DNA of 64,000 bases from Methanomassiliicoccaceae archaeon (GTDB lineage: Archaea; Thermoplasmatota; Thermoplasmata; Methanomassiliicoccales; Methanomassiliicoccaceae): contig CAVSJV010000018.1 of assembly GCA_963728405.1 (NCBI GenBank), positions 1 through 64,000 on the forward strand, read 5' to 3'. The first letter of the stretch is position 1; each line of letters opens with the position of its first letter. Both the position numbers and the translations under genes were made by a program. Shown here in pieces: positions 1 to 64,000 of this stretch. Below the pieces are notes generated by a model. It searched no databases and was not told the origin of the DNA. It saw only the letters and a program-made list of their open reading frames with translations.

Positions 1-3000
1 AACTCGATTGCCCACTGCACGAACGCGTTGAACGCGTTCACGATGACCGTGATCGTCGCGGCGACGGCGTTCCACAGATTGTTGACGTAGTTGATCCCGG
101 CCTGCACCAGGCTCGACGCCAGGTTCGCCAGCGCGGTGCCGATCGTCACGAGACAGTTCCACACGAACTCGAATATGGCGGTCGGCGACAGGAAGTTCGG
201 CGCCGCCCCGGTCGGCGACGAGTTCAGCTCAATGTACGGCAGTCGGGACATGATGTCCTTCGGCAAATGCAGCAGGTAAACGTTCGGTATCACGATGTCG
301 TTGCCGATCTGCTCGTTCGCCGCGTCGTGCGTCAGCTTGTACAGCAGGTTCTCGGCGTCGGCGTTCGACATGCTCTTCTCGATCACGGCGACGATGTGAC
401 CGCTGCTCGTCGCCTGCGACGCGTCGGTAGCGTAGAACGAGCCGCCCGCCAGTTGCGAGCTTCCGGGGTTCGTGGTCAGCGTGTCGTTGAGCTGCGACTC
501 GAGCGCTAGGTAGCGCGGCACGATGATCGTGTTGACGCCGCTGACGAAATGTGCGCTCGAGCCTGGCGTCGTGATGTATATCATGTACACCTGCTCGTCC
601 GCGTTGTAGCGGTAACTACCGTCCGAGGCGATGTATAACCCACTGTTGTCGTCGGTGGAATTGATGACGATGGTGTTCGCCTTCGGCTTGACGACCGTCT
701 CGACGAAGTAGCGGACCTCGCAGTCGGTGTTGGGGTTATACCACCAATCCTCCCCTTCTCCGTAGGCGTTGTAATAGACGCGGCCCTGGTTGAAGTAGTA
801 GGTGAACGGGTAGTCGGTGTTGTCCGCGGTGGTGTGCTCGCAATCGAGCAGGATATCGTCGTTCAGGCCGCCGGCGTCATCGGCTATCGCCTGCAGCGAG
901 AACGGCATGCTCGTCCCGTCGTCCGGCGCGTCGATGTAGTAGTCGAAGGCGAAGTAGCGGTCTTCGTGGGTGTGCACGTCGATGAGGCGGGTGGTCGACA
1001 GCGTCTTGTCGTTGTTGATCTTCAGGGCGAAGAAGATGTTGTGCACCGACCCGCCGTTGATGTCCTCCCAGAGGTTAAGGAAGTTGAACTGCACGTGCAG
1101 CATCATGTCTCCGAGGAACTTGTCGACGTTGTCGTTGAATCCGTCGCCGTCGGTATCCTTGTACGTCGGATCGAGCTTCTGGCCGCACAGCGTATTGCCG
1201 ATGATCTCGTTGTGATCGTTAACGCCGTCGCTGTCGGTGTCCTGGAGGATAGGATTCGTCACCCAGCCGTCGGCGCCCATGTTCACTTCCTCGCCGTCAA
1301 GGATGCCGTCGTCGTCGGTGTCGGCATCATTCGGGTTCGTTGTGCCGGTGATCTCCAGGCGTACGTACTGTACTTGGCCGTCGCTGCCGGCGGAGTTCCA
1401 GTCAGCGACGTAAAAGTTGAACGTGCCCCCGCTGGCGTACTGCGCCATCGTGTAGGTGCCGTCGATCGGCACGAAGCTCTCGAAGACGTTCGCGCCGCTC
1501 TGCGCGCGGTAGTATAAGCACTGATGCGTGCTGATGCCATCCTTGTTCATCCAGATCTCGATGTCCTGGGCGCGGTCGGTGATCACGCCGACATGGACCT
1601 TGATCGAGGTGATCCTCTCGATCAGAATCGACGGTACGGTGATCGGAATGCACGGCCTGCCATCGTTACCGGCGCCGTTCGGTACGCGGTAGAACTGCTC
1701 CGACGACCAAGTCTGCGACCACACCTCGCTGCCGTCCAGTAGGCCGTCGTCGTCCGAGTCCGGGTCGGTCGGGTCGGTGCCCATCACACAGTGCTCCATA
1801 TAGTCGTTCAAATTGTCTGAGTCCGTATCTGCAGAGAACGGATCAAGTCCGTACGGATACGCGACACGGTTGGCCTCGAAGGCATCGCTCAACCCGTCCC
1901 CGTCAGAATCGTAGGACAATGTGAGCTGAGCGACCCGGATGCCCGAGGATGTGATCTTGAACTTGACATTGATCTCCGATCCACTGATGCTATCGCGAAT
2001 GTGGGACGAATCCACTAGGAACTCGTCGTAGTGCCAGTTGCCATCATTAGTGATCGATTTGAGGAGCGTGTATGTACTGTCGCCATTGGAGACATATATG
2101 CCGCCCGCGTTCGTCGCCACGTAGTCGATCCTAACGAGGTAGTCGGTCCCACTGATTGCTGCGTTGATAAGGAAAGTGGCGTCGGTGCCCTGCGATTGCC
2201 TGACCGTCCTGCCACCGTATGTGGTCGCATCCCCCCAACCTCCGTAGACCGAGATGCCCAGCATATGGCTGACGATATCGGTATCTCCAGATATACCAAC
2301 GTAACTGATGTACTGCGCCGGGCCCAGGGTGATCGACGTCAGGTTATGGATGCCTGACGCCACCCTGATGCGGACGTTCACGCCGGCCGACGAGCTGTCG
2401 GCGTCGTAGTAGACGTCCTTGTTGATGAGGAAGGTCGCCGACCCGCCGGTCACCGATGCGCTTCCCAGCGATATGTATCCAGACGAGGTCAACTGCTCCA
2501 GCGAAATGACCGCGTCATTGTTGCATTCGAACTTCAGGGAATAGAACACACTGACGATCGGTATCGAGACCAGCAGTGTGGCGCCGACGGCGCCGTTGGT
2601 GATGCCACCGTCCAATGCCCATCCCGACTCGAACGATATGCCTGGATTGTGGTTGTTCAGCGTATAATCGCTCTTGTATGTAGTGGCAACAGCATGGATG
2701 CAATCGACCTTGAGCGCTTGAGCGAAGCGCAGCTGGACGTTCATTCCCAGCGTTCCCGCGAGCGAATCGTATCGGTGATCAGGATCAAGGATGAACGAAT
2801 GGCTCCGGGTGGTGGAATCGCCGGGCATAGTGGCGACACTAATCCACACCCCATTGCTCAGCACCTGGACGGCCACATCGTCCGATGCCAGGTATCTGAT
2901 GGTGATCAAGTAGCCCACATTCCTCTGATACGATTGCTCGTACAAATTGAGCAGGAAGGCGGCGTTCTCAACCCCCTCCCTCATCGAATCGACCGTGGAG

Positions 3001-6000
3001 TACCATCCACTCAACAGAGAGAGGCCCGGCAGGTGATCTGTAGCTGTCATGTCTCCGACGGAGCCGACATCCAGGTAGAAGATGTCCTGGCCCGCGGAGA
3101 CGTCCACTGAGAAGAGATATGTGCCGGAGCCGGTGCCCGATATCCACCAGATCGCGATGTACCAGTACCCGGAGGAAGTGGCGGCGAGGTCGATGTTCTC
3201 GGTCATCCCCACGCCGTTGGTGGAGTTGGCCAGCCGAGTTCCTGAGGGGTTCAGGAGACTGAGATCATAGTTATGCCCCGAGGGCACGTTCACGGTGATC
3301 TTGATCTGCTGACCACTGTAAGCGGAGATCTTGTAGTAGTCCGAAGGGTCGAAAGGATTGTAGAGAGAACCGGAGAACGAGCCGGTCACGATCTGAAGCG
3401 CCGTTCCAGTTGTTGAGCCGGCATCACCGCCCTGATGGCCGGCATCGTTGATCGAATATGTGCTGAACTGTCGATCCGAGCTTACCGCTGGGTTGCTGGG
3501 ATAGGACGTAGAGACGGATCGGACCCTATAATGATAAACGGTCCCCGGAACCAGATTGGTTAACGTAACCGAATGTGAAGTGGTCGTGGCCCCGGAAACC
3601 GTGGTCCCATACCCAGTAGTTGTACCATAGTCAACATCCGAGCTGCAGGCTATATCGGTCGTCCATGTGATCGTCGCCGTATAGTTGGTTATCCCTACCG
3701 AAGCAATACTGGATATCCATATTGCTGATGTGGTGAAGGTCATGTCGTTGCTTAGCGCAACGTCGGATGGGTTGGACGATGAGACCGATCGGACCCGATA
3801 GTGATAGGTCGTTGCGCGGGTTAGGCCATTGAGCGTCACGGAATGCGATGTGCCAGAACCACTTGAGGTCGAGCTTCCGTACGATGTATTGAGACCGTAC
3901 TCCACCACCGAGGAGCCTGCGTATTGCGTAGACCAGGCGATCGTGATGGATACCGAACTGACCGGATTTGGTGCAATGTTGGTTATTGCGATCGAGCCCG
4001 TGGTAAATGTCGCATCGTCACTGTACGCGGTATCGGATGAGTTGGTTGTGGATGTGGACCTCACTCGGAAGTGATAGGTCGAAGCGGATGACAGGCCGGT
4101 CAATATTACTGTGTGAGACATGCCCGATGTGCCAGTCATCATATTGGTGTACGACGAGGTTGCCCGTAGTCCACAACCGAGTTACCAGGGCCGTCAGTAT
4201 TCCACGTTATAGTAACCGAGCCCGAAGGCGATACGGAGACAACAACGTTCGATATGGAAAGGGTCAACGTTGAGAAGACGTGGTCAACAGAATATCCATC
4301 ATTGCTCCCGACCTTGAAATGGTACATGGTGTTCGAACTGAGGCCGGTTAGTGTTACCGAGTGTGAAGTACCATCGTCATCACCATATTCATTTTCACCA
4401 TAGGAAGTCGTTAGGCCGTATCTTACTTTGGAGTCGTCGTCATATTGTGTCGTCCAGGTGATTGTGGCGGAAGATGCTGTGATCGAAGAAACAGCAATAT
4501 TGTCAGGGCCGAGCCAGAAGGTCGCATCTGCGCTGCTCACCGAATCTGATGGGTTGGATGATGAGACCGATCGGACCCGATAGTGATATATGACGTTGAT
4601 CGACAGATCCTCAAGCCACACCGAGTGCGATGTACCCGAGCTACTTGTCTCAGTGTTCCCATATGATGTGGTGGTCCCATACTCAACGATTGAAGTCCCT
4701 GCGGCAGAAGTGGTCCATGTGATCCTGATCTCATCGCTGTATTCGTAATGTACCACAAGATTGGAAATAGCAATACCTAGGGTGGTGAACGTCAAATCCC
4801 CAGAATAGCCATAGCTGCTCCTTCCCATCCTGAAGTGGTATGTGGTATTGGAGAGCAGACCAGTTATGGTCACTGAGTGCGATGTCCCGCTTCCTCCGCT
4901 CTGTGAGCTACCGTAGGAGGTCGTGGTACCGTACTGCAGGTCTGACGAGACGCTGCTCGCGGTCGTCCAGGTGATCGTCGCCGTGGTAGCGGTGATCGAG
5001 CTGACGACGACGTTGGAGATCATGCTCAGCGTGGTGAACGTGAAGTCGCCGGTGTATCCGTAGCTGGCATCTCCTATTCTGAAATGGTAAGTGGTGTTGG
5101 AGTTCCTGCCAGTAATGGTGGCGGAATGAGAAGTGCCGGTTCCTCCGCTTTCATCGCCGCCATATGAGGTCGTAAGTCCATATTGCACCTCCGATGAAAC
5201 GCTGCTCGCGGTCGTCCAGGTGATCGTCGCCGTGGTAGCGGTGATCGCACTTACCACCACGTTGGAGACCATGCCTAGCGTGGTGAAGGTGTAATCATCG
5301 GTATAGCCGTATGTGCTCCTTCCCAACCTGAAGTGGTAGGTAGTGCTGGAGAGCAAGCCGGTAAGGGTCTGCGAATGGTTTATGTAATTTGTTCCTCAGT
5401 TATCGTGCTGCCGTACGAGGTATTGATGCCATACTGCAGGTCGCTCTTGGTTGACTCCGCGGTCGTCCAGGTGATCGTCGCCGTGGTAGCGGTGATCGCA
5501 CTTACCACCACGTTGGAGATCATGCTCAGCGTGGTGAACGTGAAGTCGCCGGTGTATCCGTAGCTGCTGCTCCCGACTCGGAAATGGTAAGTGGTGCCCG
5601 AGACGAGGCCGGTTATAGTGGCGGAATGCGATGTCCCGCTTCCTCCGCTCTGTGAGCTGCCGTACGAGGTCGTGAGTCCATATTGCACTCCCGACGAGAC
5701 GCTGCTCGCGGTCGTCCAAGTGATGATCGCCGTGGTAGCGATGATCGAGCTGACGACCACGTTGGATACCATGTTAAGTGTGGTAAATGTCGAATCTCCA
5801 GAGTAGTCACTACCGCTCCCGACTCGGAAATGGTAAGTGGTGCTCGAGACGAGGCCGGTTATAGTGGCGGAATGCGATGTCCCGCTTCCTCCGCTCTGTG
5901 AGCTGCCATACGAGGTCGTGAGTCCATATTGCACTCCCGATGAAATGCTGCTCGTGGTCGTCCAAGTGATCGTCGCCGTGGTAGCTGTGATCGAGCTGAC

Positions 6001-8833
6001 GACCACGTTGGAGACCCTGCTAAGGGTGGCGAAGGTGTAGTCGTCAGAATAACCGTAGCTGCTCCTCCCTAATCTGAAATGGTAGATGGTGTTGGAACTC
6101 AAGCCCGTAATGGTGGCGGAATGCGATGTCCCGCTTCCTCCGCTCTGTGAGCTACCGTAGGATGTCGTGGTACCGTAGTATGCGGTCGACGAGACGGATT
6201 GGGCCGTCGTCCAGGTGATCGTCGCCGAAGAGATGGTGATCAAGCTGACGACGACGTTGGAGACCATGCTAAGCGTGGTGAACGTGTAGTCGTCAGGAAA
6301 CAGCCAGATGTGCTCTTTCCAGCCCTGAAGTGGTAGACCGTATTGGAGAGCAGGCCGGTGATCGTGACGGAGTAAGTGCCAGTTCCTCCGCTTACCGTGG
6401 TACCGTACGAGGTCGTGGTCCCGTATTGCACCTCGGACGCGACGCTCGAAGCGGTCGTCCAGGTGATCGTCGCCGAAGAGACGGTGATCGAGCTGACGAC
6501 CACGTTGGAGACCATGCTAAGCGTTTTTAATGTCGAGTCTCCAGAGTAACCGTAGCTGCTGCTGCCGAGTCTGAAATGATAAATAGTATTGGAGAGCAGG
6601 CCGGTGATCGTGACGGAGTGAGAAGTGCCAGTTCCTCCGCTTACCGTGGTACCGTACGAGGTCGTGGTCCCGTATTGCACCTCGGACGCGACGCTCGAAG
6701 CGGTCGTCCAGGTGATCGTCGCCGAAGAGACGGTGATCGAGCTGACGACGGCGTTGGAGACCATGCTCAGCGTGGTGAACGTGTAGTCGTCAGAATAACC
6801 GTAGCTGCTGCTGCCGAGCCTGAAGTGGCAGGTGGCATTGGAGAGCAGATTGGTAACGGTCGCCGAATGCGATGTGCTAGTTCCTCCGCTTACCGTGGTA
6901 CCGTACGAGGTCGTGGTCCCGTATTGCACCTCGGACGCGACGCTCGAAGCGGTCGTCCAGGTGATCACGGCGGTAGTGACGGTGATCGAGCTGACCATTA
7001 CATCAGTAATGGAGACGGCGAGTGTGGTGAAAACCATGTCCGGGCTAGTGTCAGAGGAAAGACCGAACAGGGACACCGACTCCACGTAGAAGTGATACGT
7101 GGTATTGGCCGAGAGGCCGGTGATCGTTACCGAATGAGAGGTGACTATGATAATGGTGTCCTGACTGACATGAGAACCGTATGATGTGGTGGTGCCATAG
7201 TAGACGTGTGATGACCCCGCGACGTCTGTTGTCCAAGTAATGATGGCGGACGTGGTGCTGGGGGCGGCGTTCAATGTTAGAGATCGTTATTCCACTGGAG
7301 GCAGCATAGACTACATCCTGGTCAATGGACGAAGATGAGAGGGCATTCAGGGTTGTAGAAGAGAGCAAATCCTGCTCCAGGGAGGCCAGGCATGTCATAA
7401 ATCTTCTCTTGGGCGGCGAATGACAGCATAATATCGTCGCCGATGCTCCCGCCTACGAACCCGTCGACCGCGGCCATTAGAGAGTAGACTTCATTCAGTG
7501 CTGCTTCTTCCCTGAAGTTCACTAGGTCGTCCACTATCGTATCGATCGAAGCGAGCAGCATAGCTCTGGAAGCAAGATCGACAGAACACGCCATCGTCCA
7601 GTGTGGCGATGTAGCTCTTGAGATCATAAATGTCCAGCGATTCGTACAACACGTCCTGGAAGTAGAACAGCTCGGTCGTGTTGTGGTGTGCCTCCACCCA
7701 GATGCAGGGACGTCGCCGTTCAAACTAGCTATGACTGACGGGAACGATGACTCGATGCGATCGGTCGACAGTCTCTCGGCGTCGATTAGGATCGATCCGC
7801 ATGATGAGATGGCCGAGGCGGAGATCTCCGTCCACGCTTTCGTAGCGTTCTCCCAGGCGACGAAGAAGCCGTCACCGTGAGCGGTCGCGGACACTTGGCC
7901 GTAGATGCCTGATGCGTGGGAGACTGCTACCGAACTCCAGGACAGGTGGTCGCTCGACGATATCGCTCCCTGGACGATGGCACCCGCGACGCCGTTGTAG
8001 GACCAGCCGATGAACACGATGCCGTTGTTGAGCACGAGGTCGAGGTCGGCGACGACACCGGTAGAGAAGCTCGCGATCAGCGTGGTCGCGTCGACCTGCG
8101 CTCCGTCGTAGCCGATGCTGCCGTAGACGATAGCATCATATGGGAAGCTGCAGTGAACGGCGTAGTATAATGCCGACGCGTCGGCGACGATGCGGCCGAA
8201 GCCATCGCCGATCTCTAGGGCAGCCATCGGCGTGGCGCCAACGAGCTCGTTGCCGTCGAGCGTAATGTTCAGTATGGAGAAGACCGAGGAGTTGCCGTTC
8301 GGTCTCATCAGTCCAAGGTACAGGCGGCCGTCCGTCAGCGCGACCGACGGGGACGAGCCGTCGCACAGCTGGAACGTTCGGCTCCAGGTAATGCCGCCGT
8401 CGGACGAGTGCTGGACGTAAATGGTCTGGTTGGCACTCTCGGTCAATCGGCCTTCGAACGCGATGCTTACATCGAGGTCCGAGGAGACGATGGAGATGTT
8501 GGAAATGGAATAGAACACCGGCGAGATGGCGCGGTCGGAGGAGAACGATGCTCCGTTATCGAACGAAATCTTATAATCAAGTTCCATGCCGCCGTCGACG
8601 AGGTTTGCCCAAGCGAGGTGCAGCGTGCCGTTCGACGAGATCGTCGACGACGGAGAGGTCGCCCCATCGTTCGATATCGTCAAACGGCGGTGATCGTGCT
8701 CTGCCGGATCGGTCAAGGCGAGCACATCGTCCCCTACCTCTGCGGACACTCCATTCGTCATAACCTGGAACACGGTCATGACCATTATCAAGGCACAAGC
8801 TACGCTGATCAATTTGAGGATAGAACGCCTCAT
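1..8833 (-). CDS. Giant secreted/surface protein (signal peptide, BNR-like region, ~15 FN3-like repeats, PPC-like domain, DxDxDG calcium-binding repeats); frameshifted, runs off the left edge
   Basis: ORFs 7322..8833, 7491..7697, 7051..7398, 6240..7274, 5380..6267 and 4139..5356 join through single-base shifts. My manual translation of ~4170 to 1 stays open (e.g. DSDGDGLSD, DPTDPDSDDDGLLDGSE, DTDDDGILDGEE). N-terminus MRRSILKLISVACALIMVM is a signal peptide. Confidence 0.85.
3460..7290 (-). repeat. About 15 tandem ~250 bp FN3/purple-acid-phosphatase-N-like repeats
   Basis: Recurring unit SNVVVSSIT-ATITWTT-S-VQYG-TTSYG-SHS-TITGL-TYHFR. Several units are near-identical at DNA level (e.g. 6340-6520 vs 6590-6770). 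Confidence 0.9.
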
Positions 8834-8859
8834 CTTCTCCGACTCCCGAGAAAGGATTA

Positions 8860-8882
8860 GTTTATCTATATTTATAATTAAT
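8860..8882 (-). promoter_or_regulatory. Putative archaeal TATA box of the giant surface protein gene
   Basis: Minus strand reads TAATTATAAATATAG ~35 bp upstream of the ATG at 8833; GGAG precedes the ATG. Confidence 0.55.
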
Positions 8883-9219
8883 TATTCATTTGAATAGAAT
8901 CTATCTATTCAGGTGAAAGATTTACTGCGATGAACGGGTGGAGATCGATTTCGACCTTATTCTCAGAAGGCGCATGGCCGCATACGTCGATCTAGCATTC
9001 GACGATGGAACCCAGTTTGGGGAAAGGGTATGGCCGTGCAAGGTGGTCAACTAGATACTCAGAACATTATGGGAGTACATTCTGAATCGAATATTCCGTA
9101 CGAGATCATTCATTGAATCCTGAACTGACCTATGAGGTTGATCCCTTCCTTGATTTGATCATTTTTCCATTCATCGAACATTGACCAAGACCAATCTCCA
9201 GAAGAACAAGGTGATCTTC

Positions 9220-9244
9220 GTCCGGTATCCTACCGATACCGGAT
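9220..9244. repeat. Palindrome copy 1 (GTCCGGTATC-CTACC-GATACCGGAT)
   Basis: 10 bp inverted arms with 5 bp spacer, intergenic. Confidence 0.85.
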
Positions 9245-9621
9245 ATTTCGTCACCTGCTAAGGTCAAAATAACTCACCGCAGCGCTCTCTCAGGTCAATG
9301 AAGCATACAATCGTATGTTTTCACATGAGCCAGCTATAAAGTCGGAAAACGTTTGGAGTGAATTTCAACAATAATGGTCTAGCGTAGAATAAGGGTGGGC
9401 TCGAGCTCTAATATTACTCCTCATTCTGAGCCATATGACAAAATCAAAGTCTAATTCAAACGGTAAAACGCGAGGCTAGTCTGATAAAAACTTTCTCTTT
9501 TTCCATAGATACTGTCAACGAAATATCATGATGTGTTGCGGAGTTGGCAGAGCCAAGGTCTTTGTCCTCGAGACTGAAAAAAATTCACTTCCAGGCAATT
9601 AATGGTCGCTCCCCTCTCCGA

Positions 9622-9675
9622 CGTCCGGTATCCCATGCTTTTCGTTCGGTATCATGGACGAAATCGTCTGGTATC
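9622..9675 (+). repeat. Three phased direct half-sites CGTYYGGTATC
   Basis: GTCCGGTATC 9623, GTTCGGTATC 9644, GTCTGGTATC 9666 (21/22 bp period). An inverted half-site GATACCGGAC lies at 9881-9890. Confidence 0.75.
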
Positions 9676-9985
9676 GTTTCTTATCGGCAGCTGGATGGGC
9701 TGATGGGAATGACCGACCGGGGCATAGGTGAAGGAATGATATGGTATCCCCTCGGTTCTATGAGCACCAGTTCCGTTGGAGTGAGCGCCACAAGGCAGCA
9801 AAATCATGTTGTTTCAAGCGTAAATCGATCGATGGCCAGTCAATGATATATGTCCGCCACGGTTGTCACCACTCTACGGCGATACCGGACGAGGGCACGC
9901 TCAAATCACCTGATTACTAACCTTGTAATCAATAGGTCGAAGAGCCAAATAGGTTTTCACAATAAAAAAATAGTAAGTCATATAT

Positions 9986-11143
9986 ATGGGATTATACAGG
10001 GAGCGAATGTTCTCGACCGACCGGGAATCCGAGAGCGTTTCTGAAAGCTTCAACATAGAGAAGCTAATAATGCCCGGTCAGGAAGTTGGTATAACTCCCC
10101 TTTTATTACTTTTAAAACAGAAGGCGAGGGAAAGAAAGAGGAGCATTACTGCAATATTATTTGGCGCAGATGAAGACCCAATGGACATTTTTATGAGATA
10201 TAAAAAGCATGGGTTTAACATTGAAATTAGAAGATATCATTCGTTTTCTGAGGCCCATCTCACCGTAGATAAAAACGAACTCGCAGATGAGGATAAATCA
10301 CAAGCAATATCCGGATATTTTTACATCCTGCCAATCGAACCTGGAATCTGGACATCAATCACCTTCGAGAAAGAAATATTTGTAGAAAAGGGATTAATGA
10401 AACTACTTCAAAAACATTCAATGAGCATCAGTAGGACTGGATTTACTTCAAACGAAATCCATGATGTATTAACAAAAATAATCGAAAAGGACGGAATGAC
10501 TGCCGAGGTCATAAAAGCGGTAACTTATCCCTATGGTGGAAATGGGGATATTGATTTCAATAGTCGAAGTTTACAAGATTTATTCCACTATTGCACTACA
10601 GGTCGTCGATATCTTGACAAAGCAAAGATCCGTATTACTAGGGTTGGTCACCAACCATCTGATATTTTCGTCAGTAGAGATGGCATGTTCAGATTCTACA
10701 AAGGAGACATTGATTTCTTTTTTAGGATAGTTCTTAAGTCATTCGCGACCCCAGCGAAGAGGACTAAAAAGGTTCTAGAGAAACGGGAAAGAACATATGG
10801 GAACTATGATTCGAAACCAATAAAGATTGAGTTCGAACATGAAATGTTCAAGGAACAAGGAGATAACGACAAATTCGTTAGAGCAATATCAAAAATAGTG
10901 AAATCTGGTGTTTCGGTCTATCATCGGAATCCCTACCTGCACATCTCGTTGGTCGATTTTCAAGATGGATCCACATACGATATCTTTGCAGTATCGTCCA
11001 GATCATTATGTGTTGTCCCATCATTTAGGTCATCGTTAGATTCGTTACAAAGAATCAGCAGCCAGATGTTTAAGAATTTTGATGAGGGATTGGTAAAGGA
11101 CTGGGAAGAAATTGAAAGAACGATAGACGACTATTTCGTGTGA
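9986..11143 (+). CDS. Hypothetical protein (AT-rich), first gene of a two-gene operon
   Basis: 385 aa ORF, low GC, 4 bp upstream of the next ORF; no domain recognised; true start may be downstream. Confidence 0.8.
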   Translation: MGLYRERMFSTDRESESVSESFNIEKLIMPGQEVGITPLLLLLKQKARERKRSITAILFGADEDPMDIFMRYKKHGFNIEIRRYHSFSEAHLTVDKNELADEDKSQAISGYFYILPIEPGIWTSITFEKEIFVEKGLMKLLQKHSMSISRTGFTSNEIHDVLTKIIEKDGMTAEVIKAVTYPYGGNGDIDFNSRSLQDLFHYCTTGRRYLDKAKIRITRVGHQPSDIFVSRDGMFRFYKGDIDFFFRIVLKSFATPAKRTKKVLEKRERTYGNYDSKPIKIEFEHEMFKEQGDNDKFVRAISKIVKSGVSVYHRNPYLHISLVDFQDGSTYDIFAVSSRSLCVVPSFRSSLDSLQRISSQMFKNFDEGLVKDWEEIERTIDDYFV

Positions 11144-11147
11144 TTCT

Positions 11148-12242
11148 ATGAGTCCTGCTCATCCTCCTGAAGCTGAACTCAAAGATCATGCCAAATGCGT
11201 AAAAGGCCTCAAGGTAGATTTTAGCAATTATGATCAAACCGTCGATGTAATATCCTGTTGGCACTCGTATTTTGACTCCATTTATGTAAAGAAAGGCGCA
11301 GGGCTATTTTTTGATCGATATCCAATAATTGGAGATAAGGGACTCACTCCAGATTTTACGATGGTTTTTAACGAAGACTATGCGATTATTGCAGATGTCG
11401 CCAGATCAATAGAGAACAACTCCCACTCCCTTGAATCAAAGGCAGCTCAATTAAAGAATTATGATGGATGTAAGAAATTAAGATCGGGACCGGGTCCGAA
11501 TGATTGGATTGAACCAAAAACAATAGACCAGATGTTAATCCTTCATACTCAGTTCTCTGATAGGGGAGCAAGAGAACTATTGAAAATTCAAAAAAAAGAA
11601 GAATACAAATTGGATAATAATCTGGCCATCCTTGAATATGATTTATCACAAGCCTACGCAGATTCAGCATATATTTTCAAAAAGGTCGGCATCGCTCGGA
11701 ATAAGAAGTTGAGGGATAAGAGTCTACCAAAGCAGCTTCAATTGGAGCGACTGTTCGGAAAAGAATTGAAGTCTCTGAACTGTACGCCAGACAAATTTGT
11801 TGTAAATAAGGCAACACACTTGTTTTGTAACGATTCCCCATGTCCAATATATCTGGTTGCGAGGCTTTGGGATAGGGGTTTGATCAATTTATTGACCGAT
11901 GACCAATTGGATACGTGGCATCAAGGAACCTCAATGCAAAGCATTCAAATTGAAACCAGTTCCTCAGAACTACGCAATCTTATCCATGACAAAATATCTC
12001 CAGGGTGCTGGATCCCCGAAGGTTGTATGGACAATTCATTGGAATTTTTAAAGATTGCTGGCAGGGCAGAAAATGATAATAAAAAATGGACCATAGATTA
12101 TGGTAATATTCAAATAAAGAAGACAAAAAAACGAACAGGGATTGGACCCATTAAGGATGAACTGGTCGATCAATTTTACGAAATGAGGGAATATGCAGAG
12201 TTACTATCTACAATGTATTGTGAAGGTCTGAAAAACACGTGA
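11148..12242 (+). CDS. Hypothetical protein with possible degenerate PD-(D/E)xK nuclease-like motif
   Basis: 364 aa ORF; motif LTPDFTMVF...IIADV. Confidence 0.7.
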   Translation: MSPAHPPEAELKDHAKCVKGLKVDFSNYDQTVDVISCWHSYFDSIYVKKGAGLFFDRYPIIGDKGLTPDFTMVFNEDYAIIADVARSIENNSHSLESKAAQLKNYDGCKKLRSGPGPNDWIEPKTIDQMLILHTQFSDRGARELLKIQKKEEYKLDNNLAILEYDLSQAYADSAYIFKKVGIARNKKLRDKSLPKQLQLERLFGKELKSLNCTPDKFVVNKATHLFCNDSPCPIYLVARLWDRGLINLLTDDQLDTWHQGTSMQSIQIETSSSELRNLIHDKISPGCWIPEGCMDNSLEFLKIAGRAENDNKKWTIDYGNIQIKKTKKRTGIGPIKDELVDQFYEMREYAELLSTMYCEGLKNT

Positions 12243-12302
12243 ACGTTAAAGTATCACCAAAAGACTCAAAATATAGTCAGAAGTCATTATTTTAATAATG
12301 AA

Positions 12303-12566
12303 CTAGATTATTTTGGTTCAGAGCCACTAATCGAATCCATACTCAGGTTGCTGAACTGGAGAGACCGTCTCTCGCTACACTATGCGATCTGATTGGGACC
12401 CCTGTTAGGTAATCGATTATCCACCCAGTCGAGCGTGTGTCCCCAATTGTCTAGGGACCCACCGATTGAAAACCTTCAGAGCCATAATGGTTCTCAGCTA
12501 CCTCGCATATTCCGTTTTTCGACGGCCATACTCACCTTCCTTCGATTGGGGCTGGGAGAATCATCT
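12303..12566. other. Structured intergenic element (candidate ncRNA)
   Basis: Nested stems 12322-12335/12541-12553 and 12345-12354/12494-12503 plus internal hairpins. Confidence 0.35.
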
Positions 12567-12610
12567 AACAGATATCGGATATTGGAAAACGATTCCAATA
12601 GGCTGCTAGC

Positions 12611-13674
12611 TCACTGCAACCGTTGATTTGTTCTGTCATGAAATAGCTGAATGAATTTTTTAAACAGGATAATGCCATCCTCGCCAACTTGCTTTTTGGC
12701 GAATATTGGATCTTGTTTCGGTACCTTGTCGATGTTGAGAATGGTCATATCTTCGCCAGCGTGGATTATTCCATGTCTCCATTCTATATACAACTGAATT
12801 GTCTCCAACTCGCCAGGACTCATACTTAGATCCGAAACTCTTACCCCATATGCGTCCTTATATGCATCCTTAAATGATTTCCAGTTCTGAAAATTAATAC
12901 GCTTTTTTGATTGATGAATTCAAGTACCTGTTCGCCGGCAGTTCCGAATCTTTCCTCTATTTCCTTCCTAGCATTTACTCTATATTTTGAGGGAACGAAA
13001 TCGTACATGGCGTCAAGATTGATCAGTGATTCGTTTTTCATAGAGATCTCGACGAACCTATCTCGAACATAGACTTCAAAAGCTGTGGTCATCATCACAA
13101 TTGATTGCTGGACAAGAACGGATTCCGTCAAATAATCAGGCCCTGGGCATAACTTTAACAGGATCTCAATCTTCGTGAGTTGAAAGTCAAACACTTCTTT
13201 CGGTGTCGAGCATGCCACTGTCTTCCCCCCCTCCCTTATCGAAAAAAAGCCAACTACGACTCCCACATCCCCAACTCGATAAATCTGATTGTTCCTATCA
13301 ATTCCTAGTTTGATATCTGGATAGTCGCGGGCCTCGGATATCAATAAGCTACTACTACCAATCTTACCGGCATACAAACAGTCATTCGAAGGCGACCATG
13401 TTACTGTTATGGCAGGCTGTTCTGACTCGATTATACTAGTGACATCAACTTCAGCCATTCTTGTTGGCATGCCCATATTACTTCGATAGAAGCGAACTAG
13501 ATAATCTGGACGCAAAACTAATTGAAAAATAGAATTTTTGTGTACATGCTGCCAAAGAGTGATTTCTTCTTCATGCGAACGTGAGAGTACGCCAATTTTT
13601 AATTTTAAAAATATCGTGCCCTCTTCAGGATTAATATTCGCCCTCAGACTATTCATTACTCCCACTGCGGACAA
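12611..13674 (-). CDS. HEPN domain protein (beta-rich N-terminus, C-terminal HEPN with RxxxxH); frameshift at an A-run near 12905
   Basis: 12841..13674 plus 12611..12823. Adding one A gives ...RINFQNWKSFKDAYK...WRHGIIH. The helix SIVMMTTAFEVYVRDRF is typical of HEPN. Confidence 0.7.
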
Positions 13675-14036
13675 CGTTGTGCACTATCTTGATATTATCT
13701 TGAGAAGAAGATTCGAATGCATAGATAATATGCTTTGAAGTAGTTGGATTCGTAGTTTCAAAAAATCTTGATGGGTTTGCTAAATGAAATGTGGTTTGAC
13801 ATTATCCAATCCAGTTGTTTCTTGGACAGAGAATAACCCAATCATCGAGGATAATGATCATTTAGTCCGTTTTTAAATAATTATCGTTGTCTGGTACTAT
13901 ACTGAAACATAGAGATATTTAGTATTGAAGGTTGGTAATAGCGGATAGTTGGTATGTATTGGTTGCTCAAGTGATATTGGGTATCCACGAGGCACCAAGC
14001 CCTCTTACTGGAGTCTGGAGCTAGTTGCCTGGTTGA

Positions 14037-14061
14037 GCCCGGTATCAATACGATACCGATA
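14037..14061. repeat. Palindrome copy 2 (GCCCGGTATC-AATAC-GATACCGATA)
   Basis: Degenerate arms, same 5 bp spacer. Confidence 0.7.
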
Positions 14062-14091
14062 TTTTCATATCTGGACCATCATAAGAGCATC

Positions 14092-14116
14092 GTCCGGTAT
14101 CTGATGGATACCAGAC
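14092..14116. repeat. Palindrome copy 3 (GTCCGGTATC-TGATG-GATACCAGAC)
   Basis: 15 bp from the stop of the 14131..14778 gene. Confidence 0.85.
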
Positions 14117-14130
14117 CACTTACATGTGAC

Positions 14131-14778
14131 CTAAAGCTTCGTCAGCTCCGCGATCTCGCCGTTCCTGACCACAACGCGCTGCCCGTTGCCGACGCCGTTG
14201 TCGACAACCCGCACGCCCCAACGCTTGTTCATCTCGTTGACGGCGTACTGTATCACCTCGAACGGCCGCTTGCCCGACGAGCGCTTCCTGCCGTTCTTCA
14301 GGTGAACGATGAACTCGACCGGGACGAGCGCCAAACGACACCATTGCCCTGACTGTTAGTAATGCTGAACGAACGATGCCGTTTGAGCTCGATGTGATCG
14401 ATGTCTTCTTTACTAACGAATCCACCATTCCTCACGAACTTGCGATAATAGAGAGGAGGGATCTCCAAACCATTGTCGTAGAGGTGGAGAGGTTTGGAGG
14501 ACAGCCCACCGTTGATGTAAGATGTACTCGCCATACCAAAAAATCAATATTATCCCAAGTATCCAGACTACATCGACCATCAGGTAGAATGGCGTTATGG
14601 CCCCAAGCTGGTTCGAATATATCTCAGCGATTAAGAGCGCAATTGATAGGATCCCTGCCGCCCGGAGACCAAATGCACCTAGCAGGTACTTGCGATTGGA
14701 GTATAAACCACCGGGCAGGTATGCCGCGTACAATTGTTCTTCGAACAGCACTGCACCTTTATTCTCGATCACGCTCAA
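14131..14778 (-). CDS. Hypothetical membrane protein (2 TM plus soluble domain), two frameshifts
   Basis: Joins 14413..14778, 14298..14534 and 14131..14334. Confidence 0.65.
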
Positions 14779-14907
14779 CTCCCCTTTAACGGGAGTACTT
14801 TGAGCGATTATCTAGATGTTGGTCGGAGCACCATTAGCACAACAACGATGCCATGGAATTAATGGGACCAGATACATTGGCGCGATAATATGGACGCCCA
14901 ACCGCTT

Positions 14908-14932
14908 GTCCAGTATCCGTTAGATACCAGAC
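14908..14932. repeat. Palindrome copy 4 (GTCCAGTATC-CGTTA-GATACCAGAC)
   Basis: Intergenic, 5 bp spacer. Confidence 0.8.
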
Positions 14933-15040
14933 AGTGAAAACCGGTGCTTGACGAATGGAAGAAGGCCATAATATTAGCAAAGCTCAACGACTCTGGCCTC
15001 GAATCGTGCCGTCCTTAAGAAAGTGAGAGAGCATCATATT

Positions 15041-15065
15041 GTCCGGTATCGGCAAGATACCGGAC
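15041..15065. repeat. Palindrome copy 5 (GTCCGGTATC-GGCAA-GATACCGGAC)
   Basis: Perfect arms. Confidence 0.9.
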
Positions 15066-16400
15066 TCGAGCGGGTAGCCAGTAGAAGGCGGACCCCCCAA
15101 CGGGAAATCGAGGCAAGTACCCTGACGATTGAGGATGAGACAGCAGGGGGTGGCCCGGGCAGGGGGATAGGGGTCTCAAGCCTGCATTTTAGCTAGGGTA
15201 ATCGTCAGTTGCCAGTAGGGTCAACGACCCAGGGGGCTCGAGGCAGGCCCCTCCCGACCTCACTGGAACCAGCCCCTTCGTATCCTGGGAGCGATGGTCC
15301 GCACCCCCACCCGATCGAGGCCATCCAGTGCATCTCAGAAGCAACGGAACTTTGAGCTAACCACCCCCTACCCACTGCCCAGGAGGGGGTAGGACCAGGG
15401 GTCAACGCGCCTGCGCATTATGTGCGTAGGTTCGGCGGGTCGGGTCACCGGGTCGATAGGGTGGGTTCCGGGCCCTAGGTAAGGCGACCGGGTCGGGTTG
15501 CTATCCTCGTCTTCCCCGCCCCCTGCTTTCCTCCGCTCAGAACGGCCGAGAACTGCTCGTTCCTCGTTCGAAGCTTCGATGCACCGATAAGGCGTCCAGA
15601 CGCGGAAGATTTGGAATTCGAGGCGAGACCCGCCGCCTAGAATCGGAGATACCGGGGCTAGATCCGACCGTGACGCGAAAGAGACTTCCAACCCTGCCTT
15701 AGCGCCAACGAACGGGAAATCTCGCCGGAAGGCCGTTTCCGCACGTCTCTCAGGTTTATCGGCAGTATCGTTGTGATCTCCCGGCGGCCGCCGCTAGCTG
15801 TTGCCTTCAACGCTTGTTGCCTTGTTTCGTCGATCAGGGGCGGAAGTGAGCTAGGGGAGAGGTACGGCACGAATAATGTGTGCCTATCCTGCCTCTCAGC
15901 CCCTTTGCTCGGGTCACCTCTCGAAGAGGTAGACCCCGTGACCCCTTCCAACCGTCGATCTCTCTGCCACCCCTAAACTCGTTCCCTAGGGGAGGGGATT
16001 AAACAGCAGGCATGAAAATGTCCGGGGGTCGGCTGCCTCGACGCAGGCAAGGTGCTTGCAGGGGACAGGCTCGCTACACTCACGCGCGTAGAGGGTGGTC
16101 GTTGACCCGGTGGTCGACCGGGTGGTTGACCCGGTGGTCGAGGGTGGTCGACGGGGAGGGTCAAGTCAATCCGTATCCCTTCCCCCGCCCCGTTTGGGCT
16201 TATCGGTGTAACGGGTGTCGGAAAAAAATCTGTTGGGAAGGGGCTTCATCGATCGAGTTTGATGCTGAAGGTTCGACGGTCATGCTTCCGGCTGCCGCAG
16301 CGGGGACAGCGGCGCTGCAGGTTACGAGTCTCTCGTTTTCCAAGAATAACCCAGGTGTCACTCCACAACCCCTACCGCGCATTCATGACGGTACGAGCGA
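15065..16400. ncRNA. Candidate large structured non-coding RNA or structured DNA origin; strand unknown
   Basis: GC-rich, no credible ORF, many nested long-range complementary segments. Confidence 0.4.
16094..16150 (+). repeat. Five GGTGGTYG direct repeats at 10-15 bp spacing
   Basis: Copies start at 16094, 16109, 16121, 16133 and 16143. Confidence 0.8.
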
Positions 16401-16596
16401 CGGAGAACTTAATTGAATGGAACGGGGGGGGGGGGACCCTTCGATGCGGCAATAATGATCCATTGTGGCCAGCTCTTCTTATCTGCTGCTATATTACTGC
16501 TTATTGACAACGAGCCAGTTCGTGCTTTTTATAAAAAAGATAAAAATGGGGGAGTGATTGAGTAAAGGGTGAAAGAGGGCTAAGCCATGGGTAGCC

Positions 16597-16884
16597 TTAA
16601 GAAAGAATCTCGTTTATCTCGGTCAACTTCTCCGCTACCTTCTTCCCTTTGTCAGTTAACCAATACTTGAAAGTGATCCTAGGCGACTCGATATGCTTTC
16701 TATCGACCAGACCGGCCTCGAACAGCCGGTCCATGGTTCGCTTCAACCTATCGTAGGTCGGTATGATGAAACGGAGATCGGTCAGGTTGACCTCCCCATG
16801 GTCGTTGATGTACCTGATTAATCCCGATGCATGGCCCAGGTCCATGACCGTGGAGTAATCCGTTTCACGATTAAGCTTTGACAT
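16597..16884 (-). CDS. Winged-HTH transcriptional regulator (HxlR/ArsR-like)
   Basis: 95 aa; LFEAGLVDR...YWLTDKGKKVAE wing motif. Confidence 0.85.
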   Translation of the reverse strand: MSKLNRETDYSTVMDLGHASGLIRYINDHGEVNLTDLRFIIPTYDRLKRTMDRLFEAGLVDRKHIESPRITFKYWLTDKGKKVAEKLTEINEILS

Positions 16885-16929
16885 TCGGAAAAGGTCATAA
16901 TGATTCTATGACTAAATGAAATTCATTCC

Positions 16930-17006
16930 GTTTATTCTTTCTTAAACGATAAATTATTAATAACCACAAAAGTGCATGCGCCCATGCCGTTTAAGAAATC
17001 TTAAAC
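16930..17006. promoter_or_regulatory. Two 18 bp operator-like palindromes in the divergent promoter region
   Basis: GTTTAAGAAATCTTAAAC 16989-17006 and GTTTATTCTTTCTTAAAC 16930-16947, flanking AT-rich TATA-like sequence. Confidence 0.6.
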
Positions 17007-17040
17007 AACGGTTCAAAGCGAGCGATCGGAGGAAAGTTAC

Positions 17041-17768
17041 ATGGAATCAAGCTGATCGAGCGTCCTTGCTGACCCCCAGCAGGACCGATCTCAGGGAATA
17101 GGATCAAAAAGCCAGATCATAAATGGCTCATCATCTGGAGCGTTGACAGTAATCCTAGTAATCGTCGCTGCCATCGGCGCGAGCATCGTCCTCAACGGTT
17201 CCGGCGGTTCCGCCAACGGCCCAAACGATTCCGACGGTTACAACGATTCCAGTAACAATGTTAATTCACCAGAGGACCGGCGGGTCATTATCGCTCCGGC
17301 CGACGAATTGATATTGAGCGCTTCCGACCTCTCATCCGCGTGGAGATCGAACGGTCCGTGTTTTCCGGGCAGGGATACGATGCCAGTGTCACTGACCTCA
17401 GTTCCATCGAGCTGTTCGTTGGCGATGATGTCAGTGAGCCGCTGGGTGATGTCAAGATCATTCTGGTGGAGACGACTTCGGTTGATACCGCCAAGGAAGT
17501 GCTGGCCTCGTACATCGACAACGAGAACAGCGGGACCGCCTACTCCTTCGTCAAGATGACCAACGCTGTTGGTAACGAATCATACCAGGCTTCGTTGAGC
17601 GATCCTCAGTGGCCGAGCTACAGCGACCACGCCCTGCGCGTTCCGATTGAACAACTGTCGTGGTCATTATGGCATTCTATCACGACGACGCATACATCAT
17701 GACCGAGACTGTGGATGCACGATATTGTGGCGATGCAGCTGGAGCAGGTAAGAATGAACCTGCCGTGA
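17041..17768 (+). CDS. Membrane-anchored hypothetical protein, frameshifted
   Basis: Fragments 17143..17559 (TM plus N/S/D-rich linker) and 17340..17702; GGAGG upstream of ATG 17041. Confidence 0.5.
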
Positions 17769-17802
17769 GCTATCCTCGATCGTGGGGAGGAGGGTTGATA
17801 CA

Positions 17803-18195
17803 ATGGACTTGAGCGCGGAAAAGAAGAGGGAGATCTGGAGCTGGAGATACACACATACGAGAAAGCGAAGAGGCAACAGCCGGTCGCGTACATCACGGCG
17901 ATCGTCGGGGCTGGCATGCTCGCGCTCGGGCTTGTCTGTTCCGTTGGTTCGGTCTTCATGATTCTGGGTATCGCATTGATCGTCGTCGGCATCATCTCGG
18001 CGGCCATAGGCGAGGTCGGAGGCGTCAGGCTCTCCAGCTTGCGCAGGCAGCTCGACGAGCTCGATGCCGGAACTCCGTCGACCTCGATGACGGTATTGAG
18101 CACCGTCAAGAGCGCGAGATTCTGCAGATCATGCGGTCACACCTGCCGCCGACTCTGACTTCTGCGAGGGCTGCGGCAAGAAGCTTGGGGGTTGA
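17803..18195 (+). CDS. 2-TM membrane protein with C-terminal zinc ribbon, frameshifted
   Basis: FCRSCG...FCEGCGKKL after restoring the frame. Confidence 0.7.
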
Positions 18196-18198
18196 ACG

Positions 18199-18682
18199 AT
18201 GCACAATGAAGTGATCCAGAATAGAGGCGGCTCGATCAAGAAGTATAAGCGAAGGCGGAACATCGGCGCGGCTCTCATGATCGTCGGCGTTCTGTGCTTT
18301 CTCCTGAGTTTCATCCCATCGTCGAGCACTAGTTATACTTACTATCCGAACGGACAAGGTGGCGTTATTCCTTACCCTATGTCATCGACCACTCATCCGT
18401 TCCTGTTCATGATCGTTCCCGGCATCGCTTTCCTGATCGCTGGCGTTGCTCTCATTGTATCGTCGAGAAAGCGCTTGAAATGCATCGACAACGATGGAGT
18501 GATAACGAATGAACGCGCTCCCTCGATTGACGTCAATCTTCCGAAGGAACAAGCATCGATGGATGAGGCCCCAAGCCAAACGATCAAGGAACAGAGCAAA
18601 GACAAGTTCTGCCGGTTCTGCGGGGTACGCATGGAAATGAGTGATTCGTTCTTGCGGCGACTGCGGTAAGAGGGTCGCCTGA
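18199..18682 (+). CDS. 2-TM membrane protein with C-terminal zinc ribbon
   Basis: KFCRFCG...CGDCGKRV (shift near 18652). Confidence 0.75.
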
Positions 18683-18740
18683 AGAATTGTTGATGAGCGC
18701 GAGGAAGGCAAATCACCGATAAGCGTACTCTTATCGGCGC

Positions 18741-18765
18741 GTCCGGTATCGTAGTGATACCGGAC
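18741..18765. repeat. Palindrome copy 6 (GTCCGGTATC-GTAGT-GATACCGGAC)
   Basis: Perfect arms; preceded by hairpin CCGATAAG/CTTATCGG. Confidence 0.9.
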
Positions 18766-19041
18766 ATGCTGGCATATGTTCAATTTTTCGCTCAATTCCT
18801 GCCGGAATAATAATTATTTGCTCCCTTTATTTTTAATCGCAACCAATATAAACTCGATGCTGAATAATCAATATTCATAATTTGATATAACAAAATGAGA
18901 ATGAAAGTTCGCAAGAGATTACCCTTGATTTCGCAAAGTTTCTCTTTCAGCCTTTCACTTTGGCCAGCATGTTTGAGATCGAATTGAGGAACAGCGAATG
19001 CGCTCGATAGCGAGTCAAGCTGATCGAGCAAGGAAAATGGG

Positions 19042-20217
19042 ATGGGAATGTCGGAGCGAAAGAGGGAGCGGTCGAGCGAGCTCGACGAGCTCGATGCGAG
19101 CGAAGTCTTAAGAGAGCTCGACGGCCCTCTGTGCTCCGAGGGCGTAAACCTTGCCAAGAAACGAGGTCGCCCCAACAGAACCGACATGCAGGAGGTGGAG
19201 CGGTTGAAACTGGGCTGTCGCCCCTTCGCCGCCGCCATCAAACACTATTTGGATAGGAGATACGGAACAGTGGCCGAATCTACTTACAAGGAGGAAGAAC
19301 GAAAACTTCGATACCTAGCTGGCGTGTTCGAGAAGCTAAAGGATGAGCGCAGAATAAATACGACCGATCCACGGCACATGACTCGGAGAGAGATACAAGA
19401 ATTCATGGCATGGATGCGGAGAGAGGGACTGGACCCAGTAGCCCAGGCGAAGTACCTGCAATACCTGAAGGGGTTCCTGAAGTGTTACAAGAACTTCGCC
19501 ATGGATGAGATGAAGGCGGACGGTGTGAGATTCCCCAAGCCTACCAAAAAGCCGATCCGAGTGATCGCCGAAGGAGACCTGGACATTATATTCAGGACCC
19601 TTGGCAGCCTGGAAGAATGGAGAGGATCGGTCGCCAGGGGAATGATATCATTGTATTTTGCCACAGGGGTTCGACCAAAGGAACTAAGGTTGGCTCATTG
19701 CGAAGACCTGAATCTTCAGCAAGGTACTCTGTTCGTACGCCATCCGAAGGGCGAGGGGAGCTGGGCCAGCGCCGAACCGGTCGATATCATACGGCCGGAC
19801 ATGCTCCCGCTGATCAATCGATACCTATTCGAACGCCAGGAATATCTTAAGAATCAGGGGATGAGAAAGGCCACTGCCTTATTCCCGAACCTTTACCGAG
19901 GCCAGGATGAATTCTATTCTGCCAACGCCTTCAACGAGATCAAGCACATCGTTGAAGAAATGTCAGGGGTAGATTTCAAACTGAAGGACTTCCGGTCCAC
20001 GCTGACGACCATGACCGTCAACGGGGACCTGAGCCGCCTTCCCGCCATGTCGGCGCAGTTGAGGCACACCAATCTAGCAACGACGCAACGTTCATACTTT
20101 CGTATGCAGCAGGGCGTCGCCGGAAAGCAGCTCAAGGACGCTTGGAAAGAACATCCGATCGTCTTTCCCGAAAACACCGTTATTAAGAAAGATATTGATA
20201 ATGCTGGATATGTATAG
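19042..20217 (+). CDS. Tyrosine recombinase/site-specific integrase
   Basis: Catalytic motifs TGVRPKE (R), HPKG (K), KDFR (HxxR variant), QLRH, RSY (Y); start may be further downstream (~19186). Confidence 0.92.
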   Translation: MGMSERKRERSSELDELDASEVLRELDGPLCSEGVNLAKKRGRPNRTDMQEVERLKLGCRPFAAAIKHYLDRRYGTVAESTYKEEERKLRYLAGVFEKLKDERRINTTDPRHMTRREIQEFMAWMRREGLDPVAQAKYLQYLKGFLKCYKNFAMDEMKADGVRFPKPTKKPIRVIAEGDLDIIFRTLGSLEEWRGSVARGMISLYFATGVRPKELRLAHCEDLNLQQGTLFVRHPKGEGSWASAEPVDIIRPDMLPLINRYLFERQEYLKNQGMRKATALFPNLYRGQDEFYSANAFNEIKHIVEEMSGVDFKLKDFRSTLTTMTVNGDLSRLPAMSAQLRHTNLATTQRSYFRMQQGVAGKQLKDAWKEHPIVFPENTVIKKDIDNAGYV

Positions 20218-20220
20218 GAG

Positions 20221-20242
20221 TGGACCGATCGGGATTGGAACC
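20221..20242 (-). mobile_element. att core: tRNA 3'-end fragment (tRNA-Ala-like)
   Basis: Minus strand GGTTCCAATCCCGATCGGTCCA = T-loop plus acceptor 3' strand with U70 and A73; begins 4 bp after the integrase stop. Confidence 0.7.
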
Positions 20243-20434
20243 AACAAAACGACTGGCTTACTTCTCAATTGTACCGTCCATGTACAAAGCACTTGTTCGA
20301 GGCTATGAAATATGGACCAAACCCTTTCTAAATTATTTTTTAAAACAACAAATGCAGAGGTCAAGAGTGACAGCCTATTTTTCATCACCAATGTAAACTG
20401 CTCACAGTCCATTTTATCAGACCAGATCTTCAGC

Positions 20435-21601
20435 CTAGCTACGAACAGGGATGGTGAAGTAGAAGGTGCTGCCATGGCCCGGCTCGGACTCGACCCAGAT
20501 GCGCCCGCCGTGCCTCTCCACGATCCGCCGGGCGATGGCCAACCCCATGCCCGTTCCCTCGTACTCCTCCCTGGTATGCAACCGTCGGAACATTTCGAAT
20601 AAATTGTCCCTGTACTTGGGGTCGATGCCGATGCCGTTGTCTCGGACGGAGAAACCCCATTCTTCTCCTCCTTCCACGGACACATGGACCTTCGGCGGTT
20701 CAGGCCCACGGTACTTGATGGCGTTGCTGATGAGGTTCTGCAGCAGAAGCACCATCTGGGTTTTATCGGCCATGATTGTCGGTAGCGAGTCGTGGGTTAT
20801 CGTGGCACCACTTTCCTTGATACCGGCATCAAGGTCCTTCTGTGCCAAGGCGAGGACCTCGTTGATGTCCGTCATGGACGGGTTCATGTCATTCTTATCC
20901 ACCATGGAATAGGTGAGCAGGTCCTCGACCATCGCATTCATTCGTTGGGAGCCTTCCACGGCGAAGTCTATGTAGCTTTGGGCCTTGGCGTCCAACCGGT
21001 CCCGGTATTGTGTCTTCAATAGTCTGAGGTAAAGCGAGACCATCCTGAGCGGTTCCTTGAGGTCATGCGAGGCGATGTGGGCGAACCGTTGCAGGTCGGC
21101 GTTGGAGCGTTGCAGTTCCACCCTGGCTTTTTCCTCCTCCACCAGCCTCTTACGCAATATGGCATAACGGATGGAGCGGACCATGACCTCACCGATGATA
21201 GTCTCCTTGAACAGATAGTCCTGTGCCCCGTGCCGCATCGCTCTCATCGCCGTCTCCTTGTTGGAGTTAGAGGTGAGGACGACGACCGGGACCGTTCCCG
21301 ACATTCTCTCCACGGCCTCGAAGGTATCGTATCCTTGGCTATCTGGCAGGTTAAGGTCAAGGACCACGGCATCGTAGCCCTTCTCAAGTTCATCGTAAAC
21401 CGATGACAGATTGGTAACGACTTTTATGGAGAAGCCCTCATCGGCGAGCATGCGTCGCATGCGTTCGGCGTCGTGAGGGTCGTCCTCGATAAGCAGGATG
21501 ATTGACGTTTCCCCCCCCCGAGCATGAACTAGGAATCTTCCTATCCCTAAAAAAAGATTTACCTTGGGGGTACTTTGCTCACGGACCTTTCCCAGCGGCA
21601 A
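20435..21601 (-). CDS. Receiver-histidine kinase hybrid
   Basis: LLIEDD/DLNLPD receiver; ASHDLKEPL H-box; GTGMGLAI G-box; likely true start ~21525. Confidence 0.9.
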   Translation of the reverse strand: MPLGKVREQSTPKVNLFLGIGRFLVHARGGETSIILLIEDDPHDAERMRRMLADEGFSIKVVTNLSSVYDELEKGYDAVVLDLNLPDSQGYDTFEAVERMSGTVPVVVLTSNSNKETAMRAMRHGAQDYLFKETIIGEVMVRSIRYAILRKRLVEEEKARVELQRSNADLQRFAHIASHDLKEPLRMVSLYLRLLKTQYRDRLDAKAQSYIDFAVEGSQRMNAMVEDLLTYSMVDKNDMNPSMTDINEVLALAQKDLDAGIKESGATITHDSLPTIMADKTQMVLLLQNLISNAIKYRGPEPPKVHVSVEGGEEWGFSVRDNGIGIDPKYRDNLFEMFRRLHTREEYEGTGMGLAIARRIVERHGGRIWVESEPGHGSTFYFTIPVRS

Positions 21602-21625
21602 TCCCGCACCATTTGTAAAATGGTT

Positions 21626-22310
21626 AAAGGGTTTGACAATGACCCATATGCATGAAGGACCGTTATTGAATTGGAACTTGATACTGCTGGCTATACGTAG
21701 GTGAGAATCCCGATCGGTCCACTCCTAACTATATCCAGTGTTATCAAATTCTTTTTCAATAAGGGGGGTCTGTGCAATATGCACCGCCCGGTCCTTCCAC
21801 GCGTTCTTGAGCCGCTTGCCCGCCACGCCCTCCTCCACGCGATAGTAGGAGCGTTGGTTCGTGGCTAGGTTCCTTGCCTCAGTTGTGCCGACATCGCCGG
21901 TAATAGGCTCATGTCCCCGTTCACTGTCATCGATGTTAGGGGAAGGGGTCTGCACCCATCTCATTATTGATTGAGAGAATGATTATCCTGGCCTTGGCAT
22001 TGGCATGGGCAGTCGGATTAACCTTTGTAACCAATCATTAACCCCTTCAATAGGATTTGTCCAGCTCGTTTTGATAGTTAAAAAATGTTAACTTAGTTAA
22101 CGAAAAGAAGCGGAAGAGGTTTGGTCTATTTTCTCATCAACTCTCGAACGGGGTGGTTCGAACAGAGCACTGTTCAAAATGGTCTTTAGCTAGATGAGTT
22201 GCTGGGCTGAAATCCCGCTTTGCCCACTGGGCTCATAAGAAAAAGAAAGGGTTTGACAATGACCCATATGCATGAAGGGCCGTTATTGACTTGAAATTTG
22301 ATACTACTAG
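21626..22310 (+). repeat. ~65 bp direct repeat (21626-21690 and 22246-22310) that includes a decayed integrase 3' end
   Basis: AAAGGGTTTGACAATGACCCATATGCATGAAGG-CCGTTATTGA... occurs twice; the tail resembles 20177-20217. Confidence 0.85.
21706..21870 (-). pseudogene. Inverted integrase C-terminal remnant with att core
   Basis: TNQRSYYRVEEGVAGKRLKNAWK...FDNTGYS matches the integrase C-terminus; 21706-21727 is the exact reverse complement of 20215-20236. Confidence 0.85.
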
Positions 22311-22342
22311 ATGGTCTCGGGTTCAAATCCCGCTGCTGTCCA
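22110..22342 (+). mobile_element. Two degenerate att-like remnants
   Basis: 22110-22228 resembles the reverse complement of 20221-20330; GGGTTCAAATCCCGCTGCTGTCCA at 22319-22342. Confidence 0.5.
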
Positions 22343-22343
22343 A

Positions 22344-24926
22344 TCAGGTTCTCGTTGGGATGGAGAAATAGAAGGTCGAGCCTTCGCCCGGTTTTGATTC
22401 GAACCAAATGCGCCCGCCATGCCGTTCGATGATCTTCTTGCTTATCGCCAGCCCCATACCCGTTCCCTCGTACTCGTCCCTAGTGTGCAATCGTTGGAAC
22501 ATCTGGAACAGGCGGTCCTTGTATCGGGGGTCGATGCCGATACCGTTGTCGGCGACGGCGAAGACCCAGTCCCGGCCATCCTCGTGCGCGGAGATGTGGA
22601 TCTGGGGCGCCTCCTCACTACGGTACTTGATGGCGTTGCCGACGAGGTTCTGCAATAGCTGGGCCATCTGTCGCCGGTCCGCGGTTACTGAAGGTAGTGC
22701 TTCATTTGTTACCGAGGCCCCGCTCTCCTTGATGCCCATCCTCAGGTCCCTCAGAACAGTGACTAGCACATCGTTCATATCCACCATGGAGAGCTCATTG
22801 CCCTTCGTCTCCACTCGGGAGTAAGCGAGGAGGTCATCGATCATCCCCGCCATTCTCTTGGCGCCATCCAGAGCGTAGTGCACGTACTCTTTCGATTTAG
22901 GATCCAGCTTGTCCTTGTTATTCTTCTCCAAAAGACCGAGGTAGCTGGTAACCATTCTCAATGGCTCTTTCATGTCGTGCGAAGCGACGTAGGCGAACTG
23001 TTGCAGCTCGGTATTGGAGCGCTTGAGGTCCCTCTCCAGGTCCCTCAACTCGGAGATGTCCTGGGCCGTTACCACGGCGCCGATGATCTTGCCCTCTGAG
23101 TTCCTGATCGGCGCAGCGGTGTTGATTATGGTCGCGCGCTTGCCGTCGAAGCGCTCGATATCGATGACCTCGCCGACGATGGTCTCGCCCCTGAGCAACG
23201 CTCGGGCCATGGCCCAGTCCTCCGCCCTGTACCGTTCGCCGGTGTTGGGCCGCCAGCCCTTTAACACAGCGTACCGTTCGATGCCGTCGGGCAGTGGCAT
23301 ATCCATGCCCCAGACCTGCTGCATTGACTCGTTCCTCTCCACGACATTGCCGCTGGCATTGGCTAAAGCCACCCCGACCGGCAAGGTCTCCAGTATGGTA
23401 CGCAGGCGAGCGCGTTCATCCTCCACGGTTCGTTGCACCCGCCTGATCTCGGTGATGTCGGCGGAGGTGGTCGCATAACGGTCCTTATCGATGGGGAAAT
23501 AGGAGATCAGGTAGTCTCGATCGCCGTAATGGGTCTCTTGGCTGACGGGCGTCCTCGAAGCTTGCATTTGGCGGATAATCGGGATGGTCTTCTCTGAGAA
23601 GTCCCGTCCTATGAGCTCGGACCTCAGCATTCCCAGTACCTTCTCTGGTGGTTCGGCCCCGTAGTTCTTCAAGGTTTGCGAATTGGCCTCCTGCAGGCGG
23701 GCGTCGATCAGTTCATTCTCATCGTCCCAGACATACTCCCAAATGGCCACCGTTCCCTGGGCGTTCTCGAGAAGGCTGCGGTACTTGGCCTCGCTCTCGC
23801 TCAGCGCGTTCATGGCCCGTTTCTGCTCGGTGATGTCCATGATCGTGGCCACCCGGGCCGACCGTCCGTGGAGCTCCATGGTCCGGGCCTTGATCTGCAC
23901 CGTACGCAGCTCGCCGTCCTTTAGCCTCAACTTGGTCTCGTAGCGTTCCACCACCGGCTGTCGGATCGCCTCCCTGACCGCAACATGAGCTTCCGGGGGG
24001 AAGAAATCGAGAACGGGCCGTCCAATGACCTCGTCCCTCGAATAACCGGTCTGCTCAATGGCCGCCTGGTTCACGTCCAGGATCATGTCGTCGGCATGGA
24101 TCACGATGGCCTCGAAGGTAGCCCCGGAAAGAATGCGAAAGCGCTCCTCGCTCTCCTTGAGCGCGTCCTCCGTCCTCTTACGGTCGGTGATGTCCCTGGC
24201 CATACCAACGATCCCGACCACTCTGCCATCCTGGTCTCGGTACGGTGTCTTGGTCGTGAGAAAGGTACGGTACCCCCGCGGCGTTTGCACCCGTTCTTCC
24301 AGCACCTCTCCGACGCCGGAGTCCATGATGCGGCGGTCGATGGCCATGAGGTTATGGCCGACCTCAGGGTCGTCGTATATCTCGGTATCGTTCTTGCCGA
24401 GCACCTCTTCGAGCGGTTTTTCCACGACCTGCAACAGGGCCGGATTGGCCAGCAGAAACCTGCTATGCCGGTCCTTTCAGGAACACCGGGTCGGTCGTGG
24501 TCTCCAGGACCGCTTTCAGGAGGGCTTCGCTCTCGCTCAGCTCCCTGGTGCGTTCCTGCACTCTTTGATTCAAGCTCCTCGTTCAACCTTTCGATGCTTC
24601 TCTCGGTGCGCTTCCTTTGGATGGCCAGGTATGCCATCAACCAGATGAGAAACAAGGCGATGGCACGGTTGTAGTAGCTGTTGTAGGCGACGCCGCCGGA
24701 GGGGGAGATCAGGTAGCCGAGGGGTACGAGGACGCTGCATATTATGGCGACAGCATAGGTCATTCGCTCGCTCTTGGAGAGGAATGGTCAAACCCACCGG
24801 AATGGTGTACAGCACGCCGATCCCCAGCCCTACGGGCGTGAGTGCATCGATGGCCAGGATCGCCGCGAACGAGGCTAGGCAGGCTGCTAGGACGAGCTAG
24901 TCCCTCGTTCGATCTTCCGGCCTCAT
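22344..24926 (-). CDS. Membrane multi-PAS sensor histidine kinase; frameshifted, in-frame TAG at codon 10
   Basis: 22344..24434 PAS-PAS-PAS-PAS-HisKA-HATPase; TM N-terminus in 24101..24763 and upstream. Confidence 0.8.
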
Positions 24927-25285
24927 GTCCAGGGGCTCCTCGTTATTCCTATGCGCATTCATTGGTGAGTTCCAGTCATCGCTTGCCTAGATACCGTCCA
25001 CCATTCCATTGGGCGATCCTACTTGGACCCTATCCCGGATCGTCCCATAACCGCGAATTGATGAATTTCGGTCGTCCCGACCTCAGATGTTCGCAACCCT
25101 TTGATCGGGGTTGCGCTCCGACCCCATTACTATTGGGCTAGCATGTATCTCCATAGAACTATATCCGCGATGGCCTAAAATCCCCGGAGAAAATGAAGGA
25201 TGGACCTTCTTGGAGGGTCCGGTGGAGGCTCGATCGGGGAGTCGCCCCCTCGCTCAGGTCGTTCTCCTGCTCAGCGTACCAGGAT

Positions 25286-26113
25286 CTAGGCCCGGTCCAG
25301 ACGGTTCCACGGGTGGAAATCCTGCTCTATCCACTTGTCGGTCCTCTGTCGGGATCGGACGGATGATCCCAGGTTGTTCCCGAGGTCACGACCGGGATGG
25401 GGGCAATTCAAAGCGATACTGGCTGTAGCCACCGCCCCTGGAATCAATGCTGGATAGTAAGTAGCCTTTGGAACACCCATTACTATCGATGCATATATTG
25501 GTGTGAATACCAAGTTCTTTAGCGTCAAGCTTATCATAACAGCTGCAGCGACACCATAGATGCCCCATCCGAGGACCAAAGCAAGCGTGAACGCGAGCAC
25601 AAGATTTCCAACACCCGTTATTAATCGCATGATGTGGCAATCTGACCTTGTTGAAATCGACATTGACCTGAAACAGAGGCATCACCGCCGTGTTGATTAC
25701 TAGGTGGAAGGTCAGAAGGACCACAAGGGGGGCAGGTCCACATACTGTACACCTACCCAGACGCTAGGAATTGAAGGTGCGAACCCACAAAGCAGACCAA
25801 TTGGTAGCGCGAGCCCAATTCCTGTCAATTTTACTGCGCTCTTTGATATCGAAACGAGCTTTCCCCTTTGCTCATTTGCATACGAGATGAGGACAATCGG
25901 ACCAATGATCGAAATGAATGTCGCGGCCAATCATCTCAGGAGGATGACCCACTGGAAGGCGATCGCATATTCTCCGCCAGCAGCATTGCCGTAAAGATAA
26001 TTGACAACCATGAGGTCGATGTTCAGAAGCAGTAATGCTCCAACGTCATTAACGATAATCCGTCCGCCCATCTGGGCCATCTCACGGAATTTTTCTCCGT
26101 TATCAGTATGCAA
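25286..26113 (-). pseudogene. Truncated polysaccharide flippase/MATE-like fragment
   Basis: Four short frames (NIDLMVVNYLYG...AAGGEYAIA; GWGIYGVAAA); N-terminal half absent. Confidence 0.7.
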
Positions 26114-26453
26114 ATTTTATTGAGAGCGTTCCATTCGACCTCCTAAATATCAAATACGCCGCGATGGTGGCCACCGCGCTGTGGGGCGGATACCCCCAAT
26201 TCCTGAGGATGGGCCCATGTTATCCTTAGAAAAGCGAACAAAGCTCCGATCTACGAGCATCATCGCGGCCAGGGTATCCCGGTCGGCCGGGGCCGTGGAG
26301 CGAGAAAGTAAGGCGATCGCTCGCTTGAATATCTCATCTCATTTTACTATTTCGATGAATCTAATGCTCTTCGCCCCGAAAACCGCCACGGGAGGAAATT
26401 AACCATATAATCTAGCGCCTGGAATTCAGTATCATAGCCCGGGAGTGCATGGA

Positions 26454-26594
26454 ATGATAACGGAACTGTTCGTCATCTTCGTGATCCTGCTGATCATCAT
26501 GGTCATCTTAGGGGTGGCCAGGATCGCGGTCCGGTTCGTGATATGGTTGATCATCATCTTCGCCATTCTGGCCATCATCTCGTTCTTCCTCTAA
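26454..26594 (+). CDS. Small 2-TM membrane protein (46 aa)
   Basis: MITELFVIFVILLIIMVILGVARIAVRFVIWLIIIFAILAIISFFL; not in the ORF track. Confidence 0.65.
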   Translation: MITELFVIFVILLIIMVILGVARIAVRFVIWLIIIFAILAIISFFL

Positions 26595-26779
26595 CGAGCG
26601 GAGCACGAAAAACCCCTTTCCATCTTTTATTGACATCATTGGCACCGTCCGTCTATTCTCGTCCCAGCGCTCGATGGCGAGATAAGCGCCTTCCGGACCG
26701 GTTGTACACCTCTCTCCCAGCAACTTCGACGGCACAGCTTTTTATATCATTCTCTGTCCTGAAAATACCAGGTGTAAAT

Positions 26780-26968
26780 ATGGAAATGAACCCCATCATA
26801 GCAGTGATCGCCATTATCTTCGGAATAATTGTGATCGTTGTCCCCGCCGTCCTGGGCTGGATCGTGGGCATCGTCTTCGTCCTGGCGGGCCTGTATCTGC
26901 TCATCGAATACTTCAACAAGCCCAAGACGGCCCAGCAGGCGCAGCAGATGAAGGAACCGAAGAAGTGA
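26780..26968 (+). CDS. Small 2-TM membrane protein (DUF3096-like)
   Basis: MEMNPIIAVIAIIFGII...; GGTG RBS and TTTTATAT upstream. Confidence 0.7.
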   Translation: MEMNPIIAVIAIIFGIIVIVVPAVLGWIVGIVFVLAGLYLLIEYFNKPKTAQQAQQMKEPKK

Positions 26969-27856
26969 AGAGGGCGGACCGACTCGTCAACTGTTAGGTC
27001 ATAGGGCGGTCATCCGGTGTCGGCGTTCCCAGGGATGATCGCCTTGCCTCGGCACTATAGCTAGGGCGGTCCGGTAATGAGACCATGGGGCTTCTGGGGA
27101 AGAAGCCCCTACCTTTTCATCTTTTTCGTTGGTCTTCGACTGAGCTACAGCTACCCGAGGAACGCCTCGTAGATGAAGCTCCGAGGCGCGGAAGCAGAGC
27201 CTTCTCAAACCTAATGAAATGGGGGCGAGAAGGATTATTTATCGTTCCGACACCAGGACGGTCTGGTCAGAAATAAGGAAGGCCGGTCCTGGACCTGTGG
27301 GCTAGAGATCCTCCGATGGATGGGCGTATTGCTGTGAGCCCATGGGGTGAAGGGAGGAGACATCTAACCATATGCTATCGCCGGGACCGGGGGTCGGACG
27401 CAGATGCTGCAGGGAAAAGCTCAATACCAGGCCACGCGACGTTGCAAGGGGTGCGTGGATGACCTACACCCTAGGCAACGACATCGACATCGGCTGGAGC
27501 CGATGGGGCTGCGACCATCTCGTGGTGCCGGGGGGCCTCATGACCTTTGAAGGCTACCAGTAGATCATTTCGTCCAGGCGGTCCAGGCTTAAGCACCCAG
27601 CGGAGGTGACGACGCCCTCTATGAAGCTCGGTCTCTGCTGCCAGTTCTATGGCCCATGGGGAGGTGCCCGCTGGGTGCAACGGCCGTTTGTAATCGGTCA
27701 CTGGATAATGCTGTCGATGGGCCGGGCCAGCTAGGCTACCGAGGATGGTATGTGTCCGAAAGTGAGTTATTTTATCGAACAAGTCGAATCGGATAGTCGA
27801 GGTCGGGCGTGGCCAGTTTTATTAATAGTGGGGTTGGCCTGATGAGCACGCTAAGC

Positions 27857-28435
27857 TCATCCTAACGACCTGAACGACCATTCACCAAAGCCGGACCACC
27901 TCGTATCGAATGACAGGCCGCCTTCAATGGCCGTCTTGCAAGACAAATTCCATTCTGGCCGGTAATGGCTCCTCATCGCATCCGGTGTGTCAATATGGCC
28001 GTCCTTTTTGCCCCCGGTCAATGAAGCGAGTTTCTTCTTCAGCCAGCGACCGGTGGCGGCCATATCCTCCAGATCAGAAGGCTTGATGCAATAGTCGGTC
28101 ACGCCCAAGCTTCTTGCTCTCACCTCATCTTCCTTGTTCAACGAACCGGTCATGACCACCACGGGGATGGAGCGAAGTTTGGGAGAGGACTTCATATTTG
28201 CCAGTACATCAAAACCATGGACCTTGGGGAGGTTGAGGTCCAGGATCACGAAGTCGGGCGTGGGGTCATTGGAGTGACCGTCCTCCTGGTTCAGTATGTC
28301 CAGGGCCTTCTTCCCGTCCTTGGCCACGATGACGTTCAGAGGGATGCCGACCTCATCCAATAGTTCAGTGATGAGCATGGCGTCCGCTGGATTGTCCTCG
28401 ATTATCAATACCTCTAGTTGCTTCGTTGCGTTCAA
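27857..28435 (-). CDS. Response regulator (Rcp1-like receiver)
   Basis: LIIEDNPAD, LDLNLPKVHG, KP; overlaps the upstream HK stop. Confidence 0.88.
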   Translation of the reverse strand: MNATKQLEVLIIEDNPADAMLITELLDEVGIPLNVIVAKDGKKALDILNQEDGHSNDPTPDFVILDLNLPKVHGFDVLANMKSSPKLRSIPVVVMTGSLNKEDEVRARSLGVTDYCIKPSDLEDMAATGRWLKKKLASLTGGKKDGHIDTPDAMRSHYRPEWNLSCKTAIEGGLSFDTRWSGFGEWSFRSLG

Positions 28436-30405
28436 CTTCTCGCCTCCTTGGGTATGGTGAAATAAAAGATTGTTCCGCTCCCCGGCCGGGAATTGAACCA
28501 TATCCTACCCCCATGGCGTTCAACTATCTTCTTGCTTATGGCCAGACCGATGCCGGTGCCGTCATACTCTTCTCGAGAATGCAATCGTTGGAACAGCACG
28601 AAGATCTTGTCCTTGTACTCTGGATCGATACCTATGCCGTTGTCTCGGATGGAGAAGAGCCACTTGTCGCCATCATCCCTACCAGAGATGTGCACCGTGG
28701 GTGATTCCGCCCCATGGAACTTGATGGCGTTGCCGATGAGGTTCTGCAGCACTTGGGCCATCTGCAACTCATCCGCCAGGACGGTCGGGAGAGGGTCATG
28801 AGAGACAACGGCGTTCTCGTCCTTGATCCGAACCGCTAGGTTAACGAGGACCGCTTCAAGGACCTTGTCCAGGTTCGTATCCTGGAACGGCTTCCCTTGG
28901 GTATCGACCCTGGAGAATTCCAGCAGGTCCCGCACCAGGTCCTTGGCCCGCTTCCCGCCCTCTACGGCGTAGTCCATGTACTGCTTCGCTTTGCCGTCCA
29001 GGCGGTCGCCGTACTTGCTTTCAAGGAGGCCAAGGTATACGGTAATCATCCTCAGCGGTTCCTGGAGATCGTGCGACGCGGCGTAGGCGAACTGCTGCAG
29101 TTCATTGTTCGATCTCAGTAACTTTTTGGAATACACTTCCGTTTCAGCTAGCAAACGGTCCCTATCTCTTTGAGCCTTAACCTGCTCGGTGACATCGATC
29201 GATAATGCGACCGAGGCCACGATGTTGCCGTGGGGGTCGTACACCGGAGCGCTGCTCCCGTTGATGAAGACCTTATTTCCATCGGGTCGCAATACCGCGG
29301 CCATTTCATTTCTTATTACATCGCCCTTGAGGGCCCGGACCAAGGGATACTCCTCAGTATGGTACGAGCGACCGTCCAGATGACGCCTGGCCAATCGGGT
29401 GTAATCGACGAATCCTTTGATATCCGTCGGTTTGAACCCGAGGCCATAGATCGATTCGATCTCGTCATTGGCGAAAAGGATCTCTCCTGAACGGGCGTCT
29501 GCCACCATGATGCCCACCGGCATCTGGTTGAGGATCGCCTCCAGACGAGCCTTCGTCTCTTCCAGCTCTTCCTCCACCATCTTGCGCTCGGTGATGTCCG
29601 TCGACAGGATGAAGATGCCCTCCGGCACCGGCGAGATACGCAGATCGAACCATCCCACGGTCCCGTCGGGGAAAGTAAACTCGTTCTCCATGTCCTGGGG
29701 CGTTCTTTGCTCCATACACTGCCGCAACACGGCAAATACATGGGTGGATTCAATACCTGGCCACATGTCCGTGTACCGATTGCCCAGCAGCTCCTCCTTA
29801 GACCTCTGGTTATGCCGCTCGGCCGCATCATTTATGTAAATGTACCGCCAATCGTGGCCAATCGATCTGGCACCCCTCCATCATGTTGTCCAGGGTGCCT
29901 CGGAACCGCTCCTCGCTCTCTCTGAGCGCTTCTTCCGCCCTCCTGCGGTCAGTGATGTCATCGAAGATCGTATAGGCCTGATAAGGCTGGTCCTCGCCCG
30001 GCATGAACAATGGCACGGCCGTGATACTGATCCAGCGATACGTTCTTCTAGGGGATTGTAAACACCCATGACGACATCTTTTATCTCTTGACCGGTCCGC
30101 AACGCCACCATCGCCGGATGTTCCTTACCCAAGAATGGTGAGCCGTCAGCTCGCAAGGTGTCATGTTCCACGCTTTCGGAGGTCTGGTCCAGGAACTCCG
30201 CTGGGGACCTACCGAGGATGTGCTCGGCAGCCGGGTTCATAGAGATGATCCTGCCGTCCACATCCTGGAAGACCACGCCCTGGAGCATGGTGTCGAACAG
30301 CGATCTAGACTGGTATTCGTTCAAACCAACAGATGCTCGCTCATTATCAGTATGAGACGTCATTTGGATGTTCCAGCCATTGCTTCCACGAGAAGGGTGG
30401 TACAT
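28432..30405 (-). CDS. Multi-PAS sensor histidine kinase, frameshifted
   Basis: 29881..30405, 29828..30016 and 28432..29766; ASHDLQEPL. Confidence 0.85.
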
Positions 30406-30794
30406 TTATCATTGTAAGATGGTTCTTAAACCCTATTCCCGAAGCGCCCCGAACAATGGAATCATTGATATTATACTTCGTGGGCTTTTTAGGAAAAAGA
30501 TTGGTAGGTTCGTTTGACCATGATCACTATTTCAATGGGCAGACCGCTGAAAGATATGGATGGCCGGCTGTAGAATTAGTAATAGGCTGTGTTATTTTTT
30601 GCTATGGAGCAACATTTTTCAGAGCTATCTATAGCCCCCGCATGGTAGTTCGTAGTAGATATGATACTATTTTGATACCCCCTTGCCCGAGTTTAGCACG
30701 GCGGGCCACCTCCCTAACATTACTTTGAGATTGCTGCAAAATATTGTATCTGGCCACGCTCGACCTCGATCACCTAGCTCATTGCTAAATAAAA

Positions 30795-30910
30795 AGAGCA
30801 AAGGGGTTCGATCTATTTTTCATAACTTTGAACGATCGCTTTGTACCGAGGACGGTACGATCAAGGAGTTGGCTGGTCAGTTGGATGGTTTAAAATCCCG
30901 CTCTGCCCCT
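30795..30910 (+). mobile_element. Degenerate element-end/att-like remnant
   Basis: Collinear similarity with the reverse complement of 20221-20330 (…GCTTTGTAC-GGACGGTAC…AATCCCG). Confidence 0.6.
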
Positions 30911-31385
30911 CAATGGCTCAGGCAGCATCGACCGCGTGGAGCGAACCTCCCATACCGGCCACCTCATCTTCCGGACCTTCTCTTCGGGCCGTATCGAGGC
31001 AAAAACCTTGGCGGGCGCTCTCCATTGGGCGAGATCGGTGGACCCTACGGGTGCGGGATCTATCTCGACTTGGTCTTGGGGGGCATGAACAAGGTTGCCA
31101 CCAGCCCAAAGGCTATGACTACAATGAAGCCGAGTGTGGCCGCCAAACTTTTTAAAGTCCCCGAGGTGACTTCCCCTACCGTTCCACTTGCCAATGAGAA
31201 ATAAAATCCCGATGCGATCTCTAGAAGTTCAGACCACATTCTCCATCATCCCATCCCAGTATGCCTATTCCAGCCCATCGTTATTTTACATTTTCTGAAC
31301 GAATGGCAAAAAGGAGCTCTCGGTCGGCCCCATCAATGATTATATACACGATGAGGTCAAGACGTTCATCACCGAGGTGAAGAAC

Positions 31386-31541
31386 ATGGGAACGATAGAA
31401 AAGACCAAGGAGAGGGCCGAAGAGGAAGAGACCAAGGCGAAGGGCAAGAAGGCCGAGGCCGAGGTCCAGGAAACAGGTGCCAATGCGGTAAAGAAGGTCG
31501 CCGAGACGGCCGAGGACTTAAAGAAGAAGATCCTCAAGTGA
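31386..31541 (+). CDS. Small hydrophilic K/E/A-rich protein (LEA/CsbD-like)
   Basis: MGTIEKTKERAEEEETKAKGKKAEAEVQE...; GAGGTGA RBS. Confidence 0.7.
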   Translation: MGTIEKTKERAEEEETKAKGKKAEAEVQETGANAVKKVAETAEDLKKKILK

Positions 31542-31748
31542 CGAAGACAAGTCGATACTTCGTCAAGCCTCTATTTTCCCATTTTTCGCTTCCCAATAGG
31601 ATTGCAGACCGATCGCTCCATGATCATTTTCAGAACGATCACGGTACTGGATCAGTGAGCTAGATGCGCGAGCAGGAAGGATCGTCCGAACCTCGTGCGC
31701 TCGCTCTAGAAGTAATAAAAAAGAACGCCCCGTGCGCCGGGGAAGTGT

Positions 31749-32064
31749 TCAAGGCTGGTCGGTGGCGAACACCGAGCTCAAGGCCGCTATGTCGGCGTTG
31801 AGCTGGACGACATCGGCGACATGCTTCACGTATGAAGGGGAAGGTTCACCTTGGCCGTGCGCAGCATCGGCTTCTTGACGTTCAGCTCATCGACCACGTC
31901 CTTGTTCAGTTCGACGACCAGGGCCGACACGCTCCAGGTGCCCATGTCTATCCAGGCACCCTTCAGCCTGCCGATGTTCCTTCCGTCGTTGGTGATGACG
32001 TCCCGATCTCCTATGCAGCCCATCTCCAGGGGCTTTGCGGTGGTGGCCGTAGGGGTCTGTTGCA
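31749..32064 (-). CDS. PRC-barrel domain protein, frameshift near 3' end
   Basis: DVITNDGRNIGRLKGAWID...VKHVADVVQL. Confidence 0.75.
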
Positions 32065-32256
32065 TTGGTATCCTCAAGATCACGTTGGACAGCCGACCGT
32101 TCATAAGGCTTTCCTGCGTTTCCAGCGTCAAGTATCCGGTCGGGCGACGCCCTCATCGATGGGCCAGTGAAGAAGAGGATCAAGCCGCCCCAGCGGAACA
32201 GGTTGATGATGCTGGCAGAAAGGAGTTATGATGTGAGCGCCTGGTGCGGTGGACTA

Positions 32257-32716
32257 CTACGCGTCCATATTGGGTTCGGGGGCCCGCACCACCAGCACCG
32301 GACAGGAGGCGTGCCGGACCACCTTCTCCGCTACGCTGCCCATGAGGAGATGGGACAGGCCGGTACGACCGAGCGAGCCCATGACTATGAGGTCGTAGTC
32401 CTTGGACGCCGTGATGATCTCGTTGGCCGGGCTGCCCTCAATGACCAGGGTCTTGACCAAGATGCCCTTCCCCTTCCCCGTCCTGACGGACCTGATCGAC
32501 GGCCGCGTTGGCCCCCTCCTCCAGATACGAGTACACATCGGGAAACCCGATGCCCTGATTCACATAGGCCATGGAGCCCATATCCACTATGCTCAGGGCG
32601 GTCACCTCCGCGTTCATGAGCTTGGCCAGCTCCAGACCCTGGGCAGCCGCTACCTTGACGTTCTCGCTTCCATCGGTGGGTATGAGGATCCGTTTAAAGA
32701 TGTTCATATCGACCAT
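32257..32716 (-). CDS. uspA: Universal stress protein, frameshifted
   Basis: RILIPTDGS; LIVMGSLGRTG...GSVAEKVVRHASCPVLVV. Confidence 0.88.
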
Positions 32717-32861
32717 GTGAACGCCATACTCGATAGATACCGAGTTCGGTTACAGTCCCACCTGCAGGAATGATCGACCCATGGTGGGTCGACCAAAGCC
32801 ACGAATGCTAGCGTTCCAGATGGTACGAGCACACCATCGTTCATCGACCCCCGAGGGAGCG

Positions 32862-33030
32862 TCAAACATCCCTCCATCGTGATTTCTTGAGGCCTATCCA
32901 CAGGAACACCAGGGTTACGGCCACCAGCACGATCCAGTCGGCCACGAACGCGACCGTGGTCACCGCTATGGAACCGCCCAGGCTTTGGGCTATCTGGGCG
33001 GCGTAGGTGGTCGGGGAGAATTCCACTATG
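32862..33030 (-). pseudogene. C-terminal remnant of an ABC-2-type permease-like membrane protein
   Basis: FSPTTYAAQIAQ...WIVLVAVTLVFLWIGLKKSRWRDV; no own start. Confidence 0.45.
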
Positions 33031-33036
33031 AATGTT

Positions 33037-33444
33037 TTAGCGGTTACACGTCCGCTCACCAAGGAGGATCTCCTTGAGCGTGACGGCCAACTGCTCCATC
33101 TCCTCAACGGTCATGGGCTTGACGAGGTAGCAGACCACGCCGTTCTTCTTGGCAATTTCCCTATCCTCCGGGGACGAGGAACCGGTCAATATGATTACTG
33201 GCGTCCTGCCGACGATACCGCGCTCCTCGATCAGGTCCAGCAACTGATGACCGCTGAACAGGGGCAACTTGAGGTCCAGGAGAATGAAGTCCGCACTGTT
33301 CGATCCTAAGTACTCTAACGCCGTCTCGCCATTGCTCAGCCAGACCAGTTCATATTCTAATCCAGTATCGGTCAGTATCTCCTGAATGAGATGGGCATCG
33401 CTCCTGTTGTCCTCGATGAGCACGAGCCGAAGAGGTTCATTCAT
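33037..33444 (-). CDS. Response regulator (single receiver)
   Basis: LIEDNRSD, LLDLKLP, KP. Confidence 0.9.
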   Translation of the reverse strand: MNEPLRLVLIEDNRSDAHLIQEILTDTGLEYELVWLSNGETALEYLGSNSADFILLDLKLPLFSGHQLLDLIEERGIVGRTPVIILTGSSSPEDREIAKKNGVVCYLVKPMTVEEMEQLAVTLKEILLGERTCNR

Positions 33445-35506
33445 TTAATTCCCCTCCCGCCGGTTTCGGGTATGGTGAAAAAGAAGATGCTCCCCACTCC
33501 CTTCTTCGACTCGACCCAGATGCGGCCGCCATGCCGTTCGACGATCTTCTTTGAGATCGCGAGCCCGATCCCGGTCCCCGGATACTGCTCGTTCGTATGA
33601 AGGCGCTGGAACATCTTGAACAGGTTCTCGTGATACTTCGGATCGATGCCGATGCCGTTGTCCTTGACGGCGATGATCCATTCGTGACCTCTGTGACGTG
33701 CTGATACTTCCACCCTCGGTGCTTCCGCCCCATGGAACTTGATGGCATTGCTGATCAGGTTCTGCAGCACCTGCACCATCTGCGTTTCATCGGCCAGAAC
33801 GGTCGGCAGCGGTTCGATGACGATGTGCGCTCTCGCCTCGCCGATCGCCATCTGCAGGTTGTTCTCGACCGTGTGCGCCACTTTGTTCATATCCACTATT
33901 GCAAATTCGCCATGCTTGGTGTCGATGCGCGAGAACTGCAGCAGGTCGTCGATGAGCTGCCTCATGCGCTCGGAACCGCGGACCGCCGTGCTCATGTACT
34001 TCTTAGCCTGCGGACTCAGTTCGCTGCCGAACTTCTTGTTAAGTAGTCCGAGGTAGGCGGTAACCATCCTGAGGGGCTCTTGCAGATCGTGACTGGCCAC
34101 ATAAGCGAACTGCTGCAGCTCGGCGTTGGAACTTTCTAGGTTTCGTTCGATCTCCTTTTGCGTGGTTATGTCCACGTAGGTGGCGAGCCCTCCCATGATC
34201 TTTCCTTGCCCGTCCTTCATGGGTATCGCCGAGGCGAGGATCGTTCCCCTGGAACCGTCCAAGCGTTGGATGTCGATCTCCTCGTTCGATATGGTCTCTC
34301 CATCCATAAGGGCGCGAGATATGGGCCATTCTTTTGCCTTGAGCTGAATCTCGGTACCGGGACGGAAGCCGTTGTAGGTTGCATACTGATCGATGTCCTC
34401 GGCCAAGGGTCGTTCGGTTCGCCAGATCTCGTAGGTCTTCATATTGACGATCTGCAAGCGGCCCTTCGCGTCCGCCACAGAAACGGCGACCGGCAACGAG
34501 TCGAGGATGAATTGCAGACGAGCACGCTCCCTTTCGACTGCGTTCTGGGCCTGCTTGATCTCGGTGATGTTCATGGACGAGATCAAGAACATCTCGTCGC
34601 TCAAGGGGGCGATGATGTTGAGGAAATAGTTGTCCAGCGGCATGAAGAGACCCTCGTAGGTGACCGATCTACCGCCCTCTCTAGCCTCCCTTATGCGGGG
34701 CATGTGTAATGACAAAGCATCCTCACCGTAGACCTGGAGTGCGCTCTGGCCCATGAGATCTTCCTTCTTCCTCCCGAGGGCCCGTTCGGTGGCTCGGTTG
34801 ACATCCACATAGATATAATCAACGACCATGCCTCGCTCGTCCAGAAACGTACTTGAAGACACCCACCATTTCCTGCAGGTTCTCGAACATACTGCGGTAC
34901 TTGGCCTCGCTCTCGCTCAGCTCCTTGGTGCGCTCTTGCACTTTATTCTCAAGCTGCTCGTTCGCATTCTTCAGCGCTTCTTCCGCCTGCACGCGTTCCG
35001 TTAGGTCGGCGACCACGATGCAGTAGGTCGGGACCTTGGCCGTTGGCAGAGAACTGATCGACAGCTGCATCGGTACGGATGTCCCATCATTATCCTTGAA
35101 CACAACCTCGTCACGAACCGGTTCGTGAACGCTCTGAATGATCATATCTCTGAATGTCGCCAGGTCGGAGGAAAGAATGTAATTTTCAAAGTTCGTGCCA
35201 ATGACATGCTCGAGGGGCACTTTCATCACACGGGCGAAGCTTTGATTGGCGTACAGGATGCCGCCGTCCTCGGCGATGGTGACCGCACCTTCGTTCATCT
35301 GCTCGAACAGAACCCGGTACGGCTCCTCCGCCCCCTTGAGAGTATAGATCTGTTCGCCGCCATCGGCGGAGACAACGATCGCGTCCACTTCTCCGCTCTG
35401 AATGGCCCTGAGCGTTTCCTCCGCATCGGCTAATTTTGCCCTCAGCTCCTCGTTCTCCGATCTAAGCTGTTCCTCGGTCGGGGCCTTGCGCTTCTCAGAA
35501 CGTCAC
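33441..35506 (-). CDS. kai-associated PAS sensor histidine kinase, frameshifted
   Basis: N-terminal LRAIQSGEVDA; 34819..35388 plus 33441..34862; ASHDLQEPL. Confidence 0.85.
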
Positions 35507-35856
35507 TTCTTACCTTCCTTCTTGCTCTTCTTTTCCGGCTGTATCTCCAGCCCGACGACCACTCGCTCCTTATCGGACATGTCCCCGACCAGCTTCCTAA
35601 GTGGCAAAGGCAACTTCCGGATGAGGGTCGGAGCGGCCAGGATCTGCTCCTTCTTGGCCAGCTCCGGCTGTTGGTAGATGTCGATGATCTCCAGTTCGTA
35701 CCGTCCCTTGAGCTCCTGCTCGCAGATCTTCTTGATGTTCCGGATCGCCTCCTCCGACCGAGGGGTGGTGCCGGTGATGTACAACCGAAGAACATACTTG
35801 ATGTTCTTGTCGTCCATGGGGGTTGAATCATTTTCGGACATATTGCACCTGCTCAT
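35503..35856 (-). CDS. kaiB: KaiB family protein (second paralog)
   Basis: [13 protein letters not shown]...[11 protein letters not shown]. Confidence 0.9.
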
Positions 35857-36164
35857 TCCTCATCGTGTGGTCGTATGTCCAAGCCTACGAGCACACTCTC
35901 CTCGTTAGAGAGGTCCCCGATGATCTTCTTGATCGGCTCGGGAAGTTTCCTTACTAATGTCGGTAAGGCGACGATCTGGTCGCCCTTGGCCAGCTGGGGG
36001 GTCTTCATGAGATCGATGACCTCGATGTGGTATTGATCCTTGAGGTTCTCTTCGCAGATTCTCCGAAGGTTTGCTAGAGCGGCCAGCGACTTGGGGGTCT
36101 GACCGGCCACATAGAGCCGCAGGTCGTACATGTCCTTCTTTTCCTTAGTTCCCCGGTCGCTCAT
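35853..36164 (-). CDS. kaiB: Circadian clock protein KaiB
   Basis: [12 protein letters not shown]...[10 protein letters not shown]...IGDLS. Confidence 0.95.
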
Positions 36165-37873
36165 TCGCTCCCCTCCTTCCCGCTGGCCGTTCTCAGTGAC
36201 CTCATGTACTTTCTCCCGGTTTCCAGCTCTTCCCTGCGCCTGTTCTCCTCCGACATTAGTCTGGCGAGGTCGGCTTCCTTTTCCGCGAACTCGGCGCGCA
36301 GCGCTTCCAACCGAGACTCCAGCACCTTACGTTGCTGTTCCAGGTTCGCCTTCAGGCGCTCCATCTCCTCGGCTCGAGCCGTCTCCTCCACTTCCTCCTT
36401 CGCTTCCTGGGCGTAGCGGGCCGAGCCGGTCAGCACGCCGGCAGGACCGATGTACGGCGGGATGAGGTCGATGCCCTCGCTGGTGATGTGGAACTCCCGT
36501 ATCTGGTTGGAATGGGCCATGCCTCTCGATTTGACGAGACGAAGAATACGGTTGTTCTCCCCGTTGGATTCCACGTTCTCCAACAGGATCCACGTGTCCA
36601 CCAACGAGGAGATCATCGAGCTTTGCTCGGGGCGCTCGGAATGCTTTAGATCGGTGAACACCGAAGTAACGCCGTTCATCTTCAGGAAATCGACTATGCG
36701 CATGAGCGTCGAGCGGACCTCGACATCGTCGCCGATGGCCATCAGGCTGCTGATGGGATCTAAGGCCACCACATCGGGCTTGAACGTGTTCACCAGTTTA
36801 TGAATGATGACCAGGTGCATCTCCAGTCCGTAGGAGGTCGGCCGGTCGGCATAGATCTGGAGCGAACCGTTCTTGATGAACGGTCCCAGCTCAATACCGA
36901 TAGAACGCATGTTCCGAATGATCTGGCCCTCTGACTCCTCGAAGGTGAAGAACAGCGCTTTCTTACCGTTTTCGCACGACGCCCGAACGAACTCGGCGGC
37001 GAACGAGGACTTGCCCGATCCTGCTTGTCCCGTTAATAGAATGGTGCTGCCTTTGAAGTACCCTTTCCCGCCGAGCATGGCGTCCAGGTCCTTGATGCCT
37101 GAGGAAACACGCTTGTCGGTCACCTTGGCCGTAAGACCGATGGAAGTGACCGGTAGTACTGAGAAACCGCCCTCGTCGATGAGGAAGGGGTACTCGTTCG
37201 AACCGTGCGAGGAACCGCGGTACTTGATGACCCGCATGCGCCGAGTGGCGATATTACCGATGATGCGGTTATCGAGGACTATGACCGCGTCGGACACATA
37301 CTCTTCTAGACCATTGCGAGTGAGCGTGTTCTCGCCCTTCTCGCCGGTGATCACGGCCGTTACTCCTTTGTCCTTCAGGAAGCGGAACAGCCTTCGCAGC
37401 TCGGAGCGAAGGATGAGAGTGTTGCTGAAGGCAGAGAAGATCGATTCGATCGTATCGAGCACCACGCGCTTGGCGCCCACCAAATCGATCGCATAGCCCA
37501 GACGAACGAAGAGCGCCTCCAGATCATACTCCCCGGTCTCCACGATCTCGGCCGATTCGACCTTGACGTAGTCTATCGAGAGCATGTTCTTCGCTTCGAG
37601 AGCCTTCACATCAAAGCCTAAGGATGCAACATTTTTGACCAGATCTTCCTCCGTCTCTTCAAAAGAAATGAAGACGCCTGGTTCGTTGAACTTGGTGGCG
37701 CCATTGACGAGGAACTCCATGGCGAAGAGCGTCTTGCCGGCCCCGGGACCGCCGACGATCAAGGTAGGGCGGCCTTTGGGCAAGCCGCCCTTGGTGATGT
37801 CATCAAATCCATCGATGCCGGTGGGAGTCTTCGGCAAATCGCCTAGTAACTGTTTCTTTCGCCTGGCACTCAT
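36161..37873 (-). CDS. kaiC: Double-domain KaiC with C-terminal coiled coil
   Basis: Two Walker A motifs ([16 protein letters not shown]), FEE motifs, ISSLVDTW phosphosite region; ATG 37873 with GGAG. Confidence 0.95.
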
Positions 37874-38440
37874 CGTCTGGTCTCCGTGGTTGGAGTATCT
37901 GGCTGGTAGAACATCGCACTTTCTATCGGCAATCTTGGTACCCCGATTATTTACGACCAATATCTCCACCATGATATTTCAACGCTTTTCATCTCCACCC
38001 AGTATGTAGCCCCAATGCTCTCGATCGTGGCCTGACCCAACGAGTTATGTCATTGTTCGAATGCTGCCCCACCGTGATTATTGTGTATGTGTTGAATAAA
38101 TTGTTTCGAGTGTAATGGTATGATGGTCCGCATCGAGTGCCAGCGCGCATATGGTCACGCTCAGGGTACCTCAGGGGTTTTGCTCGAAATGTGACATCAT
38201 GATCGCCAGGACCATCGATGCCGGCGCTCGGCCGAAGCTGATCAGGCCTTGAGCTGGACCGGAACTATCGACAGTACGATAGGCGACACACGAAAAGCAC
38301 TTACGCCCCACGGTGACGTCAATATGCCCGGGGCCTGGCGAGTGAATGTGAGTGAATGTATGATCTCTCCATCAGTTACCTCCTGATCTAGGCCATATGG
38401 CATTTCCCACCGGATTGCCAGCGGTTCTATTCTATTTGCT

Positions 38441-39560
38441 CTATATCGGGATAGTGAAGAAGAAGGTGCTGCCATGGCCCGGCTCCGACTCGAACCATAC
38501 CGTTCCACCGTGCCGTTCCACTATCCGCTTCACCGTGGCCAGTCCGATCCCGGTCCCTTCGTACTCTGCGGAAGAATGAAGGCGGGAGAACATCTGGAAT
38601 AATCGGTCCGCATACTGCGGCTCGATCCCAATGCCGTTGTCCTGGACCGAGAACTGCCATGCTGCCCCTCTCTTTTCCGCGGAGACATGGATCCGAGGGG
38701 CCTCGGGGCCGTGGAACTTTAGGGCATTGGCCACCAGGTTTTGCAGGAGCTGCACCATCTGGGTGCCATTGGCCCTGATGGTGGGGAGCCGGTCGCTGGA
38801 AACGGAGGCCTGTAAGCTCGCGATGGAGGCGGCGAGATTCTGTCGAACCGTGTCAAGGACCTGGTTCATATCGGTCGGTTCAAGATCCATGTCGCTCTGC
38901 TCGATGGTCGAGTACTGCAGCAGATCGTCGATCAGATGGGCCATATGCCTGGCGGCGTCCACGGAATGGCCGATGTACTCTCCGGCCCGTTGGTCCAGGG
39001 CCTTTCCCTGATATTTTCGTTGTAAGAGCTGCAAGTAAGAAGAGATGGTGGACAGGGGGGATTTCAGATCATGGGAGGCGATATAGGCGAACTTCTTTAG
39101 GTCCTCATTGGACTGGTTCAATTCGTCGCTCTTTTCCCTCAAGCGATCATTGGCCCGCTCCAGCTCGCTCGTTCCCTTTTCCAGGCGTTCATTGCTTTCC
39201 TGGAGGGAGCGATTGGTCCGTTTGAGATCGGCGGCCTGCTTGACTTAAGAATTGACCGAAGATCACGGCTACGATGATCACGAAGATGGTGAAGGCACCA
39301 TCGATCACCGAAGTGCTCTCCGCCCCCGGCGAGGAGAAATAGAAGCCCGTGATGGTCAACGCTGTGGTCACCACGCCCATAAGCAGCAGAGGCGTCCGCA
39401 TCCGACCATAGAGGGTTATTACCACGATGGGGATCAGATAGAGGACCGTGTCGGCGTAGCCCCGGGGAATGGCGATGTCGAGCGCAAAAATGGGGACACA
39501 TGAAAGGAAGCAGAGCAAGATAACAACATTGGAACCATGATCCCCTCCATGATCCTGCAT
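38441..39560 (-). CDS. Membrane sensor histidine kinase, frameshifted
   Basis: TM domain 39189..39560; ASHDLKSPL kinase 38441..39142. Confidence 0.85.
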
Positions 39561-39875
39561 AAATCTTGATGAGTCGTGCCCATATTATATTGTTCTATGA
39601 ACGGTTGGCCAGCCTATCTCTGGGAATGCCCGACGGTATGATCGATTAATGAAAATAGGTCGAACGGCGGATACTGGTTCAGAGGCAATGACGAACCCGC
39701 TCATGGGGTACTGGCGGGGAGTGCATCTCTCCACAAAGATGGCGATGTGGGAACCTGATACGGATCATGATGGAAGGCGTCTTTCGCACAGCAGGGCGAT
39801 CTCGGCACCGCCTTGACATGTATCACAAAAATTGAGTAGCCTTTTTATAGCCAATAATCTCAAGAGAAGGATATT

Positions 39876-40205
39876 ATGGCCAACAATATCAAACTGATCG
39901 TATATCCTGCAAAAGACTTGGAAAAGGCCAAACGCATTTTTAGTAAATTTTTAGATGTTGAGCCCTACGTGGACGGACCATATTATGTGGGCTATAAAAT
40001 GGGCGATCAGGAAGTGGGCTTGGACCCCCACGGCCAGGCAGTAATATGCTATATTGACGTGACCGACATTAAAAAAAGCCTTCAGACCTTAGTAGACGCT
40101 GGCGCGGTCATTCAGCAAGATATTAAAGATGTAGGTGGGGGCCTGTTAATCGCACAGGTCAAAGATGCCAACAACAATCTATTAGGTCTTAGGGGGCCGA
40201 AATAG
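39876..40205 (+). CDS. VOC/glyoxalase family protein
   Basis: YPAKDLEKAK...DVGGG..AQVKDANNN. Confidence 0.85.
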   Translation: MANNIKLIVYPAKDLEKAKRIFSKFLDVEPYVDGPYYVGYKMGDQEVGLDPHGQAVICYIDVTDIKKSLQTLVDAGAVIQQDIKDVGGGLLIAQVKDANNNLLGLRGPK

Positions 40206-40415
40206 TTTAAACTAGATCTCTCGGCGGCATCGGGCAGGGCACCCTGCCCTTGGATGGCGGTTAGCCTGGCAAGAGCCGTTCAACCGTCAGTGTGTTGGGA
40301 CGATGAGGTCAGATGCCGTTCCGAAAAATTAGTGTATGCCGGCTAGGGGTAAGGCCGTGGGAATAGCCAACCACGGGGGACAAAGGAACAGGGGGCGGTA
40401 GGGGAACCCGCTCCC

Positions 40416-40565
40416 CTATTTGTGGATCTTCTCCTTCAGCTTCTCCCCGAACTTGGCGGCCTTTTCCACCAGCTTGTCCACCTTTTCCTGGGCTCCCGCC
40501 TCGGCCTTCTTCGCAGACGTCTTTATCTCTATCTCATCCGACTTTGTCTCCTCGGTCGTTCCCAT
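40416..40565 (-). CDS. Small K/E/A-rich protein, paralog of 31386..31541
   Basis: MGTTEETKSDEIEIKTSAKKAEAGAQEKVDKLVEKAAKFGEKLKEKIHK. Confidence 0.65.
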   Translation of the reverse strand: MGTTEETKSDEIEIKTSAKKAEAGAQEKVDKLVEKAAKFGEKLKEKIHK

Positions 40566-40790
40566 GCGCTGACGCTCCTGTAGATGGTAACTTGGGCGCC
40601 ATCCGATAAATAATCACTGACCGGAACAGATCGGTCAAGGGTCGCTGGCCCGGCATGCACGGCAAGGATGCCGGGTTCCTTATCCGTTGTCAATGGCTTC
40701 CCATGGCCGTTCCTAACCTTCGGTGGCCCCAGCCCCATCACCATATCGGTCAGCACAACATTGTTATATCATCAGGTCCGAGCCAGCGGC

Positions 40791-41156
40791 ATGGACCTCG
40801 AAGAGTTGATCGAAAAAAGAATGGAGGCCATTCTGAGGAATGACCGCAGCCTGTCGGTAGAGTACGAAATAATGGAGGAAGTTAAGGATGGTGCCGACTG
40901 GGGCGTGATAGCCATCCTCGACGATCATGACCAGGTTCGACGCTATGAGTTCATCGAGTCGGAGGCAAGCTGGATGAGGCCTATGGCGATCGATGAGTAC
41001 AACGAGGCGGCCTATGGTGAGGTCCCCGTCTCGGTCATCGTCCCGGACGAAGCGTTCCTGGCCATGAGCACGCGGGTCCAGAAGTATGGTAACAGGGACA
41101 TCGCCGTTTTCGGCTACGATGCCATCTTGCTGCGGGTCAAGGGATTGCCCCCCTGA
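40791..41156 (+). CDS. Hypothetical protein
   Basis: Acidic 121 aa ORF from ATG 40791; TTATAT upstream. Confidence 0.7.
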   Translation: MDLEELIEKRMEAILRNDRSLSVEYEIMEEVKDGADWGVIAILDDHDQVRRYEFIESEASWMRPMAIDEYNEAAYGEVPVSVIVPDEAFLAMSTRVQKYGNRDIAVFGYDAILLRVKGLPP

Positions 41157-41325
41157 GCATAGGTGCGGAAAAGGCTCTTTTCGAGCAAATGGTATGGCTA
41201 CCGTCCAACTTCGGGCGAGAAGCCATAGATCGGTAGATGGGCAGTGATCACATCGACGAAGTCTCGCCCCACGGGGTACCTCCACAGGGACATCCATAAG
41301 GCCGACCTGTGCTAATCTTCTGAAC

Positions 41326-41952
41326 GTGGGCATCGTCGAATCGATAGTTCAGTTCGTTATGCAGCTCATCGACCAGATCGGCTATCCCGGCATCGTCGGC
41401 CTGATGCTCTTGCAGAGTATGGGCCTACCGATACCGAGCGAGGTGGTGATGCCCATGGGCGGATGGCTCGCTTCCGACGGAGCGCTCGATCTCATCCTGG
41501 TCATCGCCTCCGGGACCCTGGGGAGCGTCATCGGTTCGGTCATTGCCTACGAGATCGGCCTTAAGGGAGGGAGGGCCGCGGTCGAACGGTATGGCGGGTT
41601 CGTGCTCTTGAACAAGGACCGTCTCGATTCAGCGGAGCAGTGGTTCGATAAGTTCGGGGTGACGGCCATCTTCCTATCGCGTTTGCTTCCCTTCGTCGGT
41701 GCCTATCTTTCCTTTCCGGCAGGAATGGTCAAAATGAAGTTCTGGCCGTTCCTCGCCCTGACGGCCCTGGGCTCGGTGGTCTGGTGCTCCGCCCTGGTGT
41801 GTATCGGCTATCTCCTGGGGCCGAACTGGAACAGCCTCGCCGGTTCCTATGATCTGCTGGCCATTATGGTCCTGGCGGCCTGCGGGCTCGCACTGGGGGC
41901 CTGGTATCTCGTGAAAGGCAGAACGAAGAATGACGGACTGATGCCGAAGTAA
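41326..41952 (+). CDS. dedA: DedA family membrane protein
   Basis: PIPSEVVMPMGG, AIFLSRLLP, SFPAG. Confidence 0.9.
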   Translation: MGIVESIVQFVMQLIDQIGYPGIVGLMLLQSMGLPIPSEVVMPMGGWLASDGALDLILVIASGTLGSVIGSVIAYEIGLKGGRAAVERYGGFVLLNKDRLDSAEQWFDKFGVTAIFLSRLLPFVGAYLSFPAGMVKMKFWPFLALTALGSVVWCSALVCIGYLLGPNWNSLAGSYDLLAIMVLAACGLALGAWYLVKGRTKNDGLMPK

Positions 41953-42106
41953 ATGGACAGCGCCTCCATCCCGGTCGGAGGCATCCTGGTCGAAGTGAAC
42001 CGTCGTCAACCTTATTTCCTCTCCGCTGTCGCGGTGTCCGATCACTTCTTGCTCCCCTTTCTATCGTCCGTCATCGGCTTTGAGACTTACCTGATCGCAG
42101 CCAGCT

Positions 42107-42680
42107 TCAATCCTGAACATCCAATGCCGAGATCTTGTCCAATGGCAGTGGCGGGCCGATCGGCTTCTTGTTGGCCCGAGATGGCAGCCATTGCTTTGCC
42201 TCTCCTAACGATCGGTCCAATTCCCAGCTCACGAACGCCCTGAACGTGACCGGCTCACCGCTCAGCTTCCGGCACAAGTTGAGTTCGCCCATTACCAGGA
42301 TCGCTGCCAGTATCACCGTCAATGCCATCTCCGGCATCGAGGCCAACCCCAGATAATAGGTCTCGACGTAGTCCATGAGCAAGTGCATGACCCATGAGAG
42401 CAGCGGGGTGGCAAAGGAGAACAGCAGCGCCACCGGCATGACGACGAAGAACGCCACCGGCTGGTGCATCATCGATTTCCACTCCACGTCCGAGGCCATG
42501 GCATGTTTGATGCTGAGCAGGCTCGCTCCCTGGTTGCCCGATACAGTACTCGGCCATTCCGAACAGGTGGTCCAGATCGATGAACACGCCGAACATGAGC
42601 ACCGCCAACGCATCGTTCCTCTCCAAAGAGAACAGACGGATGATGATCAGGCAGACCAGGATATGAACGATGGCAAGCAA
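42107..42680 (-). CDS. Membrane protein with H...DLDH...H metal-hydrolase-like motif, frameshifted
   Basis: 42255..42680 plus 42107..42613. Confidence 0.65.
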
Positions 42681-42859
42681 TGAAAACTACCACGGCCGGA
42701 GGAGTAGATTAACGTTTTGGACCTGTTTTATCGAGAACGATATTACTGGGATCAGTCAAGCCAGCATGAGGCTCATTATATTGTTAGGTCATCCGAGATC
42801 TGGAGGGCAACAAGCCGTTCGAGGATGAGCTCTCCCCCCGCACCAGCGACCTAAGCTGC

Positions 42860-43645
42860 CTATTTGAGGCCGTAGAGACCCGCCTGCATGTGAGAGTACC
42901 AGAACAGTTCCACCGTGCGGAAACCGGCCTCTCGTAGCAGGGCCAGATGCTCTTCCGCGGTGATGGGGAAGTACTCTTTGTCCAATCGGGCCAGAATGGT
43001 GTTCACCTCCGCAGCGCTCTTACCCATCTCGGACTGGAAGCGACCCCAGTTCCTCTTCCCGATCTCGATCCCGCGGGCGGTGAATGGACGGATGTTCTCG
43101 AAGGTGACGAACAGACCGCCCTCTTGCAGGCTCTCGAAGCACACCTCCACTGCCTTTTTCCTCTCGACCTTCGATAGATAGTGGTGGCATTGAATGGCGG
43201 TGATCACATCGGGGCTTTTATCGATCAGGCCCATCAACCCCTGAGTGCCGGTCGGCCGGAGAAATTGAACGCGCTCCTCGCCGGCAAGTTTCTTCCGCGC
43301 TCGGTCCAGCATCTGCTCCGACGGATCGGCCAGGAGGAACCGGGTGTGGGGCAGGCGGTCCAGGGCCGTTCTCACCAGCGTCCCGGTCCCGCAGCCGGTG
43401 TCCAACCAGAGCGTGGGAGGACGGTCTAGGGAGGAGGCTAGGTTGATCGTTTCCTGGTGCATGAGGTCAAGATAGGGGATCGTCCTTACGATCTGGGCGT
43501 CATAGTCCTCGGGCGGGTGAGGAGCCCTATTGCCGCTACCAGTCATCGATCGCCAAAGGGGCTCGGCCGTAATAAGTCTGCGGTCGCTCATAGCCTCACG
43601 GCAGGAACGGTGTGGATGTGCATCATTTCCCATGGGCAGCCCCAC
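42860..43645 (-). CDS. Class I SAM-dependent methyltransferase (CmoA-like)
   Basis: WLDTGCGTG motif; start uncertain. Confidence 0.88.
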   Translation of the reverse strand: MGLPMGNDAHPHRSCREAMSDRRLITAEPLWRSMTGSGNRAPHPPEDYDAQIVRTIPYLDLMHQETINLASSLDRPPTLWLDTGCGTGTLVRTALDRLPHTRFLLADPSEQMLDRARKKLAGEERVQFLRPTGTQGLMGLIDKSPDVITAIQCHHYLSKVERKKAVEVCFESLQEGGLFVTFENIRPFTARGIEIGKRNWGRFQSEMGKSAAEVNTILARLDKEYFPITAEEHLALLREAGFRTVELFWYSHMQAGLYGLK

Positions 43646-43787
43646 ACCCGGTGCGGCACCGGGCGCTCACGAACCGGTGCACCGGGCCAAGAATTGGCTC
43701 GATGCCAAATGCCCTGTTCCCGGAAACGATGCCGCGTCTACGCATTGATTCACGTCGGGCCGTTCTCCCGAATCAACTAGGGAGCGC

Positions 43788-44726
43788 TCACTCCCGGCCT
43801 CCCCACCCTTTCAGGACGCCCTGGAGCCACTTCCCGTTCTCCTTGTACAGCTTGACGAGGAGGTTCCCGAAGTACCCCCGGTCGAACCAGTACCGGTAGC
43901 GCCGGTCCAGCATCTCCTGGTAGTTCGGCACATAGGTCGATACCGGTATCCACTCAGCACCGTTCTTGATCTTGTAGAAGTCATAGGCGGAAGCGGCGGC
44001 CAGGCGGTGGTACAACGCCAGGTCATAGATGCCATAGCGCATGTAGATGACGAAGTCTTCCAGCGCGTTGGGGGAGTTCGGATTGGTGGAGAGCCCTTGG
44101 GAGGCCACCAGGAAGTAACCCAGGTTCCCCTCCAGGGGGACGAACTTGGAATGAAGCGCCAATCGGATGGTGAAATCGTAGTCGGCAGACGAGCGGAACT
44201 GCTCGTCCAAGTAACCGGCCCTCTCGATGAGGGCCTTGCGGAACATGAAGAACGAGCCGAACACGAACAGCCGGGTCGCCTCGCCGGCCGGCTCTCGGGT
44301 CTTGTCCCAGATGTAGCCCTCCTCCACCTCGCCGAAGCGGGGGACCACCTTTTCCTTCCCGTACACCAGGTCGACATCGGGTTGCCGGTCCAGGACGTCC
44401 GCCTGCCTTTCAATGGAGTCGGGAGTCCGCAGGTCGTCGATGTTCCATATCGCCAGGTAGGGCCCGGTGGCGTTCCGGATGCAGTTGTTCCAGGATGCCG
44501 AATAGGTGACCACTTTTGGCTGGACGGTATAGCGAAGATGTCCGGGGTACTTCTCCTGGAACTCCCTGACCAGCCGAAGCTCCTCGGCCGACGGCTCATT
44601 GAGGTCCATTACCAATTCCAGGCGATCGAAGGCGGTCTGCTCCGGAACTCGCTCCAGGAACAGCGGCAGGTACTTCTCCCCGCGGTAGCAGGAGGTCAGG
44701 GTGGAGACAATGGGCCTCTCGTTCAT
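43788..44726 (-). CDS. Glycosyltransferase family 2
   Basis: WNIDD DxD-like motif; SSADYDF. Confidence 0.9.
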   Translation of the reverse strand: MNERPIVSTLTSCYRGEKYLPLFLERVPEQTAFDRLELVMDLNEPSAEELRLVREFQEKYPGHLRYTVQPKVVTYSASWNNCIRNATGPYLAIWNIDDLRTPDSIERQADVLDRQPDVDLVYGKEKVVPRFGEVEEGYIWDKTREPAGEATRLFVFGSFFMFRKALIERAGYLDEQFRSSADYDFTIRLALHSKFVPLEGNLGYFLVASQGLSTNPNSPNALEDFVIYMRYGIYDLALYHRLAAASAYDFYKIKNGAEWIPVSTYVPNYQEMLDRRYRYWFDRGYFGNLLVKLYKENGKWLQGVLKGWGGRE

Positions 44727-45351
44727 TTCCCTCGGTCCTCCAAGCGCCAGTTCCCTGGCCCCCTCCGCTCATCACCCAGGTCATGGCGGGCCCTCGACCA
44801 GAGCCCCCAGCGATCGTTGGGTCGCCCAACGACGAGGGTACCCCATGGGTCGGCTCGTTCCGTTTGCCAATGTCCCACATAAGGTTCCCCCATGTCCGGT
44901 CACCCCCCCCACCTTCGGTACTTCCCAATATTTCGGTGGTCCACCACTTATCTATGTGGGCCTTCTGCTTCAAAATCTTTACTCCTTTCGATGCCCGGCC
45001 AGCCGCCTCGCCCATCACCGGACATCCCCATCACAACTTTCGAAAATTTCGGTTCAAGCGAAGCACCGAAGGTCGCTGCCCCGGACCGGATGCCGTGGTC
45101 CTGGCATATGTCGCAGATCGGAGGGCCGGTGGTGCCGACCCATGGGCACTACGCGATGGAAGGTCTGTTTTCCTCAATCCGAAACATGTTCATCCATCGC
45201 AATTACTTCACCACTTTCCTTAACAGGTACAGAGTCGGTCACAATGTCACCATGGGGATCGAATGGGGGATAGACCCCCGAGGATGTCGATCCTCTACTC
45301 CCTGGGCAGAGGGTGCGCAAGTGACCTGGAAGCTTTGGTCCGCGACGATGT

Positions 45352-46810
45352 TCAATCCCCTTTCTTCAGGATCTTGACCAGGATCCCCCGGTCCTCCTGG
45401 TTGATCCCCTGGACCAGGAACAGCAGGCCGAAGTAGGCCGCCGCGCCGATGCCCAGGGCGAGGAACAGGTCGACCCCCGGCAGGAGCAGGAGGACGAAAC
45501 CCATGCCCACGGCGGCCAGGGAGGGTCGGAACACGATATCGATGAGGTTCACCTTGAACACTGTGGCGGGTCAGGTAGTAAAAGGTGGTGGCCACCAGTG
45601 CCAGGTACCCCAGGGTAAAGGCCAGGGCCGCCCCCTCCTCGTGAAAGAAGGGGATCAGGGCGAAGCACAGGAGCACGTTGGCGATGGCCCCCATCACATT
45701 GGCCGCGGTCATGTAGCGCACCAGCTTGGCCGAGGCCAGTACGGTGGCCATGCCGGAGTCGAAGAAGCTGATGGCCACTGCCGGCATGAGGATGCAGAAG
45801 ACCGGCACGGCCGGGGCGTACTCGGCCCCGTAGAAGAACAGGATGATCTTCTCCGAAAGGATGATCCCTCCCACCGCAATGGGCAGGCCCAGGGCGAACA
45901 TGTACTTCATCACCTTCTGCTGGGTGAGCTGGGTCATCTCCACCGAGTTGCGGTACATGCGGGAGATCACCGGGAGCAGGGTGACGATCAGGGCGGTCGG
46001 CAGGGCGACCAAGGCAACGACCATGTTGAACGGAAGATTGTACATGGCCGTGGCGTTCAGCGCGACCGTCACCCCCGCCCCCATGGCGACGAGAAGGGCC
46101 TGCACCAGCACGGCGTTGACCGAGTACAGCGAATTGATGCCCAGATCGGAGATGGCATAGGGCAACGCCCCCCTGAGCTGATGGGCGGCATCGGCCAGAT
46201 TGAATCTGGGCGATGGCCTGGCGATGGAACGGGAACAGACCAGATAGGCCAGGGCGAACTGCAGGATGGCCCCCGCCAACACCACCAGGACCACTGCGTC
46301 AAGGCCGAAACCGAGGACCAGCAGTAGGATGGCCAAGGAGATGGTGAAGGTCCGCTCGGCGATGGAGGTCCACAGGACGAGGTGCATCTGTTCGTAGGCG
46401 GTGTACATGGCGGTAAAGGTCTTGTACAGCCAGTTGAAGGCGGTGGCCAGGGCGATGATAAGGATGGCAAAGATGACGTCCGCGGGCAGGTTCTCCAGCA
46501 CGGCCACCAGCACGGTGACGATCAGGGCCACTCCTCCCAGGATGGCCCTCAGCAGCAGCGTACTGGTGAGGTACCGGGGAGCCAGGTCCTTGTTGGGGGT
46601 GACCTCCACCACCAGCTGGAACCCCAGATTGAAATCGGCGATGAAGAAGACCAGGGTGGACAGGGAGAAGGCCAGCGTATAGGTCCCGTAGTTCTCGCTC
46701 CCCAGATAACGAGCAAGGAAAATGGACAGGACGAAGGTGGAGATGAGCGTGACCAGCTGGACCAGCCCCATGGTCAACGCGTTCTTGGCTACGTGGCGGA
46801 CCAGCCCCAT
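45352..46810 (-). CDS. Wzx-type flippase, frameshift near 45565
   Basis: LARYLGSENYG...; many TM helices; C-terminus in 45352..45561. Confidence 0.88.
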
Positions 46811-47448
46811 CGGTTACCCCTGAACCTTGGACCCGAGGCCGGGCTCTTCCGCCTCGGACTGATGAACGCTCTCGACCAGCGACCCCTTCCCGAGGCCCCC
46901 AGGCGACGGCCGGAGGTGGTGCCCCCCACCATTTGGAGTTCTGTGACCGGCCCGATCAAAGTACGCGCCCACGCCGAGGAGGTCGGTGGTGAGCCCGCAT
47001 CGCCTCCCGGGGGTCCAGATGGGGCTCGGGTCAGAGGCGCTCGGATCAAGTAGGAACGCCATGCATCGATGTTGTATCATAAGCCCCCCATCCTCGGGGT
47101 GAATCAATTATACCGTTGAGCATATGAAATTATCGTAGATCGTAGCCACATAATCCTCTTTTGCGGGGCAATGTAATCCACTAGCACACGGAGTTTACCC
47201 GGCGGTCGTTCTCCTTCCCTTTCTTCGATAAGGCCACCAGGCCCGCCGTCGATCTACTCGGCAAGCATTAAAATCGGGCGCTTTAACGCTGCGTCGGTCC
47301 TCAACGGGGCGGGGACCAGCGTTTGAGTTCGTGTCGACCATTAACGCCTTCACCAAAAGGAACAAGCTAGGAACGAAGCTCGGCACAGCGCGGTATGTTG
47401 AAGAATATGCGCCGAACGAAGGAGGCGACCCCGATCAAAATAAAGGGA

Positions 47449-47775
47449 TTAGTGAAGGAGACTAGCCTCGGCAAGTTTCTGCAACTCATCTGGGAGGAAG
47501 TAGCGGCCGACCTCGATCTTGGAGTGGGACCCGCCGACGCTCTCGATCCGGAGCGCATTCTTGGCCGTGGCCGGGGTGAATATCGTCCTCTCAGCGATCC
47601 CGGTTCTCATGGAGGTCCCGGTGGAGAAGGAAGCGGTCCCCCCGCAGCCCGAGCATTGGAAAAAATAGCGGTCCGAGTCCATCCGCTTCTCCCTGGCCAC
47701 CTCCCAGCGCGGTCCGGCCTTGTGGCAGAATGGGCAGACTGGCAGCTGCTTGTCGATCCACTTACGTTTGTACAC
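47449..47775 (-). CDS. Zinc-ribbon hypothetical protein
   Basis: CPFC...CSGC. Confidence 0.65.
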   Translation of the reverse strand: MYKRKWIDKQLPVCPFCHKAGPRWEVAREKRMDSDRYFFQCSGCGGTASFSTGTSMRTGIAERTIFTPATAKNALRIESVGGSHSKIEVGRYFLPDELQKLAEASLLH

Positions 47776-48250
47776 TCCCGGTCGGGCGGTCGAAAACCAG
47801 CTCTTTCACCTTGCTTCCTCGTGCGGTCCTATTGCCACAGGGGCGTATTATAATGTCTCGAAGGGTCGAGGCCACCCTCAAGCCCGCGCTGTCGTCAGGA
47901 GGTTGTGGGACATCGTCCCGGTCCTGAATGAATAAAACGGCCTGGAGATATAATGCTCTGTGGCCGTGCCCGGTTCGTATCGGGGAACGGCCCCGAGGCG
48001 TTGAGCCCCTGACCGAGGAGGGGCTGGGGGAAGGAGTTGCACCTTCGAACATGGACTTGCGGTCCACTCCATTGATGCTCTGGCACCCCAGCATGGTCCC
48101 GGGCCGATGCGATCATCGAGAAGACCACCTCGCCGACCCTTCTCCAACCCATACTAGGGAACACCGGACTAATTATCCTTTCCACAGTTGAAAGTAAAGG
48201 TCATTCGCGGGAGCATGGGGCTCATCGATCTGGGGTCCGCGGATGGGCTT

Positions 48251-48508
48251 TTACTTCGGCCCGATGAACGCGCTGGACCCACTCGCCGGGGGTCTCCACC
48301 GGACCAGGAGGTAAATGAACATCGATAGGAAGCTCACCCCGAAGGCTAGGAACGCCAGCTCTAGGATCGAGATATAGGGGTACCGATCGATGAACGGTTC
48401 ATAAACATCGACGCCGTTGAGCACGATCCTTAGGACGATATAGATCCATACCAGCAGGCTATAGAGCCAGGTCGTTAGGACCAATGCCCGAAGAGCGTGA
48501 GAGGCCAT
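48251..48508 (-). CDS. Small 2-TM membrane protein
   Basis: Two hydrophobic helices. Confidence 0.65.
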   Translation of the reverse strand: MASHALRALVLTTWLYSLLVWIYIVLRIVLNGVDVYEPFIDRYPYISILELAFLAFGVSFLSMFIYLLVRWRPPASGSSAFIGPK

Positions 48509-48895
48509 GTCATAATCATGTGAGGGCCATCGATATATCATTAAGGGATGCTGCCAAAACGCTCATCGGAGCGAGGCAATGACGATGGGGCGGCGAACGA
48601 TCGCATGGGGCCTGATAGTTTCACCGAACCCCTGCGGCCGGCTTCCGATTGTGACCTTTTGTGACCTTCGGTGAAGCCCTCATGAACAAGAAACCCTCAG
48701 ATATCGGCCGGGGGCCCCCTAGTGCGCCACCCGATCATCTGAGAGCTCGGGGGGCAGCCCGTGATCCTCATGGCCGTCGCCCCTCTCGCCCGTCTGGGTA
48801 GAAGGAAAGGGTGAGGATAACAAATTCTAACTCTATGATCCACGGCTGAATGGTTTCCCTAAGTATCGTTCTCGGGCGGTGCCGATGAAAGACCT

Positions 48896-49078
48896 CTACG
48901 GGTACACGATAATGTTCCCTCTATGATCGATAAAACCGGCCTCAATCAGCTCAATTGCGGTCTGGCCATAGTCGCCCGGGAGCTTCCACACCTCCCCACT
49001 TTTTATTAGCTCAGCGAACAGCTCCACGACCTCCTGGTCGCTCATTTCACCACATTCCAACTTTCCTTTCTTGGTCAT
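48896..49078 (-). CDS. Small hypothetical protein
   Basis: ELFAELIKSGEVWKLPGDYGQTAIELIEAG. Confidence 0.6.
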   Translation of the reverse strand: MTKKGKLECGEMSDQEVVELFAELIKSGEVWKLPGDYGQTAIELIEAGFIDHRGNIIVYP

Positions 49079-49299
49079 ATGGCTCAAGAGAGGCATATTG
49101 TAGGAAAATATGCGAGCAAGTTGCTTATTAAACATATGAGCTCGAGGCAACCCCTTCTTACAATTGTAAAGCGAGGTCTCCGATCTCGCCGAGCGCTCGG
49201 GAGGCGATGGGTCGGGCCAGCGCGCAGCGGGGCCTCCAACCGGAAGATGATGTAAATTGTTACGCCGCTCGATCACTTCTGAGCCGTACGATCGGCTCG

Positions 49300-50226
49300 C
49301 TAGGGATTCAAACCGGCCTCGGCAAGTCTGGCCAGCACGGACAGACCGAGCTGACCGTTCTTCTTTGCATAATTGGTAGAGACCTTGTCCACCGTGTCGT
49401 CGGGGGTGTGGCCAGGCCCATGGGTTTCTGCATGCGTCATCACCGCCGTGTATCCCTGACCCCAGAAGGCGCTGTGATCGCTCTCACATCCGTGAACGTT
49501 GTAGGTCAAGGTGAGCCCGATGTTGTATAGGCGGTTGTGCTGAGCCATCATGTCGGAAACCCATTGTGATTGATCGTTGAACATGATGTCGAGGATAGAT
49601 CGACCGTCTGGATCGTAGCACGATGAGTCGAAGTTCATGTACAGGGCTATGTTCAGGTGGTTGGCCACTGCATCCTGTACATAGGCGGAGCTTCCGGAAG
49701 CGTTGGCGCCTTCCTCCTCGGCGTTCCACAGTGCGAACCTCACGGTGTGGTCAAAGGTGTATTGGCTCATGATCCTCGCGAGTTCCACGACAATGGCGAC
49801 CCCTCCGCCGTTGTCGGTAGCTCCCGGTGCATCGCTTCGGTCCCCGCCGCCGCTTGTGCTGTCATAATGCGCCCCCACCATGAAAATATCGGAGGACGTC
49901 GCGTCCCGTCCTGGAAGGGTCGCTATCACATTTCTGAATGCTCCACCTTGGTACTCAACAGTCAGTCCGGTAATGTTGCTCAGCTTGTCGTACAGGTACG
50001 TCGAGGCGTCGCTGTTCCCCGGGGAGCCGTAGTAGCGTGTGGTGAAGTTCTGGAGCGAATAGACCGTACTATAGATCTCGTTCTCATCGATCCGTTGGAT
50101 CATGTCGGCGATGAGGTGATCCTGGGAGGGTGGCTCTGATGGTGCCTTAATAGATCCACTCAATCCAACACTGAGAAGTATGATGGTGATCCCTACGATG
50201 AGTAGGATGAGAAGTTGTTTTTTCAT
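49300..50226 (-). CDS. M28 family secreted peptidase
   Basis: GAHYDS, GATDNGGG, AEEEG, SDH. Confidence 0.92.
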   Translation of the reverse strand: MKKQLLILLIVGITIILLSVGLSGSIKAPSEPPSQDHLIADMIQRIDENEIYSTVYSLQNFTTRYYGSPGNSDASTYLYDKLSNITGLTVEYQGGAFRNVIATLPGRDATSSDIFMVGAHYDSTSGGGDRSDAPGATDNGGGVAIVVELARIMSQYTFDHTVRFALWNAEEEGANASGSSAYVQDAVANHLNIALYMNFDSSCYDPDGRSILDIMFNDQSQWVSDMMAQHNRLYNIGLTLTYNVHGCESDHSAFWGQGYTAVMTHAETHGPGHTPDDTVDKVSTNYAKKNGQLGLSVLARLAEAGLNP

Positions 50227-50861
50227 GGCCCCCGTTCTCTATCTATGTTTCATTCTACTTACCATTTTTCCTTTTTCGGTCCAAAAAGACAATCAACCCG
50301 ATCGTAGCCAGGTAATGGGCCGCGGTTATCGGAGGACGGGCGCGGTCATTGCCATTCCAGTCGGCCTGGAGCCTCGCGAAATGCCCTGGTCAGGGCAACG
50401 TTAACCGCTTCCTCGACCGCGACACGTGGCTCGGGCAAAATGGTCGATAATGAGCGATCGGCGGCAGCTAAAGCCATTACTATCGCTTTTAGCTCGATAG
50501 CGAACGCACCATTTCGCCATTTCGATAGAGGTCTAGGCGTTGGCCTGAGCGTTCAGTCGAGCCGTCTCCTTGGTTCTTTTCAAACAACTTTTGAGCATCG
50601 ACAGCGCCCCCTCACGAGACTCATGCCTGAGGTTTATGTAGAATGCGAAATCCTTTGACTGGTTCCCACACCTTTCCTTGTCGCCCAGACCATCATCGAT
50701 GTATGGCGCCCTTTAGCACCCCGACAGCATCTGGTCCGAGAACCATTTTGCATCGATACCAAGTTCCTCGAAGTTCGGTATCTTCCTCAGATCCTTGTTT
50801 AGCTGATCGATCAATACCCGGCCGGAAAGGAATTAATACATGTGGGTAACCCTATTTTCTG

Positions 50862-51251
50862 ATGCAAACAATATCGATGCAGAAACATCCTGACCAAGAG
50901 CTGATCGAAAGCTTGAGCAAGCAGTTGAGGACCATCCTGGACGAATCCGCTCAAGCAATGGTCATCTATCTTGATGATAGCCACAAGGTCTGCAATCAAA
51001 AATTTGCCGATATGCTCGGATACCGTTCCCCCGAGGATTGGGCCATCATGCCGACCCCGGTCACCGACAGCACCGAGGACACCAGGGACGCGCTCATTAC
51101 CGCCGTCATGTACGCTCTGCAGAAGAAGGCCTCCTCGGCCGTCCGGGTCGCTTGGAAGACGAAGTACGATGGTGAGGTCAACACGACCTGTGTCTCGGTG
51201 CCCGGTGCCTTTCAAGGACAGACGTACGCGATGCTGTTCTTTGAGACCTGA
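50862..51251 (+). CDS. Stand-alone PAS-domain protein
   Basis: ILDESAQAMVIY...CNQKFADMLGY. Confidence 0.75.
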   Translation: MQTISMQKHPDQELIESLSKQLRTILDESAQAMVIYLDDSHKVCNQKFADMLGYRSPEDWAIMPTPVTDSTEDTRDALITAVMYALQKKASSAVRVAWKTKYDGEVNTTCVSVPGAFQGQTYAMLFFET

Positions 51252-51351
51252 TTGGTTGCTCCATCGTAGTGGGACCCATGCGACCTTCATAAGGCCATAC
51301 CAGGCGGTGGTATGAATTCAATCTTTTTCTCATGAAAAGAGATGCTCGGAG

Positions 51352-51561
51352 ATGGGAGAGATTACGATCCATTTGGCCGAAGGAAAGCAGTTCACGTGTC
51401 CGGTGTGCGGGTTCACCGTGGCTACGCCGAAGGGAGAAGAGGACCTAATGAAGCATGTGCAGATGCACAAGCAGGACTTCCATGGCGACATGGAGATGAC
51501 GCCGGAGCAGGTGGCGAGCCGGGTAAAGACCGTCAACATGCAGGAACCGATGAGGATGTGA
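51352..51561 (+). CDS. Small metal-binding protein (DUF1059-like)
   Basis: CPVCG...H-x3-H. Confidence 0.75.
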   Translation: MGEITIHLAEGKQFTCPVCGFTVATPKGEEDLMKHVQMHKQDFHGDMEMTPEQVASRVKTVNMQEPMRM

Positions 51562-51637
51562 GCCCCGGTCCTTTATTATTCAAAAACAGAAGATCCCGAT
51601 CTTCCCGTTGAAATAAGGCCACCGGGACCGCGTCCGG

Positions 51638-52679
51638 TCAACGTTGGAAATTCTCAGCCCCAATAACGGGCTTGGCTTGCATCGTTGTCCCGCGGGGCTC
51701 GCCGCTGCCACTACGAACGACCGTCATCGGCTGCAGCCAGGCATGTTTCCTGGTGGCCGAGTTCACCAGCTCTGCCCGCACATATCGCTCATTCCCCGTG
51801 AACTTGTACGTCGCGGTCGAACCCCTGGTCGTCTGCAGCACTCGGCCCTGATGGCCGCGGAACATGATCTTGTCCGTGCCGTTGGTCCGCAGCCAGATGG
51901 CATGATCGTTCACCTGGATCTCCGCCACCGTCGGCCCCTGCGTAGAGTAGAACGACCCGTTCCGCAGCGCCGCCAGCACCTTTTTGGTGGTCGGCTCCCC
52001 AGGAAACCGGACCATGACCCATCCCTTGTCGAACTCGTCCAGATTGTGCGCGTCGTCGACCGCGAACCCCCACACGATCCTCCCAGAGCTCAGCACCTCA
52101 TCCCATTTTCTCGCCGCGCACTCCTCATGGTGGCAGTTGTAGATCTCGATGCCCACATTGTTGCGCAGGGAACGTAGCACCGGGGTCGACCACGCCCCGC
52201 CGGTGTCGGGGTGGGACAGGAACACCAGCCCCCCTCGCGAGGCCATGCTGCTGATCCGCCGCTGGGCCGAGGCCCCCGGGCTCGGATAACCGTTGACATT
52301 AAGGCCCACCATGTGCCCCTTCCCGGAGCTCTCAGTGTTACCCCTGCCGAACTCCTGGCCGATGACCAGTATGCTCGTCGACGACGCTCTGGTCACCAGG
52401 TTGTGATCGGCCAGGGCCACGAACTCGTAACCCCGCCGCGCGTACAGCGCCAGCACCTCTTCTACCGACAGGTCCCCGTCTGATTCGGTGGTATGGCAGT
52501 GCAACTGCCCCTTGTGCCACTGCCCCTTGGAGGCGTATGGGTTGGATAGCTCGAACGTCGTCCCGGTCGTACTTGCCCCGTAGCAGTTCATTGCCAAAAG
52601 ACTTGTCCTTGGGAACAGGCAAAAACCCGTGGTCCGTCACTGCCGTCGTCACAGTAAGTTCTCCCTCCGCCTGGGCCAT
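51638..52679 (-). CDS. PHP-domain metallohydrolase (CehA/McbA-like)
   Basis: KGQLHCHT, ADHN, HP, DDAH; N-terminus probably in another frame. Confidence 0.85.
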
Positions 52680-53167
52680 TGACCTTTTATCGGTCTTAGG
52701 ACCGCAAATTAAATCTCATCCAGATTATCATTATCAAAAGATATAATCACATTTAAAAACATTTGGACAGATATCCCAGTATGCAATCATCTTTGCCATG
52801 GCCACCTGCTCCCCCTCCTCTAGATGTTCGTGCCCATGACGTCCTGGTCCTCTCCCGTATCAATGGCGTGGAGACCTGTGTCTACCGAGGCGTGCAGTTC
52901 CGGCTCGATGGCGATCTGGCCTACCTCTCCTCGCGCTTTTCCTCTCCCATTCCCCTGAACGAGTTCCTCGATGCCATCGACCTCACTTAGTCGAAAGGTG
53001 GTACTCTAGATATTCGGCTCTGGGAAGATGGTATGCACCGGCGGGAAGACGCCGCAGGATGTCGAGGCGGCGGTGGAGAAGGTCACCCAAGAACTACGCT
53101 CCGCCGGTCAGATGCGGTAAGGTCCTGCAGGTGCGATCATCGGCCAACATGATCTACCATCGCACGA

Positions 53168-55044
53168 TCAGCTTGATCTGCGGATGGGTATGGTGAAGTG
53201 GAAGGTGGCGCCCTTGCCGACCTCTGACTCGAACCAGATCGATCCGCCGTGCTGTTCCACGATGCGTCGGGAGATCGCCAGTCCCATGCCCGTTCCTTCG
53301 TACTCATCCTTAGTGTGCAACCGTTGGAACATCTGGAACAGGCGGTCCTTGTGCCTCGGGTCGATGCCGATGCCGTTGTCCTGGACGGCGAAGACCCAAT
53401 TCCTACCATCGCCGTGAGAGGAGATGTGGACATGCGGGGCCTTCTCACCACGATACTTGATAGCATTGCCGATGAGGTTCGTAAGCAGTAGCACCATCTG
53501 TGACCTGTCCGCCGTTATTGTGGGAAGGGGGCCGGCCGTTATCGAGGTGCCGGTCTCTTCGATGCTTACTTTCAGATCTTTCAGCACGGTGGCGAGGACC
53601 CCATCCATACTGACAGGGGCTAAGCTCTTGCCCGACGTCTCCACACGGGAGTAAACGAGGAGGTCATCGATCATCGCTGCCATCCTCTGCGCGCCATCGA
53701 CGGCGAAGTGCACGTACTCATTTGATTTGGGGTCTAGCTTGTCCTGGCTCCTCCTCTCCAGGAGCTGCAAATAGCTGGTCACCATACGTAACGGTTCCTT
53801 GAGGTCGTGCGAGGCGACGTAGGCGAACTGCTGGAGGTCGGCATTGGAGCGTTTGAGATCCTGTTCAGCCTCGATCTGTTCTGTGACATCAATGCTCATT
53901 CCAACCACTGCGGTGATGACCCCATCGGGCTTCCTGATGGGCGCGGCGTTGGTGCTGATGTACCCGCGGGTCCCATCTACTCTTTGTATGGAGCTAACAT
54001 CACTCCGGACGACCTCGCCCCGGGCGGCTCGAGCCATGGGGTAGTCCTCCGGGACATACGGGCGGCCGTCGGCGTGGAAGAGCCGGAATTGGACAAAGTC
54101 CTCCTCAGATATTGTGGTGGCAGGGGGCTGTCGGTACATCTTCCACAGCCCCTCGTTGGCGTAGAGGAACCGGCCGGATGGCACCTCGGCGATGACAACA
54201 CCAATGGGGGTGGTCTCCAGAACGGCCTGGAGGCGAGAACGCTCTTCCTCCACTTGGCATTCCGCCTTCTTCCTCTCTGTTGTTTCGATGAGGGAGAAGA
54301 CCAGCCCTTCGACCTTTCCCGATTCATTCTTGATGGGCTCCAGGACCCAATCCCAGTAAGTCACTCCTCGTTCTGGTTGGTCTGGAAAGGCAAAGGGTTT
54401 GTCGTGGAACTCGGCAGGCTCGCCCGTATCGCGTACGCACTTGAAGATGGCTTCGTTCTCCTCATGCGGATAGAGGGCGAAATGGTTCTTCCCGATCATA
54501 TCTTCTGGTTTGTATCCACAGGTCTTGGCGTACTGTCTCATTAACGCGAACAAAGTTGAACTCCTGGTCTAGGTAGACCAAGTGAGAGTTCTTTGCGCCG
54601 TTCATTACCGCCTTCAGGATGGCCTCGCTCTCCATGAGCGCCCTGGTGCGCTCATCCACTTTCTCTTCCAGCCCCTCCTTCGCTTCCTTCAGCAGCTCGT
54701 TCGTGCTTGCGATCCGTTTCTCGGTGCGCTTCCTCTGGATGGCCAGGAAGGCCATCAGCCATATGAGAAACAGGGCGATGGCCCGATTGTAGTAGCTGTT
54801 GTAGGCGACGCCGCCGGAGGGGGAGATCAGGTAGCCGAGGGGTACGAGGACGCTGGATACTATGGCGACAGCGTAGGTCATTCGCTCGCTCTTGGAGAGG
54901 AAGGTCAGACCCACCGGAATGGTGTACAGCACGCCGATCCCCAGCCCTACGGGGGTGAAGTGCATCGATGGCCAGGATCGCCGCGAACGAGGCTAGGCAG
55001 GCTGCTAGGACGAGCCTATCCCTTGTTTTATCTTCCGGCCGCAT
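53168..55044 (-). CDS. Membrane PAS sensor histidine kinase, frameshifted; paralog of 22344..24926
   Basis: 54652..55179, 54462..54965 and 53168..54553; ASHDLKEPL. Confidence 0.85.
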
Positions 55045-55760
55045 CGGCGGCCCAGTCGTTTTTCTCGTTCGTGCCCATTGGTTAGTTCCAGCCATCGTTA
55101 AACGTGATATGGCCCGTAATGCATTTGGAGAATGATATTTGAACCCCCTACCCCCGGTCGTCCAACAAGAACGAATCAATGATAATTATATCCGCCTTAA
55201 ATAAAGAAAGGTTCAGTCCTTTCCCCAGGTAATGTTTTGCTAATGTGGAGGAACCAGGTGGCCACCTTAGCATCCCAACTGATGCTTGGATCCTTGATCG
55301 GGATCGCTATCCGACCGCAATGCCATTGGCCAGGCATTTACCACGACAGAATGTATTCGTGATATCCTGCCCAGCCTCCAAGGAGAAAAAGAAAGACGGA
55401 CCTTTCTAGGAAGAGTTTGGCATGGGTTTAATTGGTTCTTGTATCGACTCCCCGATCAGGTTGTTTTCTCGTTGCAGCAAATAGGCGTTCAAGCCTGGTC
55501 CAGACCGTTCAAGGGAAGGAAAATCGCTCTCCCTTGGTGGCCCCATACTTGGACCGGCGGTCGAATCCCGGTCGTTCCCGCAGCTACTGCTGGTGAGGTG
55601 CAATTTAAAACGATGGCCGCTGCCCCATACAGAATTGATGATGAGAGGATCATACAAAGAACGCGAACTGGACCCCCCATGGGCCCCGGTCGTCCTGCCC
55701 GTTTTTGAACGGGAAGATGATTCCTCTGCCCTAAATAGGGCGGACGTTAGTTATTGGCTC

Positions 55761-56567
55761 ATGGAAACAATCTCTGCCGGTTTCGTATCCTCCAAGGACG
55801 GGACCACGATCGCTTTTGATCGGTCGGGCCAAGGGCCGGCCGTTATCCTGGTGCAGGGGGCGTTCCAGTATCGAGCGATCGACCCTAAAACGAAACGGTT
55901 GGCCGAACTCCTATCAAAGCGGTTCACCGTGTTCAATTACGATCGTCGTGGTCGAGGCGATAGCGAGGATACCATGCCCTATGTGGTCGAGCGTGAGATC
56001 GAGGACCTTGAGGCGCTCATCGGAGCGGCCGGAGGTGCGGCCCTGGTGTTCGGGATGTCCTCTGGCGCGGTCCTCGCCCTCCGGGCGGCAGCCCAAGGCC
56101 TCAAGATCAAGAAAGTGGCGCTGTATGAGCCACCGTTCAACACCGGCGACGACAACGCTCGAAGGGCCTCGGAGAACTATACGCGACAGCTGACCGCCCT
56201 GCTCAAGGAAGACCGCCGAGGCGATGCCGTCGCCTTGACCTTGACGACATGGGGGGTGCCTGCCGAGGCCATTAACGGAATGCGACATACGCCAGTATGG
56301 TCAAACCTCCTCTCGGTGGCGCCTACGCTCGCCTATGACGACGCCATCATGGGCGATGGTTCGGTGCCTTCGAAGCTGATGAAGGCCGTCGTCGTGCCGG
56401 TTCTTGCTATAGGTGGCGGAGCGAGCCCCCCGTTCATGCGCAATGCCATAAAAGCGGTTGCGGAGTGCCTTCCCAACTCAAGCAGTCGCACCCTGGAGGG
56501 GCAGGTCCACGATGTAGATCCTGAGGTTCTCGCCCCGGTGTTGGAGGAGTTCTTTTCGGGGCCATAG
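55761..56567 (+). CDS. Alpha/beta hydrolase
   Basis: YDRRGRGDS, GMSSG nucleophile elbow, C-terminal His. Confidence 0.9.
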   Translation: METISAGFVSSKDGTTIAFDRSGQGPAVILVQGAFQYRAIDPKTKRLAELLSKRFTVFNYDRRGRGDSEDTMPYVVEREIEDLEALIGAAGGAALVFGMSSGAVLALRAAAQGLKIKKVALYEPPFNTGDDNARRASENYTRQLTALLKEDRRGDAVALTLTTWGVPAEAINGMRHTPVWSNLLSVAPTLAYDDAIMGDGSVPSKLMKAVVVPVLAIGGGASPPFMRNAIKAVAECLPNSSSRTLEGQVHDVDPEVLAPVLEEFFSGP

Positions 56568-56703
56568 GGCGACCGATCTCTTGGTAGCCGCTTTTCCGCT
56601 GGATACGAGCTAAGATGATGTGAGAGCCCTTCGAATCATTTCTGAACATCGGCCCCATACGCTTTTATCCGCCCACAGAATTTTATCTGCTGTCCTGGAA
56701 AGT

Positions 56704-59700
56704 ATGATCAAGATCCTTTACGTCGATGATGAGACCGACCTGCTGGAGGTGGGCAAGCTGTTCTTGGAGAAGCCCAACGAGATCCAGGTCGAGGTCGCCC
56801 CCTCCGCTGAAGAAGCTCTGGACAAGCTTCAGGAAGGTGGGTACGACGCCATCATCTCCGATTACCAGATGCCGGTCATGAACGGCATCGCTTTCCTCAA
56901 GCGGTTGCGGGCCGAGGACAACGATATACCGTTCATCCTGTTCACCGGCCGCGGGCGCGAGGAGATGGTCATCGAAGCGCTCAACTCCGGCGTGGACTTC
57001 TACGTGCAGAAGGGCGGGGACCCCACCGCCCAGTTCCGCGAGCTGGAGCACAAGGCGAGGGAGGCGGTACGCCGCCACCGGGCGGAGGAGGCGCTGAATC
57101 ATTCGCAGCAGATGCTCCAGCTGGTTCTCGACAGCGTCCCTCAGAACGTCATCTGGAAGGACCGGGACCTGAGGTACATCGGCTGTAACAAGAACGCCGC
57201 CATGGCGGTGGGGCTGCCCGAACCGAGGGACTTGATAGGAAAGAGCGACTATGGCATCGTTCACCCAGATTCGGCTGATCGCTATCGAGCAGACGACCGT
57301 CAGGTCATGGACAGCGGTGTACCGAAGATAAATTTCGAGGAAAAACTTATCCAATTGGATGGCAGCGTACGATGGTTGCGGACCAGCAAGGTACCCTTGC
57401 AGGACTCCGATGGAAGGACCATTGGCGTGATGGGCTCCTATGAGGACATCACCGAGCGCAAGTTGGCCGAGGAGGAGCTGAAGGCCAGCAGGCTCCGGCA
57501 GACCATGGCGATGGACCTGGCAAATCTAGTGGAGTGGGAGATGGACCTCTCTACCGGCCGGTTCATCTTTAACGATCGGTTCTATGAACTGTATGGTACC
57601 GATGCCGGTCAGGAAGGCGGCTATCTTCTGCCTCCTGAGGCCTATGTCAGGAGGTTCGTTCACCCCGATGACGTCGATGAGGTGGAAAAAGCGATCACCA
57701 GGGCTCGTTCCCCGGACCTAATCGATGATCATTTCCAGATGGAGCATCGCATCCTCAGGAAGGATGGAGGGGTTCGTCAGTGATCGTGCGCTTCTGCGCT
57801 TTCAGGGACGAGCATCAACGGGTCATCCGGACGTTCGGGGTGAATCAGGACATCACCGACCGCAAGAAGGCGGAGGAAACGCTGCGTCGGGACGAGGCCC
57901 GCAACCGCGCCCTGTTCGAACTGGCCCAGATGTCCGGCCTCACTCCCCAGGACATCGCTGAGAGGGCGATGGACCACAGTATCGAGCTGTCGGGGAGCCA
58001 GATCGGCTACATCGCTTTCCTGAACGAGGACGAGACGGTCCTGACCATGCAGCACTATTCCAAGGGGGCCATGGAACGATGCGCGATCGTGGACAAGCCC
58101 ATGGTCTTCGAGACCGCATCGACGGGGCTGTGGGCGGAGGCGGTGCGGCAGCGGAAGGTGGTGGTGACCAACGATTACGATGCCTCCAATCCCCTGAAGA
58201 AAGGGCTGCCCTGTGGGCACGTCCCCCTCCGGCGGCATATGTGCATCCCGGTGTTCGACCGGGGTCGCATCGTGGCGGTGGCCGGGGTGGGGAACAAGGA
58301 CAGCGATTACACCGAGCAGGACGCCACCGACATAGCGCTGCTCATGGAAGGCATGTGGCACATCGTTCGGAAGATCCAGGCGGAGGCGGCGCTGCGGATG
58401 AGCGAGAAAGAGTTCTCCCAGCTGATCGACACCATACCGGATTTTGTCGTCCGAACGGACATCGAGGGCACCATCACCCTGGTGAACAACCGGGCCCTCG
58501 AGATCAGCGGCTTTAGCAGGGAGGAGGTCATCGGCAAGAGCGTCTTTGCCTTCATGGCCCCCGAGGACGTCGACCGGGCGGTGGCCAACATGAGGGCCAT
58601 GCCACGGGGGAAGATGGGGCCAGTAAGGTATGATCTGGTCATGAAGGACGGGACTCGAGTACCGTTCGAAACGAACGGCGACCTGATCCGGGGCGCCGAC
58701 GGGTCGCCCCTGGGGACCGTGCTGGTGGGTCGGGACATCATCGAACGGAACAGGATGGAATCAAGGCTGGAGCATCTGAACCGGGAACTGCTGGCCATCA
58801 AGGGGTGCAACAAGTCGATGTTCCGGGCCAGTGCGGAGCAGGAACTTCTCGATAATGTGTGTCGCATCGTGTGTGAGGTGGCCGGCTATCGCCTGGCCTG
58901 GATCGGCATGGCCGAACGGGACGAGGCCAGGACCGTTCGGCCGGTGGCCTGGTACGGGTTCAACGAGGACTACGTGGCCAACATCAGGGCCACCTGGGGC
59001 GAGGACGAGAGAGGATGCGGACCTGCCGGAACGGCCATCAAGACCGGCCAGACCGTGTTCATCCAGGATTGGGCCGTCGACGCCCGGGCCGGTCCCTGGC
59101 GGGCGCTCGCCCAGACGAACGGGTACGGGTCCAGCATAGCCATGCCCCTGATGGACTCAGGGGTGCCCTTCGGGGCGCTCATGATCTACTCCGAACAGAC
59201 CAACGGGTTCACCGGGGACGAGGTGGCGCTGCTGGAGGAGATGGTCGGGGACCTGGCCTATGGGGTCATCAGCCTGAGGGCGAAGGAACAACGCGATGTG
59301 GCCCTGGAAGCTTTGAAGAAGAGCGAGGCCAGCCGCCTGGCCCTGTTCGAGGCCGTGCCGGACACGGCCTGGGTCATCGATCAGCGGTCGGGGCGGTTCA
59401 TCGACGCCAATCCCGCCGCGACGCTCATGTACGGCTACTCCAAGGAAGAGTTCACCAACCTCACGATATGCGATATTTCTGCCGAGCCGGAGAAGAGCCG
59501 TCGGGCCATCGACCCGGTCCAGACCTTCATCCCATTACGCTATCACCGGCGCAAGGACGGGACCGTCCTCCCGGTGGAGATCGTGGCCAACCTCTGCACC
59601 ATCGACGGCCGGCCGACCATCGTCGGCACCGCCCGGGACATCACCGACCGGATCCGGTCTGGGGAGGCCCTGGGGGAGGCCAATCGAAAGCTGAACCTGC

Positions 59701-60311
59701 TCTCCAGCATCACCCGGCACGACCTGAACAATCAGATGACCATGCTGCGGGGCTATCTTCAGTTGATCGATGAGAAGGCCCCCGGCCTCGATAGGATCGA
59801 GAAGTGCAGGACCATCACCGATCGGGTCCACAAGATCATCCAGTTCACCGAGACCTATGAGGACATCGGGGTGAAGGAACCGCTGTGGTTCGACCTGCGG
59901 GAATTGATCGGTAAGGCTCAGGAGGAGGTCATCGCCGGCAGGATCAGCGTGATCAATGCGGTCCCCTCGGGGATATTGGTGCTGGCCGATCCTCTCGTCA
60001 TCAAGGTGATGTCGAACCTGATCGACAACGCCATACGCCATGGCGGTGATGCCAAGAACATCCGTTTCTCCGTCGTTCATGCCGACGAAGCTCTTATCCT
60101 GGTGTGCCAGGACGATGGGGCCGGTATCCCCGCGGGCGATAAGCAGCACATCTTCGACAAAGGCTTTGGAAAGAACACTGGATTGGGCCTTTTCCTGTCC
60201 AGGGAGGTCCTGGGTATCACCGGGATAATGATCAGGGAGTGCGGGGTCCCGGGAGAGGGGGCCAGGTTCGAGCTCCAGGTCCCCCCAGGAACCTATAAAG
60301 GAAAGATTTGA
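56704..60311 (+). CDS. Receiver-PAS-GAF hybrid histidine kinase, frameshift near 57780
   Basis: ILYVDDE receiver; several PAS and two GAF domains; TRHDLNNQ H-box; GKNTGLGL. Confidence 0.9.
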
Positions 60312-60504
60312 GCTTACCGTGGTTCTCACTTCCCCGACGGACCGGGGGCCTAGCGTCGGTCAGTGAGCTCTGCGATTTCCATTTTTCCATTTCAGCTTAC
60401 CTGTCTTGATATACGCCCAGGACGATGACCTCGGACGTTGAGCGGTCACCGTAAGGGCTGGTCGTCCAGAGGTCCGTTCTTCATCTCGGGTTGGGGTGTT
60501 GTTC

Positions 60505-63500
60505 ATGAGGTCCAGATTGCCTGTAGTCATACTAGTCGCCGTCATGCTAATGAGCGCCGTCGCGGTACTGCTGTCGCCGACCACCTGCGCCGCCTCGTCC
60601 AGCCCGATCAACATCAACGGCGATGCGGACCTCGCCGCTCAGGCCTCCGCGAACGGCTGGCCCGGTAACGGCTCGGCATCGAATCCGTACCTCATCGCTA
60701 ACCTGACCATCAATTCCTCCGGTGATGCCATACGATTCATGAGAGTAGGTCTCCATGTCGTGGTCGCAAATTCTACCCTCGCGATTTCGAACCGTGGCCT
60801 CGAGATCCAAGATTCCAGTAACATAACGTTCTCCAACAACACCATAGTCGGCGGGTATACTGGCATCATGATGGAATGTTCGAGCGGCTGCACCGTGTCC
60901 AACATCATCATTTACAACAATACGGTGACCACTGAGGGCACGGGCATCATCGTGTCCAGCTCGAGCGACAGCACGGTGGCCAACATCACCATCTCCAACA
61001 ACTCCCTGGTCGGCGGGTATACTGGCATTATTGTGTCCAGCGGGAGCGGGTACGCCCTCTCCGACATCACCCTTTCCTACATCACCATCACCAACAACAC
61101 CGTAAGCAATGGAGGTACTGGCATCGTGGTGTCCATCGGATGCGGCAATGCTCTTTACAACGCCACCCTTTCCCATATCACCATTTCCAACAATACCTTC
61201 GACAATGACGGTAGTGGCATTATTGTGTCCATTTCGAGCGGCGGCTCAGCATTCAACAACACCTTTTCCTCCATCGCCATCTCCAACAACACCATCAACA
61301 ATGGAGGCACTGGCATGGTGGTGGCCAGCTCGAGCGGCATCACGATATCCAACAGCATCATCTCCAACAACACCATCAACAATGGAGGCACGGGCATTAT
61401 CGTGTCCAGCTCGAGCAACACAATGGTCCTAAGCAACACCGTTACCGGTGTGACCTATGATGGCATCATCGTGCCCAGCTCGATCAACGGAACCATCTCC
61501 AACAATACGGTAACCTGCGGGGGCAGCGGCATCAACGCCTACGGCTCGAGCAACTGCACCATCGCCAATAACACAATGACCTGTGGAGGTGCTGGCATCA
61601 TAGCGTCCAGCTCGAGCGGCAGCACCGTGTCCAACAACGCCATCAGCGGTTCGATGAGCTATGGCATTCTCCTGGACAGTGCACGCAACAGCACCGCCGC
61701 GGACAATGACATCAGCGGCCCGTCGAGCATTGGCATCGTATTATCCAGCTCGAGAGGGATCGCTCTCTCCAACAACACCATCACTGATTCAGCGAGCTAT
61801 GGCCTGATCCTGGATAGTTCGAGCAACTGCACCATCTCCCAGAACACCGTCACCGGTTCGGGCGAATATGGCATCAGAAGTAACGGGGCCAATAACAATA
61901 GCATCATGGGCAACAGGATCGCTGATTCGACGGGCTACGGCATCTATCTCAGCAGTGGTACCTCCATCATGATCTATGGCAACGTCTTGGTGGATAACAA
62001 TGGCGCCACCTCGACCTACGATCCGGACCATGTCCAGGCCGATGATGGCGGCGATAATCAGTGGTACAACGAGACCGGGGGCAACTACTGGAGCGACTGG
62101 CAGAGCCCCGACGCCAACCACGACGGCATCGTCGATGTTCCGTACGCCATCGACGGAGGAAGTAACCTCGATCAACTACCGGTCACGATGGCCATGAACA
62201 TCACCGCGCCGTCCTCGCCACTCTACACCAACATATCGACCGTGGCCGTCTCCGGGACCGCTTCGGACGGCTTCGGCATCGGGGCGATCACCTGGTACAA
62301 CGAGGCCACCGGTGCTACCGGAACCTGCTCGGGGACGAGTTCCTGGTCCGCCGACGTCCCTCTGCTCGAGGGCTGGAACAACGTCACTGTGACCATGGCC
62401 GACCCGATGGGCTTCTCCCTCCGGGATAACATCACCGTGATCTACAGCACCGGACCGGTGATCACCACCTCTCCGGAATCGCCGGTCTATACCAACCAGA
62501 GCGAGTACAATGTGCGAATAACCGCCCCCGATCCCGCTCCACTGACCACCGGGAACTGTCTCGCAGTACGTGAACGGCGTACTGGTGAAGGAGAACTCGA
62601 TCGACGACCTCATCGACGGCCAGACCGCTTTCGATCAGGTGGTGCTGTTCCACCTGGACCTCGGCACCAACCTCTTCGTCATTACCGTCAACGATTCGGC
62701 CGGGAACTCGGTGACGTTCATCGATCACCATCGTCTGCGACACCACTGCTCCGACGGTGAACATCGTCTCTCCTGCCGACAACTCCTTTAACACCACCAG
62801 CACCGTGACGGTGGACTGGAGCGGCAGCGACGCTCTCTCGGGGATGGCTTACTACAACATCAGCATCGACGGGAGCATACCGATCGAGGTACCGTCAAGC
62901 ACGATGAGCTACACCTTCGACGGTCTGAGCGACGGCCCTCACACCGTGGTGGTGGAGGCCTATGACATCGCCGGTAACCATAACGATGCTTCGGTCAGCT
63001 TCGTGGTCGATACGGTCGCTCCAACCGTGAGCATCGACAGCCCCGCGGACGGCTCGTACAACAACACCGGCATCGTGACCGTCTCGTGGACCGCCTCCGA
63101 CGCCTCGGGCATCGTCAGGACGGAGGTAAGCATAGACGGGACGACCTGGACGACCGTGACCGGAACGAGCTATACCACGCCATTACTGGAAGACGAGGGA
63201 CCCCTGTACCGTAAAGGTGCGGGTGACCGATGCGGCCGGCAACGTCAACTCGGCGTCGGTGACGTTCATTGTCAGTTACGGCCCCACGATCATCGTATCG
63301 CCGGGATCGCCGATCTATACCAATGAGGACGAGGTCGACATCACGATCGAAGCACCCGATTACGCGCCGCTGACCACTGGCAACAGCACGCACTACGTCA
63401 ACGGCTTGCTGAAGGGCAGCAGCACCATCAACAGCCTCATCGCCGGTCAGACCGCGTTCTCCGAGGTCATCTCGTTCCACCTGGATGTGGGCACGAACCT

Positions 63501-64000
63501 GTTCGTCATCACCGTCAACGATAGCGCCGGCAACTCGATGACTTTCAGCATCACCATCGTCTACGACACGACCAAGCCGATCATCAACATCGTCTCACCG
63601 ACGGACGGCTCCTACAACAACACCGGCAGCGTGACCATCGTCTGGGAAGGGGATGATGAGGCATCAGGCCTGGCGTACTACAACCTGAGCGTCTTCAACG
63701 GAGCGACATGGGACAACACCACCTACATCGATCCGTCCGAGAGCAGCCAGGTCTTGACGCTCGGTGACGGCTCTTACGTCGTACACGTCGAGGCAGTGGA
63801 CAAGGCCGGGAACGTCAACTGCGTCTTCGGTCAGCTTCATTGTCGATACCACGGCACCAACCGTCGATGTCGTCTCGCCGAGCGATGGTGCCTACAACAC
63901 CACTGGCTCGGTGACGGTCGTCTGGACCGGCGACGAGCCGAGCGATCTCGCTCGTTACGAGGTCCGATTGAACAACGGGGCGTGGACCATCGTCAGCGGT
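60505..64000 (+). CDS. Large surface protein: NosD/CASH beta-helix plus Ig-like repeats; frameshifted, runs off the right edge
   Basis: Signal peptide; ISNNT..GI repeats; GNYWSD; DTxAPTVxIxSPxDG repeats. Confidence 0.88.

Follow-up and report, generated by a model that had tools for sequence, protein, structure and literature searches.

Why should one 25-base palindrome recur between the genes of an archaeal island that also carries a tyrosine integrase gene? In the 64-kb stretch of DNA analysed here (the window), part of a 2.73-Mb genome, the sequence GTCCGGTATC-N5-GATACCGGAC, hereafter P, occurs six times within 9.2–18.8 kb. The arrangement of these copies and of their counterparts in other genomes suggests that P, found where integrase modules have their edges, is probably bound by a protein. 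Contigs of the window's genome are labelled C unless prefixed by G, which denotes other genomes.

Copies of P in the island and beyond

A pattern scan allowing up to three mismatches located P1 (9220–9244, spacer CTACC, one mismatch), P3 (14092–14116, TGATG, one mismatch), P4 (14908–14932, CGTTA, two mismatches), P5 (15041–15065, GGCAA, perfect arms) and P6 (18741–18765, GTAGT, perfect arms), and no further full copy in the window. P2 (14037–14061, AATAC) is degenerate, with four mismatches among the 20 specified bases and a 7-bp stem left. The six copies listed in an earlier note are thus confirmed, five of them with at most two mismatches. All six are intergenic, and 100 dinucleotide-preserving shuffles of the window gave a mean of 0.00 matches; P in the island is real and far above chance.

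The earlier note saw the motif nowhere else, which holds for full copies within the window and fails beyond it, as four copies with at most two mismatches lie on other contigs of the same genome (C2:178206, C3:120591, C5:3532 and C17:296906), in which the reversed control pattern has 0 matches. The motif is scattered to this extent, yet three of these four copies sit at relics of integration modules. P is also present in 7 of 23 other Methanomassiliicoccaceae genomes, at one to three copies each, and perfect copies persist in different genera. The spacers, described as different at every site, do differ among the six window copies, but the same or reverse-complement spacers recur in other genomes: arms and spacer of P6 are identical upstream of the G015 integrase gene, the reverse complement of the P1 spacer (GGTAG) is found in G008, C3 and G021:C16, and that of the P2 spacer (GTATT) in G021 (L021:10264) and L089.

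Across the 22 P sites, 30 changes affect a single arm, one is symmetric and two alter both arms to different bases; they are mainly transitions, and the GGTATC core is seldom altered. The excess of one-arm changes over the single symmetric one implies that base pairing is not what is conserved, and their one-sidedness indicates a DNA site bound by protein rather than a hairpin. The cores of the two half-sites lie 11 bp apart, centre to centre.

The half-site (about CGTCCGGTATC) occurs singly as well, which had been overlooked. Three direct repeats, 21–22 nt apart, begin at 9623, 9644 and 9666 (9623–9675, plus strand; the second and third have decayed in G008), and a single inverted half-site (9881–9890, minus strand) lies 96 nt upstream of the open reading frame starting at 9986. 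A hairpin does not explain these four. With up to one mismatch, half-sites occur at about 0.1 per kb genome-wide and are locally enriched (15 in 9.5 kb against about 1 expected), with no genome-wide enrichment (268 against 325 for the reversed control).

Modules at the P sites

Reading from the left, P1 directly abuts U1 (9245–9406, plus strand), which can be aligned to the 3′ termini of intact integrase genes beside tRNA-Val in C3, G015 and G021. U1 combines the decayed 3′ terminus of an integrase gene of the tRNA-Val type with a short tRNA-Val remnant behind it, the reverse complement of the tRNA 3′ end (about 9393–9406). Intact integrase genes of this type carry GGTATC-N6-GAT at the exact position that P occupies in U1. 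Units of the U1 type also adjoin P at C5:3532, C17:296906, G003 and G008, and the homology of the window to G008 (L023:9566–13153; 90.8% over 3608 nt) begins at 9221, inside P1. It includes a cargo gene pair (9986–12242, plus strand; 385 and 364 aa, 95–96% protein identity to G008) that has no match in Pfam, NCBIfam, PHROG or PADLOC and that an atlas search tentatively links to MJECL33-like and MJECL32-like clusters. An open reading frame at 12841–13674 (minus strand) has a weak HEPN match (PF18735, E 0.0024; 18.2 bits, below the cut-off of 28.4). Module M2 (14131–14778, minus strand), whose reading frames were chosen by sequence inspection, comprises a 67-aa frame (14131–14334), with its stop 15 nt from P3, and a 121-aa membrane protein frame (14413–14778); neither has family matches in searches that included Pfam, NCBIfam and PHROG.

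Just after P4, positions 14937–14955 match the host flank of the att site downstream of the aIF5B gene at 17 of 19 bases, a weak match (E 0.35). At P5 begins homology to C3:120592–120874 (70%), and P5 is followed by U2 (15066–15328, plus strand), a conserved GC-rich non-coding unit of about 260 nt ending in the att-like core GAGGCCATCCAG (15317–15328). U2 has no coding signal and no Rfam match, and its RNA folding is not better than that of shuffles (z −0.82 and −1.38). The U2-type unit in C3 ends where homology to the G008 chromosome downstream of aIF5B begins, and in G008 the 3′ end of an integrase gene abuts that same point.

Farther right, a 95-aa winged-helix protein (16597–16884, minus strand; HxlR, 21 bits against a cut-off of 20.8, with weak PHROG matches to transcriptional regulators) is a candidate binder of P. 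Directly beside P6 lies a second hairpin, CCGATAAG-N6-CTTATCGG (18716–18737), which occurs only beside P upstream of integrases (the window, G015, G021 and the metagenome copies L086 and L099). From P6 towards the integrase gene runs an AT-rich block (18766–18920, plus strand) that is conserved with G021 (74.8% over 210 nt), although the integrases themselves share just 28% identity. The 391-aa tyrosine integrase (19042–20217, plus strand; PF00589, 34.2 bits against a cut-off of 27.1) is directly followed after its stop codon by a tRNA-Ala(TGC) 3′-end fragment (20220–20242, minus strand; 22 of 23 nt), an att remnant, and homology to C6:45032 begins at 20219.

Wherever the flank is conserved across genomes, P marks the inner edge of the integration module, followed by the integrase gene or its remnant and then by att. 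Fragments of tRNA-Val, tRNA-Ala or tRNA-Leu, or the site downstream of the aIF5B gene, serve as att; recognisable att cores are of these kinds, not P, and in intact modules they lie 1.3–1.5 kb from it. On solid matches, P adjoins an integrase gene, integrase remnant or att remnant at 12 of 22 sites, namely P1, P5 and P6 of the window, those on C3, C5 and C17, those in G003, G008 and G015, G021:8872, and both in G011, where tRNA-Leu fragments are 184 nt (E 3e-4) and 95 nt (E 3e-23) away. Three further sites lie near such sequence by weak matches. The remaining seven (P2, P3, the C2 site upstream of katG, G015:C11, G021:C16, G023 and L089, the last on a short contig) have no integrase or att remnant within 350 nt, which weighs against the reading preferred below.

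The suggestion that P sites delimit modules is borne out. Homology starts or stops at P between the window and G008, between the window and C3, and among C5, C17 and G003, and ends about 25 nt from P, at the outer foot of the second hairpin, among the window, G015 and G021. The closest relatives have no synteny with the island, and the left ends of the three elements in the window are not definable. Close pairs of P at module junctions are likewise real: junctions carry two copies, 30–117 nt apart, and no single common site. Two of three inter-P stretches there match att-locus sequence weakly (E 0.35 for P4/P5 and 0.067 for G021 10122/10264), and some close pairs may enclose att remnants.

The proposed link between the motif and the tyrosine integrase is strengthened by the hairpin-plus-P block, which lies upstream of integrases in two other genera. 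The integrase is the only protein common to P-bearing loci, the near-identical G008 module aside. P is shared by the integrases of the window and of G015 and G021, at 28–29% identity, and is found upstream of none of 27 closer or similar relatives (about 39–65% identity) and of neither paralogue on C4 and C7; its distribution does not match the integrase phylogeny, which weighs against the preferred reading. Upstream of related integrases across the order, perfect dyads of 8 bp or more around a 5-nt spacer number 7 in 27 loci; shuffles yield 0.55, and 7 was reached in 0 of 200. The G015 and G021 integrases are 87% identical and their cargo differs: it contains Cas1 in G015 and is a GC-rich stretch of about 1.25 kb with no convincing genes in G021. 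In G008 the module has an IS insertion and a frameshifted integrase. In G001, which has no integrase beside aIF5B by tblastn, the site downstream of that gene contains two adjacent P-like half-sites, GTCCAGGTATC and TCGGTATC.

A proposed binding site of the integration backbone and its alternatives

The reading that we prefer, at about even chances, is that P is a predicted binding site and part of the integration backbone in one family of site-specific integrative elements from Methanomassiliicoccaceae, and that the array arose by accretion and decay of at least three elements. P would be read in double-stranded DNA as two inverted half-sites, the half-site serving also singly and in direct repeats. 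It lies at the inner module edge, in at least one element also about 95 nt inside the far end, and is common to elements of different att specificity (tRNA-Val, tRNA-Leu, tRNA-Ala and aIF5B-downstream). The six copies within 9.2–18.8 kb would then be due to at least three decayed elements or remnants lying head to tail, putatively U1 (9220–9406, integrase deleted), U2 (15041–15328) and the intact module (18716–20242), with cargo between them. A dimer of the integrase, or of a small accessory or host DNA-binding protein, may bind P, and binding may set integrase expression, help assemble the recombination complex, or both, in the manner of bacterial attP arm-type and accessory sites. Mosaic joints would fall at P because it is the sole stretch common to otherwise unrelated elements. 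The direct abutment of P1 on the integrase remnant in U1 weighs against this reading.

P could instead be the recombination site itself, the integrase exchanging strands within C-N5-G such that P-flanked cargo is excised, inserted or swapped; if true, archaea would have an equivalent of integron cassettes, pdif modules or heterospecific lox sites. Inverted arms of 9–10 bp around a short asymmetric centre fit a simple tyrosine-recombinase site, P stands on both sides of cargo in the window (M1, M2 and M3) and in G011, breakpoints coincide with it, and G015 and G021 share one backbone with different cargo beyond the P/hairpin block. The GGTATC-N6-GAT motif where P sits in U1 and the P-like half-sites of the chromosomal G001 site point the same way. 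Yet junctions hold two copies, some possibly with att remnants inside, rather than one common site; copies flanking a module differ in spacer, which ordinary strand exchange disallows; P beside integrase remnants is full on both arms, with no hybrid carrying an integrase-derived arm; and the block conserved among the window, G015 and G021 stops at the second hairpin rather than at P. We regard this reading as unlikely, and integron-like capture with P as the crossover, raised by the earlier note, is not supported, given the paired copies, the att cores elsewhere and the low scores of the integrase against NCBIfam integron-integrase models (20.1 and 18 bits; cut-offs 265 and 435). A purely transcriptional operator, through which an element or host regulator bound to P and to the direct repeats would govern the promoters of cargo and integrase across the island, with no role in recombination, is distinctly unlikely. 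The dyad, its 11-bp spacing, the single and direct half-sites and the intergenic position of every site suit such a role, as do the placement of P6 in a conserved, promoter-like AT-rich block that moves independently of the integrase gene, the winged-helix gene of the island and the enriched dyads upstream of related integrases. Against it, P-bearing loci have no common regulator, P stands at no regular distance from gene starts (77 to about 740 nt) and at some sites directly after stop codons, no half-site lies near the promoter of the winged-helix gene, and the tight link to att remnants is left unexplained. Of the element-wide operator or partition network envisaged earlier, the operator part is possible, and no partition gene was seen.

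That P is a relic without present function, copied with pieces of mobile elements and merely drawing breakpoints as a palindrome, seems improbable. Many contexts are decayed (deleted integrase, the interrupted G008 module, solo copies), and arm changes are mainly one-arm transitions; but P is common to three unrelated flank families and to sites without conserved flank, its core seldom changes, three evenly spaced direct half-sites are intact in the window, and perfect copies are kept in different genera. A single-stranded hairpin, whether RNA (terminator, processing, stability) or single-stranded DNA (REP/RAYT-like or a substrate of HUH enzymes), is very improbable: the perfect 10-bp stems with 5-nt loops, the position of P3 15 nt and of P6 with the second hairpin 47–72 nt after a stop codon, spacers flipped between homologous sites like hairpin loops, and the two changes in P4, both G-U wobbles on the minus strand, are outweighed by one-arm changes (30 against one that preserves pairing), by retention of the arm sequence itself across genera and unrelated flanks, and by direct half-sites unable to form hairpins. 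No T-run follows the hairpins, and P is unlike REPs in numbering only 10 per genome and in showing no enrichment across the genome.

Comparison with known systems

Integron attC and pdif (XerC/D) sites are palindromic, with conserved arms around a variable centre, and bracket modules near a tyrosine recombinase gene. P resembles them in all these respects, but is paired at junctions instead of forming one common site, has a 10-5-10 rather than an 11-6-11 geometry, and brackets modules of 0.8–4.8 kb with several genes on both strands, next to an integrase far below the integron-integrase cut-offs. Stoperators of cluster A mycobacteriophages are asymmetric, oriented with transcription and bound by a cognate repressor; like these and KorB networks, P is a short site present many times between the genes of a mobile element, and unlike stoperators its loci share no regulator.

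Arm-type and accessory sites of bacterial attP (lambda Int arm sites, Xis and IHF sites, P2 Cox boxes) are short motifs apart from the crossover core, in direct and inverted repeats. P is likewise a non-core motif, direct and inverted, common to elements of different core specificity and 30–190 nt from att cores at several element ends. It differs as a perfect dyad rather than single repeats, and in intact modules it lies beyond the integrase gene, 1.3–1.5 kb from the core, a greater distance than a classical arm site allows. Neither an arm-binding domain nor an excisionase was recognised.

Among archaeal systems, the SNJ2 integrase of haloarchaea has the cofactors Orf2 and Orf3, the latter with a MarR-like domain; the available part of that account describes no binding sites for them (PMC8371274). 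The 95-aa protein of the window is, in general terms, likewise a small winged-helix-type protein encoded with an archaeal integrase and could act on DNA near a recombination site. Archaeal elements also integrate in tandem at tRNA genes, with later integrase loss and module exchange in arrays (PMC8371274), and the island matches such arrays in same-orientation modules, graded decay, att remnants made of tRNA fragments, integrase loss and mosaic cargo. It departs from these arrays in mixing att types (tRNA-Val, aIF5B-downstream and tRNA-Ala) and in P itself, a conserved dyad at module edges common to different att specificities, of which the available part of that article makes no mention.

Copies, half-sites and distribution of the palindrome

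The dispersed palindrome GTCCGGTATC-N5-GATACCGGAC described in the earlier note (P) is real, occurring with zero to two mismatches at 9220, 14092, 14908, 15041 and 18741 (P1 and P3–P6), and its pattern finds no chance match in 100 dinucleotide-preserving shuffles of the window. The sixth copy then listed, P2 at 14037, is present but degenerate, with four mismatches and a 7-bp stem. The six spacers (CTACC, AATAC, TGATG, CGTTA, GGCAA and GTAGT) are exactly as first read, and the 64-kb window holds no further full copy. Half-sites had been overlooked, namely three direct copies at 9623, 9644 and 9666, spaced 21–22 nt, and one inverted copy at 9881. Between 9220 and 18765, 15 half-sites are observed versus about one expected, while the whole genome holds 268 (at most one mismatch) versus 325 for a reversed control, so the excess is local only, with no genome-wide enrichment. 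The geometry of P is 10-5-10, or 9-7-9 when read as C-N5-G. Between homologous sites the spacer flips, as in CTACC of the window versus GGTAG in genome G008, and again in GGTAT and GGCAT of contigs C5 and C17 of the source genome versus ATATC in genome G003; with respect to the flank, P thus keeps no constant polarity.

The source genome comprises 2.73 Mb in 18 contigs, and the window takes up the opening 64 kb of one that measures 98 kb. Outside this contig the genome has four further palindromes (C2:178206, C3:120591, C5:3532 and C17:296906), which brings the total to 10, six of them inside 9.5 kb; a control pattern has no match in this genome. With at most two mismatches, P is matched in nine of 40 related genomes, including seven of 23 others of the same family; two order-level matches (G028 and G029, two mismatches each) are possibly due to chance, the control also having matched once. 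An exact scan of public genome contigs returns 52 stretches, three of which are titled Methanomassiliicoccaceae or Methanomassiliicoccus, and the remainder comprise hairpins of bacteria with a T-run behind them and coding sequence, including a conserved Oscillospiraceae stretch. Among 16 metagenome stretches with exact matches, only L086 and L099 (a G021-type element) and L089 are related. The single viral-contig match (L083) has no protein in common with the island, and viral contigs scanned with the window integrase yield no relative. Left out of the counts are two G013 sites (four mismatches, a TTTTT spacer and a duplicated ABC-transporter flank), the weak L025:1147, the G028 and G029 matches, a third match in G011 (C50:3137), and the metagenome stretches L093 and L095, neither of which was judged to be related.

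The genome-wide scatter that would have told against the reading of the earlier note is found in part: P occurs on four other contigs, yet three of these four copies again adjoin relics of integration modules. A REP-type repeat was rejected on the copy number, the clustering and the half-site counts. Across its own genome, its relatives and public sequences, P is a low-copy motif restricted to the family, unlike REP-type repeats. The copy at C2:178206 (L018:5207–5231, two mismatches) has a frameshifted catalase-peroxidase gene 77 nt downstream of it and neither integrase nor att remnant within 350 nt.

Flank families, att remnants and module junctions

An all-against-all comparison of flanks yields three families, each conserved on one side of P only. 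U1 (9245–9406, beside P1) consists of a decayed integrase-gene 3′ end and then a short tRNA-Val 3′-end remnant; intact counterparts, with the integrase followed by tRNA-Val in the opposite orientation, occur in C3, G015 and G021. The same layout of a tRNA-Val or fragment, ~145–150 nt, and then P recurs in the window, C5, C17, G003 and G008, with an intact tRNA-Val(TAC) at C17:296906, a tRNA-Val(CAC) in G003 and a tRNA fragment at C5:3532. P directly abuts the integrase remnant in U1, and intact tRNA-Val-type integrase genes carry GGTATC-N6-GAT exactly where P stands; a third integrase remnant, on C17, is cut off at about the same place without P. For U2, beside P5, the window from 15041 is 70% identical to C3:120592–120874, and both copies terminate in GAGGCCRTCCAG. 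As GAGGCCRTCCAG stands directly downstream of the aIF5B gene in C3 and, in G008, the 3′ end of an integrase gene adjoins this very point, the point is the att of another integrase type. In U3, a second hairpin CCGATAAG-N6-CTTATCGG, P6 and ~155 nt of AT-rich sequence stand before the integrase gene, and this block is also found upstream of the G015 and G021 integrases, which are 28–29% identical to that of the window. Sought as a separate dispersed repeat, the second hairpin was seen only beside P upstream of integrases.

A 23-nt tRNA-Ala(TGC) fragment begins 2 nt past the end of the window integrase, where homology to another contig starts. G011 has two direct tRNA-Leu fragments ~7.9 kb apart, with one P copy 184 nt inside the one and a second 95 nt inside the other. 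The att types whose remnants adjoin P are therefore tRNA-Val, tRNA-Leu, tRNA-Ala and the site downstream of aIF5B; a search for att direct repeats of the G008 element found none. By our tally, 12 of 22 P sites lie near an integrase gene or remnant (within ~500 nt) or an att remnant (within ~270 nt) on solid matches, three are linked by weak matches, and seven have neither.

U2 itself (window from 15066; L015:4617–4885 in C3) is ~260 nt of GC-rich, conserved non-coding sequence between P and the att core. A structured RNA was considered and dropped as unsupported, with single-sequence folding z-scores of −0.82 and −1.38; two-sequence alignment folds give 5–6 compensated pairs on either strand. 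The terminal helix of U2 contains a single compensated pair. Rfam has no match to U2, nor does BLAST against the 23 other family genomes, and a decayed integrase end was rejected because neither blastn nor tblastx matches U2 to the G008 integrase. After U2, ~680 nt of the window, to 16011, are 60% GC without a convincing ORF, and four tandem 12-nt repeats (GGTGGTCGACCC-like, 16097–16159) lie inside a doubtful arginine-rich ORF at 16012–16416.

P is doubled at module junctions, with gaps of 30 and 108 nt in the window and of 117 nt in G021. The bracketed cargo modules of the window (M1, 9220–14061; M2, 14092–14932; M3, 15041–18765) measure 4.8, 0.8 and 3.7 kb, and their genes occupy both strands. 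Several homology breakpoints fall at or near P. The alignment of window 9221–12824 with G008 (90.8% identity) begins inside P1 and stops where G008 has an IS630-like insertion, the flank common to C5, C17 and G003 stops at P, and homology between the window and C3 begins at P; the block common to the window, G015 and G021 stops ~25 nt from P, at the foot of the second hairpin on its outer side. The IS630-like element, with terminal inverted repeats (L023:13154–14258), is inserted where the shared module ends and cuts short the G008 integrase, itself also frameshifted. The cargo gene pair 9986–12242 is 95–96% identical to G008 in protein, versus 87% for the housekeeping aIF5B of the two genomes, which are far more diverged elsewhere; this module therefore moved recently. 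Feature-based searches lead from the pair to MJECL33-like and MJECL32-like clusters (scores 0.96 and 0.89–0.92), and a weak HEPN ORF (12841–13674) adjoins it; together they may be defence-type cargo. The pair was rejected as a P-binding or replication protein, being absent from the P-bearing loci of G011, G015 and G021.

A synteny search for an empty site (window 1–9219, 18766–34000, 1–20000 and 40001–60000, against up to five same-genus genomes) returned only scattered paralogue matches, and positions 1–64000 have no long synteny with any same-genus genome, even G003, whose aIF5B is 97% identical. Paralogous histidine-kinase and response-regulator genes abound on the contig, which has the look of an accessory region. 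The integrase 3′ end and tRNA-Ala fragment occur in an inverted duplicate (20002–20245 and 21697–21939) flanking a histidine-kinase gene; 21626–21712 and 22246–22332 were noted with it, and further tRNA-Ala-like fragments lie at 21706–21722 and 22316–22334. C6:45032–47905 is a 95–99% identical near-duplicate of window 20219–22583, save for one replaced segment. To the right of the P and hairpin block in G015, L022:10081–16113 encodes a 408-aa Cas1 (PF01867, E 5e-65), small ORFs, a DUF968-like ORF and a 956-aa ORF, a casposon-like set beside the tRNA-Val integrase.

The integrase and candidate binding proteins

The 391-aa product of 19042–20217(+) scores 34.2 bits with PF00589 (Phage_integrase; cut-off 27.1), matches PHROG 1 integrase at E 3.2e-22 and has a C-terminal H...Y motif visible in its translation, and Pfam finds no arm-binding domain in it. 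Integrase is the only protein common to the P-bearing loci in an all-against-all BLASTP of 18 regions (ORFs of at least 45 aa, stretches up to ~11 kb cut around P sites), a comparison that distant small regulators could escape. A relaxed Pfam scan of the P-bearing regions (E 0.05) finds no common helix-turn-helix protein or regulator. The 95-aa winged-helix protein at 16597–16884(−) is a candidate P binder, without a homologue in the other P loci.

Integrase relatives (E 1e-25 or better) occur in 76 of 151 genomes of the order, and P is absent from all 27 other integrase loci inspected, so that P does not track integrase phylogeny. Upstream of the integrases, these 27 loci contain seven perfect dyads, 8 bp or longer and with arms spaced by 5 nt; the shuffle mean is 0.55, and none of 200 shuffles reaches seven. 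Each dyad is single-copy in its genome, save that G022 and G023 have a further, degenerate copy at a distance of 56 nt, and they were accordingly rejected as dispersed repeats. At six such loci (L129, L135, L138, L141, L143 and L149) the repeats are 8–10 bp, each with its own sequence, mostly 170–420 nt upstream of the integrase (~1115 nt in L135). Integrase genes of the group may in general be preceded by a dyad with a 5-nt spacer. In genome G001 (L105), GTCCAGGTATC and then TCGGTATC, two adjacent P-like half-sites, lie ~60–90 nt past the aIF5B stop, and tblastn detects no integrase beside this aIF5B gene. The site downstream of aIF5B serves aIF5B-type integrases in G008 and G021, and half-sites at such an att hint that integrases of this group may recognise them.

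Two metagenome contigs, compared at L099:3237–4439 and L086:2329–3585, share 99.97% identity rightwards of a single point. L099 carries a further element, which has an integrase of its own (45% identical to that of the window) and is inserted in the N-terminal coding region of the first integrase gene (GLYPFVCA), so here an integrase gene acts as an integration target.

Readings of P and comparison with known systems

Our preferred reading, held with moderate confidence, is that P would belong to the integration backbone as a dyad bound by protein, with a regulatory and/or architectural role, and that the window array would have formed by accretion of at least three decayed elements. The anatomy is observed directly; the binding and what it does are inferred. 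Compared with their consensus, the 22 P sites have 30 one-arm differences, one symmetric difference and two in which both arms carry different bases, so the conserved feature is arm sequence and not pairing. This, together with direct-repeat half-sites that are unable to pair, suggests that the predicted protein reads double-stranded half-sites and leaves an RNA or single-stranded DNA hairpin scarcely credible. That P, standing among decayed integrase ends and tRNA fragments, is a relic without present function seems very unlikely. Operators in a pure regulatory network, of the stoperator kind or like the KorB of the earlier note, would be quite unlikely, as neither BLASTP across the 18 regions, which could miss distant small regulators, nor the Pfam scan finds a cognate regulator gene in each element.

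Cassette exchange between P copies is unlikely, since P × P insertion would leave one shared site and not the two copies found per junction. At the start of the P4–P5 spacer, 17/19 nt agree with the chromosomal sequence flanking the aIF5B att (weak, E 0.35), the G021 pair encloses 16 nt that match the tRNA-Val T-arm at 15/16 (also weak, E 0.067), and G008 has an integrase-end remnant and a tRNA-Val fragment ~30–60 nt left of P. Such remnants, if real, would be predicted by tandem att integration and not by P × P insertion. A bolder version, distinctly improbable, takes P copies as lox-like targets with heterospecific spacers, which the integrases of the element family would use besides their tRNA or aIF5B att sites for docking, excising and swapping cargo in an archaeal integron-like exchange; a site would recombine only with an incoming circle whose spacer matches its own, and integrase genes would be deleted through their own P-like pseudo-site. 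If this reading is true, a cassette-like exchange system would be described in Archaea for the first time.

To our knowledge, very little is known about the control or assistance of archaeal integrases. As a conserved dyad, P marks the integration backbone of an element family that spans four att specificities and five or more methanogen genera, a handle with which to find the missing accessory or regulatory protein, and would help delimit integrated elements and relics in Methanomassiliicoccaceae genomes. A limited literature search found no description of the motif, which does not prove that none exists. The relevant passages of a 2021 review (PMC8371274) describe archaeal elements that integrate in tandem, lose their integrase and exchange modules within tandem arrays, and the only archaeal integrase cofactors named there are those of SNJ2.

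The likeness to integrons drawn in the earlier note does not extend to the integrase, which scores 20.1 bits with the IntI model TIGR02249 (cut-off 265) and 18 bits with NF011946 (cut-off 435; both NCBIfam). Neighbouring integron cassettes share a single site, in contrast to paired P copies, and are mostly promoterless, single-gene and in one orientation, whereas the modules here span 0.8–4.8 kb with genes on both strands. The suggested pdif parallel fails on geometry, pdif sites being XerC/XerD-type-bound 11-6-11 sites that alternate in orientation. Arm-type or accessory sites of attP, known from heterobivalent tyrosine integrases, are bound by the N-terminal domain of the integrase, by an excisionase or by a host factor. 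They lie on the arms within ~200 bp of the core, and P is so placed at U1-type sites (~145–150 nt from the tRNA-Val fragment) and in G011 (95 and 184 nt), although P6-type sites stand 1.3–1.5 kb from the att core. As with an attP arm motif common to elements of different core specificity, P is found beside four att types.
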